This document shows, piece by piece, positions 1 to 64,000 of a DNA stretch of 64,000 bases; the first letter of the stretch is position 1, and each line of letters starts with the position of its first letter. The notes beneath the pieces are model-generated. The model saw only the letters and a list, made by a program, of their open reading frames with translations, searched no databases and was not told where the DNA came from. The stretch covers positions 64,001-128,000 of the forward strand of contig CAVYSY010000031.1 of the NCBI GenBank assembly GCA_963771175.1. The letters run 5' to 3'. Origin of the DNA: an uncultured delta proteobacterium (GTDB lineage Bacteria; Myxococcota; Myxococcia; Myxococcales; Myxococcaceae). Position numbers and translations under genes: made by a program.

Positions 1-2
1 GC

Positions 3-968
3 GCCGCGTTCGCCTCCGAGGGCCTCTTCTATCCCTTCCTCGTCGGCAACGACATCGGCTGTGGGATGGGGCTGTGGGACCTGGACCTGCCGGCGCGCAA
101 GGCGAAGCCGGAGCGCTGGGCGGCGCGGCTGGACCTGGATGGACCGTGGGAGGGCGACACGGACGCGGCGCTCGCCGAGCTGGGCGTGAGGCCCTGCGGC
201 TTCGAGGCGGCGCTCGGCACGGTGGGCGGCGGCAACCACTTCGCCGAGGTGCAGCGGGTGGACACGGTCCACGACGCGAAGGCCTTCACCGCGCTGGGGC
301 TGGGGGTGGAGCGACTCCTGCTGCTCGTCCACTCCGGCTCCCGGGGACTGGGGGAGGCCATCCTGCGAGCCCACGTGGACCGGCACGGCACCGGCGGACT
401 CACGGAGGACTCGGGCGAGGCGCGGACCTACCTCACGCGGCATGACCACGCCGTGGCCTGGGCGAGTGCCAATCGCGCCACCATCGCCGGGCGCATGATG
501 CAGGGCATCGGCGCCGCGGGGCGGCGGGTGCTCGACGTCTGCCACAACAGCGTCACCCCGAAGGACCTCGACGGGCACACCTGCTGGCTGCATCGCAAGG
601 GCGCGGCGCCCTCGGACCAGGGGCCGGTGGTGATTCCCGGCAGCCGCGGCGCGCTGAGCTATCTGGTGCTGCCGCTGGGCGACGGCACGAACCACGCCCA
701 CAGCCTCGCGCACGGAGCCGGCCGCAAGTGGACCCGCACCAGCGCCCGCGAGCGGATGCGCGAGCGCTTCACCCCCGAGGCCCTCACCCGCACCTCCTTC
801 AAGAGTCACGTCATCTGCGAGGATCGCGACCTGCTCTTCGAGGAGGCGCCTCCCGCGTACAAGGCCATCGATCGCGTGGTGCAGGACCTGGTGGACGCCG
901 GGCTCGTCCGGGTGGTGGCGACGCTCGCCCCCGTACTCACCTACAAGACGCGCGCCCGGCGAGAGTGA
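3..968 (+). CDS. rtcB: RtcB-family RNA ligase, PrfH-coupled (RtcB2) type; 5' end outside window
   Basis: Motifs GNDIGCGM, LGTVGGGNHFAE, VHSGSRGLG, HRKGAAP, SLAHGAGRKW, EEAPPAYK. Confidence 0.9.
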   Translation, partial: AAFASEGLFYPFLVGNDIGCGMGLWDLDLPARKAKPERWAARLDLDGPWEGDTDAALAELGVRPCGFEAALGTVGGGNHFAEVQRVDTVHDAKAFTALGLGVERLLLLVHSGSRGLGEAILRAHVDRHGTGGLTEDSGEARTYLTRHDHAVAWASANRATIAGRMMQGIGAAGRRVLDVCHNSVTPKDLDGHTCWLHRKGAAPSDQGPVVIPGSRGALSYLVLPLGDGTNHAHSLAHGAGRKWTRTSARERMRERFTPEALTRTSFKSHVICEDRDLLFEEAPPAYKAIDRVVQDLVDAGLVRVVATLAPVLTYKTRARRE

Positions 969-1028
969 ATCCCCTCCAGCCGAGCAACCTTCCTCCCCTC
1001 CTCCCGTGGGAACCCTTAGGTTTCCCGC

Positions 1029-2576
1029 ATGAAGCCCGCGCACAAGGTCCTGCTCTGCATCCTCGATGGCTGGGGCATCCGCCCGGCGAGCGATGACAAC
1101 GCCATCACCCTCGCTGGCACTCCCCACCTCGACAAGCTGACGAACGACATGCCCCACACGGAGCTGCAGACGTCCGGACTGGCCGTCGGTGCTCCCCGAG
1201 GGGCAGATGGGCAACTCCGAGGTGGGCCACACCAACATCGGCGCCGGCCGCATCGTCTACCAGGACCTGGTGCGCATCAACCGGGCCTGTCGAGTCCGGC
1301 GAGCTCGCCTCCAATCCCGTCATCCGCGCCGCGCTCGACAAGGCCAAGACGGACGGCAAGTCCTTCCACCTGCTCGGGCTGGTGTCTCCCGGCGGCGTGC
1401 ACTCGTCGATGGACCACCTCTACTGCCTGCCTCGAGGCGGCGCACGCAGCGAGGGCGTGCCCCACGTCTACGTCCACGCCTTCACCGATGGGCGCGACAC
1501 CCCACCCCAGAGCGGGCTCGGCTACGTGGAGGAGTTGGAGAAGTTCCTCGGCGAGACGCACACCGGGCAGATCGCCACCGTGGGCGGGCGCTACTACGGC
1601 ATGGACCGCGACAAGCGATGGGACCGGGTGCAGCTCGCCTACGAGGCCATCGTCCACGGCCAGGGCCCCAAGGCCCCCGATGCGCTCTCCGCCATCCGCG
1701 CCTCGTACGCGGAGAAGGTGACGGACGAGTTCATCAAGCCCACCGTCATCGTCCCACGGCGACGGCACGCCCGTGGGCCGCATCCGCGACGGCGACGTGG
1801 TGATGTTCTTCAACTTCCGCGCGGACCGCGCCCGCGAGCTGACGCGCGCGCTCGCCCTGGACGACTTCAAGGAGTTCGACCGCGGCGGCCTGCACGTGGG
1901 CCTCTACGTGTGCATGACCCAGTACGACGAGACCTTCAAGCTGCCGGTGGCCTTCGCGCCCGACCAGCCGCGCGAAATCTTCCCCGAGGCCATCGCCCAC
2001 GCCGGCTGGCGGCAGTTCCGCACCGCCGAGACGGAGAAGTACGCGCACGTCACCTTCTTCTTCAACGGGGGCCGCGAGGTGGTGTACCCCGGCGAGGACC
2101 GGCACCTCGTCCCCTCACCGCGCGACGTGAAGACGTACGACCTCAAGCCGGAGATGAGCGCGCGCGAGGTGACGCAGGAGCTGGTGCGACGCATCGACTC
2201 GGGGGCCTACGACTTCGCGCTGGTGAACTTCGCCAACCCGGACATGGTGGGCCACACCGGCCTGCTGGAGCCGGCGATGAAGGCCGTCACCACGGTGGAC
2301 GAGTGCCTCGGACTCCTGGGCCAGGCGTGTGCCCGGAACGGCTGGGCGATGGCCATCTCGGCGGACCACGGCAACTGCGAGCAGATGCGGGACCCGGAGA
2401 CCGGGGCGCCCCATACCGCGCACACGCTCAACCCGGTGCCCTTCTACCTCATCCACCCGGACTTCCGAGGGCAGAAGCTGCGCCCCGGAATCCTGGCGGA
2501 CATCGCCCCCACGCTGCTCCAGGTGATGGGGCTCCCCAAGCCGTCCGAGATGAACCGGCTCGGCTTGTTCGGGTAG
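1029..2576 (+). CDS. gpmI: 2,3-bisphosphoglycerate-independent phosphoglycerate mutase (frameshifted near 1190, 1290, 1430, 1755)
   Basis: Motifs across frames: [76 protein letters not shown]. Confidence 0.93.
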
Positions 2577-2589
2577 CGCGGGGCGGGCT

Positions 2590-2970
2590 CTACGGGGTGC
2601 AGACGACCGTCCCGTCCTGCACCGTGCAGCCCTTGCAGGTGAGGGTCGTCCAGGTGCCGCCCGTGCAGCGGAGCGCCTCGTCCGGGCTGGCCACCGCACA
2701 CTGGACCTTCTCCTCGGCCACGCCCGGGCAGGCATCCCCCGCCTGGGCCTTGCTGAAGTCGCAGACGATGTTGCCGTTGCTCCGGCCGCAGCCGGACGGA
2801 CCGCTGCAGGGGATGGCGCGGAGCTTGCCGCCCTCGCACCACAGGGCCTCCGTGCTGCTGCTACAGGTGGCGGTGTTGTCCGGGGAGCAGGACTCGCCGG
2901 CCTCCACGTTCCCGCAGGCGGAGAGGCACAGGGACAGACCTAGGACGGCCAGGGAGAGGAGCTGCTTCAT
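2590..2970 (-). CDS. Cys-rich lipoprotein with two repeated modules
   Basis: MKQLLSLAVLGLSLCLSAC lipobox, then two related modules (AGESC...ALWCEGG...C and AGDAC...ALRCTGG...C). Confidence 0.75.
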   Translation of the reverse strand: MKQLLSLAVLGLSLCLSACGNVEAGESCSPDNTATCSSSTEALWCEGGKLRAIPCSGPSGCGRSNGNIVCDFSKAQAGDACPGVAEEKVQCAVASPDEALRCTGGTWTTLTCKGCTVQDGTVVCTP

Positions 2971-3189
2971 CAAGGGTGGACTCCGAGAGGAGGAGGAGGG
3001 GACAGTCTCATACGGCGGGGAGTGCTCGGCATCGCTGTACCTCACGCCCACGCCCGCCAGCCCTGCCTGCGTACGCTCCACCCGTCGTCCCCCGCATGGG
3101 CAGGACCGCCGACGCGGGGGCGCTTCCTGGCCTCCGGACCAATGCCCACTCTTTGTCCAAGACCCTGCTCGAGGGGAACGACGGAGGGA

Positions 3190-3366
3190 ATGGACATGTC
3201 AGGAGTTCGTGGAAAAAAGGCCAGGAAGATGCAGAGAAAGGCATCCACGGCAACGGGACGCACTCGCAAGGGACGCAACAAGGTCCCCAAGATCTCGCGG
3301 GAGGACAAGAAGAAGGGCAGCGAGCACCGCAATCCCGTGATGCCCGAGCCCGGCGGCAATCGCTGA
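3190..3366 (+). CDS. small Lys/Arg-rich hypothetical protein
   Basis: GGAGGG upstream of ATG 3190/3196; MSGVRGKKARKMQRKASTATGRTRKGRNKVPKISREDKKKG. Confidence 0.5.
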   Translation: MDMSGVRGKKARKMQRKASTATGRTRKGRNKVPKISREDKKKGSEHRNPVMPEPGGNR

Positions 3367-3418
3367 GCCGGATGCAGGCGCGCTCCCGGTGGGGTATCCC
3401 CCCCTGGAGCGAGCCCGC

Positions 3419-4728
3419 TCACTTCGTCGGGCCCACCGGATTGGCGGCGACACCCGGGCGGAAGTTGAGCGCCCTCGTGGGGTCGTCCTTCACCAGGTGG
3501 TAGAACTCCTCGCGGAAGCGCTCCGGCGTGAGATGGGCGACCGCGCAGAACTGGGCCATCGTCTCCGGATTCTCGAAGTCCTCCCGCCTGAGCCGGAGCA
3601 TGAACGAGCGGGCAATCCGGTAGCGATCCGAGTCGATATCCACCATCCGCACCCGGGGCCGCCCGGTGGCCGGGTCCTTCATGTCCTGGAACGAGAATGG
3701 GATGGAACCGCCCGTTGACCATGGAGACCACTGCCTCGGACCCCCCATCGAGGATGTACCGGGCCGCGCAGTAACCGAGATCGCGCGTGTACTCCATGTC
3801 GAAGGGAATGGGATCCGCGCAGCGCACCTCGTACCCGATGGACTTGGGGATGAGGGTGGCCTTGATTCCCAGGCCGGCCAACCGCTCCTCCACGCCCTTC
3901 ACGAGGACCTCCCCCAAGTTGATCTGCGCCACATGGATGTTCCCCATGTGGTCTCGCGGGAGGTCCGTGTGCCGGGCCAGATCCTCGGGGTCGATACAGT
4001 CGGCGAGCCCCTCGGCGAGCAGGGCGATTCCATCCTGGCGGCCGTAGGACAGCCGCTTGATGACCGAGCCGGCGAGGATGTCGATCACCGTGGAGAACGG
4101 GACGGGGCAACCCTGGTGGAACTCCTCGGGGATGACACTGATGGTCGCCCCCACCGCCTTGCCGATCGACAGGGCGAGGTGCCCCGCCTTGCGTCCCTGG
4201 GCGACGACGAAGTACCAGCGCGAGGTGGTCTTCGCGTCGACCATGAGGTTCTTGACGATCTCCACCCCCACGTGGCGCGCGGTCTGGAACCCGAAGGTGC
4301 TCACGTCGAGGGGCAGGTCGATGTCGTTGTCGATCGTCTTGGGGACGTGAATGACCCGGACCTTCCCCCGCGTCTTCTCCGAGACTGATTTGAGCGAGGG
4401 TGGCGGTGCCGTCGCCTCCGATGGTGATGAGCATGCCCACGTCGAGCCGCTCGAGCGCATCGAGCGTCCGCTGGAGGTGCTCGGGGGTGCGGGTCGGGTT
4501 GGCCCGGGAGATGCCGATGTACGAGCCACCCCGGAAGTGGATGCGGCTGGTGTCGGCGATGGTGAGGGGGACGACGTGGGAGAGGTCTCCCTCGGCGAGC
4601 CACTTGAAGCCGTCCTGGATGCCGAGGACCTGCACTCCATCGAGGCAGGCCCGGATGGTGGCCGCTGCGATGACGCTGTTGATGCCCGGGGCGGGCCCCC
4701 CGGCGACGACGATGGCGAGCTTCTTCAT
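3419..4728 (-). CDS. pfkA: PfkA-superfamily 6-phosphofructokinase (frameshifted near 4385 and 3690)
   Basis: GGPAPGINSVI, IGGDGT, VPKTIDND, GRKAGHLA, IPEE, IGYEVRC motifs. Confidence 0.88.
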
Positions 4729-4921
4729 GGGTCTCTGTCCACTGGTGAGGTGACCTGCGCTCGGCAGGTGGCGTCGTGCTCCGCTCTCTGCCCGGAGTTT
4801 CACCCGGAGGGCCGGCGAAGCTCAGGAAAAAAAGCAGGTTCCCTACCTGGGAGTGCTTGGTGAGGGACGCCCCTCCCGTGCCATCGTCCCCGCCCGCCGT
4901 ACCCGAGGGGGACTCCACTCC

Positions 4922-5619
4922 GTGCTCCAAGCGCTGCTCGAGCTGCTCTACCCGCCCGCGTGCATCGCCTGCGCGAAGGTGATGCCCGTGCGCACCGCCT
5001 TCTGTGAGACGTGCGATGTCGCCGTGGAGCGACTGCCGCCCGCGCGCTGCCGCACCTGCGCCGAGCCCGGCACCTTCCCCCGCGACACCTGCCCGCGCTG
5101 CCGCCTCTCGCCCCCGCCCTTCTCCCGCGCCTGGGCCCCCTTCGCCCATGAGGGCCCCGTCGCCCGCGCCGTCCACCGCTTCAAGTACGAGGACCACCCG
5201 GAGGGCTCGCCCCCGCCCTCGCCGAGATGCTCGCCTCCGAGTGCCGCCAGTTCCTCTCCCAGGCCCCCGCCCTCCTCCTCGCCCTGCCCCTCCATGACCG
5301 GCGCTTCCGCGAGCGCAAATACGACCAGGCGCAGCTCCTCGCGAGCGAGCTGGCCCGAGCCACTGGTCGCGAGGCCCCGGTGGGACTCCTCACCCGCGCC
5401 CGGGAGACCCGTCGCCAGGTGGGCCTCTCCGAGTCCGAGCGGGCCCACAACGTCGCGGGCGCCTTCACCGCCTCCCCCTCGGCGGCCGGCCAGGAGTTCC
5501 TCCTCGTGGACGACGTGCTCACCACTGGCGCCACCGTCCGCGCCGCCGCCACGGCGCTCCGGGACGCCGGTGCCACCCGTGTCGAGGTCCTCACCCTCGC
5601 CCGGGCCTTTTCTCTATGA
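4922..5619 (+). CDS. comF: ComF family protein (double zinc ribbon plus PRTase; frameshift near 5203)
   Basis: LLYPPACIAC and further CxxC pairs; FKYE; LLVDDVLTTGAT. Confidence 0.88.
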
Positions 5620-5697
5620 GCCTCGCCCCTCATCTCCGCATCAGCGTGGGAGTGGACCTGATTCCGTGGAGGGTTCTCGGATTTCGACCTCGACTTC

Positions 5698-6159
5698 CTA
5701 TTGCAGGCGTACTTTCAGGCGCTCCACGATGCCACTGGGCCGCCCCATGAAGGTGTCGAGCAGGCGTTCCTCGACATGGTGCTCGTCCCAAACAGCCATT
5801 CGCTCGAGCCCGACACACTCCTGGGGCTCGGCACTTCTCGAATTGCCGACGGTGTCGAAGATCGTGCAGCGACGGAAGTCTCCCACGTCCTGTCTGAATT
5901 GGACAATGGGTTGAGCCAGGGACTCCTCAATCTTTCTCCGTCCAATGACCTCCCACGAGCTCGGCTCCAAATGGCGGACAGCAATCTTGAAAATGATTGA
6001 CTTGGATGCGATCCGGTCAAGGTCCGAGTCAGGGCTTTCGGTCCTGTACTCGTAGAAGGCATCAAACACTGGCGTAAGCGCCCTCCCATAACCGAAAGTG
6101 CCGTCGGCGAGGGGAATCCTCAAAAAGGACCCCGATCTATGTATGCGCACTTTCTTCAT
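5698..6159 (-). CDS. Imm26-like immunity protein
   Basis: GSFLRIPLADGTFGYGR N-terminus and GLERMAVW...HVEERL C-terminus; directly downstream of a toxin ORF; lower GC. Confidence 0.75.
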   Translation of the reverse strand: MKKVRIHRSGSFLRIPLADGTFGYGRALTPVFDAFYEYRTESPDSDLDRIASKSIIFKIAVRHLEPSSWEVIGRRKIEESLAQPIVQFRQDVGDFRRCTIFDTVGNSRSAEPQECVGLERMAVWDEHHVEERLLDTFMGRPSGIVERLKVRLQ

Positions 6160-6162
6160 TTC

Positions 6163-7260
6163 CTAATATCCCGTGTAAGAATGAAATTGACCCCAGCGCT
6201 CCGTGGCTGCGTCGTGAAACCGCCTGCCCCACGGATTGTCTTTCGCCACACCGCGCACGACATTCTCGGTCCGATATGGCTTTCCAGTGTCGGACTGGGC
6301 GCCCCCACGGGAATCAATCAACTGCTGCTCTCTTCCGCGGATCCGCCAATATGCGGCGTCGTCATATCTGCGGCCATAGTCAACGGCGGCCCCGACATCG
6401 AATCTATCAACCGTCGGGGGGTCGACCCCAGCATCCTTCGGCTCGTCGTTCTCGTCAATGTGATGGTTCATAGATCGAAGAATAACGGCCAGATACGCCT
6501 GAACGTCGAGAGACTTGGTGAGATCGACGACCATGCTGGTTCGCCCCGAGTAGTAGCGGTTGGTATTCCCATTGAGCCTCGTGTAGGTCACATATATGCG
6601 CCCCCGCCTTGTTTTGTCATTCTTGTCTGGTTCTGATTTTGGCGATGCGCCGGGAGGAGCGAGCGGGGCGGACGTCGGTCCCGTTTGGGCCTGGGAAGCC
6701 CTTGTTCCTGCGCCTTTGGGTGCATTGGGTGGATATTGACCTTGGACCCACCCAGACACATCGCCGAAGTGAGTGCCGTAAAACTCGTCCGCGATGTCGA
6801 TCGGGGTCTCCGACCCATCCACGGCCGCCTCGACGGTCAAGCAGAGCAAGAGCACACTACCGGCTGCCGCAACAACCGCGCCTCCAGTGACGACGAGCTC
6901 TTCCGCCGCACCACCGGCCCCTACTTCTCCCGCGGTCGTGCCGCCTTCTGGCACGAGCCGGAGCACGCCGCGTGGTATGCCATTACCCAACCCCTCGCCA
7001 GAGAGCCCCTCCAACGGAGGTGACGAGGGTGGAGTCAGCGGCACCGCTGGCGAAGCCGCCCCCAGCGTTGCCGCCACGGGCACTACTTCCACGCCAGCGC
7101 GAGCTGCATGAAACGCCTCATTCGGTGCCCCCGACGCAACGTAACGGCGCGGGACATAAACGCAGCGCTCTTGCTGACCCGTGGCGTGACGGACGCTTTG
7201 GGCAGCGCCGCTACACCCCACCAGAAACATGCAGAGCAGCACAGCCCACCCGCGTGACAT
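6163..7260 (-). CDS. lipoprotein polymorphic toxin (SitA-like) with putative URI/GIY-YIG-like nuclease C-terminus
   Basis: Lipobox LVGC; hydrophobic Ala/Gly-rich linker; C-terminal IYVTYT...YYSGRTS...RGREQQLI; immunity gene follows. Confidence 0.65.
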   Translation of the reverse strand: MSRGWAVLLCMFLVGCSGAAQSVRHATGQQERCVYVPRRYVASGAPNEAFHAARAGVEVVPVAATLGAASPAVPLTPPSSPPLEGLSGEGLGNGIPRGVLRLVPEGGTTAGEVGAGGAAEELVVTGGAVVAAAGSVLLLCLTVEAAVDGSETPIDIADEFYGTHFGDVSGWVQGQYPPNAPKGAGTRASQAQTGPTSAPLAPPGASPKSEPDKNDKTRRGRIYVTYTRLNGNTNRYYSGRTSMVVDLTKSLDVQAYLAVILRSMNHHIDENDEPKDAGVDPPTVDRFDVGAAVDYGRRYDDAAYWRIRGREQQLIDSRGGAQSDTGKPYRTENVVRGVAKDNPWGRRFHDAATERWGQFHSYTGY

Positions 7261-7493
7261 GCAGCGCCTCCTGGCGTTGCCTCCATCCTCAAACAGCTCG
7301 ATTCGAAGTTACAGGTAGGCCGTGTGTTCATGCCAACACGGTCCGCGTGTAGACGTCCGGGTAGATGGCTCCCTCAAGCGGGGGCGGAGCCGGGGCCGGC
7401 AGAGGCGAGCCCGCCGCCTTTGGCAGCGACAAGAGCCGAGGCGTGAATCAGGCAGCCGTGCCGCGCATTTCAAAACGCGGGCTCCGGCGCGTT

Positions 7494-7556
7494 TCCGTGG
7501 TAGACGTCTACCACGGATGTAGGCAATTCAACCACATCCATGGTAGACGTCTACCA
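7494..7556. repeat. two copies of the palindrome TGGTAGACGTCTACCA
   Basis: Perfect 24-bp palindrome TCCGTGGTAGACGTCTACCACGGA at 7494-7517 and a 16-bp copy at 7541-7556; spacer contains GGATGT...ACATCC inverted repeat. Confidence 0.9.
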
Positions 7557-7766
7557 CGCAAGCCGGCTCGGGGCCGTATGGAGGAAATCGGCTCGATGCC
7601 GTCCGGGAGGCGGGCCGGCCTGTGCCTCCTCCCTCGCCGGGTTGCCGACATTTCAGTTGATTGTCCGCCCACGACGTCGCATGCAGGGGAAGGCTCTCCG
7701 AAGCTCGGCTGTTCTCTGGCGCCGGCTCTCACCCCCGGCCCCCTTTCCGACGGACGAGGAACACGG

Positions 7767-10700
7767 ATGTCCCGTACCCCACGGCTCGCCGCGCTCTCGC
7801 GCACCACCTGGCTCGTCGCCCTGCTCACGCTCGCCTGCCCGCTGCTGACGCGCGCCGCCACCGAGAGCAGCGCCACGGCTGCCCGGGAACAGGCCGAGGA
7901 GGCCCTGAAGCTCGCCTCCTCGCCACGCGGGGCGGCCCAGCTCATCCGCCTGCATGCCTTCAAGGAGGACCTCGAGGACCTCACCCCGCTGGTGAGGGTC
8001 TACTCCGATGTGTCCACCCGACGCAGCTCGGACCCCCACACCCGCGCCACCGCCTCGTTGCTGCTGCTGGACCTGGAGCGCGCCCGCGGCCGGCTGAACC
8101 GCGCCGCCGAAGTGCAGGACGCGCTCGGCTTCATCGGCGACTACTACGTCGTCGGCGGCTTCGACAACGAGGGCAAGTCCGGCTGTGACACGAACTTCGG
8201 CCCCGAGGCGGCCGCGCTGGACCTCTCCGCCACCTACGCCGGTGCCAAGGGCCGCGAGGTGTCCTGGCGCAAGCTCTCCGTCAGCCCCGTGGACGGCTAC
8301 GTGGACCTGGGCGCCGCGCTGCGCCCCAACCGCGAGGCCGTGGCCTACGCCCTCACCTGGCTGGAGGCTCCGGCCGAGACGCGCGTGGCGCTCGGCGTGG
8401 GCACCTCCGGCGCCTTCCGCCTCTGGGTGAATGGCGAGAAGGTGGCCACCAGCGACAACTACAACGCGCCCCGCCCGGACCAGTCGCGCGTCTCCGTGCG
8501 CCTGCGCAAGGGCCTCAACCGCGTCCTCGTCAAGGTGTGCCAGGAGTCGGGCCCGCTCGGCTTCTACCTGCGCCGCGACCCGCCCGCCCGCATCCGCGCC
8601 ACCCTCCCCTCTCCCCTCCCCGCCCTCACCAAGGGCCCCTCCGCCGCGCCCCAGGCCCTGCCCACCCTCACCTCCGCCCTCAAGGACGCGGTGGCCAAGG
8701 CCCCCGAGGACGCGAAGCTGCGCGGCGAGTACGCCACGGTGCTCGACTTCTTCCGCGCCTATGACGAGCGCGAGCACACCGCCACCGTCGAGGCCGACCG
8801 CGCCGCCCGCGCCGCCCCGCAGGACGTGAAGCTGCAACTGCTGGCCGCCGAGGCCCACCGCGACGACCTCAACCTGCGCCGCCGCTTCCTCGAGGCCGCC
8901 GTGCGCGCGGACCCCGCCTCCATCCCCGCCCGCGTGGCGCTCGCCGAGCACGAGCTGAGCCGCGACCACCCCGAGCGCGCCGTGGAGCTGCTCAAGCCCG
9001 CGGTGGAGCTGGCCCCGGACTCGGCCGCCGCCCGCCTCGCGCTGGCGCGCGCCTACGAGGCGCTCGGACAGGTCTCCCGCGCGCACGTGATGGTGGACGA
9101 GACGCTCCAGCGGCTGCCGCGCGTGCCCCGCGTGGTGCGCGCCGCCGCCAGCTCCGCCCGGGTCATGGACCGCTCGCAGGACGCGGTGGCCCGGCTGCGC
9201 GTGGCCCTGGCGCTGCGCCATGACGACCGCTCCAGCCGCGCCGTGCTGGCCATGCTGCTGGCGGACCTGGGTCAGGTGGAGGCCGCCGCGCGCGAGTACG
9301 CGCAGCTGCTCACCCTGGACCCCTTCGACAACGCCACCCGCGTCAAGCTCGCGGAGCTGCGCGCCGCCAACGGCCAGCCCGACGCCGCCACCGCCCTGTT
9401 CGCCGAGGCCCGCGCCCTCTCCCCGGACGAGCCCGAGGTGTACGAGCGCGAGGGCCGTGCCCTGCTCGCCGCCGGCCGCCGCGAGGAGGCCCTGGCTTCC
9501 TTCGAGCGCTCGCTGGCGCTGCGCCCGCAGAACCCCTCCCTCAAGGAGGCCGTGCGCACCCTCAAGGGCGAGTCCGCCAGCGCGGGCACCCAGTACTTCG
9601 CGGACGCGAAGGCCGTCGCGAGCGAGGCCGAGGGCTACACCAACGAGGACGCCGTCTACCTCGTGGACACCACCTACGTGCGCGTGCAGAAGAGCGGCCT
9701 GTCCAGCCGGCTGCACCAGTTCGCCGTGAAGGTGCTCAACGCCCGCGGCGTGGAGGCCTTCCGCTCCCACCCCATCACCTACTCGCCGGATCGCCAGGAG
9801 GTGAAGATGCTCCGCGCCCGCATCACCAAGGCGGACGGCTCCGTGGTGGAGGGCTACGGCGAGAGCGACCGCAACATCAACGAGCCGTGGACGGGCATGT
9901 ACTACGACGCCCGCGCCAAGGTGCTCTCCTTCCCCGCGCTCGCCGCCGGGGACGTGCTGGAGCTGCAGTACCGCGTGGACGACACCGCCCAGGAGAACCT
10001 GCTGTCCGACTACTGGGGCGACGTGGAGAGCGTCCAGGGCGTCTACCCGAAGGTGCGCTACCAGTTCCTGGTGGACATGCCCAAGGAGCGGCCCCTCTAC
10101 TGGAACGAGAAGAAGCTGCCCGGCGTGGCGCACGCCCGCGAGGACGTGGACGGCGGTCGCGTCCTCTACCGCTGGAGCGCGAAGCACGTGGCCAAGGTGG
10201 TGCCGGAGCCCGGCATGCCCGGCTGGGCCGAGGTGGCCGCCAACCTCCACGTCTCCACCTACCGCACCTGGGACGAGGTGGGCCGCTACTGGTGGGGCCT
10301 CGTGCGCGACCAGCTCACGCCCAACGAGGAGCTGCGCAGCACGGTGGACACCGTGCTGCAGGGAGTGGATCGCAAGGACCAGCAGGCGGTGGTGCGCGCC
10401 ATCTACAACTTCGTGGTGACGAACACGCGCTACGTGGCGCTGGAGTTCGGCATCCACGGCTACAAGCCCTACCGGGTGGACCGGGTGCTGTCGCGCCGCT
10501 TCGGCGACTGCAAGGACAAGGCGAGCCTCATCCACGCCATGCTGAAGGTGGCGGGCGTGGACAGCCGCCTGGTGCTGCTGCGCATGCGCAACCTGGGCTC
10601 CATCGGCGAGGAGCCGGCGAGCCTGGCGGCCTTCAACCACGCCATCGTCTACGTGCCCCAGTTCGACCTGTACCTGGACGGCACCGCCGAGTTCCACGGC

Positions 10701-11453
10701 GCGCGCGAGCTGCCCAGCGCGGACCGCGTGGCCAACGTGCTGGTGGTGGAGCCGGACGGCAAGAGCCCCTTCCTCACCACGCCCGAGGCAACCGCCGAGG
10801 ACAACGCCACGCGCCTCACCATGGAGGTGGCGCTGCGGCCGGACGGCGGCGCCGACGTGACGGGCGCCTCCACGGTGGGCGGGCAGATGGCGCCCCGAGT
10901 ACCGCCGGCCTACCGCGCGGTGGCCACGCGCAAGTCCACCTTCGAGCGCTCCTGGGCCCAGAGCTTCCCCGGCCTCACCGTGCATGACGTGAAGCTCAAC
11001 GACACCACCCGCCTGGACGACGACGTGCAGGTGGACTTCCGGATGTCGATTCCCCGCTACGCCGAGGCCGCGCCGGGCCAGCTGCGCTTCCTCCCCTTCG
11101 GCACCGGCCGCTCCTACACCCAGTCCTACGCCTCGCTCGCCGAGCGCCGCTTCGACCTGGTGATGAATGGCCCGTGGGTGAACCAGTTCACCTACCGCTA
11201 CACGCTGCCGCGGGGCTACAGCGTGGCCGAGCTGCCGCCCAACAAGGAGGAGTCGACGCCCTTCGGCCGGGTGCGGCTCGCCTACCGCCAGGAGGGCAAC
11301 CAGCTCATCTGCGAGGGCGAGGTGGCGCTCACCGCCGCCCGCGTGAAGGCGGACGACTACGCGGCCTTCCGCGCCTTCCTCGGCCGGGTGGACCAGGGCT
11401 TCTCGCGCAAGGTGACCCTGCGCGGACCCGCCTCGCCCACTGCCGGGCGCTGA
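7767..11453 (+). CDS. secreted TPR / DUF3857 / transglutaminase-like protein
   Basis: Signal peptide, TPR-like helices, GDVLELQY, RYVALEFG, GDCKDKA (Cys), FNHAI (His), YLDGT (Asp). Confidence 0.85.
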   Translation: MSRTPRLAALSRTTWLVALLTLACPLLTRAATESSATAAREQAEEALKLASSPRGAAQLIRLHAFKEDLEDLTPLVRVYSDVSTRRSSDPHTRATASLLLLDLERARGRLNRAAEVQDALGFIGDYYVVGGFDNEGKSGCDTNFGPEAAALDLSATYAGAKGREVSWRKLSVSPVDGYVDLGAALRPNREAVAYALTWLEAPAETRVALGVGTSGAFRLWVNGEKVATSDNYNAPRPDQSRVSVRLRKGLNRVLVKVCQESGPLGFYLRRDPPARIRATLPSPLPALTKGPSAAPQALPTLTSALKDAVAKAPEDAKLRGEYATVLDFFRAYDEREHTATVEADRAARAAPQDVKLQLLAAEAHRDDLNLRRRFLEAAVRADPASIPARVALAEHELSRDHPERAVELLKPAVELAPDSAAARLALARAYEALGQVSRAHVMVDETLQRLPRVPRVVRAAASSARVMDRSQDAVARLRVALALRHDDRSSRAVLAMLLADLGQVEAAAREYAQLLTLDPFDNATRVKLAELRAANGQPDAATALFAEARALSPDEPEVYEREGRALLAAGRREEALASFERSLALRPQNPSLKEAVRTLKGESASAGTQYFADAKAVASEAEGYTNEDAVYLVDTTYVRVQKSGLSSRLHQFAVKVLNARGVEAFRSHPITYSPDRQEVKMLRARITKADGSVVEGYGESDRNINEPWTGMYYDARAKVLSFPALAAGDVLELQYRVDDTAQENLLSDYWGDVESVQGVYPKVRYQFLVDMPKERPLYWNEKKLPGVAHAREDVDGGRVLYRWSAKHVAKVVPEPGMPGWAEVAANLHVSTYRTWDEVGRYWWGLVRDQLTPNEELRSTVDTVLQGVDRKDQQAVVRAIYNFVVTNTRYVALEFGIHGYKPYRVDRVLSRRFGDCKDKASLIHAMLKVAGVDSRLVLLRMRNLGSIGEEPASLAAFNHAIVYVPQFDLYLDGTAEFHGARELPSADRVANVLVVEPDGKSPFLTTPEATAEDNATRLTMEVALRPDGGADVTGASTVGGQMAPRVPPAYRAVATRKSTFERSWAQSFPGLTVHDVKLNDTTRLDDDVQVDFRMSIPRYAEAAPGQLRFLPFGTGRSYTQSYASLAERRFDLVMNGPWVNQFTYRYTLPRGYSVAELPPNKEESTPFGRVRLAYRQEGNQLICEGEVALTAARVKADDYAAFRAFLGRVDQGFSRKVTLRGPASPTAGR

Positions 11454-11593
11454 CCGGGAGGGCTCCGGCCCCCCGGGAATTCACGGACTATCCCTGTTAT
11501 ACAACGGCGTGTGACTTCCGGCCGTGGGAGACAAACCGCCGGGACTCATCGCCTCCGAGGAAGCACTCGGAGACCACAGGGGTCCTATCCGTG

Positions 11594-13253
11594 ATGACGA
11601 TGCGCTGGAAGGTGGTGCTATTCGCGGTAGTGGCCATCGGCCTCGTCTTCGGGATGGGCGTGGAGCTGTTCCTGGGCACCCAGCGGGGCATGCGCTGCCC
11701 GCCAGCATCTGAGCCTCATCCAGGACCAGATCGACCTCTATGGCCGGATGCGCAACAGCGCCTGGCCCTTCCTGGATGCCCTGAGACTCGCCCAGCGGGA
11801 GGGAGGCAACATCACCCGCATCCTGCATGAGCAGGACACGCGCATGGACCAGGACTTCTCGCGGCTCGAGGAGCTCGAGAACCAGGTGCTGCTGCTGGTG
11901 CCGGCGGCGGACAGGCTGGAGCAGGAGGACCGAAGCCACGAGCGGCTCGCCCGGCTCCATGACGCCCAGCACCGCTGGGTGAGGCGGGCGGAGGCGCTCG
12001 CGCGCTCGGTGGAGGAAGGGCGCCAGGTCTCTCCCGCGGCCTGGTGGGACCTGTTCCAGGACTTCGAGCGGGAGCTGGGCCAGAGCACCGACGCCGCCAT
12101 CACGGCCCAGCGCGAGGAGATGGAGCGGCTGCGGCTCTTGTGGGATGCGCGCGCGCGGCATGGCCAGCGCCTGGCGAAGCTCATCCCCGCCCTGGCGCTC
12201 GTGCTCGTGGTGGGGCTCGCCCTCGCCATCCTCGAACCGATGCAGCGCTCCCTGCGCGAGCTGCGCGCGGGCGTGGAGCGCATCGGGCAAGGGGACTTCG
12301 AGCGCGCGCTGCCCGCCCAGGGCCAGGACGAACTCGCCTCGCTGGCGCGCGCCTTCAACGGGATGGCCGTCGAGCTGCGCGACCTGATGCGCGAGAAGCA
12401 GCGCTACAACACCCTGTTGGAGGAGACGGTGCGCACGCGCACCACCGAGCTGGCCTCCGCCAACGCCCGGCTGGAGGAGAGCCTCCAGCAGCTCCAGGCG
12501 ACCCAGGACCAGCTCCTCTTCGCGGATCGCCTCGCCACCCTTGGGCGGCTCGCGGCGGGCGTGGGCCATGAAATCAACAACCCGCTCGCGTACGTCCTGA
12601 GCAACCTCCGCTACATCCAGGACGAGCTGAGCCGGATGGAGGGCGCGCCTTCCGAGGACGAGCGGCGGGAGCTGCTCTCGGCCATCGCCGAGTCCCATGA
12701 GGGCGCCGAGCGGGTCCGCCTCATCGCGCAGGACCTCAAGGTGCTCTCACGCCCGGATGGCGTGGCCCACGGTCTGGTGGAGCTGGGCACGGTGGTGCAC
12801 AGCGCCGCCAAGATGGCCGCCCACGAAATCCGTCACCGCGCGCGCTTCGTCGAGGACTGCGCGGGCGCGCCGCCGGTGCGCGGCAACGGCTCTCGGCTGA
12901 TCCAGGTGCTCCTCAACCTGCTCATCAACGCCGCGCATGCCATCGAGCCGGGCCGGGTGGAGGCGAATGAGATCCGCGTGGTGGCGAGGGAGAGCGCTCC
13001 CGGCCGCGTCACGGTGGAGGTGAGCGACACCGGAAGCGGCATCCCTCCGGAGGTCCTCCCGCGCATCTTCGAGCCGTTCTTCACCACCAAGGCGGTCGGC
13101 GTGGGAACGGGGCTGGGGCTGCCGGTGTGCCAGGGCATCATCACCTCGCTCGGAGGAGAGCTCACCGTCGAGAGCACGCCGGGCCAGGGGACCACCTTCC
13201 GCATCACCCTGCCCGTCGCCGAGGACGCCGCGTCCCAGGACCAGGCGGCCTGA
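11594..13253 (+). CDS. membrane sensor histidine kinase (HAMP-HisKA-HATPase; frameshift near 11700)
   Basis: N-terminal TM; DELASLARAFN HAMP; GVGHEINNPL H-box; NAAHA, DTGSGI, FFTTK, GTGLGL boxes. Confidence 0.9.
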
Positions 13254-13265
13254 GCGGCGAACACC

Positions 13266-15437
13266 CTAGCCCGACAGCAGCGCGGCGAGCAGCTCGCGCA
13301 CCTCGGAGGGGCCCTGCACCCGGTAGCCGGCGCGCGAGTCCTTGCCTCCCGCGTGGATGGCGAGGCCGTCCTGAGGCAGCGCCTTGAAGAGGTCCTCGTC
13401 GGTGCGGTCATCGCCGATGGCCACCACCAGCGTACCGGGAACCATCCCTTGGGTGACGACGCCCACCACGCGGCCCTTGTCCACCCCCCGCGCACGCACC
13501 TCCACCACCATGTCGCCGGGCAGCACCTCCAGCGGGCCCTGCGCGAACACCTCCCCCAGGTGCAGGCGCAGCTCGCGCGCCTGCCGCGCGCCGAACACCC
13601 GGTCCACCTGCCGGTAGTGCCACGCGAGCGACGCCGACTTCTCCTCCACGAAGGCGCCGGGCACGCGGGCGGCGAAGGACTCCAGCACGGGACGCACCAG
13701 GGCCTTCCAGTCCGTGTTGATCCCCTCCAACGACTTCCAGGGCTCGCCCGGCATGGGGCGGGACCAGAGCCCGTGCTCGGCGTGCAGGCCCACCGGCAGA
13801 CCGCCGAACCACGCCTCCAGCGTCTCCCGCGTCCGCCCGCTGACGATGTGCACCCGGGTGTTGGGCCGCGTGGCGAGCCGCTGCATCAGGTCCAGCAGCT
13901 CCGCGTCCGGCGTGGCCAGCTCCGGCTTCGGAGCGAAGGGCACGAGCGTGCCGTCGTAGTCGATGAGGAGCAGCAGATGCTCGGCCTGCCGCATGCGTTC
14001 GAGCGCCGCCTCCACGCCGGCCGGCTCCACGCGCGGAGGAGGAGTGGGCGCGGCCTCGAGCGCGTCCAGGAACGCGCGAACCCACCAGTGCACGTCGTAC
14101 TCCTTCACCCGGGCCCGCAGGCTGCGCATGCGCGTGCGCCGCTCCTCCTGCGGCATCTCCAGCGCGGCCTCCAGCGCGTCCGCCATGCCCTCCACGTCGT
14201 ACGGGTTCACCATCACCGCGTCACCCAGCTCGTCCGCCGCGCCGGCGAACTCGCTGAGCACCAGCACGCCGTCATCATCCGGGCGCGCCGCGCAGAACTC
14301 CTTGGCCACCAGGTTCATCCCATCTCGGATGGGGGTGACGAGCATCACGTCCGCGGCGCGGTAGAGGGCCACGAGCTGCCGCTCGTTGAAGGAGCGGTAG
14401 AGGTAGTGGACGGGGACCTGGTGGACGCTGCCATAGACGCCGTTGATGCGGCCCACCAGCTCGTTCACCTTGTCGCGGTAGGCGGCGTAGTCCTCCACCC
14501 CCGTCCGGCTGGGCACGGCCACCTGGACGAAGCGCAGCCGGCCCCGCCACTCGGGCTCGCGCTCCAGTAGCCGCTGCACCGCCAGCAACCTCCGGGGAAT
14601 CCCCTTGGTGTAGTCCAGCCGGTCCACGCCCAGCAGCAGCCGCTGGCCCGCGCTCTTCTCGCGGTGCTGGCGCACGTCCTCGAGCACCGTCGGCTCGTTG
14701 GCGAGGTTCTCGAAGGACTGGGCGTCGATGCCCATGGGGAAGCCACCCAGCCGCACCTCGCGCCCGTCGTAGGCCACGCGATCCACCACCGTCTCCAGCC
14801 CCAGCAGCCGCATGAGGGTGCTGGCGAAGTGGCGCACGTACGTGAGCGTGTGGAAGCCGATGAGGTCCGCGCCCAGCAGGCCCCGCACCAGCTCGCCGCG
14901 GTGCGGGAGGGCGCGGAAGATTTCACTCGACGGGAAGGGGATGTGGTGGAAGTAGCCGATGCGCGCCTGGGGCAGCCGCGCGCGCAGGAAGGCCGGCACC
15001 AGCATGAGCTGGTAGTCGTGGACCCAGATGGTGTCCCCGGGCTGGTAGTGGCTCACCACCAGGTCGGCGAAGCGCTCGTTCACCTTGCGGTAGACGTCCC
15101 AGTCGCGGTCCTGCCGGGGAATGCGGTCGATGAGGTAGTGGCAGAGCGGCCAGAGCACCCGGTTGGAGTAGCCCTCGTAGTAGCGGCTGACCTCGCTGGC
15201 GCTCAGGTGGATGGGCACGCAGCGCAGCTCGGCGAGCTGGGTGTTCACGGAGGCGCGCTGCGCCTCGGTGAGGCGCGAGACATCCCCCGGCCACCCTATC
15301 CACAACCCCCCCGAGCGCTCGTGAGGGCCGCGCAGGCCCGTGGCGAGCCCTCCGGCGCTGCGGACCACGGAAACCCCATCCTTGTCCGCCTTGACGGTGA
15401 CGGGGAGTCGATTGGAAACGAGCAGGAGTCGGGACAT
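13266..15437 (-). CDS. otsA: bifunctional trehalose-6-phosphate synthase/phosphatase (OtsA-OtsB fusion)
   Basis: [40 protein letters not shown] motifs DYDGTL and GDDRTDED. Confidence 0.95.
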
Positions 15438-15450
15438 ACGTCCCAGACCC

Positions 15451-16596
15451 TTACTCAGTCGTGCTGGGGATGGCCACCCTGGAAGTGGGGGAGGTGCCGA
15501 CTGGAGAACCTTCACCCGCGCCGCGCGTCCACCCGAGTCGTTTCAGCAGCGCCGGCTCCCGGCTCGGCTTCCAGATGAAGGCGTCCAGCAGGTAGTGCGT
15601 GGCTTGGGGCAGCGCGAGCAGCGGCACCACGAGGGCCATGAGGTCCACGGGCAGCACCAGCCCGCTGTCGCCGAAGAGTCCGGGGCGCTCGTGCCAGACG
15701 AGCCAGTCCCAGAGCAGCTCCTCCGCGAAGGCGAGCGCGACCAGCACCCCCAGGAAGCCGGGCACTCCCGCGCGCACCACGGGCCCGAGCCAGCCATAGC
15801 CGCCCTCGGCGAGCCGGCCCCGCGCGTAGCGGAAGAGGAGCGCGAAGTAGGGCACGCCGTGCAGGACGACATTGGTCACCGTGAAGGTGAAGTCGTCCTG
15901 GGCGAGCACGATGCCCCCGAACCACGTCACCCAGGTGGCGAGGACGAGCAGCACCTTGCCCACCTGGAGGCCCTCGCCCCGCACGAGGCGAGAGACCTGG
16001 AAACCACCCCACGCGACGAGCACGAGCCCGTGGGCAACGAGGGCCCCGGTCCCCACCCAGTGAGGCAGCCCGGAGACGAAGTCGTTCTCCACGAACCACC
16101 AGAAGGCACGGGGGAGATTCGCATGCCACCAGAGGACGGGCCCGAGGGTGGCGGCGTAGATGGCCGCCGCATCGAGGCGGCGCTCGGTGTCGGAGACACG
16201 GGCCTTGCGGCCATAGAGAGCCATCCAGCCGTACTGCTGACGGATGAAGTGGAAGAGCGCGGCGTACGCGAAGAGGCGCCAGAAGGCCCCGGGGGCGACG
16301 AGGTACGCGAGGACACCCAGCAGGTACGCGACGAGCGGCGCGGCGAGGTAGAGGCCGGGACGGCGGCGCAACTCCTCCCCGTCGAAGTAGGTCCGGTAGA
16401 GGGTGGACCAGACGTGGGCCACGTCGACACAGACGACGAGCAGCACCCAGGCCCACAGGGGCGTGTCCCCCCCGGCCCCCAGCGCGGGCGCGGCGAGCGC
16501 GAGCCCCACCGAGACGAGCGCGCTGCCCGCGAAGACGGTGAGGTCCACACCTCGGCCGAAGAGCCAGGCCTGGGAAGGGGCGAGGAGACGAGACAT
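15451..16596 (-). CDS. multi-pass membrane protein, His-containing, function unknown
   Basis: Many TM segments; DVAHVWSTLYRTY, HFIRQQYG, HGVPY, THYLLDAFIWK. Confidence 0.75.
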   Translation of the reverse strand: MSRLLAPSQAWLFGRGVDLTVFAGSALVSVGLALAAPALGAGGDTPLWAWVLLVVCVDVAHVWSTLYRTYFDGEELRRRPGLYLAAPLVAYLLGVLAYLVAPGAFWRLFAYAALFHFIRQQYGWMALYGRKARVSDTERRLDAAAIYAATLGPVLWWHANLPRAFWWFVENDFVSGLPHWVGTGALVAHGLVLVAWGGFQVSRLVRGEGLQVGKVLLVLATWVTWFGGIVLAQDDFTFTVTNVVLHGVPYFALLFRYARGRLAEGGYGWLGPVVRAGVPGFLGVLVALAFAEELLWDWLVWHERPGLFGDSGLVLPVDLMALVVPLLALPQATHYLLDAFIWKPSREPALLKRLGWTRGAGEGSPVGTSPTSRVAIPSTTE

Positions 16597-16730
16597 CCTC
16601 CCCGGAGGCTACCAGCCCCGGACGTCGGGTGGAGGGCTGGTGAGCATGCTCCCGCGACAAGCAGGGGAGCGAACGCCCCCGGGCATTACATCGTTCCCCC
16701 ATGCGCCTCCAACCCTATGTTTGGAGAGCC

Positions 16731-17213
16731 ATGCCCACTGCCTCGTCCATCAGCATCGATGACTCACTGTGGCCCCTCCGGGTGGTGAGGTTCGTGGGGG
16801 TCGCCACACCCGAGCAGTTCGACCATTTCCTGGAGGAGGCGGCCGAGGGCCTGCGACAAGGGGAGAGGTTGGTCAGCATCCTCGACATCACCCGGGGCGG
16901 CGTCCCCACCCCCGAGTTGCGCCAGCGGCAGACCGAATGGCTCCGGGAGTACGACGCCCTCTTGCGTGAGTTCCAGCTCGGGGTGGCGTTCGTCATCACC
17001 TCGCCCCTCATCCGGCTGGCCCTGAGCGCCATCTTCTATTTCAGGCCGATGCCCGTCCCCTATGTCGTCACCGCCCAGATGTCGGATGCGGTGCTCTGGG
17101 CCATCTCGCACTTCGAGAAGCAGGGGCTCGTCCGGGAGGCCGAGCGCCTCCGACGCAACTTCGGACTGACGACGGCCCTGCCCGTCGACCAGGACCAGGC
17201 GCACCACGTCTGA
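16731..17213 (+). CDS. STAS/SEC14-like hypothetical protein
   Basis: DDSLWPLRVVRF...GVAFVITSPLIR...PVPYVV pattern typical of this myxobacterial family; GGAG RBS. Confidence 0.65.
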   Translation: MPTASSISIDDSLWPLRVVRFVGVATPEQFDHFLEEAAEGLRQGERLVSILDITRGGVPTPELRQRQTEWLREYDALLREFQLGVAFVITSPLIRLALSAIFYFRPMPVPYVVTAQMSDAVLWAISHFEKQGLVREAERLRRNFGLTTALPVDQDQAHHV

Positions 17214-17265
17214 GGCCACCAGGAGGATGCCCTCCGCACCGGCGGCGGGTAGAACCTCCTCGCCG

Positions 17266-18486
17266 ATGCCTCCCGACCTGCCCCTGCCTCCCGCACGCTT
17301 CCGCCGCCGGCTCCTCGCCGTGATGCTCGTCACGGGACTGGTGCCCCTCGTGCTGCTCGGCTTCATCGCCCGGCAGGCCCTCCAGGAGCTGCTCTCCATC
17401 TCCCTCGCGCCCGTGGAGCAGGTGCTCGACGACGTCTCCACCGAACTCGCCCGCGAGGGCCGAGCCCCGGCCGCGCTCGACGAGGCCCGGCTCAACCTCG
17501 CCCAGGCGGAGCTCGTCAGGCGCGCGCTCGTGCGCCGCACGCCCCTGCTCATCGCCGCCTTGTTGCTCATCTCGGCCGCCGTGCTCACCGCGGCCGCCGT
17601 GCTGCTCGGGCGCACCCTCACCCGCCCCGTCTCTACTCTCACCCAGGGCATGTGGGCCTATGCCCGGGGAGACCTCTCCGTGCAGCTTCCCGCCCCCGAC
17701 GCCCCCCGCGACGAGCTGCAGTTCCTCCTCGTCCAGTTCAACCGCATGGGCCGAGAGCTCGCCGCCCAGCGCGAGCACCTCAAGGCAGCCGAGCAGATAG
17801 CGGCATGGCAGGACGTGGCCCGCGCGCTCGCCCACGAGCTGAGGAATCCCCTCACCGCCATGAAGCTCGCGCTGGCGCGGCTGTCGCGCCCGGATGCGCC
17901 GCCGGATGCCACCCGCCTCGCCGAGTCCGTGGCCCTCCTGCAGGAGGAGGTGGAGCTGCTCATGCGCATGACCCGGAGCTTCTCCGACTTCGCCCGCCTG
18001 CCCGCGCCGCGCTTCCAGAGCGTCGCCCTGCGCCCCCTGCTCACCGAGGTATGCGCCCTCTACCAGGGCACCTCTCCCGTCCCCGTGGAGCTGCAGCCCG
18101 GCCCCGAGCCCTCCCTCTCCGCCGACCCCGATGGCCTGCGCCGGCTCTTCGGAAACCTCCTCAAGAACGCCACCGAGGCCTCCCTGCCCGGCGCCGCCCC
18201 CGTGCGCATCTCCGTCGAGGCACTCCCCTCCTCCATCCGCGTCGCCATCCGCGACGGAGGCAGCGGCATCCCCGGCGTGCTCGAGGGCCCCGCCCTCACC
18301 CGAGGCCTCTTCAGCACCAAGCCGGGCGGCAGCGGGCTGGGACTGCCCATCGCCCAGAAAATCACCCACGAGCACGGCGGCGCCCTGCGCCTGGAGCCCG
18401 CGCCCGGCGGCGGCACGCTCGCGCTGGTGGAACTGCCCCTCCATCCACCGTCGCCGCGGAAGGTCGACCATGAAGGGGCGCCATGA
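17266..18486 (+). CDS. NtrY-like sensor histidine kinase (alternative start 17227)
   Basis: Two TMs, HAMP, AWQDVARALAHELRNPL, NLLKNA, GSGLGL. Confidence 0.9.
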   Translation: MPPDLPLPPARFRRRLLAVMLVTGLVPLVLLGFIARQALQELLSISLAPVEQVLDDVSTELAREGRAPAALDEARLNLAQAELVRRALVRRTPLLIAALLLISAAVLTAAAVLLGRTLTRPVSTLTQGMWAYARGDLSVQLPAPDAPRDELQFLLVQFNRMGRELAAQREHLKAAEQIAAWQDVARALAHELRNPLTAMKLALARLSRPDAPPDATRLAESVALLQEEVELLMRMTRSFSDFARLPAPRFQSVALRPLLTEVCALYQGTSPVPVELQPGPEPSLSADPDGLRRLFGNLLKNATEASLPGAAPVRISVEALPSSIRVAIRDGGSGIPGVLEGPALTRGLFSTKPGGSGLGLPIAQKITHEHGGALRLEPAPGGGTLALVELPLHPPSPRKVDHEGAP

Positions 18487-18656
18487 CGCCGTCCAGAGAC
18501 GGACAGCGGGAAGATTAGCGAAGCAGGATCTGATTCCGAGCTGGGGAGCCGAACGCGCGCCAGTTCCGTATGGATGCGATACCCGGACCTCGGGGAGAAG
18601 TACCTGCCGCTCCTCATCACTTGCGATGCTCACATCGTCCGCCTAGCTTCGGACAC

Positions 18657-19343
18657 GTGAAAAGCGCGAATTACGATTTAGCCCTGGGGGCAGTGGCCCT
18701 CTTGGGGGTGCTCGTATCGGGCTGTGCATCGGGACCGGCTACTCTGGGTCCGACCGACGACACGAGCACCTATGAGTCCGTGAGGACGAGCAACGACACC
18801 TTTTCTCCCGCAGTCGAAGAACTCGACCGGTACGTGCTCGTCATCCAGGAGTCCCCCAGCGGTCACGTCATGCATCGTTGGCGCCCCGTCGAGGAGTTTG
18901 ACCTTTCGCAATTCAGACTCCAGCCCCGCGCCGAGAGAACATACGGTCGCATCGTGCTCGCGGCTGCTCGCCAGCGAGATTGCCATGAGGAGTTCAACGA
19001 GTGCATTTCGAGTTGTGTGAAGCGGCCTCTCTCCGAGGACTATGCGCACATCACTTCGTATCGCGCCAAGGAGGAGCACTGTAGAAAGGGCTGCTGGCAG
19101 CCGTACCTTGACTGCGAAGAGTTGCAGGGGCATCGTCCTCAAGAGTTTTCAACCACGGCTCGCGCGGTCGATTGGCTGAAGCGCAATCGCAACGAGGTCC
19201 TGGTGGGAAGCATTGTCGTAGTTGCAGGAGTTGCATTCATCGTGGCCTTCCCCCCCGGGGCGCTCCTTGCCTTGATTCCAGCGGCAGCATTGGCTTCATC
19301 GGGAGCTGTCTGCGAGCCCTACATCGCAGCGGTGGCGCCGTGA
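18657..19343 (+). CDS. Cys-rich lipoprotein with C-terminal hydrophobic segment (putative toxin)
   Basis: Lipobox VSGC; Cys cluster; hydrophobic tail VLVGSIVVVAGVAFIVAFPPGALLALIPAAALA; lower GC. Confidence 0.65.
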   Translation: MKSANYDLALGAVALLGVLVSGCASGPATLGPTDDTSTYESVRTSNDTFSPAVEELDRYVLVIQESPSGHVMHRWRPVEEFDLSQFRLQPRAERTYGRIVLAAARQRDCHEEFNECISSCVKRPLSEDYAHITSYRAKEEHCRKGCWQPYLDCEELQGHRPQEFSTTARAVDWLKRNRNEVLVGSIVVVAGVAFIVAFPPGALLALIPAAALASSGAVCEPYIAAVAP

Positions 19344-19943
19344 CGATTTTCGACCAAATCCTCGAGGCGCAGGAACTTCTCGGGAAGAACCGAGAACATG
19401 CTCAGTCTCCCGAGGAGAAAGAGCTGTTCCTCCTCGCCATCGACGCGCTCTGGTTCATCTGGCGGAATGGCCAGTCATATGAGCTCGAGAGTTATCGCAA
19501 AGACGTCGAATCCAAGGCCCCCCCCAGAGTAGTCGCCTCCTTCAACACGCGGAACGAGGCGGAGGATTGGCTCAGGGCAAAACCCAAGCCACCCGATCTG
19601 GCCCTCGTGTTGATCGCTGACGAATACCACGTCGTCCTCTCTTCTCGCGAGGGTGACCGCCGTTCCCTTGTTCCAGACCCCGCTCTTGAACTCCATATCG
19701 AGGAGCTGACGAAAGACGGCCTCCCTCCTGCGGTGGCTACGTTCAATACGTCGTGACGAGGCGAACGCCTGGTTCAACAACCAGACCGAGCCGCCAGCCC
19801 AGACCGTCATTCAGATTGGTGGGGAGCACCATCTGGCGGTGTTCTACCGGAACATCAACCACCGTGCCCTATTCCCCTTCGCGATTGTCGAGAGGCTCCA
19901 TGCGCGACGGAGAAGGAGAGAGCAGGAAGGGTCGGGAGAATAG
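19340..19943 (+). CDS. partner protein with internal duplication (putative immunity; frameshift near 19751)
   Basis: GTGA overlap with upstream stop; repeats PPRVVASFNTRNEAEDWL and PPAVATFNT(R)DEANAWF. Confidence 0.65.
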
Positions 19944-20057
19944 AAGCAATGCGCTGGAGGCCATCCGCCGCAGCGAAGAGCACTTCCGGTCGGAGTGCGG
20001 CGGAGCGGAGTGAGACGTCCTTTCCGGGACGAAGCGATTGCGCGCTACGCTGGGCCC

Positions 20058-21453
<1,396 letters not shown>

Positions 21454-21458
21454 CTCCG

Positions 21459-23069
21459 TCAGGGGCTCAGGAAGTTGGTGTTGCTGATGAACAGCCCCTC
21501 TTGTGGCAGCTCGTCGGCCCGGGCTCCCTTGTAGCGGAGCACGTAGAGGCCGCTGTTCTCGTCCGTGATGTAGAGGAGCCCGTTGTAGAGGATGGGGTGC
21601 GGCCACATCCACACGTCGGGGCTGTCGCGGAATGGCTCGACGACGTCCGTGGCGGGCTTGGGGACGAAGACGCCCACCTCGAGCGGCAGCACGGGGTTGG
21701 AGATGTCCCAGGCCCGCAGCCCGGCCGAGTACCAGGAGATGAAGAACAGGTTGGGAAAGACGAGCTGCTGGTGCGGAGAGAACTCACGCTGGAGCGCCGG
21801 GTCTCCTGGTCCGCCGACGAAGCAGTTGGCCTCCAGGTTTTCCGGGACGAGGTAGCGGGAGACGATCTGGGGAAAGCGCTCGACGGAGATGTCCAGGATG
21901 GTGCCCCAGCTCCAGGGGCAGGTCTCCGTGCCGTTCCGCTCGCCAGAGATGATGAGGTAGGGCCGGCCCGGGACGGGGTACACCGAGTGCTCGGTCCACC
22001 CGTAGGGGGGCGTGAAGTCCACCCGGGCGTTCGGATCCGGGTTGAGCTTGCGCAGGCAGAGGAGGGGGTCGGTGTTGCTCGTCTCGTCGACGGTGACGGT
22101 GTTGGGGGTGCAGAGCAGCCCCTGCGTCAGGCGCGAGCTGTCGAGGATGTAGTAGCCCCCGTGGATGTTGGCCACGTACGTCCGCGTCCCGTCCTTGGAG
22201 ACGGACATGGAGTGGACGTTGTTGCGCTGGATGGCTGGCCGCTCCGTATCGAAGATGAAGTGGTCATCCCGGTAGGCGCCCGGATCGATGGGCTCGGTGC
22301 GGGGCACGGCGGGCGTCAGCGTGAAGGTGGCCACCGGCGTGGGGCTGATGGGGCCTCGAGGGGGATTGAGGAGCTCGAACACCCGGAGCGATGGCTCCCT
22401 CACATCCCCCAGGTGGATGGACGAGAAGAGCAGGAAGCGCAGCGGGTTGCTCGGATCCCTCCACAGGAAGAACTCGTGCGGCCGATCGACGCCCAGCGGG
22501 AGGGTCTGCGTGAGGACCGGATGGCGGCAGTCGGTGATGTCGTAGATTTGGTAGTTGTTCACCGTGCCGCTGTCGGGCCCCGTGTCCCGGAAGTTCATGA
22601 CGATGAGGGTGTTCAGGTCGGGGATGGTGCGCAGCTCGCGAGACGTGGCGTTGAGGATGGTGGGCAGTGCCCCCACCACCTCGGGCTCGCTCGGGTCGCT
22701 GATGTCCACGATGAGGATCTCCGGCGGCAGCGCGGGCGAGCCGAACGCCGGGCCCGTCCCCGGACGGCGCCCGATGCGGCTGCCGACGTAGAGACAGTCG
22801 CCGGAGATGCCGATGGGCCCGTTACGACCCCTCGGCCGGGTGTCCCCGGGGTTGGGCAGCGGGTTGTGGCCGATGACCTTGAAGTTCTCGATCTGCGGCA
22901 GTTCGTCGAGCGGCTCCCGGAGCGCCCCGATGATGGGCCTCGGCGCCTTCTTGAAGGGTGTGTCGACGACCTGGGGCGGACGCGGGGGCCTCGAGCCACC
23001 GGACCCTGGGCGGTGCGAGCACCCGGCGGGGAGGAACAGCAGCGCGAGCAACACGGTGCGCCAGAGCAT
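21459..23069 (-). CDS. LVIVD-repeat beta-propeller lipoprotein
   Basis: Lipobox PAGC; repeats ILIVDISDP, LRAWDISNP, LYITDENSGLYVL. Confidence 0.75.
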   Translation of the reverse strand: MLWRTVLLALLFLPAGCSHRPGSGGSRPPRPPQVVDTPFKKAPRPIIGALREPLDELPQIENFKVIGHNPLPNPGDTRPRGRNGPIGISGDCLYVGSRIGRRPGTGPAFGSPALPPEILIVDISDPSEPEVVGALPTILNATSRELRTIPDLNTLIVMNFRDTGPDSGTVNNYQIYDITDCRHPVLTQTLPLGVDRPHEFFLWRDPSNPLRFLLFSSIHLGDVREPSLRVFELLNPPRGPISPTPVATFTLTPAVPRTEPIDPGAYRDDHFIFDTERPAIQRNNVHSMSVSKDGTRTYVANIHGGYYILDSSRLTQGLLCTPNTVTVDETSNTDPLLCLRKLNPDPNARVDFTPPYGWTEHSVYPVPGRPYLIISGERNGTETCPWSWGTILDISVERFPQIVSRYLVPENLEANCFVGGPGDPALQREFSPHQQLVFPNLFFISWYSAGLRAWDISNPVLPLEVGVFVPKPATDVVEPFRDSPDVWMWPHPILYNGLLYITDENSGLYVLRYKGARADELPQEGLFISNTNFLSP

Positions 23070-23217
23070 GACCATGCCCCTGGCCATGGCGGCGGAGTTC
23101 CCTCTCGGCATATGGCTTCCCTCATGGGAGACACGCAACCGTCCGGCTCTCCGCCGGCTCTCGCCAGCGAGCGTGGAAGCTGCACCCCCCCGTACAGGCG
23201 TTGTGAGGGGCACCCTA

Positions 23218-23233
23218 CTGGCATCGTTTCCGC
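23218..23233 (+). promoter_or_regulatory. possible sigma54 -24/-12 promoter for the BamA-like gene
   Basis: CTGGCATCGTTTCCGC has GG-N10-GC spacing about 160 bp upstream of 23392; weak -12 element. Confidence 0.3.
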
Positions 23234-23391
23234 GTGACGATGCGACCCGGGTGGGAAACACGTGTCAGAATCACATCACCTCCGCCACATCGGGATGTGA
23301 AGATGACATCCACCCGGAAGACCGGGCACTGTGCTTTCGCGCACTTGCATCGCTCGGCGACCTGGAACGCCACGTGCTCCCTCCGTCTCGT

Positions 23392-25797
23392 ATGAACCGC
23401 ATCGCACTCCTTCTCTGCTTCCTCTCCCTCGCGGCGAGCGCCCAGGGCACCCCCGATGCCGGCCCCCCAGCGCCCTCCGACGCCGGCACTCCGGTGACCC
23501 TCGCTCCAGCAGACTCCGGCACGCCCGAGGCCTCTGGCCCGAAGGACGACACGACCTCCCTGGCCACGGCCTCCCAGGAGTCCTCGCGAGAGGAGGACCC
23601 GTGCCTCTCCGATGACGAGGAGGATGAAGACGAGGGTGACTCCGAGGTGCTCGGCGCGCTGCGACTGAGCATCAACGGGGAGACGCGCGCGCTGGCGGGC
23701 GTGGAGCTCAAGGGACTCGAGCGGCTCTCCGAGCAGCAGGTGCGCACCCTGGCCCGAATTCCCAGCAAGGGTCCGCTCTCCCCCGAGCGGGCCGCGGTCG
23801 CACTCAAGCGGCTGGCGCGCACGGGACTCTTCGCGAAGGTGACGCCCACGGTGCGGCTCGCGGAGGGCACGACGCCGACCCTGGTGGTGACCCTGCAGGA
23901 GCACCCCTACCTCACGGGCGTGGACATCCAGGGCCTGCACGCGGACGAGCTGAGGGATCTCCAGGACGACATGTTCCGGCTCCCCCCGTACGCCTCGGAG
24001 GACGAGGAGGAGGAAGACGACGAGGATGACGACGACACGGTGACCAGCGTGCGCATCGAGGCGGGGCGCGGCCGACTGGTCTTCACCGCGGAGACCTGCC
24101 CGACGCCGACGCCGCCGAGGGAGCTGCTGGCCCACTTCCAGAAGGGCGGGTTCCACCCGGGCCTCGTGTGGAAGGGCCTGCCCGCGGCGCTGGAGCGCGC
24201 GGTGGACGAGCTCCAGGACGAGGGCTACCAGCTCGCGAGCCTCGACGCGACGCTGACACCGGACGGGCGGCTGGAGGTGCGGGTGGACCCGGGGACGGTG
24301 GAGGCGGTGGAGGTGCGAGGCGTGGACGAGGTGGTGGCGCAGCGGGTGCGCGAGGTGCTGGGCATCCAGCCCGGGGACGTCCTGCTGCGCAGCGACCTGC
24401 GCCGAGCGGCGAAGCGAGTGGAGGCGGAGCTGCCCTTCCTGTCGCTGTGGGACGTGGAGACGCTGCCCGCGCCGGCCATGCGCTTCGTGGAGGAGCTCGA
24501 CGAGAGCGGTGTGAGGCACTACCGCCCGGTGGCGGAGGAGCAGCGGCGCAAGAAGAAGAAGACCTGGGAGAAGGACGTCGAGCTGACCTGGGAGACGCTC
24601 ACGGAGCAGTGGGACGAGAAGACCGGGGACGCCATCACGACCGAGGGCCGGCGCGTGGTGGTGTACGTGCGCCCGCGCGGCCCCGCCTTCGACGTCGACC
24701 TCATCCCCATGCACACGCAGGTGACGGGCTTCGCGCCGGGCCTGTCCACCTCGCTCACGTTGTGGGACGTGCGCAACCGGGCACACCTGGTGCTGGACGG
24801 CGCGCTGACCATCCCGCTGCGGTGGGGCGGCCAGCAGATTCCGGGGGACCCCGAGCAGACGCGGTTCCAGCGGCGGCTCAACTGGCTGGCGGGTGCGAAG
24901 GTGCAGGTGCCGGTGCTGCGGCTCGCCGAGGTGGGGGCCCAGGTCTACGACTTCACGGACACGTTCGACCGGTGGCGGCTGGGAGCCATCGACTCGTTCC
25001 TCTACTCCGCCTTGCTCAACCGTCCGGACGCGGAGTACTTCCGGCGCAGCGGCTACACGGCTTTCGCCACCTGGCGCTTCGGGACGAAGTGGCTCGCCGG
25101 GGCGGAGTACCGGCGGGACGACTACGACTCGCTGGTGAGCTTTACCCCTCCGTTCTCCCTCTTCCGGCGCGACTCGGCGCCCTTCCCCAACCCGGCGGTG
25201 GACGAGGGACGAATGACCTCGATGGTGGGCCGGGTCGAGTTCGCGAGCGACGCGGTGCGGGCCGAGGGAGTGGGCTCGCTCTCCCGGAGCCCCGAGCTGT
25301 CGCTGCTGCGGCACGACTGGGAGTGGCCGGAGCGCACGGCGTTGCGCAGCCTGCTGACGGTGGAGGTGGGCAGCCCCGCGCTGGGCGGAGACCTTCAATT
25401 CCGGTTCTGGAAGGTGGTGAGCGACAGCGTGCTGTACGCGAGCACGGGCCGTGATGCCGGCCTGCGACTGCGCCTGCGCGTGGCGGGAGGCGAGGACCTG
25501 CCGATGCAGAAGCGGGAGGCGCTGGGCGGTTGGGACGCGCTGCGCGGCTACTCCTTCAAGGAGTTCCGGGGCGATGCCTCGCTGCTCGCGAGCGCGGAGT
25601 ACCGGTGGGGCTTCGTCGGAGCCTTCGCGGACGTGGGAGCGGTGCACCGGGGCGAGGCGGGCTGGATGGACCCTCGGCTGGGCGTGGGCGCGCAGCTCTA
25701 CTTCGGTGACACGACGCGCTTCACGGTGGCGTGGCGCACGGACGAGCAGGCGTCCATCACCCCCGAGGCGCGGCTGCTCTTCGTCCGGCCCTTCTGA
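23392..25797 (+). CDS. BamA/TamA (Omp85)-family outer membrane protein with POTRA domains
   Basis: Signal peptide; POTRA-like GLERLSEQQV...TGLFAKV; LGGWDALRGYS motif; C-terminal Phe. Confidence 0.8.
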   Translation: MNRIALLLCFLSLAASAQGTPDAGPPAPSDAGTPVTLAPADSGTPEASGPKDDTTSLATASQESSREEDPCLSDDEEDEDEGDSEVLGALRLSINGETRALAGVELKGLERLSEQQVRTLARIPSKGPLSPERAAVALKRLARTGLFAKVTPTVRLAEGTTPTLVVTLQEHPYLTGVDIQGLHADELRDLQDDMFRLPPYASEDEEEEDDEDDDDTVTSVRIEAGRGRLVFTAETCPTPTPPRELLAHFQKGGFHPGLVWKGLPAALERAVDELQDEGYQLASLDATLTPDGRLEVRVDPGTVEAVEVRGVDEVVAQRVREVLGIQPGDVLLRSDLRRAAKRVEAELPFLSLWDVETLPAPAMRFVEELDESGVRHYRPVAEEQRRKKKKTWEKDVELTWETLTEQWDEKTGDAITTEGRRVVVYVRPRGPAFDVDLIPMHTQVTGFAPGLSTSLTLWDVRNRAHLVLDGALTIPLRWGGQQIPGDPEQTRFQRRLNWLAGAKVQVPVLRLAEVGAQVYDFTDTFDRWRLGAIDSFLYSALLNRPDAEYFRRSGYTAFATWRFGTKWLAGAEYRRDDYDSLVSFTPPFSLFRRDSAPFPNPAVDEGRMTSMVGRVEFASDAVRAEGVGSLSRSPELSLLRHDWEWPERTALRSLLTVEVGSPALGGDLQFRFWKVVSDSVLYASTGRDAGLRLRLRVAGGEDLPMQKREALGGWDALRGYSFKEFRGDASLLASAEYRWGFVGAFADVGAVHRGEAGWMDPRLGVGAQLYFGDTTRFTVAWRTDEQASITPEARLLFVRPF

Positions 25798-25803
25798 GGC
25801 ACC

Positions 25804-26406
25804 ATGAGGGCACCCGGCACGAGCACGAGCAGGAGACACCTCGCGGCGCTGGTGGCCGCGGTGGGCCTGCTCGCGCCCCGGGCCTGGGCGGAAGAGCCAC
25901 CGCGAGTGACGTGCTCGGCGACGCGGGTGGGGCGCCGCGTGGTGGTGCGGCCCGAGGCGCTCGCGCTGGTGGCACCCGAGCTGGAGCGGTTGATGCGGCT
26001 GGGACTGGCGGGGCGGCTGGAAGTGGAGCTGCGGCTGCTACGACCCCGGCCGCTGTGGTTCTCCGAGCAGGTGGACAGGACACGACTGACTCAGGTGCTG
26101 GCGTACACGAAGGGAAGCGCCTGGGTGCTGGACGACAGACCACTCGCCTCACCGAGGACGCTGGAGCTGGAGCGGGTGGCGTGGGTGCTGGAGGAGGCGC
26201 CGGAGGAAGACGATGCCTTCGTGGTGGAGGTGGGGGTGCGGCTGCAGGTGGTGACCACGGCGAGCCTGGGGAAGGTGGCGCAGTGGCTCACACAGGGGGA
26301 GAAGACGGAGGCGGAGCGCTCGGCGCTGACGCGGGGCCTGCTGCGCACGGTGGCCGAAGACCTGACGAGCGGAGCCGAGGGCCGCTGCACCGTCCAGCCG
26401 ACCTGA
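25804..26406 (+). CDS. exported DUF4390-like protein
   Basis: Signal peptide; ELERLMRLGL...RPRPLWFSEQV pattern; context with NtrY/X-like pair. Confidence 0.55.
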   Translation: MRAPGTSTSRRHLAALVAAVGLLAPRAWAEEPPRVTCSATRVGRRVVVRPEALALVAPELERLMRLGLAGRLEVELRLLRPRPLWFSEQVDRTRLTQVLAYTKGSAWVLDDRPLASPRTLELERVAWVLEEAPEEDDAFVVEVGVRLQVVTTASLGKVAQWLTQGEKTEAERSALTRGLLRTVAEDLTSGAEGRCTVQPT

Positions 26407-26428
26407 CGTCAAGAGGCCTGGGTCCTGC

Positions 26429-27344
26429 TCAGGGGCGGAGGATGGCATCCATCGGCACCTGGTGCGCCATGGCTTCGCGCCGCGCCGCCACCCGGCTCCA
26501 CCCGAAGGAGAGCCCCAGCACCACCAGCACCAGCGGCACCGCGCACAGCAGGTCCGTCGCGTAGTGGAAGCGCCCCACCAGCGTGCCCGTGATGAGACCC
26601 AGGCCCGGCAGCAACATCACCCGGAAGAGGCGCCGCTCGAAGCGGAAGGCATACACCAACACCAGCAGGGTGACTCCGGTGTGCCCCGAGGGAAAGCAGT
26701 CCTTCGCGAAGGGCGGCGTGCGCATCACCGAGTCCAGGAAGGACGTGAGCCACGGCCCCTGCAACGGCTCGGAGAACTGGTGGAAGAGGAAGTAGCGCGG
26801 GCCGATGGCTGGCACCAACGCGTAGCTGAAGTAGTTGAAGGCGAAGAGCAGGCTGAGCGCCAGCAGGTACTCGTCGAAGACCTCGCGGCGCCCCGAGAAG
26901 TACAGCACCACGGCGAGCGCGACCGCCCAGACGAAGTGGCCGTAGTAGCAGACCATCAGAATCTCGGTGAGCCACGGGGAGACGAGTTGCCCGAGCTCCG
27001 ACCGAGGCCTGCGCGCCGAACAACCGCTGGTCCATGGCCGCGAGCTGGGCATCGCGCAGCACCGGGGTGACGGCGATCACCAGCGGTTTCATCATCTCGT
27101 GGCCGAGGCTCAACACCGGCAGCAGCCAGAAGGAGGCCACGAAGGCCAGCATCCGCTGTCGCGGGAAGGTGGCCTCCAGTGTGCGCAGCACCAGGGGGCC
27201 GAGCGCGAAGAGAGCGAAATGGACGGCGGCTCTCTCGGCTCCGGGAGCCCAACGCGCTGGCCCTACGAGCGCCAGGGCCGCCAGCGAGCACGACACCAGG
27301 ATGACGAGGTCCACGCCTCTCAGGTGGACGTCCCGACCAGTCAC
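26429..27344 (-). CDS. PAP2-family membrane phosphatase/phosphotransferase (frameshift near 27000)
   Basis: PAIGPRY, DCFPSGH, GRFHYATD motifs; multiple TMs. Confidence 0.85.
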
Positions 27345-27366
27345 GCTTCATCCCCCACAATGAGCT

Positions 27367-27837
27367 TCATTCGCGAAGGGACGGCTCGCTGAGGCAGGCT
27401 TCCTCGTACTCCCAGCGCTCCGAGGTATTGTCCGCATCGAGCAAATGCTTCACTGCGTCCAGCGAGACCGAAAGGGGGACATCGACAGCGAAGAGATTCG
27501 GAATGTGACTCTGCTCGGTGGCACACCCGAGCTCCTCCAGCTTATGACGGAGAACAGGAGCATCGGACTCTTCGTAGGCGATGACGCGCAGCGTGCTGTG
27601 CCCAGAGGGCCGGACGACCTCGACGAAGCCGAGCGAGCCATCGTCCTTCCTGACGGCCGAGACGACATCCTCGTAGGCAACTCCGCGTGCGAAGAAGGGA
27701 ATGTTGCCAAGACGATACAGTCCTTGCGCGACCGGCGTTGCCCATACGCTTTCACAGGTCACGGGCGGATAGCCGTCCTCATCCTGCTGTAGCTCGAAGA
27801 GGATTTTGACGAGGTTCTCGGAATTGTCGCTAGCCAT
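27367..27837 (-). CDS. DUF4265-like protein, putative immunity
   Basis: ESVWA...YRLGNIPFFARGVAYEDVV...PSGHSTLRV...FAVDVP; follows HNH ORF. Confidence 0.75.
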   Translation of the reverse strand: MASDNSENLVKILFELQQDEDGYPPVTCESVWATPVAQGLYRLGNIPFFARGVAYEDVVSAVRKDDGSLGFVEVVRPSGHSTLRVIAYEESDAPVLRHKLEELGCATEQSHIPNLFAVDVPLSVSLDAVKHLLDADNTSERWEYEEACLSEPSLRE

Positions 27838-27845
27838 TCCGTGCC

Positions 27846-28355
27846 TCACTGGGGATTGTCGCTCTTCTTGAGGTTGCAGTCACGGCATAGCACCTGTCCA
27901 TTCGAGGCGTCGCCCTTGCCGCCCTGGGCTTTCGGTATGACATGGTCGACATGGGCCTCATTGGAGGGGGGAGTAGTGCCCTTGACGTGCTTCTGGCCTG
28001 GAACTGTTTCTGTTTTGCAGTTCTCGCAGATGATCTTTCCGTCGTTTTTTGCTGCATTCTTCTCTTTGACGAGGGACTTCCCCTTCTTGGTGAAGTTGAG
28101 ACTGCTCTTCCCCTTTCCGGCAACTGCTCCGGAAGGAGCCATCCCCAGCTCGTCAGCACCGGTGTCTGGTAGAGGCGCCCAGGCGGAGGCCGGAGCAGAC
28201 AGCGAGTTGGAATCGATTTCCGGCGAAAGGTCTCTTGCCACGCATGAGCGAGCGCTCGCGCCATGCGCTTGGGCTGGAACATGAGCGAATCCCTGCGCTT
28301 CAATCGAGAGCAGCAGAGGGAGCAGGCGCAGGCCGAAGAGAACGTATGGGAGCAT
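27846..28355 (-). CDS. HNH endonuclease with N-terminal signal-like peptide (putative toxin)
   Basis: CENC...HVDHVIPKAQGG...NGQVLCRDCN; AT-richer sequence. Confidence 0.8.
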   Translation of the reverse strand: MLPYVLFGLRLLPLLLSIEAQGFAHVPAQAHGASARSCVARDLSPEIDSNSLSAPASAWAPLPDTGADELGMAPSGAVAGKGKSSLNFTKKGKSLVKEKNAAKNDGKIICENCKTETVPGQKHVKGTTPPSNEAHVDHVIPKAQGGKGDASNGQVLCRDCNLKKSDNPQ

Positions 28356-28436
28356 GCCTTGAGGGTATCAGGCGGGCTCCTCACTGCTGGCGAGTATCAT
28401 TCGACTCGCGCAGCTCTCTTCAAGAGGGTGCATCCC

Positions 28437-30072
28437 TCAGAGCCAACTCGGAGCGGAGCGCCCCAGTCCCCTCAAGGCCCGCTCCGCTGCCCTCACGCCA
28501 AACCAGTTGGCCTCCTCGAAGAGGGCCATGCCCCCCAGGTCCGAGTGCGCGAAGTGCAGCGCCTCCCCCAGGCTCTCCTGCGCCGCGAAGCGCGCCGGCC
28601 CCCACATGAAACCCGGAGAGGGGCGCACCATCGCGTGCCCCCAGCGCATCACCTCCAGGCGACGGGCCTGCTCGGCGATGCCCGGGTGCGCGGCCATCAG
28701 GTCCGCCATCACCAGCCCCTCCCACTTGGCGTAGCCGGCGGAGAGCACCTTCTGGCGCTCGGCCTTCGCGTCCAGTCCGGCCATGGGCAGGTACCAGGTG
28801 AGCACCGTGGGCCCGCGCTCGTCCATGCGCAGCGACTGGTGCGTGGCCACCACGTAGCCCAGGCTACGGCTCTCGTAGAAGACGTTGTCCCACGCCAGCG
28901 GGAAGCCCCGGGAGCGAGGCAGCTCCGCGAGCGTCAGGTTGGCCACCACCCACGGTCCGTACTGGAAGGCTCCCAGCCACTCGGGGCGCTTCTCCCGCCA
29001 CGGCGCAACCACGTGCGCCGCGACGAAGCGCGGACAGGCCAGCACCACCTGCCGAGCCCGGAACGCCCGAGGTCTCCCCGTCCCCGCCTCCACCGCGTCC
29101 ACCCGGCAGCCCCCTTCCACGGGCTCCACCGAGTGCACCAGCACGTCCCGCTCCACCTGCCCCGCCGGCAGCGAGGACAGCAACTGCTTCACCAGTCGGC
29201 CGTTGCCCTCGGGCCAGCTCAGGAAACCCTCGCTGCGCTCGCCCTTCCCGTCCTGCCGCGCGGCGAAGTACCAGATGCCCGCCCAGGCGGAGACGCCCTC
29301 GGCCGTGGTGCCGTAGTCGTCCCGGCACGCGTAGTCCACCAGCCAGCGCAGCCTCGGCGAACGGAAGCCCTCCGCCTCCAGCCACTGCGCCATCGTCACC
29401 CGGTCGAGCGCCGTCCACTCCGCGTCGTCGCTGGAGAGCGCCGTGGGCACCGCGAAGGCCTTGCGCCCCTTCGCGTCCCGCGCCGCCCCGAAGGCATTCA
29501 TCCTCGCCTCGAAGCGCTCCAGCTCCGCGAGGTCCGCCGCGCTCGCCCCCGCGCGCAGGTAGAGGCCCTCGTACCACTCGCCCTTGTAGAAGAGACGCTC
29601 CTCGGGCTCGCGAATGAGCATCTCCTCGGCGAAGGTGGGGTAGCCCTCCGCGTCCACGCCCGTCACCGCGCCCATCTCGCGCAGCAGCCGCATCACCGGC
29701 CCGGCGTCCACCAGCGGGGCCGGCAGGTAGTGCGCGCCCCACGGGTACGCGGACACCTCGTTGCGCCCCGAGCGCGACGTGCCCCCCGGGCTCCGAGTCC
29801 AGCTCCACCACCCGCACGTCCTTCACGCCCGCGGCCGCCAGTCGCCACGCCGCGCTCAGGCCCGCCATGCCCGCGCCCACCACCAGCACGTCCACCGGCT
29901 GCGCTTCCGCCGCACGCGGCAGCGGGCCGCCCCGCAGCTTGTGTCCCACGTCCACGGCCCTGTCCACGATGGCCCCGGGCACCGGCTCGCGCGGACGCTC
30001 CCGCCGGCACGCACTGGCCGCCACCGCCGAGCCGAGGAACGCGGCGACGAGCTCCCGCCGCGTCAGTTCCAC
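28437..30072 (-). CDS. FAD-dependent amine-oxidase-like oxidoreductase (frameshift near 29785)
   Basis: TRRE Tat-like leader; [36 protein letters not shown]. Confidence 0.85.
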
Positions 30073-31574
30073 CGCCGACCACTCCTCCTCGTAGTAGTGG
30101 ACGAGCACCTGGTTGTTGAGCCGGTTCACCTCGGCCGGCAGCGGGCCCATGTCCGCGGGGAACTGGAAGAGCGTGGCCAGCGTGTCCTCGGACAGGAAGC
30201 GCAGCCCCTCGGGCAGCGGGCGGCGCTGCGGCGCGGGCCTCGTGGGCCACCAGCACGTAGCCCCACTCGCCGAAGGAGGGCACCAGCGCGTGGTACGGCT
30301 GCGTCCAGAAGCCCGCCGCCTTCAGCGTGGCGTCGATGCACCAGAAGGAGCGCCGGGCGAACGAGCGGCGAGGTGCTCTGCATGACGGCCACGCCCTCCG
30401 GCGCCAGCCGCGTCTTCAGCAGCTCGTAGAAGCGCGTGGTGTACAGCTTGCCCAGCGAGAAGTTGTTCGGGTCGGGGAAGTCCACGATGATGACGTCGCA
30501 GGTGTCGCTCCCCTCCGGCGAGGCACTGCATCGCGTCCGTCGTTGACGACGTGCATCCGCGGGTCGTCAGCGAGTGCGCGTTGAGCTCGGCCAGCTCGCC
30601 GTAGCGCGATGGCGAGCCCGGTCATCGCCGGGTCCAGGTCCACCAGGGTGACGTTCTGCACCTCGGGGTAGCGCAGCACCTCGCGCGCCGCGAGCCCGTC
30701 GCCGCCGCCGAGGATCAGCACCCGCTCCGCGCTGCCCGGCGCGCACCGATGCGCCGGGTGCACCAGGGCCTCGTGGTAGCGGTACTCGTCCACGCTGGAG
30801 AACTGCAGGTTGCCGTTGAGGAACAGCGAGAAGCCCGCGCTTGCTGCGCGTCACCACGATGCGCTGGTAGGGCGAGCTGCGTCGCGTGCACCACCTCGTC
30901 GGCGTAGAGCTGCTCCTCGGAGAAGGTCGTCATCCGGTCGCCCAGCACGAGCCCCACCACCAGCAGCAGGCTGAGCCCCACCGCCTTCACCCGCAGCCGC
31001 GCCGGGCTGGCCGAGCACGGGCGCCAGCAGCCAGGTGCTCCACAGGCCCACCAGCGCGTTGAGCAGGCCGAAGAGCAGCGAGGTGCGCACCAGCCCCAGC
31101 TTGGGCACGAAGAGCAGCGGGAAGGAGATGCTCGCCGCCAGCGCGCCCAGGTAGTCGAACGTCAGCACCTGGCTGACCAGGTCCTTGAACTGGAGCTGGT
31201 CCTTGAGGATGCGCAGCAGCAGGGGAATCTCCAGCCCCACCAGCGTGCCGATGACCAGCACCTCGCCGTAGAGCGCCACCCGGAAGACGTCGCGCGAGCG
31301 GCGAAGGTGAGGAAGAGCAGCGGCGCGGAGAAGCCGCCCACCAGCGCCACCGCCAGCTCGATCTCCACGAAGCGCTGGGCCACGCCCGCGCTCGATGAAG
31401 CGCGAGAGCCAGCGCGCCGATGCCCAGGGCGAAGAGGTAGACGCCGATGACGGTGGAGAACTGGGTGATGGAGTCGCCGAGCAGGTAGCTGGCGAGCGTG
31501 CCGACGATGAGCTCGTAGATGAGCCCGCACGTGGCGATGACGAGGACGGTGACGAAGAGGAGCGTCTTGTTCAC
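30063..31574 (-). CDS. speE: membrane-anchored polyamine aminopropyltransferase (multiple frameshifts)
   Basis: CGLIYEL TM domain; [38 protein letters not shown] across frames. Confidence 0.88.
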
Positions 31575-31599
31575 GCGGGTACTGCCTGCGACGAGGGCA

Positions 31600-31833
31600 T
31601 CAGCCCGAGATGGCCGCGGCCACGATGATGGCCAGGCCGATGATGAAGGAGCCCATGACGATGCCGAGGGCCGTGTTCTGATCGACCTCGATTTCCTTGT
31701 GCACGTCGAACGGCATGATGAGCCGGAACACGAACAGGCCCGCCACGAACACCGCCAGCCCGATGAGCGAGTACACGACGCTCGCCACCAGGTTGTCCAC
31801 GTTCACCACCACTGCGAGCAGCCCCATCAGCAT
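31600..31833 (-). CDS. DUF350 membrane protein
   Basis: [19 protein letters not shown]...IIVAAAI. Confidence 0.85.
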
Positions 31834-31982
31834 CACTTCCCTCCCATGAAACCGCCGGTCCAGGTGCGCACTCCACCGCCGCGCGTGCCCGTCTGACCCC
31901 GCTGCGCGCGGGTGAAGGGCTCCCAGCCAGAGAACGCCACCACGGCGTAGACCAGCACGATGATTCCACCGATGTACTTCAT
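31833..31982 (-). CDS. 49-aa membrane peptide ending GGFMGGK (absent from ORF track)
   Basis: Read manually: MKYIGGIIVLVYAVVAFSGWEPFTRAQRGQTGTRGGGVRTWTGGFMGGK; GGAGG upstream; TGATG coupling to DUF350. Confidence 0.8.
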   Translation of the reverse strand: MKYIGGIIVLVYAVVAFSGWEPFTRAQRGQTGTRGGGVRTWTGGFMGGK

Positions 31983-31994
31983 GGCCACCCTCCC

Positions 31995-33894
31995 TCAATC
32001 ATCCGAGCCGGAGCCCAGGTTGCTCTCCGCCCAGCGGGATGACTCGAAGCTGGACGAGCGGAAGAACGCCAGCGCGGGCGCGATGAGCAGCAGCACCAGC
32101 GAGCAGCAGAACCAACTGCCGCGCGGAGTGTCGCTGACGAGCGTCACCTTGTAGTTCTGCCCCCGCGGCTGAGCCATCGAAGAAGGCGGTGGTGCGCAGC
32201 ACGTAGCGCCCCGGCGCCACCGAGGACACGTACTCCGTCTCGCTCTGTCCTCCCTCGCTCCAGGAGCCGTCCGAGTCGCTGCCGGAGTAGTAGCTGATCT
32301 CCTCGTAGAAGCTGACCACCTCGCCGGTGGCCTCGTTCACCAGGTCGCCCTGGACGCCGAGCCAGCCGTTGTTCACCGGCGAGGACACCTCGGCGCGCAC
32401 GTTGCCCTTCTTGTGGATGTCGAAGGGCTGGCTGAAGTGCATGGCCGAGGGCGTGCCGGACTGTGCGTCCTGCGCCACGGCCACCTGCTCCACCAGCACC
32501 GTCTCCCGGGCGGCCCGCACGTTGACCAAGAGGTACACGGCGAGCAGCGCCATGGCCCAGAGGCCCGTCCACTTCCAGGCGGGCGCGCTCGAGTGCGGGT
32601 TGGGCTGGCTGGGGGCGATGCCCTGGGGCGTCGGCAGGGGCTCCTTGAGCTGGAAGGCCTCGCGCACCACCTCGGGTAGCAGGTACTCGCCCCGCGTGTA
32701 CGTCACCTCGTTGTCGTTGCGGTCCAGGTTCACCGAGTACGGTGGATTCACGTACTCCTCGGCCTCGGCCCACTCGCCCGCCTTCACCTCCCAGTAGAAC
32801 TCGCCCAGCACGGCCTCGGTGATGGCCGTCACGCGCTGGAAGGCCCGGTAGCGCTTGCCCTCCAGGTGCGCGGCGACGCCCGGGGACACCGCCACCTCGC
32901 CCGCGTCCAGGGGCGTGAGGAACACCCAGTGCCCGTTGGAGTTCATCAACCAGGTGAAGCCGCGCTCCCGGTTGAAGAGGAGGTACTCCTCCCAGGGGTA
33001 GCGCACGCCCTCCACCGTGCACGAGCGCACCAGGAAGCCGATGCACACCCACTGGGCGCCATCCAGCTTGCCCCGGGCCCCCAGGGGAATCAGGGGCGCG
33101 TGGTCCGGCTTCTCCAGCAGTTGGAGGAAGGCCAGCTTGCCCTGGCTCGCGTCGAGCAGCGCGCCGCAGTAGGGGCAGGCCACGCGCTTCGTCCGGTCCG
33201 GAGCGCGCAGCTCCAGCGCACCGTTGCAGTGGGTGCAGCGCGCCTGCTGCAGCGCCACCTTCTTCACCCGGGGCCGGAGCTGGTCCGCGGCGATGCCCAG
33301 CTCGGACAGCTTCAGCTTCCGGCCGATGTAGACCTCGGGGTTACCCCGCTCGGTGCCGAAGTCCAGCGAGGCGAAGGCGCCGCTGGGACCCGTGACGTCC
33401 ACGTAGTAGCTGTCCGCGCTCGGGTCCACGTCGCTGGGGAGCTGGCCCGCGGCGGCCACCACCCGGGCACGCCCGCGCTCCTCCACCACGAAGCGGTGGT
33501 CCTTCAGGCTGAAGCGGTGGCCGGGATGCAGGTCGTCGTACCCCAGGCCCTGCTCCACGCCCGAGGCGAGCAGGAAGTAGAAGGCGCCCTCGGCCTCGGA
33601 GAGCCAGCCGGTGCGCCCGTCGTCGAGCTCCACGTACCACTCGTCCCAGGGTCCCGCGCCATGGTCCTTCTGGAGGTGGCCCACCAGCCGGTAGCCGACG
33701 CGGCCGATGCGACCCTCCGCGTTGAGCTGCAGGGGCGAGTCGGTATCGACGATGGCGCCAATCTTCCCGTGCGCCTCGAGGTTGAGACCCTTCTTCGCCA
33801 CCACCGTCTGGCAGTGGTCGCACACCACCACCTGCGCCGTACCAGCGGAGAACTCGATGGGAGCCCCACAGGAGGGGCAGTTGCCCTGCGTCAC
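31995..33894 (-). CDS. DUF4178 domain protein with zinc ribbons and TM (frameshift near 32170)
   Basis: CPSCGA, CTHC and CPYC ribbons; two WxEW/WEEY modules; DSDGSWSEG. Confidence 0.85.
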
Positions 33895-34241
33895 GCCCCT
33901 ACCCCCCGAGGCAGCTCACGGACGCGGCAGGAGGCCGCGCCGAGGTGCCGCACCACCAGCGCCTCGAAGTCCGGGCGCGTACGGGGGCGGCAGCAGTAGA
34001 CGTTGAGCGCGGCGAAGCCGTGCTCGGGGAAGGTATGGACGGCCAGGTGGCTCTCCGCGAGCAGCGTGAGTCCGGTGATGCCTCCCGGCTCCGGGAAGAC
34101 GTGCCACTGCGGCTGACCCACCACCTTCAGCTCCAGCAGAACGATGAGCTCCTCGAACAGGGCCGCGAGCACACCGGGCTCCTTCAGGCGCTCCGGCGGG
34201 CACCCGCTCACATCCACCAGCCATTCCTGTCCGGTCGTCAG
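33891..34241 (-). CDS. speD: S-adenosylmethionine decarboxylase proenzyme (start CTG 34241 or GTG 34217)
   Basis: GGITGLTLLAESHLAVHTFPE pyruvoyl cleavage motif; NVYCC. Confidence 0.88.
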   Translation of the reverse strand: MTTGQEWLVDVSGCPPERLKEPGVLAALFEELIVLLELKVVGQPQWHVFPEPGGITGLTLLAESHLAVHTFPEHGFAALNVYCCRPRTRPDFEALVVRHLGAASCRVRELPRGVGA

Positions 34242-34331
34242 CGTCCTTCCTCCCTATGCCCCCACCTTGTACCACGGGCCCCGGGGCCCGTGAGAACGGA
34301 AGGGCCCGGCCCTGGTAGGCTCCGGGTCCGC

Positions 34332-35339
34332 ATGTCCCAGAAGGACCTCGTTCCCCGCCCTCCGCCTTCCCCATCCGAGGGGGAGCGCCCCGTCGCCAAT
34401 ACCCTGAAGCCACCCGCCACGGGCGCGGTGGCGAGGCTCGTCCGCTCGCTGCGCGGGCTGCCCGAGGCCGAGCGCTGGTCCGGTGCCGGCAGCACGGGGC
34501 TCGCCGGCTGGTTCAAGGCGGAGACGCCACCGCCCACGGATGTGACGGCCCGCTTCCGCGAGGTGCACCAGCGGGTGCGCGAGGGCGAGCCAGTGCTGCC
34601 GGACGAGGCCCGGCGCCATCTGTACCTCCTGGTGAAGGGGATGCTGGGCGACGAGGTGCCTGGCTACCTGGAGGACAACCAGCTTCGCCTGGAGAAGCGG
34701 GGGCTGGAGACGCGCGAGGTGGCGGTGGACACCGAGGGGCGGCTCGTGGACAACGTGGAGGTGGTGCGCGACGCGCTGCTGGACGCCGTCCACTTCGGCC
34801 GCACGGTGGTGCTGGTGGGCCACAGCAAGGGGGGCGTGGAGGCGATGAGCACGCTGGCGCTCCACCCGGAGCTGCGCCGGCACGTGCGCGCGGTGGTGGC
34901 GCTGCAGGCGCCCTTTGGCGGCTCGGTCATCGCCAACGACCTGGTGACGACGCCCTCGCTGCGGCGGCTGCTGGACGTGGCCTTCCCCTCGCTCTTCCAG
35001 GGGGAGGCGGGCTCGGTGGAGGACCTGTCGTACGCGAAGCGGATGGAGTTCGTGCGGCGCCACCCCTACCCCACGGACGTGCCCACGGTGGCGCTGGCGA
35101 CGTCGCGGCTGTCGAGGCGCTCGCTGATGCGGCCGCTGTGCGCGTACGTGCACGAGCGCTACGGCTGGGCGTGCGACGGGCTGGTGAACGCGGTGGACGC
35201 GGAGGTGCCGGGCTCGCGCGTGGTGCGGCTGGACGACATGGACCACGCCGAGGGCGCCCTCACGGGCCTCCCTGGCTTCTCCAACTACTACCCGAGCGAC
35301 ATCACCGAGACGATGGTGGCGCTCGCACTGGAGACGTAG
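34332..35339 (+). CDS. alpha/beta hydrolase (lipase-like)
   Basis: VGHSKGG nucleophile elbow; DGLV; DMDH. Confidence 0.85.
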   Translation: MSQKDLVPRPPPSPSEGERPVANTLKPPATGAVARLVRSLRGLPEAERWSGAGSTGLAGWFKAETPPPTDVTARFREVHQRVREGEPVLPDEARRHLYLLVKGMLGDEVPGYLEDNQLRLEKRGLETREVAVDTEGRLVDNVEVVRDALLDAVHFGRTVVLVGHSKGGVEAMSTLALHPELRRHVRAVVALQAPFGGSVIANDLVTTPSLRRLLDVAFPSLFQGEAGSVEDLSYAKRMEFVRRHPYPTDVPTVALATSRLSRRSLMRPLCAYVHERYGWACDGLVNAVDAEVPGSRVVRLDDMDHAEGALTGLPGFSNYYPSDITETMVALALET

Positions 35340-35351
35340 ACGAGGTGGGGA

Positions 35352-35807
35352 CTACAGCAGGGGTGATGGGAGAGAACGTTTCTCGTGGGGAAGACGGATT
35401 TCATCCTCCAGTTGTAGTCCGTCCGTCCAGTTTTCCGCGTCCGCGTTCAACACCAACTGACCCCCGATTCTTTGCAACGTGATGTGCTCTCCGTTGAAAA
35501 GGAGGACACCGTCCCGGCTGTGCTCCAGAAGGAGCATCGTCGCGCGCAGCATGACCCGATTTCCCTCTTCGTAATCATCGCTGTTCGGGTCGAGCCGGAA
35601 TCCCACCGATAGCTCGGGGATGAAATGAAATCCTTCCTCGATCAACGACTTCCAGTTCTGATTCGGCTCAATGGCGCTGATCCAGAGCGCGGGTCCGATC
35701 AAATGAGTGGCATCACCCCACGTCATCCCGAAGCGCTCAGCCATGAGACGCAATGCATCTTCGGGCGTCATGGTGGTTGATAGGTCCAAGCTACTATCAA
35801 GTCCCAC
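35352..35807 (-). CDS. sitI3: SitI3-like immunity protein
   Basis: MGLDSSLDLST...VGFRLD...DGVLLFNGE...LVLN pattern; downstream of tRNase toxin. Confidence 0.7.
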   Translation of the reverse strand: MGLDSSLDLSTTMTPEDALRLMAERFGMTWGDATHLIGPALWISAIEPNQNWKSLIEEGFHFIPELSVGFRLDPNSDDYEEGNRVMLRATMLLLEHSRDGVLLFNGEHITLQRIGGQLVLNADAENWTDGLQLEDEIRLPHEKRSLPSPLL

Positions 35808-35825
35808 ACCATCCTCCTGTCATAC

Positions 35826-37243
35826 TCACGGGAAGAGTGAGACGACCGTACCCGCCTTGATGCCGATGACTTTTTTCAGGCCGGGAATCGTCCAATCCGT
35901 GAGCTGCTTCTTCATGGCATCGAGCGTGACGCTGGTGTCGTCAAGATTCAAAATGATTCTGCTTGCCTGATCTCTTTGTACCTTTTGGGTCTCCATGTTG
36001 GTGGCGATATTCCGGGCACTTGGGCTGGACGGGGCATAACAGTCGAAATACTCCCCATCGATCTTGTAATCAGGCTTCGTTCCGTTCGGCTTGGGTAGAG
36101 GGTTTTGCTCCACATGGTAGCCGCTGTCCGCGAGGATTCGCGCAGAATCATTCTCGCGGTCGATTGCTCTGATGTTTTCTGGCCTCTTGTCATTGGGTCC
36201 GGGTCGAGTCGGGCGTCCTGTCAGGCGACCCTTCGTGCCTGAACTACCGCCTGCACCTCCGCCCAGGGCCGTCATGGCGACCGCGCCCGGCGTGAGGGCG
36301 ATGGTGAATGCGCCCTCGGCGGACACAGCCACCGAGCGCACCTCGCCCACCGCCGCCAGTCGGAAGCCGCCCTGCGTCTCCGCCAGCACCGCGGCTCGCG
36401 AGTAGCCCGGCAGCCCCGGCCCCTTCCCCGCCAATCCCACCGTATTGCCGATGGCCGCCGTCGCCAGCAGCACGAAGGCCCTCGCCGCGTGCCTGCCCAT
36501 CACCTTGCCGTACCGCTCGCCCGCCTCCCGCAACTCCTCGAAGTTCCTGGCCCGGTCCACCTCTTCCACCAACTGGACCCAGCCCCCTATCAACCCCCAC
36601 ACCGTGTCCACCCCGAGGTAGGCGATGAGGGCAGCCGTCAGGGTAGCGGCCAGGCCCTTGCTCACCGGCTCGGGTAGCACCCAGAGCAGCATGTACATGG
36701 CCATGGCGGACACGATGCTGGCCCGCACCGCCTCGGGGTCCGCCAGCTCCACCAGCGCCGCCTTCGTCTCGTCCCACACCGAGTCCACGGCGATGGCCAT
36801 CGCCAGCGTGTACCGCCCATCCGCATCGAGCGTGGGCGTGTCCTTCAGCAGGGAGAAGCAGTCCTCCTGGTGGCTCCTTCGCTCGCACCAGCGCCCATAA
36901 CCCCGCGTCACCTCGTCCTGCTCCGCGAGCAGCCGGGGCCCTCGCGTATCCGACGCCGCGGCTTCCAGGCGCCGTCCCGTCCACTCCAGGTACACCTCCT
37001 CCTGCCAGGACTCGAACATCAGCGCCCGTGCCCGCCTCAGGGGATGCGCAGCGGGCTTCACGTCCCGGGCCACCTCCGCCAGCGACTGCTCGAGCTCGTC
37101 CGCGCGCAGCCGCACCGGCTCCTGGCCAGGGTCCGGGGTGTGGACGCGGGGCTTGCCCTGTCCTGTGTCCAGGCGTACGGCACGGGTAACGGTGCCGCAG
37201 CCGGCGAGCAGCACCAGCGCCAGCGCATCCAGAGCGGCTTCAT
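35826..37243 (-). CDS. SitA5-like lipoprotein toxin with CdiA_C-like tRNase tip (frameshift in signal peptide near 37226)
   Basis: MKPLWM(A)LALVLLAGC lipobox; VRLDTGQG; LWVLPEPVSK; toxin RENDSA...VEQNP...PDYKIDGEYFDCYAP...QASRIILNL. Confidence 0.8.
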
Positions 37244-37441
37244 GGGAACGCCTCCGAGTCCTGACCACCCTCTTTTGGGTAGCCAGCCTAACGGAATACC
37301 TGATGGGTCCGACAGGGCCCGAGGCAGCGCTCATGCGGGGACGCCAGGATGGGTCTGAATGGCGAGACCTCCTGGGTGCGGCAAACGGGCTCCGGCGTCC
37401 CAGGAGCCGTGAAACCGCTGCACGGAGAAAGGCCCGCTCAC

Positions 37442-37457
37442 TTGTAGACGTCTACCA
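37442..37457. repeat. third copy of the GTAGACGTCTAC palindrome
   Basis: TTGTAGACGTCTACCA, 15/16 identical to the copies at 7498 and 7541. Confidence 0.85.
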
Positions 37458-37619
37458 CTGAACCAGGTGCGCGTGGTCCCGCTCCTCCACTGGCAGGGCG
37501 GACCCCCGCGGCACGGTGCCGTCACCGCCCATGTCCCGCCGTCCGGCAGCTTCTCCAACTACTACCCGAGCGACATCACCGAGACGATGGTGGCCCTCGC
37601 ACTCGACACGAGGGCCTGA
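37458..37619. pseudogene. chimeric gene relic: internal fragment of lipase-CHAT gene fused to 3' end of upstream lipase gene
   Basis: 37458-37550 matches 40108-40203; 37549-37610 matches 35275-35336. Confidence 0.9.
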
Positions 37620-37632
37620 ATCCCGGGAGGTA

Positions 37633-37956
37633 TCACTCCCGGGCCCCTATGAACCAGACGATGTCTCCAATGTCGGGGGGGCGTCCAAGGCGTGCCCACT
37701 CCGAGTCGATGCGTGCGAGCTGCTCGTCCACCGAACCACCCCAGGGCTGGTAGTCACCGCCCGGAAGCAGGCGGATGGCCCGGAGCAAGCCCTGGCTCAG
37801 CAAGGGCTGGAGAGCCCGAAGCGCTTCATGACGAATCTCCTCCTCCGACGCTCCGGGCCTGAGCTGGCGGATGTCATCAGCAATCCACCACAAGCCAATA
37901 TCGCTACTGGCACCAGCCTCGACCCAGCGCATTCGTGCCTCTTCCAGTTGCCTCAC
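37633..37956 (-). CDS. 107-aa hypothetical protein coupled to the lipase-CHAT gene
   Basis: GTGA start/stop overlap; DIGLWW...EWARLGRPPDIGDIVWF. Confidence 0.65.
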   Translation of the reverse strand: MRQLEEARMRWVEAGASSDIGLWWIADDIRQLRPGASEEEIRHEALRALQPLLSQGLLRAIRLLPGGDYQPWGGSVDEQLARIDSEWARLGRPPDIGDIVWFIGARE

Positions 37957-40900
37957 GCCGCGGCCACGCCCGCCGCCACGGCCACCTGCGACAGCCGCGC
38001 CATCACATCCCCCACGAAGACGTAGGAGAGGTACGTGGGGGACTTCTGGGCCTCACGCTCGCGCAGGGCCCGGAGCGCCTCGCCCACGGTGAGCTGCTTC
38101 TCCCTCATGTCCGCCACGAGCTGCTCCACCACGTTGCGCGCGTGCCCGTCCTGCACCGGCCACAGCGGCGCGATGAAGCCGGCGAAGCGCTCGCTCACGA
38201 AGGCCTCGGCCCACCCGCCCATGCCGCCGAGCAGCTCGGTGGCCGCGCCCACCTCGCAGGCGTTGAAGAGCACGAGCGGCCGGAACCTCCGGCCCATCGT
38301 CACCAGCGGGTTGCGCACCTCGAGCGTGTGCAGCGGCCCGTCCTCCAGGTAGATGTACGAAGGCGTCACCGCGTCCCCGCTGTACTTGCCGTGCCCGGCG
38401 AAGTGCAGCAGCCCCACGGGCTTGACGTAGCCCCCCTTCAGCACCTCCAGCACGCGCTTGCGGCTGCCCGGCACTCGCACCGCGCCGAAGCGCCGGGCGA
38501 GGTGCAGCGACTCCTGCTGCGCCTCGGGCAGCGGCGCCAGATGCGCGTGGTACTGGTAGTCCGGGGCGATGGTGAGGATGTCCCCGTGCGGCAGGCGCGC
38601 CGTCAGCGACGTCTGGTAGTCGAGCAGCCACCGCGCCACCGGGTGCTCCACGCACAGCAGCCCCGCTCCCGGCACGTCCGAGGGCGCCATCAGCTCCCAG
38701 GGGATATGCGGGTCATCGCTGATGAACTGGATGGGGAAGCCCGGCCCGTACTGGTGACGCAGGGCGCGAAACGTCTCCCGGAAGGCCGCCGGTGTCCGCT
38801 GGTAGAGCAGTTGCCCCAGCCCGAGAAAAAAAGGGTAGTGCTCTCCGGAGCGCATCTCCCGGGCGGCATTGGCCACGCTCTGGAAGAAGGCGGCCGGGTC
38901 CGAGCCCAGGTCCACCTCGCCCGACAGCCGGGCCGGCAGCCCCTCGCAGTCCACCGGCACCTGGAGCATCCAGTACAGGCGCCGCGGGTTGCTCCGGTCC
39001 AGGCGGTGGATCTGCACCGTCAGGTGGGGCTTCCGGGCATCGACCTCGATGGAGAACGCGCTCTGGCCCTCGGTGGCCTCGTCCCCACGCGAGTCCGGGC
39101 CCGCCGACGACGAGGCAGACGGACCCGGCAGGCCCGCCGCACCGGGCTCCAGCGGGATGCGCCGGCGGGCCGCGCCGCAGAAGCGCCCCCCGTGCTCGAA
39201 GGTGGCCACCACGGTGAGCTCGCCGGAGGCGTTCGGGTTCACGGTGCCCGTGAGGGTGGCGGCGAGCGAGTCCTGGTTGCGCCGCACCAGCACCACGCCC
39301 GTGTCACCGCCTGGACGGAACGTCATGTCCGAGCAGAGCAGGCGCACCTTGATGGGCAGCTCCTTCCAGTTCGGGTCCAACCCGGAGATGGAGACGCCCG
39401 AGGACTCCGTGTCTGGATCCAACTCCGCCAGCAGCAGGTCCACGGAGAGGGGCAGGGCCTGCCCCGGACGCGCGGGCACGATCGGCGACACCGAGGGGTG
39501 GCGCGTGATGGTCTGCCCCTCGTCCCGGACCTCGGGCCTGGGCGCGGACAGCTTCACCTGATGGTCAGACGAGCGGAACGGCTCCGTCTCCAGGCCCACC
39601 CGGGGCACCAGGTCGCCCAGGAACGACTCCAGCGCGGGATGCGCGCCCGCCGCGGGTACCGGAGGCATCGCCTGACCGGGAGTCCCGTGCCGCTCGTCCT
39701 CCACCCCGGACAACTGGCCCTCGCCGGGGAAGACGGCGAAGACGTTGGCCACGGGGACGACCTCGGGGCCTCCCTTGACGACGATGCGATACACGCCCGG
39801 CGGCAGAGGCCGCAGCGTGCCCTCGTGCAGACCGTCCGGCCCGCGCTTGAGCGCCACCTGGAAGGACTCGCCCGTGTCCGAGTTCGCCACATAGGCCTGG
39901 AGCGAGACGGGCTCCTCCGAGGGACGCACGCGCACCGTCACGGGCTCGTCGTGCGCGTACGCGTCGTCGAGGTGCAGCGAGAGGTTCCGGGGCGACACGC
40001 CACGCGTGCCGCGGAACTCGTTGAGGTTGATGTCCTGGCCGGAGAGCACGCCCTCCACGTGGGCGAGCACCTCGAAGGCGTTCTGCAGCGAGGCGTGGGA
40101 CGTGGCGCTGAACATGGCGCGCGCGTGGTCCCGCTCCTCCACCGGCAGGGCGGACACCCGAGGCACGGTGCCATCACCGCCCATGTCCCGGCCGTCCGGC
40201 AGCGAATAGAGCATCTCCAGCCCGGACTTCCCGAGGCGCGCGCTCTGCAGCGTGGGCTGGAAGGTGCCCACCACGGGGTACAGGTGGTAGCCGCGCTCGA
40301 GGTACTCGGAGCTGCGGGAGTTGGACTCCACGGCGCTGAGAATCTCCCGCTGGAAGGCGAGGCCCTCCGCGGCCAGGGTCGGGTCGAGCTGGGCGATGCC
40401 CTGGGCCTCCCCCGGCCGGACGAGGCTCCCATCCGGCATCTGGATGCATGGGTAGGTGGGCAGGAGCTGGTACGCCGAGGGCAGCGAGCGCACCATCGCC
40501 GACACGTCGAAGAGCTTCACCGGCCCGAGGCTCTTGCGGAAGCCCAGCGCGAGCGCCTGCAGCGCCATGAACGAGCCACGGTGGGGCGTGCCGAAGGTGA
40601 TGAGGGCCCGGGTGTGCTTCCAGCCGCCGAGGCACTCGAGGAAGTAGCGCGACACGACGCCGCCCATGGAGTGGGCCACGAGGATGAGGCGCGAGTCGGG
40701 CGAGCCGCCATTCGCCTCGCGCCACCGATGGAGCCACCCCATGGCCTCGCGCTCGAGGCGCTGCGCGGTGATGCGGATGTCGCGCCGCCAGTCGTAGGGG
40801 AACGTGAAGAAGTTGGCGCCGGGGATGAGGTTGAGCCGGCTCTCCAGCGTGCGGGCCACCTGGGTGTAGCCGTCCACCTTCCAGAAGCCGGGCAGGAGCT

Positions 40901-41123
40901 GGGTGTCGGGCAGCACCTTCGTCGCCACCACGCCATCGTCGGCGAGCTCGCCCCCGCTGTCGGACTTCAGGGTGAGCGACTCCACGCTCCCACCGAGGCT
41001 CGTCATCGCGCGCAGGAGCGCGCCACCCGAGAGGCCCCACACCTCCTTCCCGTCCCGCTCCAGCACGCTGCCGAGCAGACCCGGCAGCAGCACGACGACA
41101 TCCTTGGTGACGCTGGCAGCCAT
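37953..41123 (-). CDS. lipase/acyltransferase (LCAT/PGAP1-like) fused to a CHAT caspase-like protease
   Basis: LPGLLGS, PYDWRR, AHSMGG, GTPHRGS, GDGTVP; CHAT motifs IPWEL, LHFAGHG, FNACEVG. Confidence 0.88.
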   Translation of the reverse strand: MAASVTKDVVVLLPGLLGSVLERDGKEVWGLSGGALLRAMTSLGGSVESLTLKSDSGGELADDGVVATKVLPDTQLLPGFWKVDGYTQVARTLESRLNLIPGANFFTFPYDWRRDIRITAQRLEREAMGWLHRWREANGGSPDSRLILVAHSMGGVVSRYFLECLGGWKHTRALITFGTPHRGSFMALQALALGFRKSLGPVKLFDVSAMVRSLPSAYQLLPTYPCIQMPDGSLVRPGEAQGIAQLDPTLAAEGLAFQREILSAVESNSRSSEYLERGYHLYPVVGTFQPTLQSARLGKSGLEMLYSLPDGRDMGGDGTVPRVSALPVEERDHARAMFSATSHASLQNAFEVLAHVEGVLSGQDINLNEFRGTRGVSPRNLSLHLDDAYAHDEPVTVRVRPSEEPVSLQAYVANSDTGESFQVALKRGPDGLHEGTLRPLPPGVYRIVVKGGPEVVPVANVFAVFPGEGQLSGVEDERHGTPGQAMPPVPAAGAHPALESFLGDLVPRVGLETEPFRSSDHQVKLSAPRPEVRDEGQTITRHPSVSPIVPARPGQALPLSVDLLLAELDPDTESSGVSISGLDPNWKELPIKVRLLCSDMTFRPGGDTGVVLVRRNQDSLAATLTGTVNPNASGELTVVATFEHGGRFCGAARRRIPLEPGAAGLPGPSASSSAGPDSRGDEATEGQSAFSIEVDARKPHLTVQIHRLDRSNPRRLYWMLQVPVDCEGLPARLSGEVDLGSDPAAFFQSVANAAREMRSGEHYPFFLGLGQLLYQRTPAAFRETFRALRHQYGPGFPIQFISDDPHIPWELMAPSDVPGAGLLCVEHPVARWLLDYQTSLTARLPHGDILTIAPDYQYHAHLAPLPEAQQESLHLARRFGAVRVPGSRKRVLEVLKGGYVKPVGLLHFAGHGKYSGDAVTPSYIYLEDGPLHTLEVRNPLVTMGRRFRPLVLFNACEVGAATELLGGMGGWAEAFVSERFAGFIAPLWPVQDGHARNVVEQLVADMREKQLTVGEALRALREREAQKSPTYLSYVFVGDVMARLSQVAVAAGVAAA

Positions 41124-41349
41124 TGCTTCCTCCAGAGGGAGCGACCCGGGTTCCGCGTACGGGCGAGGACCCAGAGAACTGACGATGCCTCGGATTCTAC
41201 GGTTCCCTCCCGACCCAACGGAAAAGGGTATCGGTACGGGATTGAACGCTCCGGCCCGGGGTGCGGCCTTCTGAACAGCGGTTCAGCGGGCACCATTCCC
41301 CTACGGCCCGGGTTGCGAGCCCTCGTTCGCTCTGTAGGATGCCCGGCCC

Positions 41350-42090
41350 ATGCGAACCCGAATCCTGACGATGACGCTCCTCCTGGCCCTGACCGCCTGC
41401 TCCAAGGACAAGGACAAGCAGGCCGAGGGCAAGACCTCCACCGGCACCGCCCCCCAGGCGGCCCAGACGGCTCCGGCCGGGAGCGGCGGCCCCGCGGGGA
41501 ACCAGCCTCGGACGCGTCCTCCGGCGGAGAACCCGGGCCCCTGGCAGCAGAAGGCGCTGAAGGGACAGGAGCTGTACGCCACCCTGGACACGAGCGAGGG
41601 CTCCATCGTGGTGAAGCTCTTCTCGAAGGACGCGCCGCTCACGGTGGCCAACTTCGTGGGGCTCGCGACCGGTGAGCAGACGTGGAAAGACCCACGTACC
41701 GAGGAGGTGAAGAAGGGCACGCCGCTGTACCAGGGCATCCTCTTCCACCGGGTGATTCCGCAGTTCATGATCCAGGGAGGAGATCCGCTCGGGGTGGGAG
41801 CGGGCTCGCCGGGCTACACCTTCGAGGACGAGTTCCAGAGCGGCCGGACGTTCAACAAGACGGGCCTGCTGGCGATGGCGAACCGGGGTCCGGAGACGAA
41901 CGGGAGCCAGTTCTTCATCACCACGTCGACGCCGCAGCACCTCAACAACCGGCACACCATCTTCGGCGAGGTGGTGAAGGGCTACGACGTGGTGGAGCGC
42001 ATCTCGACTGTGCCGACGGCGGAGCGCAACAAGCCGCTGAAGGACGTGGTGCTGAACAAGGTGACGATCAGCGACACGCAGCCGGGCTAG
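41350..42090 (+). CDS. cyclophilin-type peptidyl-prolyl isomerase lipoprotein
   Basis: LTAC lipobox; FHRVIPQFMIQGGDP, AMANRGPETNGSQFFIT, HTIFGEV. Confidence 0.93.
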   Translation: MRTRILTMTLLLALTACSKDKDKQAEGKTSTGTAPQAAQTAPAGSGGPAGNQPRTRPPAENPGPWQQKALKGQELYATLDTSEGSIVVKLFSKDAPLTVANFVGLATGEQTWKDPRTEEVKKGTPLYQGILFHRVIPQFMIQGGDPLGVGAGSPGYTFEDEFQSGRTFNKTGLLAMANRGPETNGSQFFITTSTPQHLNNRHTIFGEVVKGYDVVERISTVPTAERNKPLKDVVLNKVTISDTQPG

Positions 42091-42099
42091 GAGCGAGCG

Positions 42100-42834
42100 A
42101 TGAGAAGGGTGAGCACGCGGCTGGGCGAGTTGGACTGCCAGGTGGTGGAGGCGCTTCCCGAGGGAGCGAGCCCGGAGCTGGCGGTGGTGCTGTGCCACGG
42201 CTTCGGAGCGCCCGCGACGGACCTGGTGCCGCTGGCGCACGAGCTGGTGGAGCTGAAGCCGGAGCTGGGAGCGAAGGTGCGGTTCGTGTTCCCGGCGGCG
42301 CCGCTGTCGCTCTCGGCGATGGGGATGCCGTTCGCCCGGGCGTGGTTCCACCTGCCCCAGGAGGTGCTGACGGGGCAGGAGCGGGACTGGGACAAGTTCG
42401 CGGTCTCGACGCCCGAGGGGTTCGTGCAGGCGCGGCGCGCGCTGATGAGCCTGCTGTCGGCGCTGTCGACGGCGACGAAGCTGCCCTACGGACGAATCGT
42501 CCTGGGCGGGTTCAGCCAGGGCGGCATGGTGACGACGGACGTGGCGCTGCGGCTGGAGGAGGCACCCGCGGGGTTGTGCATCCTGTCGGGGACGCTCCTC
42601 TGCCAGGACGAGTGGAAGCAGCGGGCGGAGAAGCGCAAGGGCCTGCCGGTGCTGCAGGCTCACGGGCGCTACGACAACGTCCTCGCGTTCCACCAGGCGG
42701 AGCGGCTCCAGAAGCTGCTGACGGACGCGGGGCTGTCGCTGGAGTTCCTCCCGTTCGACGGACCGCACACCATCGCCCCGGAAGTGATGGAGCGGATGGC
42801 GGAGTTCCTGCACACCCGTCTCACGAGTCGTTGA
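42100..42834 (+). CDS. phospholipase/carboxylesterase
   Basis: CHGFG, GGFSQGG, HGRYD, GPH. Confidence 0.88.
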   Translation: MRRVSTRLGELDCQVVEALPEGASPELAVVLCHGFGAPATDLVPLAHELVELKPELGAKVRFVFPAAPLSLSAMGMPFARAWFHLPQEVLTGQERDWDKFAVSTPEGFVQARRALMSLLSALSTATKLPYGRIVLGGFSQGGMVTTDVALRLEEAPAGLCILSGTLLCQDEWKQRAEKRKGLPVLQAHGRYDNVLAFHQAERLQKLLTDAGLSLEFLPFDGPHTIAPEVMERMAEFLHTRLTSR

Positions 42835-42862
42835 TTGCACCCGAAGCCCCGGGAGGCGAGCC

Positions 42863-43276
42863 ATGTATCACGCGAGGGAACTGACGGTGGCCACCCGGGG
42901 CCGGGGCTTCTACGACATCACGGACGAGGTGCGGCGAGCCGTCTCGGAGAGCGGTGCGCGGGAGGGCCTGTGCACCATCTTCCTGCACCACACGAGCGCC
43001 TCGCTGCTGCTCTGTGAGAACGCGGACCCGGACGTGCGCAGGGACTTGGAGTCATTCTTCTCCCGGCTGGTGAAGGACGGGGACCCGCTCTTCCGCCACG
43101 ATGCCGAGGGGCCGGACGACATGCCGGCGCACGTGCGGACGGTGCTGACGCAGAACTCGCTGAACGTCCCGGTGAAGGGCGGCGATGCCCACCTCGGGAC
43201 GTGGCAGGGCATCTACGTCTGGGAGCACCGGACGTCCCCGCATCACCGTCGGGTCACGGTCTCCGTGGTGAGCTGA
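42863..43276 (+). CDS. yjbQ: YjbQ/UPF0047 family protein
   Basis: HTSASL, ENADPDV, DMPAH, LGTWQGIY. Confidence 0.92.
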   Translation: MYHARELTVATRGRGFYDITDEVRRAVSESGAREGLCTIFLHHTSASLLLCENADPDVRRDLESFFSRLVKDGDPLFRHDAEGPDDMPAHVRTVLTQNSLNVPVKGGDAHLGTWQGIYVWEHRTSPHHRRVTVSVVS

Positions 43277-43290
43277 ACCCCCCGAGCCCC

Positions 43291-44628
43291 CTACTCCGCC
43301 GAGTCGTGGGCCTCGAGCAGCTTGTAGAGCGTCTTGCGGTCCACATCGAGCAGGCGCGCGGCCTCGCTCTTGTTGCCGCCGACGTGCTGGAGCACGTGGG
43401 CCGCGTAGCGCCGGGACAGCTCGGCGAGGCTCGGCATGTCCCCGGCCAGTCCACTCAACCGCTTCGGCGCGTCGCCGATGGGCTCGGGGAAGTCCTGAGG
43501 CCCCAGCACGCCCGTCACGTTGAGCGCGAGCGCCCGGGCCACCACGTTCTCCAACTGCCGCACGTTGCCCGGCCAGTCGTAGGCGGTGAGCCGCGTCATG
43601 GCCTCGGGCGGCACCACGGGCGCCACGCCGCCGCGGGCGTGCAGCGCGGCGAAGTGCTCGACCAGGGCCGGAATGTCCTCCCGCCGCTCGCGCAGGGGCG
43701 GCAGGTGCAGGTGCACCACGTCCAGCCGGTAGAGCAGGTCCTCGCGGAACAGCCCCTCGGCCACGCGCTCCTTCAGGTCCTTGTTCGTCGCCGCCACCAC
43801 GCGCACGTCCACCTTCACGGGCGAGCTCTCGCCCACGCGGCGGATCTCCCCCTCCTGCAGCGCGCGCAGCAGCTGCGACTGCATCTTCGGCCCCACGTCG
43901 CCAATCTCGTCGAGGAACAGCGTGCCGCCGTGGGCCTCCTCGAAGAGGCCGCGCCGCGCGCCCGTGGCCCCGGTGAACGAGCCCCGCGCGTGGCCGAACA
44001 GCTCGCTCTCCATGAGGGACTCGGCGATGGCGCCACAGTCCACGGGGATGAACGACGCACTGGCGCGCGGCGAGCGCTGGTGCAGCGCCCGCGCCACCAT
44101 CTCCTTGCCCGTGCCCGTCTCGCCGGTGATGAGCACCGGCACCGAGGTGGCCGCCGCACGCGCCACCTGCTTGTACACCTCGAGCAGCGCCGGGCTGCGC
44201 CCCACCATGGAGCCGCGCTCCACCTGCTTGCGCAGCGAGCGGTTCTCCTCCACCAGCCGCTTCTGCTCCAGCGCCCGCCGGGCCACGCGCACGATGGCGT
44301 CCACGTCGAAGGGCTTGGAGAGGTAGTCGAAGGCGCCCTGCTGGATGCTGTCCAGCGCGCCCTCGATGTTGCCGAAGGCCGTCACCACGATGACGGGCGT
44401 GTCCGGCAGTTGCGCGCGGACCTCGTTCAGCACGGTGAGCCCGTCGCCCGGGTTGGGCATGGCCATGTCGGTGAGCACGAGGTCGAACGGCCCGTCCTCG
44501 GCGAGGCGCGCGGCGGCCTCCTTCGGGTCCGCGGCCTGGTTCACCTGCCCCAGCATGCCGAGCAGGCGCTTCAGCAAATCCCTCGCGTGAGGGTCATCAT
44601 CGACGACGAGGATGCGGGCAGCGTTCAT
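43291..44628 (-). CDS. sigma54-dependent response regulator
   Basis: [45 protein letters not shown]. Confidence 0.93.
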   Translation of the reverse strand: MNAARILVVDDDPHARDLLKRLLGMLGQVNQAADPKEAAARLAEDGPFDLVLTDMAMPNPGDGLTVLNEVRAQLPDTPVIVVTAFGNIEGALDSIQQGAFDYLSKPFDVDAIVRVARRALEQKRLVEENRSLRKQVERGSMVGRSPALLEVYKQVARAAATSVPVLITGETGTGKEMVARALHQRSPRASASFIPVDCGAIAESLMESELFGHARGSFTGATGARRGLFEEAHGGTLFLDEIGDVGPKMQSQLLRALQEGEIRRVGESSPVKVDVRVVAATNKDLKERVAEGLFREDLLYRLDVVHLHLPPLRERREDIPALVEHFAALHARGGVAPVVPPEAMTRLTAYDWPGNVRQLENVVARALALNVTGVLGPQDFPEPIGDAPKRLSGLAGDMPSLAELSRRYAAHVLQHVGGNKSEAARLLDVDRKTLYKLLEAHDSAE

Positions 44629-46022
44629 GTACCGACTCCGCGGACAACAGGGGGCGCGGCCTCGGCCGCGAGGGGAAAGCGGACCGTCACCCGGGTGCCC
44701 GAATCCAGCGCCGAGCACACCAGCAGCGAGCCTCCGTACGCATCCACCAACCGCTTCGTGGTGGCCAGGCCGAGCCCATGCCCGGGGCGCCCGCGGGCCT
44801 CCGGCGCGCGGAAGAACGGCTGGTAGAGCTTCACCTGCGTCTCCGCGCTCATGCCGATGCCATTGTCGGCCACCTCCAGGACGGCCTCGCCGCCCTCGCG
44901 CACCACCTTCACGGAGACGCGCGCGTCCGGCCGGCCCGCGGTGTACTTCACCGCGTTGGACAGCAGGTTCTGCGCGATGAGCTGCAGGAGCTGCGAGGGG
45001 CAGGACACCTTCACGCCGGACGCCAGCTCGCGCTCCAGCGCCACGCCCTGCGCGGCGGCCGTCTGGCTCACCTCCAGCAGCAGCGTGCTCACGGCGGTGT
45101 CCAGCTCGCCCACCGCCGGCTCACCCCGGGTGCCCGCCCGGCAGAAGCGCAGCAGCGCCTCGATGAGCTCGCCCATGCGCACCGCGCTGGACTCGGAGAG
45201 CGACACGAGCTCCAGCGCCTGCGGGTCCTTCACCGCCCCCGAGCGGCGCAGCAGCGTGAGGTACCCCTTGAGCGGCGACAGCGGCCCCATCAGGTCATGC
45301 GCCACGCGCCGGGTGAAGGCATCCAGCTCCTGGTTGCGCCGGTCCAGCTCCTCCAGCTGCTCCTGGATGGTGCGCTCCTGCCGCTGGAGCACCGAGGTGA
45401 TGCGCCAGCCCACCGCCAGCGACACCAGCACGGCCAGCAGCGTCACCACGCCCCCGTAGGCGAGGTTGCGCACGCGCAGCGAGGCCAGGTGCTCCAGCAG
45501 CAGCCGCGCCTCGTCCGCGTTCTCCTGGGCGAGCTGCCCCGCCAGCCCATCAATCTCCTCGGCCAGCGGGCGCACCTGCTCCACCAGGTGGTGCCTCGCC
45601 TGCTCGGCCTCCTTGCGGTGGGAGAAGACCGCCGCGGCGCGCACCTGCTCGGCCAGCCGGGTGCAGGCCACGTTGAAGCGATGCCACACCACGAGCGTGT
45701 CGTCGCTGGGAAGGTTGCGCGTGTAGTCCCCGGTGGCCTCGCGGATGTCCGCGAGGATGTCCTCCATCACCTCGTTGGCGGCATGGCGCTGCTCGTCGTC
45801 GGTGGCGCGGATGTGGGCCTCGATCGCGGACTCCAGCGAGAGGGCGTCCACCCGGATGCGGCCGATCAGTCCAGCCCGCTCCAAGGCCTCCTGGACGCGC
45901 TCGGCCACCTGGCGGCTGGTGCGCACCTCCGTCCACAGGCTGAAGGCGGCCACCGCCGACAGCAGCATCACCGCGAAGAGGAAGCCGACGCGGTAGCCAC
46001 GAATGGATGCTGGCGAGCTCAC
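44625..46022 (-). CDS. membrane sensor histidine kinase
   Basis: Two TMs, four-helix sensor, VAHDLMGPL, NAVKY, DNGIG, GHGLGL. Confidence 0.92.
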   Translation of the reverse strand: MSSPASIRGYRVGFLFAVMLLSAVAAFSLWTEVRTSRQVAERVQEALERAGLIGRIRVDALSLESAIEAHIRATDDEQRHAANEVMEDILADIREATGDYTRNLPSDDTLVVWHRFNVACTRLAEQVRAAAVFSHRKEAEQARHHLVEQVRPLAEEIDGLAGQLAQENADEARLLLEHLASLRVRNLAYGGVVTLLAVLVSLAVGWRITSVLQRQERTIQEQLEELDRRNQELDAFTRRVAHDLMGPLSPLKGYLTLLRRSGAVKDPQALELVSLSESSAVRMGELIEALLRFCRAGTRGEPAVGELDTAVSTLLLEVSQTAAAQGVALERELASGVKVSCPSQLLQLIAQNLLSNAVKYTAGRPDARVSVKVVREGGEAVLEVADNGIGMSAETQVKLYQPFFRAPEARGRPGHGLGLATTKRLVDAYGGSLLVCSALDSGTRVTVRFPLAAEAAPPVVRGVGT

Positions 46023-46038
46023 GAGCCGCTCCAGGGGC

Positions 46039-46482
46039 TCAGCGCGAGCCTCCCTCGGACGTGCCGGCCGGCTCCGGGGGTGAAGAGGACGGAGGCTGGC
46101 TGCGCCGCCGTGCCCGGGAGAGCGCCGACTGGTACCACACGTCCTCCAGCTCCTCCTGCAGCTCCGCCAGCTCGCGCTGCCGCGTCACGAGCTGCGCGTT
46201 GTGCTCGACCAGGGAGTGCCGCGCCGCCGTCTCGCGCGCCAGCTCCTCCTCCAGGAGACGCGAGAGCTGCTCGGACTCGGCGCGCTCCTGGGCCGCCGCC
46301 TCGAGCGCACTCTCCGCCTGGGCGAGCCGCACCGCGAGCGCCTCCGCGCGCTCCTGCTCCACCTGCGATTGCCGCTGCCACCGCACCACCTCCGCCGACA
46401 CCTGGGGCAGGGAGGGGACCCGCGGGGTTGCGCAACCCACACCCACCCCACCCACCACCGCCGCGATGAAGAGGTACCGCAT
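46039..46482 (-). CDS. coiled-coil lipoprotein
   Basis: MRYLFIAAVVGGVGVGC lipobox-like; E/Q/R-rich heptads. Confidence 0.65.
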   Translation of the reverse strand: MRYLFIAAVVGGVGVGCATPRVPSLPQVSAEVVRWQRQSQVEQERAEALAVRLAQAESALEAAAQERAESEQLSRLLEEELARETAARHSLVEHNAQLVTRQRELAELQEELEDVWYQSALSRARRRSQPPSSSPPEPAGTSEGGSR

Positions 46483-46607
46483 ACCTTCGCTCCCGTCCTC
46501 CGGACGCACGGTATGCGCCTCCGGGCTAGACCGGGCTCTACCGTCACCGGCTGACATGGCCAGCATCCCCAAGACAGGGGGTGTCGTCAAAGACCTCCGG
46601 TACTTTC

Positions 46608-46657
46608 TGGGGAGCGTGCCCCCAGGCCTGGCAGGCTCCATGGGGAGAATCTCCGCA
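46608..46657. promoter_or_regulatory. putative enhancer (bEBP binding) sites
   Basis: Imperfect palindromes TGGGGAGCGTGCCCCCA (46608) and TGGGGAGAATCTCCGCA (46641), 33 bp apart. Confidence 0.5.
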
Positions 46658-46688
46658 ATCCGGCGGGGGTCTCCCTCGGGAAGGGCCG

Positions 46689-46704
46689 TGGCACGGCAGG
46701 TGCT
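46689..46704 (+). promoter_or_regulatory. sigma54 -24/-12 promoter
   Basis: TGGCACGGCAGGTGCT matches the TGGCACG-N4-TTGC consensus with GG-N10-GC spacing. Confidence 0.75.
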
Positions 46705-46765
46705 CAGTGTCTGGGACGCAACGCCGCAATGCCGCGACGTTTCGTTGGTGCTCGGAGAATCCATC

Positions 46766-47038
46766 ATGAAGAACCTGTTCGCCGCCCTCGTCGTGACCGC
46801 CTCCATGACCGCGTTTGCCACCGAGCCCGTGAAGGCCGAGGCCAAGCCCGAGGCCGCTCCGGCCGCCGCCGTGAAGGCCGAGGCCAAGCCGGAGGCCGCC
46901 GTGAAGGCCGAGGCCAAGCCCGAGGTCAAGGCCGAGGCCAAGCCCGAGGTCGCCCCCGTGAAGGCCGAGGCCAAGCCGGAGAAGAAGCCGGCCAAGAAGG
47001 CCCCCAAGGCCGAGAAGACCGCCGCGGAGACCAAGTAG
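46766..47038 (+). CDS. small exported protein with (V)KAEAKPE repeats
   Basis: Signal peptide ending AFA; five VKAEAKPE units; Lys-rich tail. Confidence 0.8.
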   Translation: MKNLFAALVVTASMTAFATEPVKAEAKPEAAPAAAVKAEAKPEAAVKAEAKPEVKAEAKPEVAPVKAEAKPEKKPAKKAPKAEKTAAETK

Positions 47039-47066
47039 TCGCTCCGCTTCATCTTGAAGCTTCAGT

Positions 47067-47106
47067 GAGGGCGCTTCCCGCCAAGGGGGGCGCCCTCGCC
47101 GTTTTT
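47067..47106 (+). terminator. Rho-independent terminator
   Basis: GAGGGCGCTTCCC...GGGGGCGCCCTC hairpin followed by TTTTT. Confidence 0.7.
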
Positions 47107-47269
47107 CGAGCCTCGCCCGCGGTGCCCACCACGACAACGCCATTGCCCTCCCCCCCACGCAACAGCGACCTGGGACCGAGGGGTTGGTTGTCGGGCGGAA
47201 AAGGAGCGCCAGCTTCTCTGCCCATCCTGGAAAGTTCTTGGATGACGCAGGCCGTGGGAGGAGCGTCTC

Positions 47270-50203
47270 ATGTCGTTGCGGAGCCCCTGGCGCAGGCTGT
47301 CCTGGAGCATCACCTGTCTCACCCTGAGCCTGAGCCTGCTGGCCTTGGCGCGGGCCTGGAGCGCGAGCCCCCCCCCGGACAGTGGCCCGCCGCGGGTCGA
47401 CGTCGTGGACGAGGAGACCCAGGCTGGAGCCGGGGCCGTCTTGCCGAGCCTCACCCTCCCAGGCGGCTTCACGCAGGAGGTGGTGATCTCGAGACTGCGG
47501 CTCCCAACGGCCTTCGTGAGCCTGCCGGATGGCCGGCTCTTCATCGCCCTGAAGGGCGGCGAGGTCCGGGTGTTCAAGAACGGCGCCGTCCTGCCCACGC
47601 CCCTCATCGACCTGAGCGCTCGGGTGAACGAGCACCAGGACCGGGGCGTGGTGGGCATTGCCATCGATCCCGACTTCGCGACCAACGGCCATCTCTACCT
47701 CGCCTATACCTATGACGATGATGCGGTGGACGACACGGGACCCAAGACGGGACGCGTGTCCCGGTTCACGGTGGTGGGAGACACCGCCTCGCCGCAGAGC
47801 GAGGTCGTCCTGCTCGGCACGCTGGTGGGCAACTCGTGCCATGACTTTCCCGACGGCTCGGACTGCATCCCCTCGGACAGCACCTCGCACACCGTGGGCC
47901 AGCTCAAGTTCGCGCCGGATGGCACGCTCTTCGTGACGCTGGGAGACGGCGCCCGGTTCGACGCGGTGGATGACGATGCGTTCAGGGCGCAGGACCTCGA
48001 CTCCCTGGGAGGCAAGGTGCTTCGCATCACGCGGAGCGGGCAGGGCCTGCCCACCAATCCCTTCTGGAATGGCAATGCCGCGTCCAACCGCTCGAAGGTG
48101 TGGAGCTACGGGCTGCGCAATCCCTACCGGTTCAACTTCCGCCCCGGCACCAGCATCGCCTACCTCGGAGACGTGGGCTGGCGTAATTACGAGGAGATCA
48201 ACGTCGCGACCGCGGGAGCGAACTTCGGCTGGCCCTGCTACGAGGGCCCCTTCCGCCAGAGCGGCTACGCGCCCAAGCCGATCTGCCAGGCGCTCTACAA
48301 CCGCGGCGAGTCCGCCGTGAAGATGCCGCTGCACTACTGGAGCCACGCTGACGGTTACGCGGCCACGGGCGGAGCCTTCTACACCGGGACGGCGTATCCA
48401 GCGGAGTGGCGGGGCGCCTACTTCTTCGGGGACTACTCCGCGTGGCTCCACACCCTCCGGGTGGACGCGAACGACAACCTGGTGCCCGGCAGCGTGACGA
48501 CCTTCGCGACCGCCGCGGGAAACATGACGGATATCGAGATCGGGCTGGACACCAACTTGTATTACGTCGACACCTTCGCGGGGGAGCTGCGCCGCATCCG
48601 CTACACGGCGGGCAACAGTCCTCCGGTGGCGGTGGCCTCGGCGACTCCGCGCGAGGGGCCCGTGCCGCTGAAGGTGCTGTTCTCCAGCGCGGGCAGCAGC
48701 GATCCGGATGGGGATGCACTTGCCTACACCTGGGACTTCGGGGATGGCACCGCCATCTCCACGCTGGCCAACCCGGAGCATACGTACATGACGGCGGGCC
48801 GCTACACGGCCCGACTGACCGTGAGCGACGGGCGGGGGGGCACGCACTCCGCCTCCGTTCAGCTCTCCGTGGGCAACCGGGCCCCCGTCCCCACCATCGC
48901 CTCGCCCTCGAGCACCCTCCTGTTCAAGGTGGGCGATGTGGTGAGCTACTCGGGCTCCGCGAGTGACCCCGAGGATGGGCCCATCCCCGACAGCCAGCTT
49001 TCATGGACCATCACCCTGCACCACTGCTCGGCGGGGACATGCCATGTCCATCCCTTCACCACGAGCACGGGGGCGAGTGGGTCCCTCACCATCGATGACC
49101 ATGGGGATGAGGTCTACTTCGACATCACCCTCACGGCGACGGACTCTGCGGGCCTGACGGGCACGCAGACGGTGACGATTCATCCGCAGACGGTCCAGTT
49201 CACGCTGCAGACGTCTCCCCCCGGACTGCAGGTCGTCCAGGATGGGACGAGCGGAACAGCTCCGCTGACGCGCACGGTCATCGCCGGCTCCTCGCACAAC
49301 GTCTACGCGCCCTCGCCCCAGGGGCTCCACACCTTCAAGGACTGGTCGGATGGTGGAGCCCAGCAGCACCAGGTCCGGGTCGGGACGACGGACGCCACGT
49401 ATACGGCCACGTTCACCGAGTCCGCCTCATCCTGTCCGCTGGGCCAGTACCGAGCGGAGTACTTCAACAACCGGACCCTGACGGGCACACCGGTACTGGT
49501 GCGCTGCGAGGCGGCTCCGTTCGCCTACAGCTGGGGGAGCAGCCCCGCCCCCGGGGTGAACGCGGACAACTTCTCGGTGCGCTGGTCGGGACGCTTCTCC
49601 TTCACGGCAGGCACCTTCAACTTCATCGCCCGGGCGGATGATGGAGTCCGGGTGTCCGTGGATGGCACGCGCATCATCGATGCCTGGCGGGACCAGCCGG
49701 CCACGACGTATCAAGCCAACCGAACGATGACGGCCGGCGAGCACGTGGTCGTCATGGAGTACTACGAAAACGCCATCGGCGCCGTGGCCTCGCTCCGGTG
49801 GGAAGCCATCTCCTGTCCGGAGGGACAGGTCCCACCAGGCCTGTACCGGGCGGAGTACTTCAACAACCGGACCCTGAGTGGCACGCCCGTGCTGGTGCGC
49901 TGCGAGCTGGCTCCGCTCGACAACAACTGGAGAGCGGGCAATCCCGCCATCGGCGTGAACGCGGACAACTTCTCGGTTCGCTGGTCGGGGCGCTTCAACT
50001 TCGCGGCGGGCACCTACACCTTCGTCGCCCGGGCGGATGATGGAGTCCGGGTGTACGTGGATGGCACGCGCATCATCGATGCCTGGCGGGACCAGGGGCC
50101 CACGACCTACCAGGCCACCTTGCCCCTGCCGGCCGGCGAGCACCTGGTCGTCATGGAGTATTACGAGAACGCGGTCGACGCGATGGCCTCGCTCCGGTGG
50201 TAG
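47270..50203 (+). CDS. secreted PQQ-type sugar dehydrogenase propeller + PKD + two PA14 domains, copy 1
   Basis: YGLRNPYRF, GDVG, NFGWP; WDFGDG PKD; DNFSVRWSG and ADDGVRV twice. Confidence 0.88.
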   Translation: MSLRSPWRRLSWSITCLTLSLSLLALARAWSASPPPDSGPPRVDVVDEETQAGAGAVLPSLTLPGGFTQEVVISRLRLPTAFVSLPDGRLFIALKGGEVRVFKNGAVLPTPLIDLSARVNEHQDRGVVGIAIDPDFATNGHLYLAYTYDDDAVDDTGPKTGRVSRFTVVGDTASPQSEVVLLGTLVGNSCHDFPDGSDCIPSDSTSHTVGQLKFAPDGTLFVTLGDGARFDAVDDDAFRAQDLDSLGGKVLRITRSGQGLPTNPFWNGNAASNRSKVWSYGLRNPYRFNFRPGTSIAYLGDVGWRNYEEINVATAGANFGWPCYEGPFRQSGYAPKPICQALYNRGESAVKMPLHYWSHADGYAATGGAFYTGTAYPAEWRGAYFFGDYSAWLHTLRVDANDNLVPGSVTTFATAAGNMTDIEIGLDTNLYYVDTFAGELRRIRYTAGNSPPVAVASATPREGPVPLKVLFSSAGSSDPDGDALAYTWDFGDGTAISTLANPEHTYMTAGRYTARLTVSDGRGGTHSASVQLSVGNRAPVPTIASPSSTLLFKVGDVVSYSGSASDPEDGPIPDSQLSWTITLHHCSAGTCHVHPFTTSTGASGSLTIDDHGDEVYFDITLTATDSAGLTGTQTVTIHPQTVQFTLQTSPPGLQVVQDGTSGTAPLTRTVIAGSSHNVYAPSPQGLHTFKDWSDGGAQQHQVRVGTTDATYTATFTESASSCPLGQYRAEYFNNRTLTGTPVLVRCEAAPFAYSWGSSPAPGVNADNFSVRWSGRFSFTAGTFNFIARADDGVRVSVDGTRIIDAWRDQPATTYQANRTMTAGEHVVVMEYYENAIGAVASLRWEAISCPEGQVPPGLYRAEYFNNRTLSGTPVLVRCELAPLDNNWRAGNPAIGVNADNFSVRWSGRFNFAAGTYTFVARADDGVRVYVDGTRIIDAWRDQGPTTYQATLPLPAGEHLVVMEYYENAVDAMASLRW

Positions 50204-50225
50204 CCCCGTCGGGGTCCTCTCGGCG

Positions 50226-50315
50226 TGTAGGAGCCGCTCGTCGCCCGGTGCAGGCACCCGATGATGGGGTCGTGACCGCCTCCATGACCGCGTTTGCCTC
50301 TGAGCCGAGGCCGCC
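50226..50315. pseudogene. chimeric junction relic: ABC ATPase fragment fused to KAEAKPE-gene fragment
   Basis: 50226-50266 matches 53913-53953 (1 mismatch); 50269-50306 matches 46790-46827. Confidence 0.9.
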
Positions 50316-50426
50316 ACAACAGCGGCCTGGGACCGTGGGGTTGGTTGTCGGACGGAAAAGGAGCGCCAGCTTCTCTGCCCACCCTGGAAAGTTCGTGGAT
50401 GTGGCAGGCCGTGGGAGGAGCGTCTC

Positions 50427-53360
50427 ATGTCGTTGCGGAGCCCCTGGCGCAGGCTGTCCTGGAGCATCACCTGTCTCACCCTGAGCCTGAGCCTGCTGGC
50501 CTTGGCGCGGGCCTGGAGCGCGAGCCCCCCCCCGGACAGTGGCCCGCCGTGGGTCGACGTCGTGGACGGAGACACCCAGGCCGGGGCCGTCTTCCCGAGC
50601 ATCATCACCCTCCCGGGCGGCTTCACACAGGAGGTGGTGGTCTCGAGCCTGCGGCTCCCAACGGCCTTCGTGAGCCTGCCGGATGGCCGGCTCTTCATCG
50701 CCCTGAAGGGCGGCGAGGTCCGGGTGTTCAAGAACGGCGCCGTCCTGCCCACGCCCCTCATCGACCTGAGCGCTCGGGTGAACGAGCATCAGGACCGGGG
50801 CCTGCTGGGCATTGCCGTCGATCCCGACTTCGCGACCAACGGCCATCTCTACCTCGCCTACACCTATGACGATGATGCGGTGGACGACACGGGCTCCAAG
50901 ACGGGACGCGTGTCCCGGTTCACGGTGGTGGGCGACACCGCCTCGCCGCAGAGCGAGGTCGTCCTGCTCGGCACGCGGGTGGGCAACTCGTGCTATGACT
51001 TTCCCGCCGGCTCGGACTGCATCCCCACGGACAGCGCCTCGCACACCGTGGGCCAGCTCAAGTTCGCGCCGGATGGCACGCTCTTCGTGACGCTGGGAGA
51101 CGGCGCCCGGTTCGACACGGTGGACGACGGTGCGTTGAGGGCGCAGGACCTCGACTCCCTGGGAGGCAAGGTGCTTCGCATCACGCGGAGCGGGCAGGGC
51201 CTGCCCACCAATCCCTTCTGGAATGGCAATGCCGCGTCCAACCGCTCGAAGGTGTGGAGCTACGGGCTGCGCAATCCCTACCGGTTCAACTTCCGCCCCG
51301 GCACCAGCACCGTCTACCTCGGAGACGTGGGCTTGAGTGCCTACGAGGAGATCGACGTCGCGACTGCGGGAGCGAACTTCGGCTGGCCCTGCTACGAGGG
51401 CCCCTCCCGCCAGAGCGGCTATGCGCCCAAGCCGATCTGCCAGGCGCTCTACAACCGCGGCGAGTCCGCCGTGAAGATGGCGCTGTACTACTGGGACCAC
51501 ACGGTCGGTCACGCGGCCACGGGCGGAGCCTTCTACACCGGGACGGCATATCCAGCGACTTGGCAGGGCGCCTACTTCTTCGGGGACTACAACGACAAGT
51601 GGCTCCGCGCCCTCCGGGTGGACGCGAACGACAACCTGGTGCCCGGCAGCGTGACGACCTTCGCGACCGCCGCGGGAAGCGTGGTGGATATCGAGATCGG
51701 GCCGGACACCAATTTGTATTACGTCGACATCTTCGCGGGGGAGCTGCGCCGCATCCGCTACACGGCGGGCAACAGTCCTCCGGTAGCGGTGGCCTCGGCG
51801 ACTCCGCGCGAGGGGCCCGTGCCGCTGAAGGTGCTGTTCTCCAGCGCGGGCAGCAGCGATCCGGATGGGGATGCACTTGCCTACACCTGGAACTTCGGGG
51901 ATGGCACCGCCATCTCCACGCTGGCCAACCCGGAGCATACGTACATGACGGCGGGCCGCTACACGGCCCGACTGACCGTGAGCGACGGGCGGGGGGGCAC
52001 GCACTCCGCCACCGTTCAGCTCTCCGTGGGCAACCGGGCCCCCGTCCCCACCATCGCCTCGCCCTCGAGCACCCTCCTGTTCAAGGTGGGCGATGTGGTG
52101 AGCTACTCGGGCTCCGCGAGTGACCCCGAGGATGGGCCCATCCCCGACAGCCAGCTTTCATGGACCATCACCCTGCACCACTGCTCGGCGGGGACATGCC
52201 ATGTCCATCCCTTCACCACGAGCACGGGGGCGAGTGGGTCCCTCACCATCGATGACCATGGGGACGAGGTCTACTTCGACATCACCCTCACGGCGACGGA
52301 CTCGGCGGGCCTGACGGGCACGCAGACGGTGACGATTCATCCGCAGACGGTCCAGTTCACGCTGCAGACGTCTCCCCCCGGACTGCAGGTCGTCCAGGAT
52401 GGGACGAGCGGAACAGCTCCGCTGACGCGCACGGTCATCGCCGGCTCCTCGCACGACGTCCACGCGCCCTCGCCCCAGGGGCTCTACACCTTCAAGGACT
52501 GGTCGGATGGTGGAGCCCAGCAGCACAAGGTCCGGGTCGGGACGACGGACGCCACGTATACGGCCACGTTCACCGAGTCCACCTCATCCTGTCCGCTGGG
52601 CCAGTACCGAGCGGAGTACTTCAACAACCGGGACCTGACGGGCACACCGGTACTGGTGCGCTGCGAGGCGGCTCCGTTCGCCTACAGCTGGGGGAGCAGC
52701 CCCGCCCCCGGGGTGAACGCGGACAACTTCTCGGTGCGCTGGTCGGGGCGCTTCTCCTTCACGGCAGGCACCTTCAACTTCATCGCCCGGGCGGATGATG
52801 GAGTCCGGGTGTCCGTGGATGGCACGCGCATCATCGATGCCTGGCGGAACCAGGGGGCTACGACGTATCAGGCCAACCGAACAATGACGGCCGGCGAGCA
52901 CGTGGTCGTCATGGAGTACTACGAAAACGCCATCGGCGCCGTGGCCTCGCTCCGGTGGGAAGCCATCTCCTGTCCGGAGGGACAGGTCCCCCTGGGCCTG
53001 TACCGGGCGGAGTACTTCAACAACCGGACCCTGAGTGGCACACCCGTGCTGGTGCGCTGCGAGCTGGCTCCGCTCGACAACAACTGGAGAGCGGGCAATC
53101 CCGCCATCGGCGTGAACGCGGACAACTTCTCGGTGCGCTGGTCGGGGCGCTTCAACTTCGCGGCGGGCACCTACACCTTCGTCGCCCGGGCGGATGATGG
53201 AGTCCGGGTGTACGTGGATGGCACGCGCATCATCGATGCCTGGCGGGACCAGGGGGCCACGACCTACCAGGCCCCCTTGACCCTGCCGGCCGGCGAGCAC
53301 GTGGTCGTCATGGAGTATTACGAGAACGCGGTCGACGCGGTGGCCTCGCTCCGGTGGTAG
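50427..53360 (+). CDS. secreted PQQ-type sugar dehydrogenase propeller + PKD + two PA14 domains, copy 2
   Basis: 977-aa close paralogue of 47270-50203; upstream ~110 bp and downstream ~22 bp also duplicated. Confidence 0.88.
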   Translation: MSLRSPWRRLSWSITCLTLSLSLLALARAWSASPPPDSGPPWVDVVDGDTQAGAVFPSIITLPGGFTQEVVVSSLRLPTAFVSLPDGRLFIALKGGEVRVFKNGAVLPTPLIDLSARVNEHQDRGLLGIAVDPDFATNGHLYLAYTYDDDAVDDTGSKTGRVSRFTVVGDTASPQSEVVLLGTRVGNSCYDFPAGSDCIPTDSASHTVGQLKFAPDGTLFVTLGDGARFDTVDDGALRAQDLDSLGGKVLRITRSGQGLPTNPFWNGNAASNRSKVWSYGLRNPYRFNFRPGTSTVYLGDVGLSAYEEIDVATAGANFGWPCYEGPSRQSGYAPKPICQALYNRGESAVKMALYYWDHTVGHAATGGAFYTGTAYPATWQGAYFFGDYNDKWLRALRVDANDNLVPGSVTTFATAAGSVVDIEIGPDTNLYYVDIFAGELRRIRYTAGNSPPVAVASATPREGPVPLKVLFSSAGSSDPDGDALAYTWNFGDGTAISTLANPEHTYMTAGRYTARLTVSDGRGGTHSATVQLSVGNRAPVPTIASPSSTLLFKVGDVVSYSGSASDPEDGPIPDSQLSWTITLHHCSAGTCHVHPFTTSTGASGSLTIDDHGDEVYFDITLTATDSAGLTGTQTVTIHPQTVQFTLQTSPPGLQVVQDGTSGTAPLTRTVIAGSSHDVHAPSPQGLYTFKDWSDGGAQQHKVRVGTTDATYTATFTESTSSCPLGQYRAEYFNNRDLTGTPVLVRCEAAPFAYSWGSSPAPGVNADNFSVRWSGRFSFTAGTFNFIARADDGVRVSVDGTRIIDAWRNQGATTYQANRTMTAGEHVVVMEYYENAIGAVASLRWEAISCPEGQVPLGLYRAEYFNNRTLSGTPVLVRCELAPLDNNWRAGNPAIGVNADNFSVRWSGRFNFAAGTYTFVARADDGVRVYVDGTRIIDAWRDQGATTYQAPLTLPAGEHVVVMEYYENAVDAVASLRW

Positions 53361-53385
53361 CTCCGTCGGGGTCCTCTCGGCGGAG

Positions 53386-54114
53386 TCAGTGCGCCCCGGC
53401 GGCCTTGAGGCCCGCCCCCGGGAGCGCACCCGTCACCATCTTCCCGTCCTGGATGTCCAGCGCCCGCCGCGCGTGCGCCACCACCCGCGGGTCGTGCGTG
53501 GAGAAGAGGAACGTCACCCCCTTCTCCCGGTTCAGCTTCAGCATCAGGTCGAGAATCTGCTCGCTCGTCGTCGAGTCCAGGTTCGCCGTGGGCTCGTCCG
53601 CCAGCACCAGCCGGGGCTCCGTAATCAGCGCCCGCGCGATGGCCACGCGCTGCCGCTGGCCGCCCGAGAGCTCGTCCGGCTTGTGGTGCAGGAACGGCTT
53701 GAGGCCCACCGCGTCCGCCAGGGCCTCGACGCGCTGGCGCAGGGCCGCCTTGCCCTCGGCGTCCTTGCGCACCATGCAGGGGAACTCGATGTTCTCCGCC
53801 ACGTTCAGCACGGGGATGAGGTTGAAGCTCTGGAAGATGAAGCCGATCTTCCGGTTGCGCACGTCGGCCAGCTCATCGAAGTCCCGGTCCCCCACCTCCT
53901 CGCCGTCCAGCTTGTAGGAGCCGCTCGTCGCCCGGTCCAGGCACCCGATGATGTTGAGCAGCGTCGTCTTGCCGCTGCCCGAGGGGCCCGTCACCACGGT
54001 GAACTCGCCGGCGGAGACCTCCAGGTCCACGCCGCGCAGCGCGCTCACCTTCGTCTTGCCCAGGAGGTAGTCCTTGGTGATGGCCTTCAGCTCGAGGAGG
54101 TTTTGCGAGGGCAT
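53386..54114 (-). CDS. ABC transporter ATP-binding protein (LolD/MacB-like)
   Basis: GPSGSGKT, IGFIFQSFNL, LSGGQRQR, LADEPT, STHD. Confidence 0.95.
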   Translation of the reverse strand: MPSQNLLELKAITKDYLLGKTKVSALRGVDLEVSAGEFTVVTGPSGSGKTTLLNIIGCLDRATSGSYKLDGEEVGDRDFDELADVRNRKIGFIFQSFNLIPVLNVAENIEFPCMVRKDAEGKAALRQRVEALADAVGLKPFLHHKPDELSGGQRQRVAIARALITEPRLVLADEPTANLDSTTSEQILDLMLKLNREKGVTFLFSTHDPRVVAHARRALDIQDGKMVTGALPGAGLKAAGAH

Positions 54115-54126
54115 GGGGTACGTCCT

Positions 54127-55552
54127 TCAGTAGAAGAGGCGGACCTGGAACAGGCCGCGATATTCGAGGGGCAGCAGGCTGAACTCGCTCACCTGGGTGT
54201 CGGACTCGGGCACGGTGGCCGCGAGCGACGCCGGGCCCTGCCACGGCACGAAACCCGAGAGCGCGAGCGTCATCCACTCGGTGGCCGACCAGGAGAGGCT
54301 CGGGGTGATGAGGCCCGACAGGTCCTGCAGGTTCGCCATCACCACCACGTTGAAGGTGAAGTCGTCGCGAATCTTCGGCTTCTGGTAGCTGAGGAAGGCG
54401 TAGTGCCGGCCGAGCGGCTCGAAGTTGAACTTCTGTGGCAGCCCCGCGTCCGCGCTCCCGCTCGGGTTCACCAGCACGGGGTCCACCCCGAAGTCGCGCG
54501 CCACCCGCAGCAGGGCGAGCCCGTTGACCTGGTGCTGGAGCTGGTCCCGCGTCAGCCCGTCCGACTGGTAGAGGTACTCCACCGAGAGGAGCGACTCGTC
54601 GCCGAACATGTAGCGGGTGCCGGCCAGGATGCGGGGACGGAGCGTCTTCTCCTCCAGGCGCTCCGTGGCGAAGAAGGGCTCGCGCCGCAGCGCGCACCCC
54701 AGCGCCGAGACCCGGTCCTCCAGGCACTCGCCCACCGGGTAGCGCCGCGCCGAGCCGAAGCCCACCAGTGCCCTCCACGTGCAGCTCGTAGTCCGTGAAG
54801 AAGTAGCGCGAGAAGGAGAAGCCCAGCCGCGTCTTGTCCTGGAAGGCGTCGCCGTACAGGTTGGACTGGAAGAGCATCAGGTTGACGTCCGCGTCCGCCA
54901 CCAGCGCGTAGGCGCGCGCGGCCACCAGGTAGTGCAGCTCGTCATCCTTCTGGTCCCACCCGGGGTAGACGAGCAGCGCCTGGGGCAGCCCGCTCTGCTG
55001 CTTGAGCACCGCGGGGCTCGCCAGCAGCGTGAAGGCGTACTTCTCCAGCGGCACCTCCACCCGCACCATGTACGCCCCGGCCCGCTGGAAGTTCGGGTCC
55101 GTGGGGTCCTTCGGCGGGTTGATGAGGTCCGTCGGGTTGTACGCCATGCCCGAGCCCCAGATGACCCGCTTCTTCCCCGCCAGCAGGTGGAGCTGCGGCA
55201 CCACCTCGTGGCTCACGTACAGCTCGTTGAGCGACACCAGCGGCCGCGCGGCGCTGGACTCCTGCTCCGAAACGGACACCTCATTGCCGTCCGCGTCCAG
55301 GCCCCGGTAGCGCCCCGCGGCCTGCAGGAAGAGCGACAGGTCCGCCATGATGAAGCCTCCCGGACGGTACTCCTGCCGGGGCTGCACGTTCAGCTCCAGG
55401 AGCTGCTGCACCTCCGGCTGGCTGTCCGTCGGCAGGAGGCCCGTGACGCGCGAGCGCTGGAACTGCGTGCGGCTCTCGACGTAGCCCGTCACCTCGGCGG
55501 CGAGCGCCGGGGCGGTGGTCAGCACCAGGAGGGAGGCGAGGAGGTTGCGCAT
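54127..55552 (-). CDS. putative outer-membrane beta-barrel protein (frameshift near 54767)
   Basis: Signal peptide; ELYV...AGKKRVIWG...NPTD; terminal VRLFY. Confidence 0.7.
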
Positions 55553-55563
55553 GGTGGGATGGC

Positions 55564-56290
55564 TCAGCGGCCCAGGTCCGCCTGCGAGAAGCGCTGGGCC
55601 GGCGCATCCACGTTCAGCTTCATCGACTTCAGCACCAGCTCCGAGCGACGCGCCTTCACCAGCTCGTTGCGCATCACCACCTTGGCCGGCCGCGAGTAGC
55701 CCTTTTCGAACTCGGTGAACGTCGGTGAACTCGGCGCTGCGCAGCATCTGCCCGCTCGTGCCGAAGTACTCGCCCTTCACCGGCATGCCGTCCTTCTTGC
55801 GCAGCCACAGCTTGATGGCGTCGTACGCCGTGTCCGGGCTCTTCGCCTTCAGCTCCAGCGCGTACGTGTCCGGCACGTCCGAGGGCACCAGCTTGCCCGC
55901 GTAGTCCTTCGCGTAGTTCACCCGCATCACGTCCGCGTTGTTGAAGTCGCCGCCCTGGAAGCTGTCGCGGTTGGCGATGCGCGTGGCCCGCTTGAGGTTG
56001 GGCAGGTACACCCACAGGTTGTCGCCCGAGCGCAGCATCTCCTGCCCCTTCACGCTCGCCGGCCCCTTGAACCAGACGCGGAACTTGTCGTCCTCGCCGC
56101 GCAGCATCTTCATCACGTAGGTCCGGCTGCTGCCGTCCTCGCGGTACGCCGTCATCTCCGACTCGGTCTCGAAGGTACTCGGACCCATCACCGCGTCGTA
56201 CTTCGCCAGCAACTCCTCCGCGGTGGGCTCCGCGGCCAGCGCCGGGGCCGCCGCCAGCAGCGTCATCAGGGCGAGGGTGAAGGCTCTCAT
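55564..56290 (-). CDS. LolA-like outer membrane lipoprotein-sorting protein (frameshift near 55715)
   Basis: Signal peptide; PASVKG...LWVYLPNLKRATRI...SFQGGDF. Confidence 0.8.
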
Positions 56291-56326
56291 CTGCAAGCTC
56301 CTAGGAAAGGAAAGAGGGAACGGGAT

Positions 56327-57609
56327 TCACACCGAGCGCAGCGCATCCACCGGGTTCAGCCGGCTGGCCCGCCAGGCCGGCCAGGCCGCCGCCCCCAGCG
56401 CGCCCACCACCGCCACCACCAGCGTGAGGACGACGAAGGAGGGGCTCAGCTCGGGGCGCAGCACGGAGTGGGAGCCGCTGTTGACCACCATCGACATGGG
56501 GATGCCCCGCGCCGCGATGGCTCGCACGATGGTGCTCCCCAGCACCACGCCGCCCACTCCGCCCAGCAGCCCGAGCACCGTCGCCTCCACCAGGAAGATC
56601 GTCAGCACCTGCCGCCGGCGCATTCCCACCGCGAGCATGGTGCCGATCTCCCGCACCCGCTCGAACACGCTCATCAGCATGGTGTTGACGATGCCGGTGA
56701 GGATGATGACGAAGAGGATGACGGAGATCAGCCCCAGTCACGAAGCGCTGCCGGCTGATGATGTCGCGCACGAAGGGCTGCAGCTCCTGCCAGGTGTGCA
56801 CCTCGTACTGAGGGCCGAGCTCCTCGCGCAGGTCCGCCGCGATGCGCTCCAGGTTGCGCAGGTCATCCACCGCCACCGCGAGCTCGGTGACCCGGCCCTC
56901 CAGGCCCAGCAGCTCCTGCGCCAGCTTCAGCGGCACCGTCAGCACCCGCTTGTTCTCGAAGGGGAGGCTGGACACGCTCAGCCCCTCCACGGACACGTCC
57001 ATCGAGTTGGCGCGGCCCTTGGGGCTGGACGAGGCGAGCGTCACCCGGTCCACCAGGGCCTCGGCGCCCGACTGCTTCGCGGCCACCGCCTTCGCCTTCT
57101 CCGCCGGTGTCACCGCATGGAAGGACTGAGCCAGCTCGTTGCCGATGATGCACCTGCGCGTGGTCCCCCGCCCCGAGCGCCCGCCCTCCGGGCAGCACGT
57201 CGAAGCCGGCGCGGGGCACGGCCTGCTTCTCCGTGACCATGTCCAGCCCGCGGCCCACGAACATCGTCTGGGACACGCCGTTGCTCACCAGCCCCGAGAA
57301 CTGGATGCGGCCGGTGACGCCCGTGACGCCGGGCACGGCGCGGATGCGGGCCAGCAGGGCTTCGTCATAGGGGATGTTCGGCTCCAGCGGCAGCGCGTCG
57401 ATGCTGTCCATGTAGCCGGCGGTGTGCACCTGCAGGGCGCCCGTCTGCCCCTGGACGATGTCGTCCACCATCAGACGGATGAAGCCGTCGATGAAGCCGC
57501 GCAGCACGAGCACGGCGGTGACCCCGAGGAGGACGGCGGCCAGGGTGACGAGGCTGCGGCGACGGTTGCGCGCCACGTTGCGCGCGGCGATCGAGGAGAG
57601 CGAGCTCAT
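56327..57609 (-). CDS. FtsX/LolE-like ABC permease (frameshifts near 57150 and 56730)
   Basis: ARNVARNRRRSLVT; SVFERVREIGTMLAVG; PAWRASRLNPVDALR. Confidence 0.88.
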
Positions 57610-58871
57610 GAGTGGGCCAGGGCCTCCACCGGACGGAGCTGGGCGGCACGGTACGCGGGCCACAGGGCGGCGAGCGCCGCGCCCACCGTGGCCATGCCCA
57701 CCGTGCGCACGAGGTACACCGCGGAGACATGGGGACGGATGATGCTGTCCGCCGACGCGCCGGGCGCCGGCAGGTGGATGCCGCGCTGGCCGAGCCACAG
57801 CGTCACCGCCCACCCCACCAGCGCCCCGAGATGCCGCCCACCAGCCCCAGCACCGCCCCCTCCAGGAGGAAGAGCGACACCACCTGCCGCCGGCGCGTGC
57901 CCACCGCGAGCATGGTGCCAATCTCGCGCACCCGCTCCAGCACGTTCATCAGCATCACGTTGACGATGCCCAGCAGCACCGCCACCAGGAACACCGACGT
58001 CATGATGCCGAAGATGAAGTCCTGGTGCCGTGACGAGCTGCGCGACGAAGGGCAGCACCTCGTCCCAGGTGTGCACCTCGTACTCGGGCCCGAGCGTGGA
58101 CCGCACCGCGTCGCGCACCCGGGGAGCGTCCTCCATCTCCGGCACCGCCAGGGCGTACTCGGTGACGCGGCCCTCCATCCGCAGCAGGCGCTGCGCGGTG
58201 CCCAGCGGCACGTAGCCCAGCCGCCGGTCTCCCGGCGTGGCGCTCACCAGCGTGCCGGCGACGCGCACGGCCTCGCCATTGAGGGCCCCATCCCGGTCTC
58301 CCGAGAGCAGCGCGGGCCAGCGCTCCGAGGGAACCTCCGTGCCCGTCACCTCCGCGCGCAGGCTCTTCGCCATGTCCGCGTTGAGGAGCAGTTCCGGCGC
58401 GTCCACGGTGGACAGGTGCGAGCCCTTGCCCAGCCATGTCGTACGCTGGGGCGTCACCTTCGGCTCCAGCGCGGGGTCGAAGGCGGTGAGCTGCAGGAAG
58501 CCCGTCTTGCCGGCGCCCTCGTCTCCCGTGGCGCCCTCCTCGTCCGGCAGGGAGATCATCCCGCCGAAGGCGATGCGCGGCGACACGGCGACGACGCCCT
58601 CCACCGAGGCGATGCGTCGGCGCAGCTCCTCCGAGTCCGCCATGTCCAGCGTCAGCGGCGAGCCCTGCACGTTGGCCAGGTAGCCCGCCTTGTGCACCTG
58701 CACCGCGCCAACCTGGCCGTAGACGAGGTTCTCCAGGATGACGCGCTGCTGGCCGTTGATGAAGCCGCGCAGCCCCACCATGGCGCCCACGCCCACCACC
58801 AGCGCGACGAGCGAGATGGCGGTGCGGCGCCGGTTGCGCAGCAGGTTGCGCGTGGCGAGCGAGAGGAGCAT
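57606..58871 (-). CDS. FtsX/LolE-like ABC permease (compensating frameshifts near 58028 and 57827)
   Basis: RNLLRNRRRT; NVLERVREIGTMLAVG in shifted frame; PAYRAAQLRPVEAL. Confidence 0.88.
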   Translation of the reverse strand: MLLSLATRNLLRNRRRTAISLVALVVGVGAMVGLRGFINGQQRVILENLVYGQVGAVQVHKAGYLANVQGSPLTLDMADSEELRRRIASVEGVVAVSPRIAFGGMISLPDEEGATGDEGAGKTGFLQLTAFDPALEPKVTPQRTTWLGKGSHLSTVDAPELLLNADMAKSLRAEVTGTEVPSERWPALLSGDRDGALNGEAVRVAGTLVSATPGDRRLGYVPLGTAQRLLRMEGRVTEYALAVPEMEDAPRVRDAVRSTLGPEYEVHTWDEVLPFVAQLVTAPGLHLRHHDVGVPGGGAAGHRQRDADERAGAGARDWHHARGGHAPAAGGVALPPGGGGAGAGGRHLGALVGWAVTLWLGQRGIHLPAPGASADSIIRPHVSAVYLVRTVGMATVGAALAALWPAYRAAQLRPVEALAHS

Positions 58872-59527
58872 CACGAGCGCCTCCGGGAAACGGACTTCAC
58901 TGGCATGGCTTCAACCGCCTTCACGGATTCACAGAAATGGTGCACGTGCGCGTCCACCCGTTCGAGCAGGCGCTCCAGGTCCGGAGAGCCCTCGGCCAGC
59001 ACCAGGAGCATCACGCGCATCATCAGCATCGGCCCCATGAACTCAATGGCGTACAGCTCCGGGTCTCCGGGCCGGATGATGCCCCTGCGGGCCAGCTCCG
59101 CGAAGAGCCGGCCCAGGCGGCCCCGGCCCGCCACGATGGAGGCCTGGACGATGCCCGCCTCCTTCAACCTCGGACCCTCGGCCATCATCAGGCGCATGAA
59201 CTTCTGCTCGCGCGGGGTCGCCCAGTCCTCGAACATGAAGTGGGCGATGAAGCGCAGCAGCGGCTCGGGGCCGTCGACCAGCACCGCGTCCAGGTCCAGC
59301 CCGTCGAGCCGCTCGGCCTTGCCCGGCCCCATCTCCCGGAGCAGCGCCTCGAAGATGGCCGCCTTCGAGGGAAAGTGGTGGTAGAGCGCGCTCTCGCGCA
59401 CCCCCACGGCCCTCGCGATCCCCCGCATGGACGTGCCCGCGAAGCCCCCTTCCGAGAACAGGTCCAGCGCCGCATCCAGAATCAGGCGGCGCGTGTCCCG
59501 GGCTTCCTCTTTCGTCGGCCTCGCCAT
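58871..59527 (-). CDS. TetR/AcrR family regulator
   Basis: ILDAALDLFSEGGFAGTSMRGIARAVGVRESALYHHFPSK. Confidence 0.93.
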   Translation of the reverse strand: MARPTKEEARDTRRLILDAALDLFSEGGFAGTSMRGIARAVGVRESALYHHFPSKAAIFEALLREMGPGKAERLDGLDLDAVLVDGPEPLLRFIAHFMFEDWATPREQKFMRLMMAEGPRLKEAGIVQASIVAGRGRLGRLFAELARRGIIRPGDPELYAIEFMGPMLMMRVMLLVLAEGSPDLERLLERVDAHVHHFCESVKAVEAMPVKSVSRRRS

Positions 59528-59538
59528 GCGTGCGCACT

Positions 59539-59562
59539 TATTTAACGAACGTTCATTAAATA
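59539..59562. promoter_or_regulatory. putative TetR operator
   Basis: TATTTAACGAACGTTCATTAAATA, a 24-bp palindrome with one mismatched pair, 12 bp upstream of the tetR start. Confidence 0.8.
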
Positions 59563-59748
59563 GACAAGCCCGGTGCGGTGTAGATGGAAAAGCCGCACGG
59601 AGAAGACATGAAACCAGCTCCCGCGCCCACACCCACACGGGGCTGTCCACACGGGCAAAGCCTGTAGCGGCATGGAGCATCCTGTCCGCCCGAGCGCGGA
59701 CCGTTCTGCTACCCTGCCGAGCGAGTTTCACGCCCCCCCCCTGTGTCC

Positions 59749-61546
59749 ATGTCCGTGCTCGACGCCACCGCCACCGCCATCAGCCGCACCCACTCGCCGG
59801 ATCTCATCCCCGGTTATCGCCTGGAGAAGCTCGTCGGGACCGGCGGCATGGGCGAGGTGCACAAGGCCACCCAGCTCTCGCTGGGCCGCACGGTGGCCAT
59901 CAAGCTGCTCAGCCCGCAGCTCGCCACGGACGAGAGCTTCGTCGCCCGCTTCCAGAAGGAGGCCGCGGCGCTCGCCACCCTCCACCACCCGAACATCGTC
60001 TCCATCGTCGACAAGGGGAGCACGCAGACGACGTACTACCTGGTGATGGAGTTCGTCGACGGGCCGTCCCTGCGCGAGCGGATGCGCGCGCCCCACCAGG
60101 ACCCGCTCGAGACGCTGCGGACGATGTTGGAGATCTGCCGGGCCATCGAGTACGCGCACCACCGCGGCGTCATCCACCGGGATCTCAAGCCGGAGAACAT
60201 CCTGTTCGACGAGCAGGCCGGCGGCATCCCCAAGGTGACGGACTTCGGGCTGGCCTCCTTCCTCGACGACACCAGCTCCCGCTTCGCCCTCACCAGCTCC
60301 CATGTGGCCATGGGAACGCTGTCCTATATGGCGCCCGAGCAGCGGGTGGACGCCAAGAGCGCGGACGGGCGCGCGGACATCTTCGCGCTCGGCCTCATCT
60401 TCTACGAGATGCTCGTGGGCGAGCTGCCCGCGGGCAGCTACGATCCGCCCTCGCGCCGCAAGCAGGGAATCGACCCGAGGCTGGACGGCATCATCGCGCG
60501 CTGCCTCCGGCAGGCCCCGTCGGACCGCTACGAGAGCGTCTCCAAGCTGATCTCGGACCTGGAGCCGCTCGTCCCCAACCTCACCACCGTGAGGCCGGGG
60601 AAGCTCAGCCGGATGCAGCGCCTGAAGCTGTGGGTGATGCGCGTGGTGCGCACCATCCTCCAGACGGTGGCCACGCTGCTGGTGCTGGCCGCGATGGCCG
60701 TGCTGACCAGTGGAGTGGCTGCGCACCACGGAGCGGCGCGTCCAGATGTCACCGGGAGAGGCCCTCACCGCCGACCTCGGACCGCCCTCGGCGAAGCCCT
60801 TGTCCGGGCGGGTGAGCACCGGCGGCACCGTGCGCACCGTGACCATGGGGGACGGACCGGATCCCATCTCGCTGCTGGTGTCCGGCCGGCCCATCGATCC
60901 TTCGAGCAAGGGCGTCTTCTTCCCGCCCGTGGAGGGCCAGTCGCGCGTGGGGCTCGCGAAGGTGGACGTCACGAGCCTGGAGGGCAACACCGCCCGATTG
61001 AGCGCGAAGGTGACCGCCGATGGTCCCGAGTTCACGCTCGAGGAGCAGGCCCGCGCCATGGTCTACGGTCCCCCGCCGGACCCCGAGGGCGCGCTGCTGC
61101 TGCTGGGCAGCACGGGGCGGTACGTCATCCTGGTCCACAACGGGGTCGGAGAGCCACTCCGGCTGGAGTGGGCCCTGGGCGAGCGGCGGGGCACCATGCT
61201 GGGACAGCACGCCCCCAAGAGCGCCGTTGATCTCGAGCTGGAGGTGAATGAGGAGGGCGTGCTGACGGCCTCCATCGGCCGTGGCCCGGACAAGCGGACG
61301 ATCGCCGAGCCGCTCCATCTGGGCGAGGACTGGCGGGCGCTCTTCGACACCAAGATGCCCAAGGCTGCCTTCGGCTGCATCGAGGGCTCCTGCCGTGCCG
61401 AGAGCCTCACCTTCCAGGTGAAACGTGTGACTCCTCCACAGACTCCCTCGGGAGCGCCCGTGGCGGCCGTGCGAGAGCAGACGCCTGCCCCCAAGGCCGT
61501 TGCCCCGAAGGCGCCCGCTCCATCCAAGGGCAAACGTTCGAAGTAG
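59749..61546 (+). CDS. membrane Ser/Thr protein kinase (frameshift near 60710)
   Basis: GTGGMG, VAIK, HRDLKPEN, DFG, YMAPE; TM followed by an extracytoplasmic domain. Confidence 0.92.
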
Positions 61547-61613
61547 CGAGGGCTCGTCTCCCGCAACCGGATGTAGCCTGACAGGAGGGATTGAATTATC
61601 CCTGTGCGCTCCT

Positions 61614-64000
61614 ATGCGCACGCTCTCCCGTGGCCTCTCCGCGCTCCTCCTCGCCACCGGCCTCCTGACCGGTTGTGCCCACACGTCCTCTCCCACCGAG
61701 GTGCTCGACCGAGCCGCCACGGCGGCGAAGAAGGGCACCAGTGAAGCGCGCACGCTCGCGCTCGCCGGTTTCCATGCCTGGCTGGTGACGGGAGACCCCG
61801 CCGCGGCCCAGGCCCGCTTCGACGAGGCCGGAGCCAAGGACCCGGCCGACCCCTACGCCCTCTACGGCCAGCACCTGCTCGCGCGCCGCGCCGCCAACCC
61901 CCGCCGCGCGCTGGATGCCGCACTGGCCGTGGCCACCCGCGCACCACGCCACCCGCTCGCGGTGCCCTCCGCGCGCTACGTGCTGGACATGGTGGGCACC
62001 TCCCCCGCGCTGGATGACGTCATCCTCACGGGCACCCAGGCCGCGCTCGAGGCCGGCACCGTGGGCGAGGCCGCCCAACTCCTGCGCGGCATCCAGGTGG
62101 CCATCCTCGGCTTGAGGGAGGACCGGGCCGCCCAGGCCGCCGCGCTCGCGGACATGGGCGCGGTGAACACGGCCACGCTGCTGGGGCCCTTCTCGGCCTG
62201 GCACCTGCTCGCCTTCGACGAGACCACCCCTCCGGAGAAGACGGGCTCGCTGGCGGGTCCCTTCACCGGCCCCTTCGGGCAGCTCACGCCGCGCACCCTG
62301 CGCGCCCCGGACAGCCGGCTGGACGTGGCCGGCGAGCCGGGCCCGGGTGACATCTACCTGATGGCCGTGGACGCCGAGGTGTCCGAGGCCGGTGTCTACG
62401 TGGCGCGCGCCGTCAGCGCCTCCGCGAACAAGGTCATGGTGGATGGCGCGCCCCTACTGGAGCGCCGCGCCTTCGCCCGCGCCGGCTCCACGGTGTCCGC
62501 GAGCCCCATCTATCTGTCAGCGGGCCGACACCGCATCCTCATCAAGCTGCTGAAGGACCAGCGGGGGGCCAACGTGTCCTTCGCGCTGGCACGCGCGGAT
62601 GGGCGCCCCTCGGCCATCCGCTACACCCCGGCGAGCGGGCCGGCGCCCTCCTCCTGGGGCTCGGCGCCGAAGGAGGCCGAGGCGGAGCTCGTCTACCCCG
62701 GCCCGGAGGAACTGGCCGCCGCGCTCGTCGACGAGGCGGGCCCGCTGCTGGCGGACTTCATCGGAGTGCGTGACGGGATGGGGAGGGCTCCGGACGGGGC
62801 CTGGAGGCTGATGACGCGCCTGCAGAAGGCCTCGCAGAGCGCCGCCATCCTCTCGCTGCGCGCCGAGCTGGCCACACAGGACCGGAGCATCCCCACCAAG
62901 GTGGCGCGCGGGCGCGCGACGAGGGACCTGGAGACGGTGATGGCGAAGGACCCGGGCGACGTGGCCGCGCTGCTCCTGCGCGCCGAGCTGGCCCTCAACG
63001 ACGACCAGCCCTCCGCGGCGATGGAGACGCTGAAGACGGCGCGGGCCGCGGCGAAGCAGCCGGGCTGGCCCGTGTACCTGCTGGAGGCACGCACGGCACT
63101 GGCGCTGGAGGTGGAGAGCCAGGCCGAGGAGAGTCTGGAGGCGGCGCTGAAGGCACAGCCGGGCCTGTGCGAGGCGCAGGGGCTGCGCTACGGGCTGGCG
63201 CGTCGCCGTGACGCGGTGGCACGCGCGGACGAGTTGATGGGCTCGCTGAAGGGTTGCCCGGGCTCGCTCATGCGGGCCGCCGAGCACGCGAAGATGCGGG
63301 GGAACCTGGAGCGGGCCGCGTCCCTCTACCAGGAGCAACTGGTGCGCAACCCGGGTGACTTGAACACGGGCCTGTCGCTGGCGAACGCCTACGTGGCGCT
63401 GCGCCGCTTCGACGAGGCCTCGGCGGCGCTGAAGTCCCTGAGCGCGCTCTGGCCGCGCAACGCGAAGGTGCTGGAGATGCTCGCGGACGTGCGCGAGCAC
63501 GCCGGGGACGCGGCCGGAGCCCTGGCCCTGCGCGAGCAGGCACTGCTGCTGGACGGGAGCAACCTGTCGCTGCGCCGCGCCGTGGTGCGCGCGAGGACGG
63601 GGCAGGAGGTGCTGCAGGCGTACGCCATCGACGGCCGGCAGGCCATCAAGGAGTACGAGGCCAACCCGGGCCTGGAGGACAGCGCCGCCGCCTACGTGCT
63701 GGACGCGGCGGCCACGCAGGCCTGGCCGGACGGCTCGCAGGTCACCCGCATCCACAGCGTCCAGAAGGCGCTCGAGCAGAGCGGCGTGCAGGAGATCGCC
63801 GAGGTGAGGCTGCCCTCGGGCGCGCAGGTGCTGGCGCTGCGGACCCTCAAGGCGGATGGCACGGTGCTGGAGCCGGAGAGCATCGAGGGCAAGGACACCG
63901 TGAGCCTGCCGGGCGTGCAGGTGGGGGACTACGTGGAGGTGGAGTACCTGCTGGCGGAGGCATCGCGAGGGCCTGCCCAGCCGGGCTTCACCGCGTCCGA
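61614..64000 (+). CDS. TPR / DUF3857 lipoprotein, 3' end outside window (absent from ORF track)
   Basis: MRTLSRGLSALLLATGLLTGC lipobox; long TPR-like stretch; ...LRTLKADG...PGVQVGDYVEVEY. Confidence 0.8.
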   Translation, partial: MRTLSRGLSALLLATGLLTGCAHTSSPTEVLDRAATAAKKGTSEARTLALAGFHAWLVTGDPAAAQARFDEAGAKDPADPYALYGQHLLARRAANPRRALDAALAVATRAPRHPLAVPSARYVLDMVGTSPALDDVILTGTQAALEAGTVGEAAQLLRGIQVAILGLREDRAAQAAALADMGAVNTATLLGPFSAWHLLAFDETTPPEKTGSLAGPFTGPFGQLTPRTLRAPDSRLDVAGEPGPGDIYLMAVDAEVSEAGVYVARAVSASANKVMVDGAPLLERRAFARAGSTVSASPIYLSAGRHRILIKLLKDQRGANVSFALARADGRPSAIRYTPASGPAPSSWGSAPKEAEAELVYPGPEELAAALVDEAGPLLADFIGVRDGMGRAPDGAWRLMTRLQKASQSAAILSLRAELATQDRSIPTKVARGRATRDLETVMAKDPGDVAALLLRAELALNDDQPSAAMETLKTARAAAKQPGWPVYLLEARTALALEVESQAEESLEAALKAQPGLCEAQGLRYGLARRRDAVARADELMGSLKGCPGSLMRAAEHAKMRGNLERAASLYQEQLVRNPGDLNTGLSLANAYVALRRFDEASAALKSLSALWPRNAKVLEMLADVREHAGDAAGALALREQALLLDGSNLSLRRAVVRARTGQEVLQAYAIDGRQAIKEYEANPGLEDSAAAYVLDAAATQAWPDGSQVTRIHSVQKALEQSGVQEIAEVRLPSGAQVLALRTLKADGTVLEPESIEGKDTVSLPGVQVGDYVEVEYLLAEASRGPAQPGFTAS

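Follow-up and report, generated by a model that had tools for sequence, protein, structure and literature searches.

A genus-restricted, REP-like palindromic repeat beside toxin-immunity cassettes of a myxobacterium and its possible role as a recombination junction

REPs, as described in the available part of PMC3733652, are short extragenic palindromes with stems of 8–10 bp and 4-nt loops that are present in tens of copies, varying between related species. They occur mostly as doublets (REPINs) with structured spacers of 20–100 bp that can form one long hairpin, lie near the 3′ ends of genes, and carry, at one end of the stem-loop, a conserved tetranucleotide head (GTAG or CGTC) (PMC3733652). 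The same part of that article names no example from the Myxococcota (“Myxo” is absent from it). Likewise, a REP/RAYT literature search, for which most subscription papers were out of reach, found no description of REPs for this phylum.

Several other systems combine palindromic or repeated sites with small gene sets or DNA-binding proteins. In the pdif modules of Acinetobacter plasmids and other Xer-dependent systems, small modules that include toxin-antitoxin pairs lie between short palindromic 11-6-11-like sites; the 28-bp (11-6-11) sites are recombined by XerC/D, and the module itself contains no recombinase gene. An integron consists of an integrase and attI beside an array of cassettes, each ending in attC. 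MITE-bracketed composites consist of two small non-coding repeats with terminal inverted repeats around passenger genes, and lone copies of the repeat are found elsewhere. The parS, KorB OB, and Noc NBS sites are perfect palindromes of 14–16 bp bound by ParB-family proteins. In myxobacteria, sitAI toxin-immunity cassettes are present by the dozen and decide the partners with which a cell cooperates. More than 80 sitAI loci are reported for some myxobacteria (PMC10047993), and the sitAI literature searched, which included the available part of that article, describes these cassettes as horizontally acquired and located near mobile elements. The terms “palindrome” and “inverted repeat” do not occur in the literature searched, and the available part of PMC10047993 does not contain “repeat” either.

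The window (the whole 64-kb stretch of DNA that was analyzed) contains two lipoprotein toxin cassettes with palindromes upstream, an arrangement pointed out in an earlier note. The features concerned are listed here, with the strand given where one applies.

5615..7618: accessory segment (immunity gene, toxin gene, and element), absent from the empty site of five congeners
5698..6159, minus strand: Imm26-family immunity gene (PF15428, 45.6 bits, cut-off 23.3)
6163..7260, minus strand: lipoprotein of 365 aa with lipobox LVGC, presumed toxin, outside SitA5 according to NCBIfam
7455..7493: left flank of the extended element, ..TTTCAAAACGCGGGCTCCGGCGCGTT.., containing a 12-mer at 7478-7489 and common to the G005 orthologue and the L001 paralogue
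7494..7517: P1, perfect 24-bp palindrome TCCGTGGTAGACGTCTACCACGGA, with 16-mer core at 7498-7513
7518..7536: spacer, itself containing a small inverted repeat (GGATGTAGG..CCACATCC) and forming the apical stem-loop when the doublet folds as one hairpin
7537..7560: P2, second palindrome, with 16-mer core at 7541-7556 and imperfect outer arms
7561..7618: right flank of the extended element, ..GGCCGTATGGAGGAAATCGGCT.., by alignment; its end coincides with the right-hand limit of the insert
35352..35807, minus strand: SitI3-family immunity gene (NF040657, 95.9 bits, cut-off 31)
35826..37244, minus strand: SitA5-family lipoprotein toxin with a C-terminal CdiA_C domain (NF050093, 334.8 bits, cut-off 160; PF18451, 59.5 bits)
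37319..37948: segment with element and a 107-aa ORF (37633-37956, minus strand), missing in three species that have this same SitA5 cassette at the locus
37380..37397: remnant of the left flank motif, CAAACGGGCTCCGGCG, by alignment with the extended element
37438..37461: third copy, hybrid 24-mer TCACTTGTAGACGTCTACCACTGA, with a left arm of CACTT type and a right arm of CAGTG type

The palindromes proved to be as the earlier note had described them. The 16-mer TGGTAGACGTCTACCA is found exactly at 7498-7513 and again, 43 bp away from centre to centre, at 7541-7556; the first of these extends to the perfect 24-mer of P1; and the claimed third copy, TTGTAGACGTCTACCA at 37442-37457, matches the 16-mer at 15/16 positions, with one mismatch. 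The doublet lies 238–296 bp from the minus-strand start codon at 7260 and the third copy 198 bp from that at 37244, again as claimed. At up to three mismatches, the window contains four matches to the 16-mer, compared with 0.05 expected, and 0/100 shuffles reached four; the fourth match, at position 529 with three mismatches, looks unrelated. The doublet folds, as had been suggested, into one long hairpin, for which the minimum free energy is −51.3 kcal/mol when computed as RNA (z −10.8) and −27.6 kcal/mol when computed as DNA (z −9.0). Since each palindrome can also pair with itself, local hairpins are just as possible. The third copy aligns with P2 of the doublet, and the corresponding P1 has decayed. 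A 12-mer reported from both leaders, CGGGCTCCGGCG, is indeed exact at 7478 and 37386, but the bare 12-mer is at chance level in this GC-rich window (five matches at up to one mismatch, compared with 4.1 expected). It is meaningful only within a longer shared flank, ..CAAAACG(C)GGGCTCCGGCG.., which recurs in genome G005 at the orthologous copy and also at the paralogous copy L001, which precedes a TraB-like toxin gene. Spacers of the form TGTGG..CCACA, similar to that of the window, are found in other copies of the element. An Rfam scan of 7200-7900 returned only generic miRNA-type hairpin matches far under their gathering scores, and scans for promoter and terminator consensus sequences at both window sites found none.

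The claim that no full copy exists elsewhere holds for the window but not for the genome, in which the 12-mer core GTAGACGTCTAC has 10 exact copies at seven loci, a count that ties for the top among 180 palindromes of the same composition (mean 0.4). The window 16-mer is the core of a minor subfamily (GTAGAC/GTCTAC) within a larger family of hairpin-forming intergenic repeats. The family consensus is approximately TCACTT-NNN-GACGTC-NNN-AAGTGA, with perfect palindromes of 22–24 bp, some copies extending to 11-6-11 or beyond (perfect palindromes of 28–32 bp). The palindromes are found mostly as doublets with a spacing of 41–56 bp, of which 43 bp is the commonest and 46, 53, and 56 bp are also seen, and in some lineages the unit is accompanied by 40–60 bp of conserved flank. 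The window's own genome harbors at least 40 intergenic clusters of the family, with approximately 74 sites. This genome contains 467 perfect palindromes whose arms reach 8 bp or more, and GACGTC is their most frequent centre (60). The outer arms CACTT/AAGTG of the cores CTGGACGTCCAG (39) and GTAGACGTCTAC (8) recur in GTTGACGTCAAC, ACAGACGTCTGT, and others; GTCACCGGTGAC (16) has the same outer arms but is found in separate tandem arrays. Sites centred on GACGTC or GTCGAC with at least 8/9 arm pairs number 39, compared with 0–6 for ten control centres, and a control with reversed outer arms yielded 0 sites, compared with 74 for the true family pattern. Approximately ten inner-triplet variants coexist in one genome, and differing variants adjoin within a single cluster. 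Mosaic clusters of 3–4 different palindromes are found at cassette edges, and some palindromes are hybrids with halves from different subfamilies (for example, CCA/CAG and GTA/AAC).

In an alignment of 99 copies, the four invariant columns are the central G-CG-C of GACGTC, and the centre is the most conserved part of the palindrome. The arms co-vary through compensatory change, keeping palindromy. Double-sided changes are found in 8/10 stem pairs, and cells with such changes number 159, compared with 45.7 ± 5.2 in shuffles, 0/500 of which reached 159. Orthologous copies with the same flanks also differ by compensatory changes, for example TCCGTG..CACGGA in the window and TCACTG..CAGTGA in G005, and G001 carries a GTTGAC variant at the place orthologous to the window site. 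In G003 the orthologous copy has decayed, and this genome contains no exact match to the subfamily pattern and one to the family pattern.

Among the 41 relatives searched, the repeat family is restricted to one genus. The family pattern is found in 15/17 congeners (0–29 copies) and in 0/23 genomes of other genera, with 0–1 matches for reversed-pattern controls; the subfamily pattern is found in 13/17 congeners (0–52 copies). Copies of the repeat number 0–1 in G003, G008, G014, and G015. The named public records that have several family copies are titled Archangium. In the literature search, the exact 12-mer core was found only in an unrelated C. elegans preprint, and no paper combined CTGGACGTCCAG with Myxococcus.

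The two window cassettes differ in their toxins. The earlier note took both to be SitA-like, which is the case for 35826-37244, a SitA5 escort (334.8 bits) with SitI3 adjoining. The product of 6163-7260, on the other hand, scores only 16 bits to SitA5. It belongs to a “Lipoprotein” cluster from Myxococcota in Atlas, and its SitA-type traits are the lipobox and the Imm26 neighbor only. A double-zinc-ribbon gene and a DUF3857/transglutaminase gene enclose the variable hot spot that contains the segment 5615-7618. The element lies at the right end of this insert, and homology with the empty-site species resumes at approximately 7618; in the five species with empty sites, these are without any element. 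At the second locus, the three species with the same SitA5 cassette have 37–152 bp between the cassette and the next core gene. This gap is too small for the window's whole 630-bp element-bearing segment, which is missing in these species. The possibility that the two window sites, 30 kb apart, are the boundaries of an island was ruled out, the interval containing ordinary core genes (histidine kinases, trehalose-phosphate synthase). Contigs from four DNA runs over 3500-10500, drawn from relatives only, gave no informative joints and no polymorphism; X4 contigs end in P1 (7509) and start in P2 (7553). This outcome therefore bears on neither expression nor excision. In draft assemblies of relatives, contig breaks seem to fall at the repeats or next to them.

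Six cassettes are found between two elements, at L112, L115, and L116 in genome G000 and at L024, L026, and L028 in genome G016, and three orthologous loci have a lone element in one species and an element-cassette-element arrangement in another. At the L024 locus, G016 has the latter, with direct repeats of approximately 143 bp that are roughly 95% alike as read from the printed copies. In G007 a lone element is found at this locus, and in G004 and G001 neither element nor cassette; the flanks of G004 and G001 are too diverged from those of G007 for a target-site duplication to be defined. The MoaA/RR-HD locus is occupied in G016 and has a lone element in G000, and the AmiA/RR locus is occupied in G000 and has a lone element in G016. 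In the case of the lone-element loci L123 and L122, other species carry 0.8–7 kb of other DNA or have the flanks on separate contigs, respectively. The contigs of G013 around an L024-type cassette end before reaching any palindrome position. The variable cassettes edged by these units include lipoprotein toxin-immunity pairs, sitAI among them, and kinase/DUF2381 sets. Element orientation relative to the cassettes is inconsistent, and the bracketing copies are direct at L024 and inverted at L115. Homology between cassettes at paralogous loci ends at the toxin start and the immunity stop, short of the elements, indicating that the cassettes were not simply moved by element-to-element crossover of a fixed unit.

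We tentatively favor the reading that the palindromes are a REP/REPIN-like, genus-restricted repeat that acts at the DNA level as a recombination junction at cassette edges. The unit, usually two palindromes around a short structured spacer, could be extruded either as a pair of hairpins or as a single long one, and would act on DNA independently of strand. Such units could supply transferable stretches of homology and perhaps also palindromes prone to breakage. By general recombination between units, a cassette could be inserted beside a resident unit, and later loss of the cassette would leave a lone unit behind. Both window sites would be junction elements of this kind, outside the toxin operons. 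The earlier suggestion of a recombination site fits the bracketed cassettes and the empty sites with a lone element, but the analysis found no enzyme mobilizing the repeats and no precise crossover point, and neither excised circles nor hybrid junctions nor polymorphism between strains were observed. Repeats edging sitAI cassettes offer a concrete, testable handle on the shuffling of toxin repertoires, and orthologous sites that differ between lone repeat and repeat-cassette-repeat offer a second.

A genome-wide scan for enrichment at toxin/immunity loci and at synteny breakpoints, which the earlier note had proposed, found both associations. These links are real, and the motif is therefore not scattered without association. 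SitA5 loci are found within 700 bp of a cluster in 4/19 cases and within 2.5 kb in 6/19, compared with means of 0.17 and 0.44 under random placement, and 0/5000 trials reached the observed counts. A recognized toxin or immunity gene lies within approximately 2 kb of 16/40 clusters. Recurrent families among 522 clustered neighbor ORFs were Imm52, TsiV, SitA5 N-termini, a TsiV-linked toxin, and two unknown families. The statement that the palindrome marks SitA cassettes thus stands as a strong enrichment beside toxin-immunity cassettes but not as a rule: 13/19 SitA5 loci have no element within 2.5 kb, and none is found at the third toxin module of the window (27.4–29.8 kb) or at the paralogous copies of the 7260 cassette. 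Part of the association could arise from co-location in permissive hot spots. Enrichment of the clusters beside atypical genes, judged by a GC3 proxy, was not significant (18/40 compared with 14.3 ± 2.9).

It is unlikely, in our judgment, that the palindromes are operator sites of one or more DNA-binding proteins, either a dimeric transcription factor or ParB/KorB-like, that control or silence the neighboring accessory cassettes. Paired sites approximately four helical turns apart would bind two dimers, and perfect palindromes of 16–24 bp in pairs, most often 43 bp apart, are consistent with this role. From our reading of the loci, most element-bearing toxin cassettes have a copy 50–600 bp upstream of the toxin start, and the decay of the copy in G003, a genome without exact subfamily copies, is as if a cognate factor had been lost. 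However, the sites are neither confined to regulated promoters nor found at most of them. The 44 clusters are distributed over all four intergenic contexts (10/44 convergent and 13/44 divergent, classes and distances being approximate because neighboring genes were called with a crude GC3-based caller), many adjoin housekeeping genes, and about half abut a stop codon. The presence of approximately ten variants side by side and their symmetric co-variation are not explained by one factor. Paralogous cassettes and most SitA5 loci lack the element, and the first element of the window lies beyond the upstream stretch of approximately 80–180 bp that is common to paralogous cassette copies. No DNA-binding family recurs among the neighbors of 40 + 21 clusters, and no recurrent small DNA-binding protein is found among the 522 clustered ORFs, although a cognate factor could act in trans. 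The toxin-regulon operator of the earlier note is consequently unsupported, given genus-wide co-varying variants, convergent and housekeeping contexts, and neighbors without a recurrent DNA-binding family.

A rather improbable alternative is that the palindromes, like integron attC or Xer-dependent pdif, serve as core sites for a dedicated system of site-specific recombination whose genes lie elsewhere. In this case, integration and excision of cassettes would take place at an invariant crossover region of 6 bp, GACGTC, with an arm of 9–11 bp on either side. The 9-6-9 geometry with its longer 11-6-11 forms, the conservation of the centre, the six bracketed cassettes with the three lone-versus-occupied series, and the hybrid palindromes and mosaic clusters at cassette edges are all consistent with such a system. 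However, no integrase or recombinase gene adjoins any scanned locus, a symmetric crossover region would lack directionality, and the bracketing copies are direct in one case and inverted in another. Furthermore, cassette homology ends at no fixed distance from the palindromes, element-free empty sites are found at both window loci, and the hybrids are equally explicable by one or two transitions. We also regard as doubtful a proposal in which the doublets are attachment sites of a dispersed, integron-like cassette exchange, with an unlinked structure-specific or Xer-type recombinase and crossover in the GACGTC centre. If true, the exchange system would move toxin-immunity and kinase cassettes between dozens of docking sites on the chromosome, and would explain the building and reshuffling of very large kin-discrimination toxin repertoires.

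Hairpins acting at the RNA level, as bidirectional terminators, insulators, or mRNA-stabilizing 3′ structures that are near toxins only through shared permissive hot spots, seem distinctly unlikely. In favor of such a role, a stop codon is found within about 30 bp of roughly half of the clusters, and no cluster is less than 49 bp from the start of a leftward gene, a distribution like that reported for REP families in the available part of PMC3733652; the predicted hairpins are also very stable, with co-varying stems. Against it, G·U mismatches are not in excess over A·C on the sense strand (18 versus 21 in tandem gene contexts, a weak test with crude gene calls), a terminator-like U tract was not found, 13/44 clusters lie between divergent genes, and the direct repeats of approximately 143 bp around a cassette, together with the lone-versus-occupied series, require a DNA-level event.

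Compared with the described systems, the parS, KorB OB, and Noc NBS sites offer a resemblance only, in perfect 16-bp palindromes at multiple dispersed sites; here, by contrast, many sequence variants coexist in one genome. As in MITE-bracketed composites, two repeat copies bracket a gene set and lone copies are found elsewhere, with the palindromes serving as inverted termini, but the analysis turned up neither a transposase nor a related autonomous insertion sequence. The likeness to integron attC sites lies in the conservation of structure over sequence, in hairpin sites at the boundaries of small accessory-gene cassettes, and in the empty and occupied states. The sites described here differ in being dispersed over at least 40 loci without an adjacent integrase, attI, or cassette array; no integrase family was found among the neighbors of 7 + 18 + 30 scanned loci, and no arrays. 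In addition, the upstream regions seem to belong to the cassettes themselves, and the palindromes are perfect, with no extrahelical bases. In common with pdif modules, small gene modules that include toxin pairs are bracketed by scattered palindromic sites, with no recombinase in the module. Copies that are perfect up to 28–32 bp are compatible with the geometry of Xer sites. In this case, however, the sites are doublets with a spacer and have a symmetric, GC-rich hexamer centre, the loci are chromosomal, and the bracketing copies are direct or inverted.

The REP/REPIN-like reading that we favor has its basis in short extragenic palindromes present in many copies and in doublets at 41–56 bp, the window pair folding as one hairpin. 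Mobilization by a RAYT was rejected, as no RAYT is flanked by the repeats or co-distributed with them. RAYT-like matches are weak (PF01797, approximately 24 bits; NF047646, 45 bits compared with a cut-off of 80), no family palindromes are found within 2.5 kb of three RAYT-like genes, and such matches number none in four repeat-bearing species and five in a species without subfamily copies. As a REP-like repeat, the family would be unusual in its perfect palindromes and conserved centre and in lacking a RAYT. It differs from described REPs in that the conserved bases are located in the GACGTC centre and the outer arms, with no GTAG or CGTC head outside the stem in the 99-copy alignment, and in that clusters are as common between divergent genes as elsewhere. 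Finally, unlike described REPs, the repeats are strongly tied to toxin-immunity cassettes and bracket them.

The exact 16-mer TGGTAGACGTCTACCA occurs at 7498 and 7541, 43 bp from centre to centre, and a copy matching at 15 of 16 positions lies at 37442. The chance expectation in the window is 0.05, and none of 100 shuffles matched the observed count. Around the first copy the palindrome is perfect over 24 bp (7494–7517), and the stretch 7488–7566 can fold as a single long hairpin (−27.6 kcal/mol as DNA, z −9.0; −51.3 kcal/mol as RNA, z −10.8). These results bear out the arrangement described in the earlier note, including the long hairpin and the distances of ~240–300 and ~200 bp to the toxins, which were measured as 238–296 bp upstream at the first site and 198 bp upstream at the second. 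Both neighbouring toxin genes encode lipoproteins:

6163–7260, minus strand: lipoprotein gene, with an Imm26 gene after it
35826–37244, minus strand: SitA5-family toxin gene with a CdiA_C domain (NCBIfam/Pfam model match), followed by a SitI3 immunity gene

Both had been called SitA-like; the gene at 35826–37244 is a genuine SitA5, but the one at 6163–7260 falls below every SitA model. The 12-mer CGGGCTCCGGCG that had been noticed in both leaders is, by itself, at chance level in the window, but it is a piece of a longer flank common to the first site, one paralogous copy and one orthologous copy. No promoter or terminator consensus fits at the two window elements (the palindromes with their flanks), and no Rfam family fits the first. 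Elsewhere in the window, the minus strand carries a third module of toxin type at 27367–29756, made up of a 439-aa ORF that belongs to no family, an HNH nuclease ORF of 169 aa and a DUF4265 protein; no family palindrome lies close to it. Tandem 977-aa paralogues at 47270–50203 and 50427–53360 share the same GSDH/PKD/PA14 domain order and are apparently a recent duplication.

The window 16-mer represents a single subfamily within a larger family of repeats. In the genome that holds the window (9.83 Mb, 58 contigs, 69.4% G+C), the core GTAGACGTCTAC is present in 10 exact copies at 7 loci, mostly as pairs 43–55 bp apart. With arms of 8 bp or more, 467 perfect palindromes were counted in this genome, and their commonest centre is GACGTC (60). 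The outer arms (T)CACT(T/C)...(A/G)AGTG(A) are common to the cores CTGGACGTCCAG (39) and GTAGACGTCTAC (8) and are also found in GTTGACGTCAAC, ACAGACGTCTGT, CCAGACGTCTGG, GTAGTCGACTAC and CTGGTCGACCAG. Family-armed palindromes number 39 against 0–6 for control centres, and with the outer arm reversed the count falls from 74 to 0. The major CTGGAC subfamily is built like the window element (palindrome, ~19-nt spacer, palindrome), some clusters of neighbouring palindromes combine three or four variants, and two GTTGAC palindromes ~6.7 kb apart flank kinase genes. GTCACCGGTGAC was set apart from the family, since it forms 41-bp tandem arrays. Tandem arrays hold three to five or more copies of a 41-bp unit, itself formed around another perfect palindrome (..CCGCTTGTCACCGGTGACAAGTGAAAC..), which has the CACTT/AAGTG outer arms of the family but an ACCGGT centre. 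They are intergenic and lie outside the window:

C3, 137396–137650: 41-bp array
C7, 75790: 41-bp array
C23, 17805: 41-bp array
C27, 72875: 41-bp array
C57, 143418: 41-bp array

The family pattern is found in 15 of 17 congeners and in none of the 23 genomes from other genera (0–1 in controls with the pattern reversed). The window's GTAGAC subfamily is found in 13 of the 17 (0–52 copies) and in one other genus, and the subfamily mix varies from species to species. Among the matches listed from the public genome collection, multi-hit records are titled Archangium, and other taxa gave single matches.

Comparison of copies indicates that the palindromes are actively maintained. Across 99 distinct aligned copies taken from the examined loci, both-sided changes occur in 8 of 10 stem pairs; they fill 159 cells, against 45.7 ± 5.2 in shuffles, none of 500 being as high. 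As caveats, these copies were selected for 7 or more of the 9 arm pairs and are mutually related. Compensatory differences between copies of one locus with shared flanks are more telling, as between TCCGTG..CACGGA in the window and TCACTG..CAGTGA in genome G005. In G001, a GTTGAC/GTCAAC doublet takes the position of the window element. G003 has a decayed copy at the first-site position and, genome-wide, no exact subfamily copy and one family copy.

At the first site the insert (5615–7618) takes in both cassette genes (immunity and toxin) and the element, which forms its right-hand end. The insert is missing in five species, where the flanking genes are joined directly; three species have a 315–396 bp fill, and nine have other or extra cassettes. 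The second site is empty in six species, with core genes 9–56 bp apart. Three species carry the same SitA5 cassette there with 37–152 bp to the next core gene, which leaves no room for the window's 630-bp element-bearing segment; a bare element would not show at the E-value threshold used in this search. Cassettes bracketed by elements are found at six loci:

G000: L112, L115, L116
G016: L024, L026, L028

At L024 the bracketing elements are direct repeats of ~143 bp, roughly 95% alike as read by eye; the corresponding locus has one element and no cassette in G007, and neither in G004 and G001 (30–33 bp junction). The MoaA/RR-HD locus is occupied in G016 and has a lone element in G000. The AmiA/RR locus is occupied in G000, and G016 has a lone element there that aligns to the right-hand cluster of G000. 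At the lone-element locus L123, four to five other species carry 0.8–7 kb of different DNA; for another, L122, the flanks are on other contigs in 4 of 5 species compared, and the relatives' draft assemblies appear to break at or next to the repeats. The suggested association with junctions of variable DNA thus holds at an insert edge, at six bracketed cassettes and in three orthologous series of lone and occupied states. At orthologues of window ~7550–7620 (L061–L068; G001, G004, G009, G013, G016, G017 and G007), the right end of the insert shares a different conserved ~70-bp block in seven species; this block, with the hairpin CCCTCTCCC-AGA-GGGAGAGGG, is a possible further junction repeat.

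A recognised toxin or immunity gene lies within ~2 kb of 16 of the 40 clusters in the window's genome, and 6 of 7 GTAGAC loci have such a neighbour, L002 being the exception. Nineteen SitA5 loci pass the curated cut-off in this genome. A cluster is found within 700 bp of four of them and within 2.5 kb of six, against means of 0.17 and 0.44 for random placement, and none of 5000 trials equalled the observed values. The enrichment at toxin loci anticipated by the earlier note is therefore present but partial, since 13 of the 19 have no element within 2.5 kb. Two paralogues of the 7260 cassette also lack one, and enrichment of atypical neighbouring genes, by a GC3 proxy, was not significant. In G016, Tox-REase-5/Imm52 or TsiV cassettes with lipobox-bearing toxins stand next to 7 of 21 clusters, and kinase/DUF2381 sets next to three more.

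Several other genes lie beside elements. A large protein encoded at ~6210–9567 of L001 (contig C11) resembles TraB, which takes part in outer-membrane exchange (362 bits against a 700-bit cut-off). It has OmpA and thrombospondin-type repeats and a pre-toxin PT-TG region, and looks as if a TraB-like anchor had been joined to a polymorphic toxin. About 170 bp upstream is a GTAGAC doublet whose extended flanks match those of the window element. Two unannotated low-GC3 ORF families, of ~300 aa (L120 1309–2208, L121 2936–3850, L122 3268–3926) and ~150–220 aa (L112 4088–4543, L118 5064–5582, L125 4073–4741), each recur beside elements at three loci and could be toxins or immunity proteins of unrecognised families. 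A 143-aa ORF without a family lies directly downstream of a GTAGAC palindrome in both the window's genome and G016 (L004 6137–6568, L034 4194–4625), with a GTTGAC-type palindrome or remnant in between.

Cassette and element are separate modules. The L021 and L028 cassettes are 88% alike, with the similarity confined to the stretch between about the start of the toxin gene and a point just beyond the immunity stop codon. Their elements are homologous separately, lying 3′ of the cassette at one locus and 5′ of it at the other. The orientation of the extended element to accessory DNA is not fixed. The palindromes could be operator sites for a protein, as in a toxin regulon, but this is unlikely, given that the neighbours of the elements at the loci scanned include no recurrent DNA-binding gene. 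No integrase or transposase was found there either, which makes a dedicated site-specific recombination system improbable. RAYT was rejected as the mobiliser, RAYT-like genes being weak matches with no flanking repeats and a distribution unlike the repeat's. Multi-copy genes at L048 1324–3036 (contig C21) and two C44 loci have a divergent REP-associated tyrosine-transposase-like N-terminal domain (45 bits against a cut-off of 80) and no flanking palindromic repeats.

Clusters lie in 13 leftward–leftward, 13 divergent, 10 convergent and 8 rightward–rightward contexts and 4 within called ORFs, classes that rest on a crude GC3-based gene caller; a stop codon is within ~30 bp of about half. RNA hairpins merely co-located with cassettes are a poor explanation, since G.U and A.C occur 18 and 21 times at mismatched stem positions, with no sense-strand preference, and a strand-specific RNA role thus gains no support.

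The best supported reading, which we favour tentatively, is a REP/REPIN-like family of hairpin-prone repeats that function at DNA level and provide junctions or hot spots for accessory cassettes. Cassettes may be gained and lost at the repeats when copies undergo general recombination with each other, or when the palindromes break. sitAI loci are often close to prophage-like or other mobile elements (PMC5562445), and more than 80 exist in some myxobacteria (PMC10047993); the former mentions no palindromes or inverted repeats, and the latter no palindromes or repeats. A study of REPs names no Myxococcota example; it describes REPs as dimers with structured spacers, near 3′ ends, in families of 20–100 units, and the CGTC families as having no linked transposases (PMC3733652).
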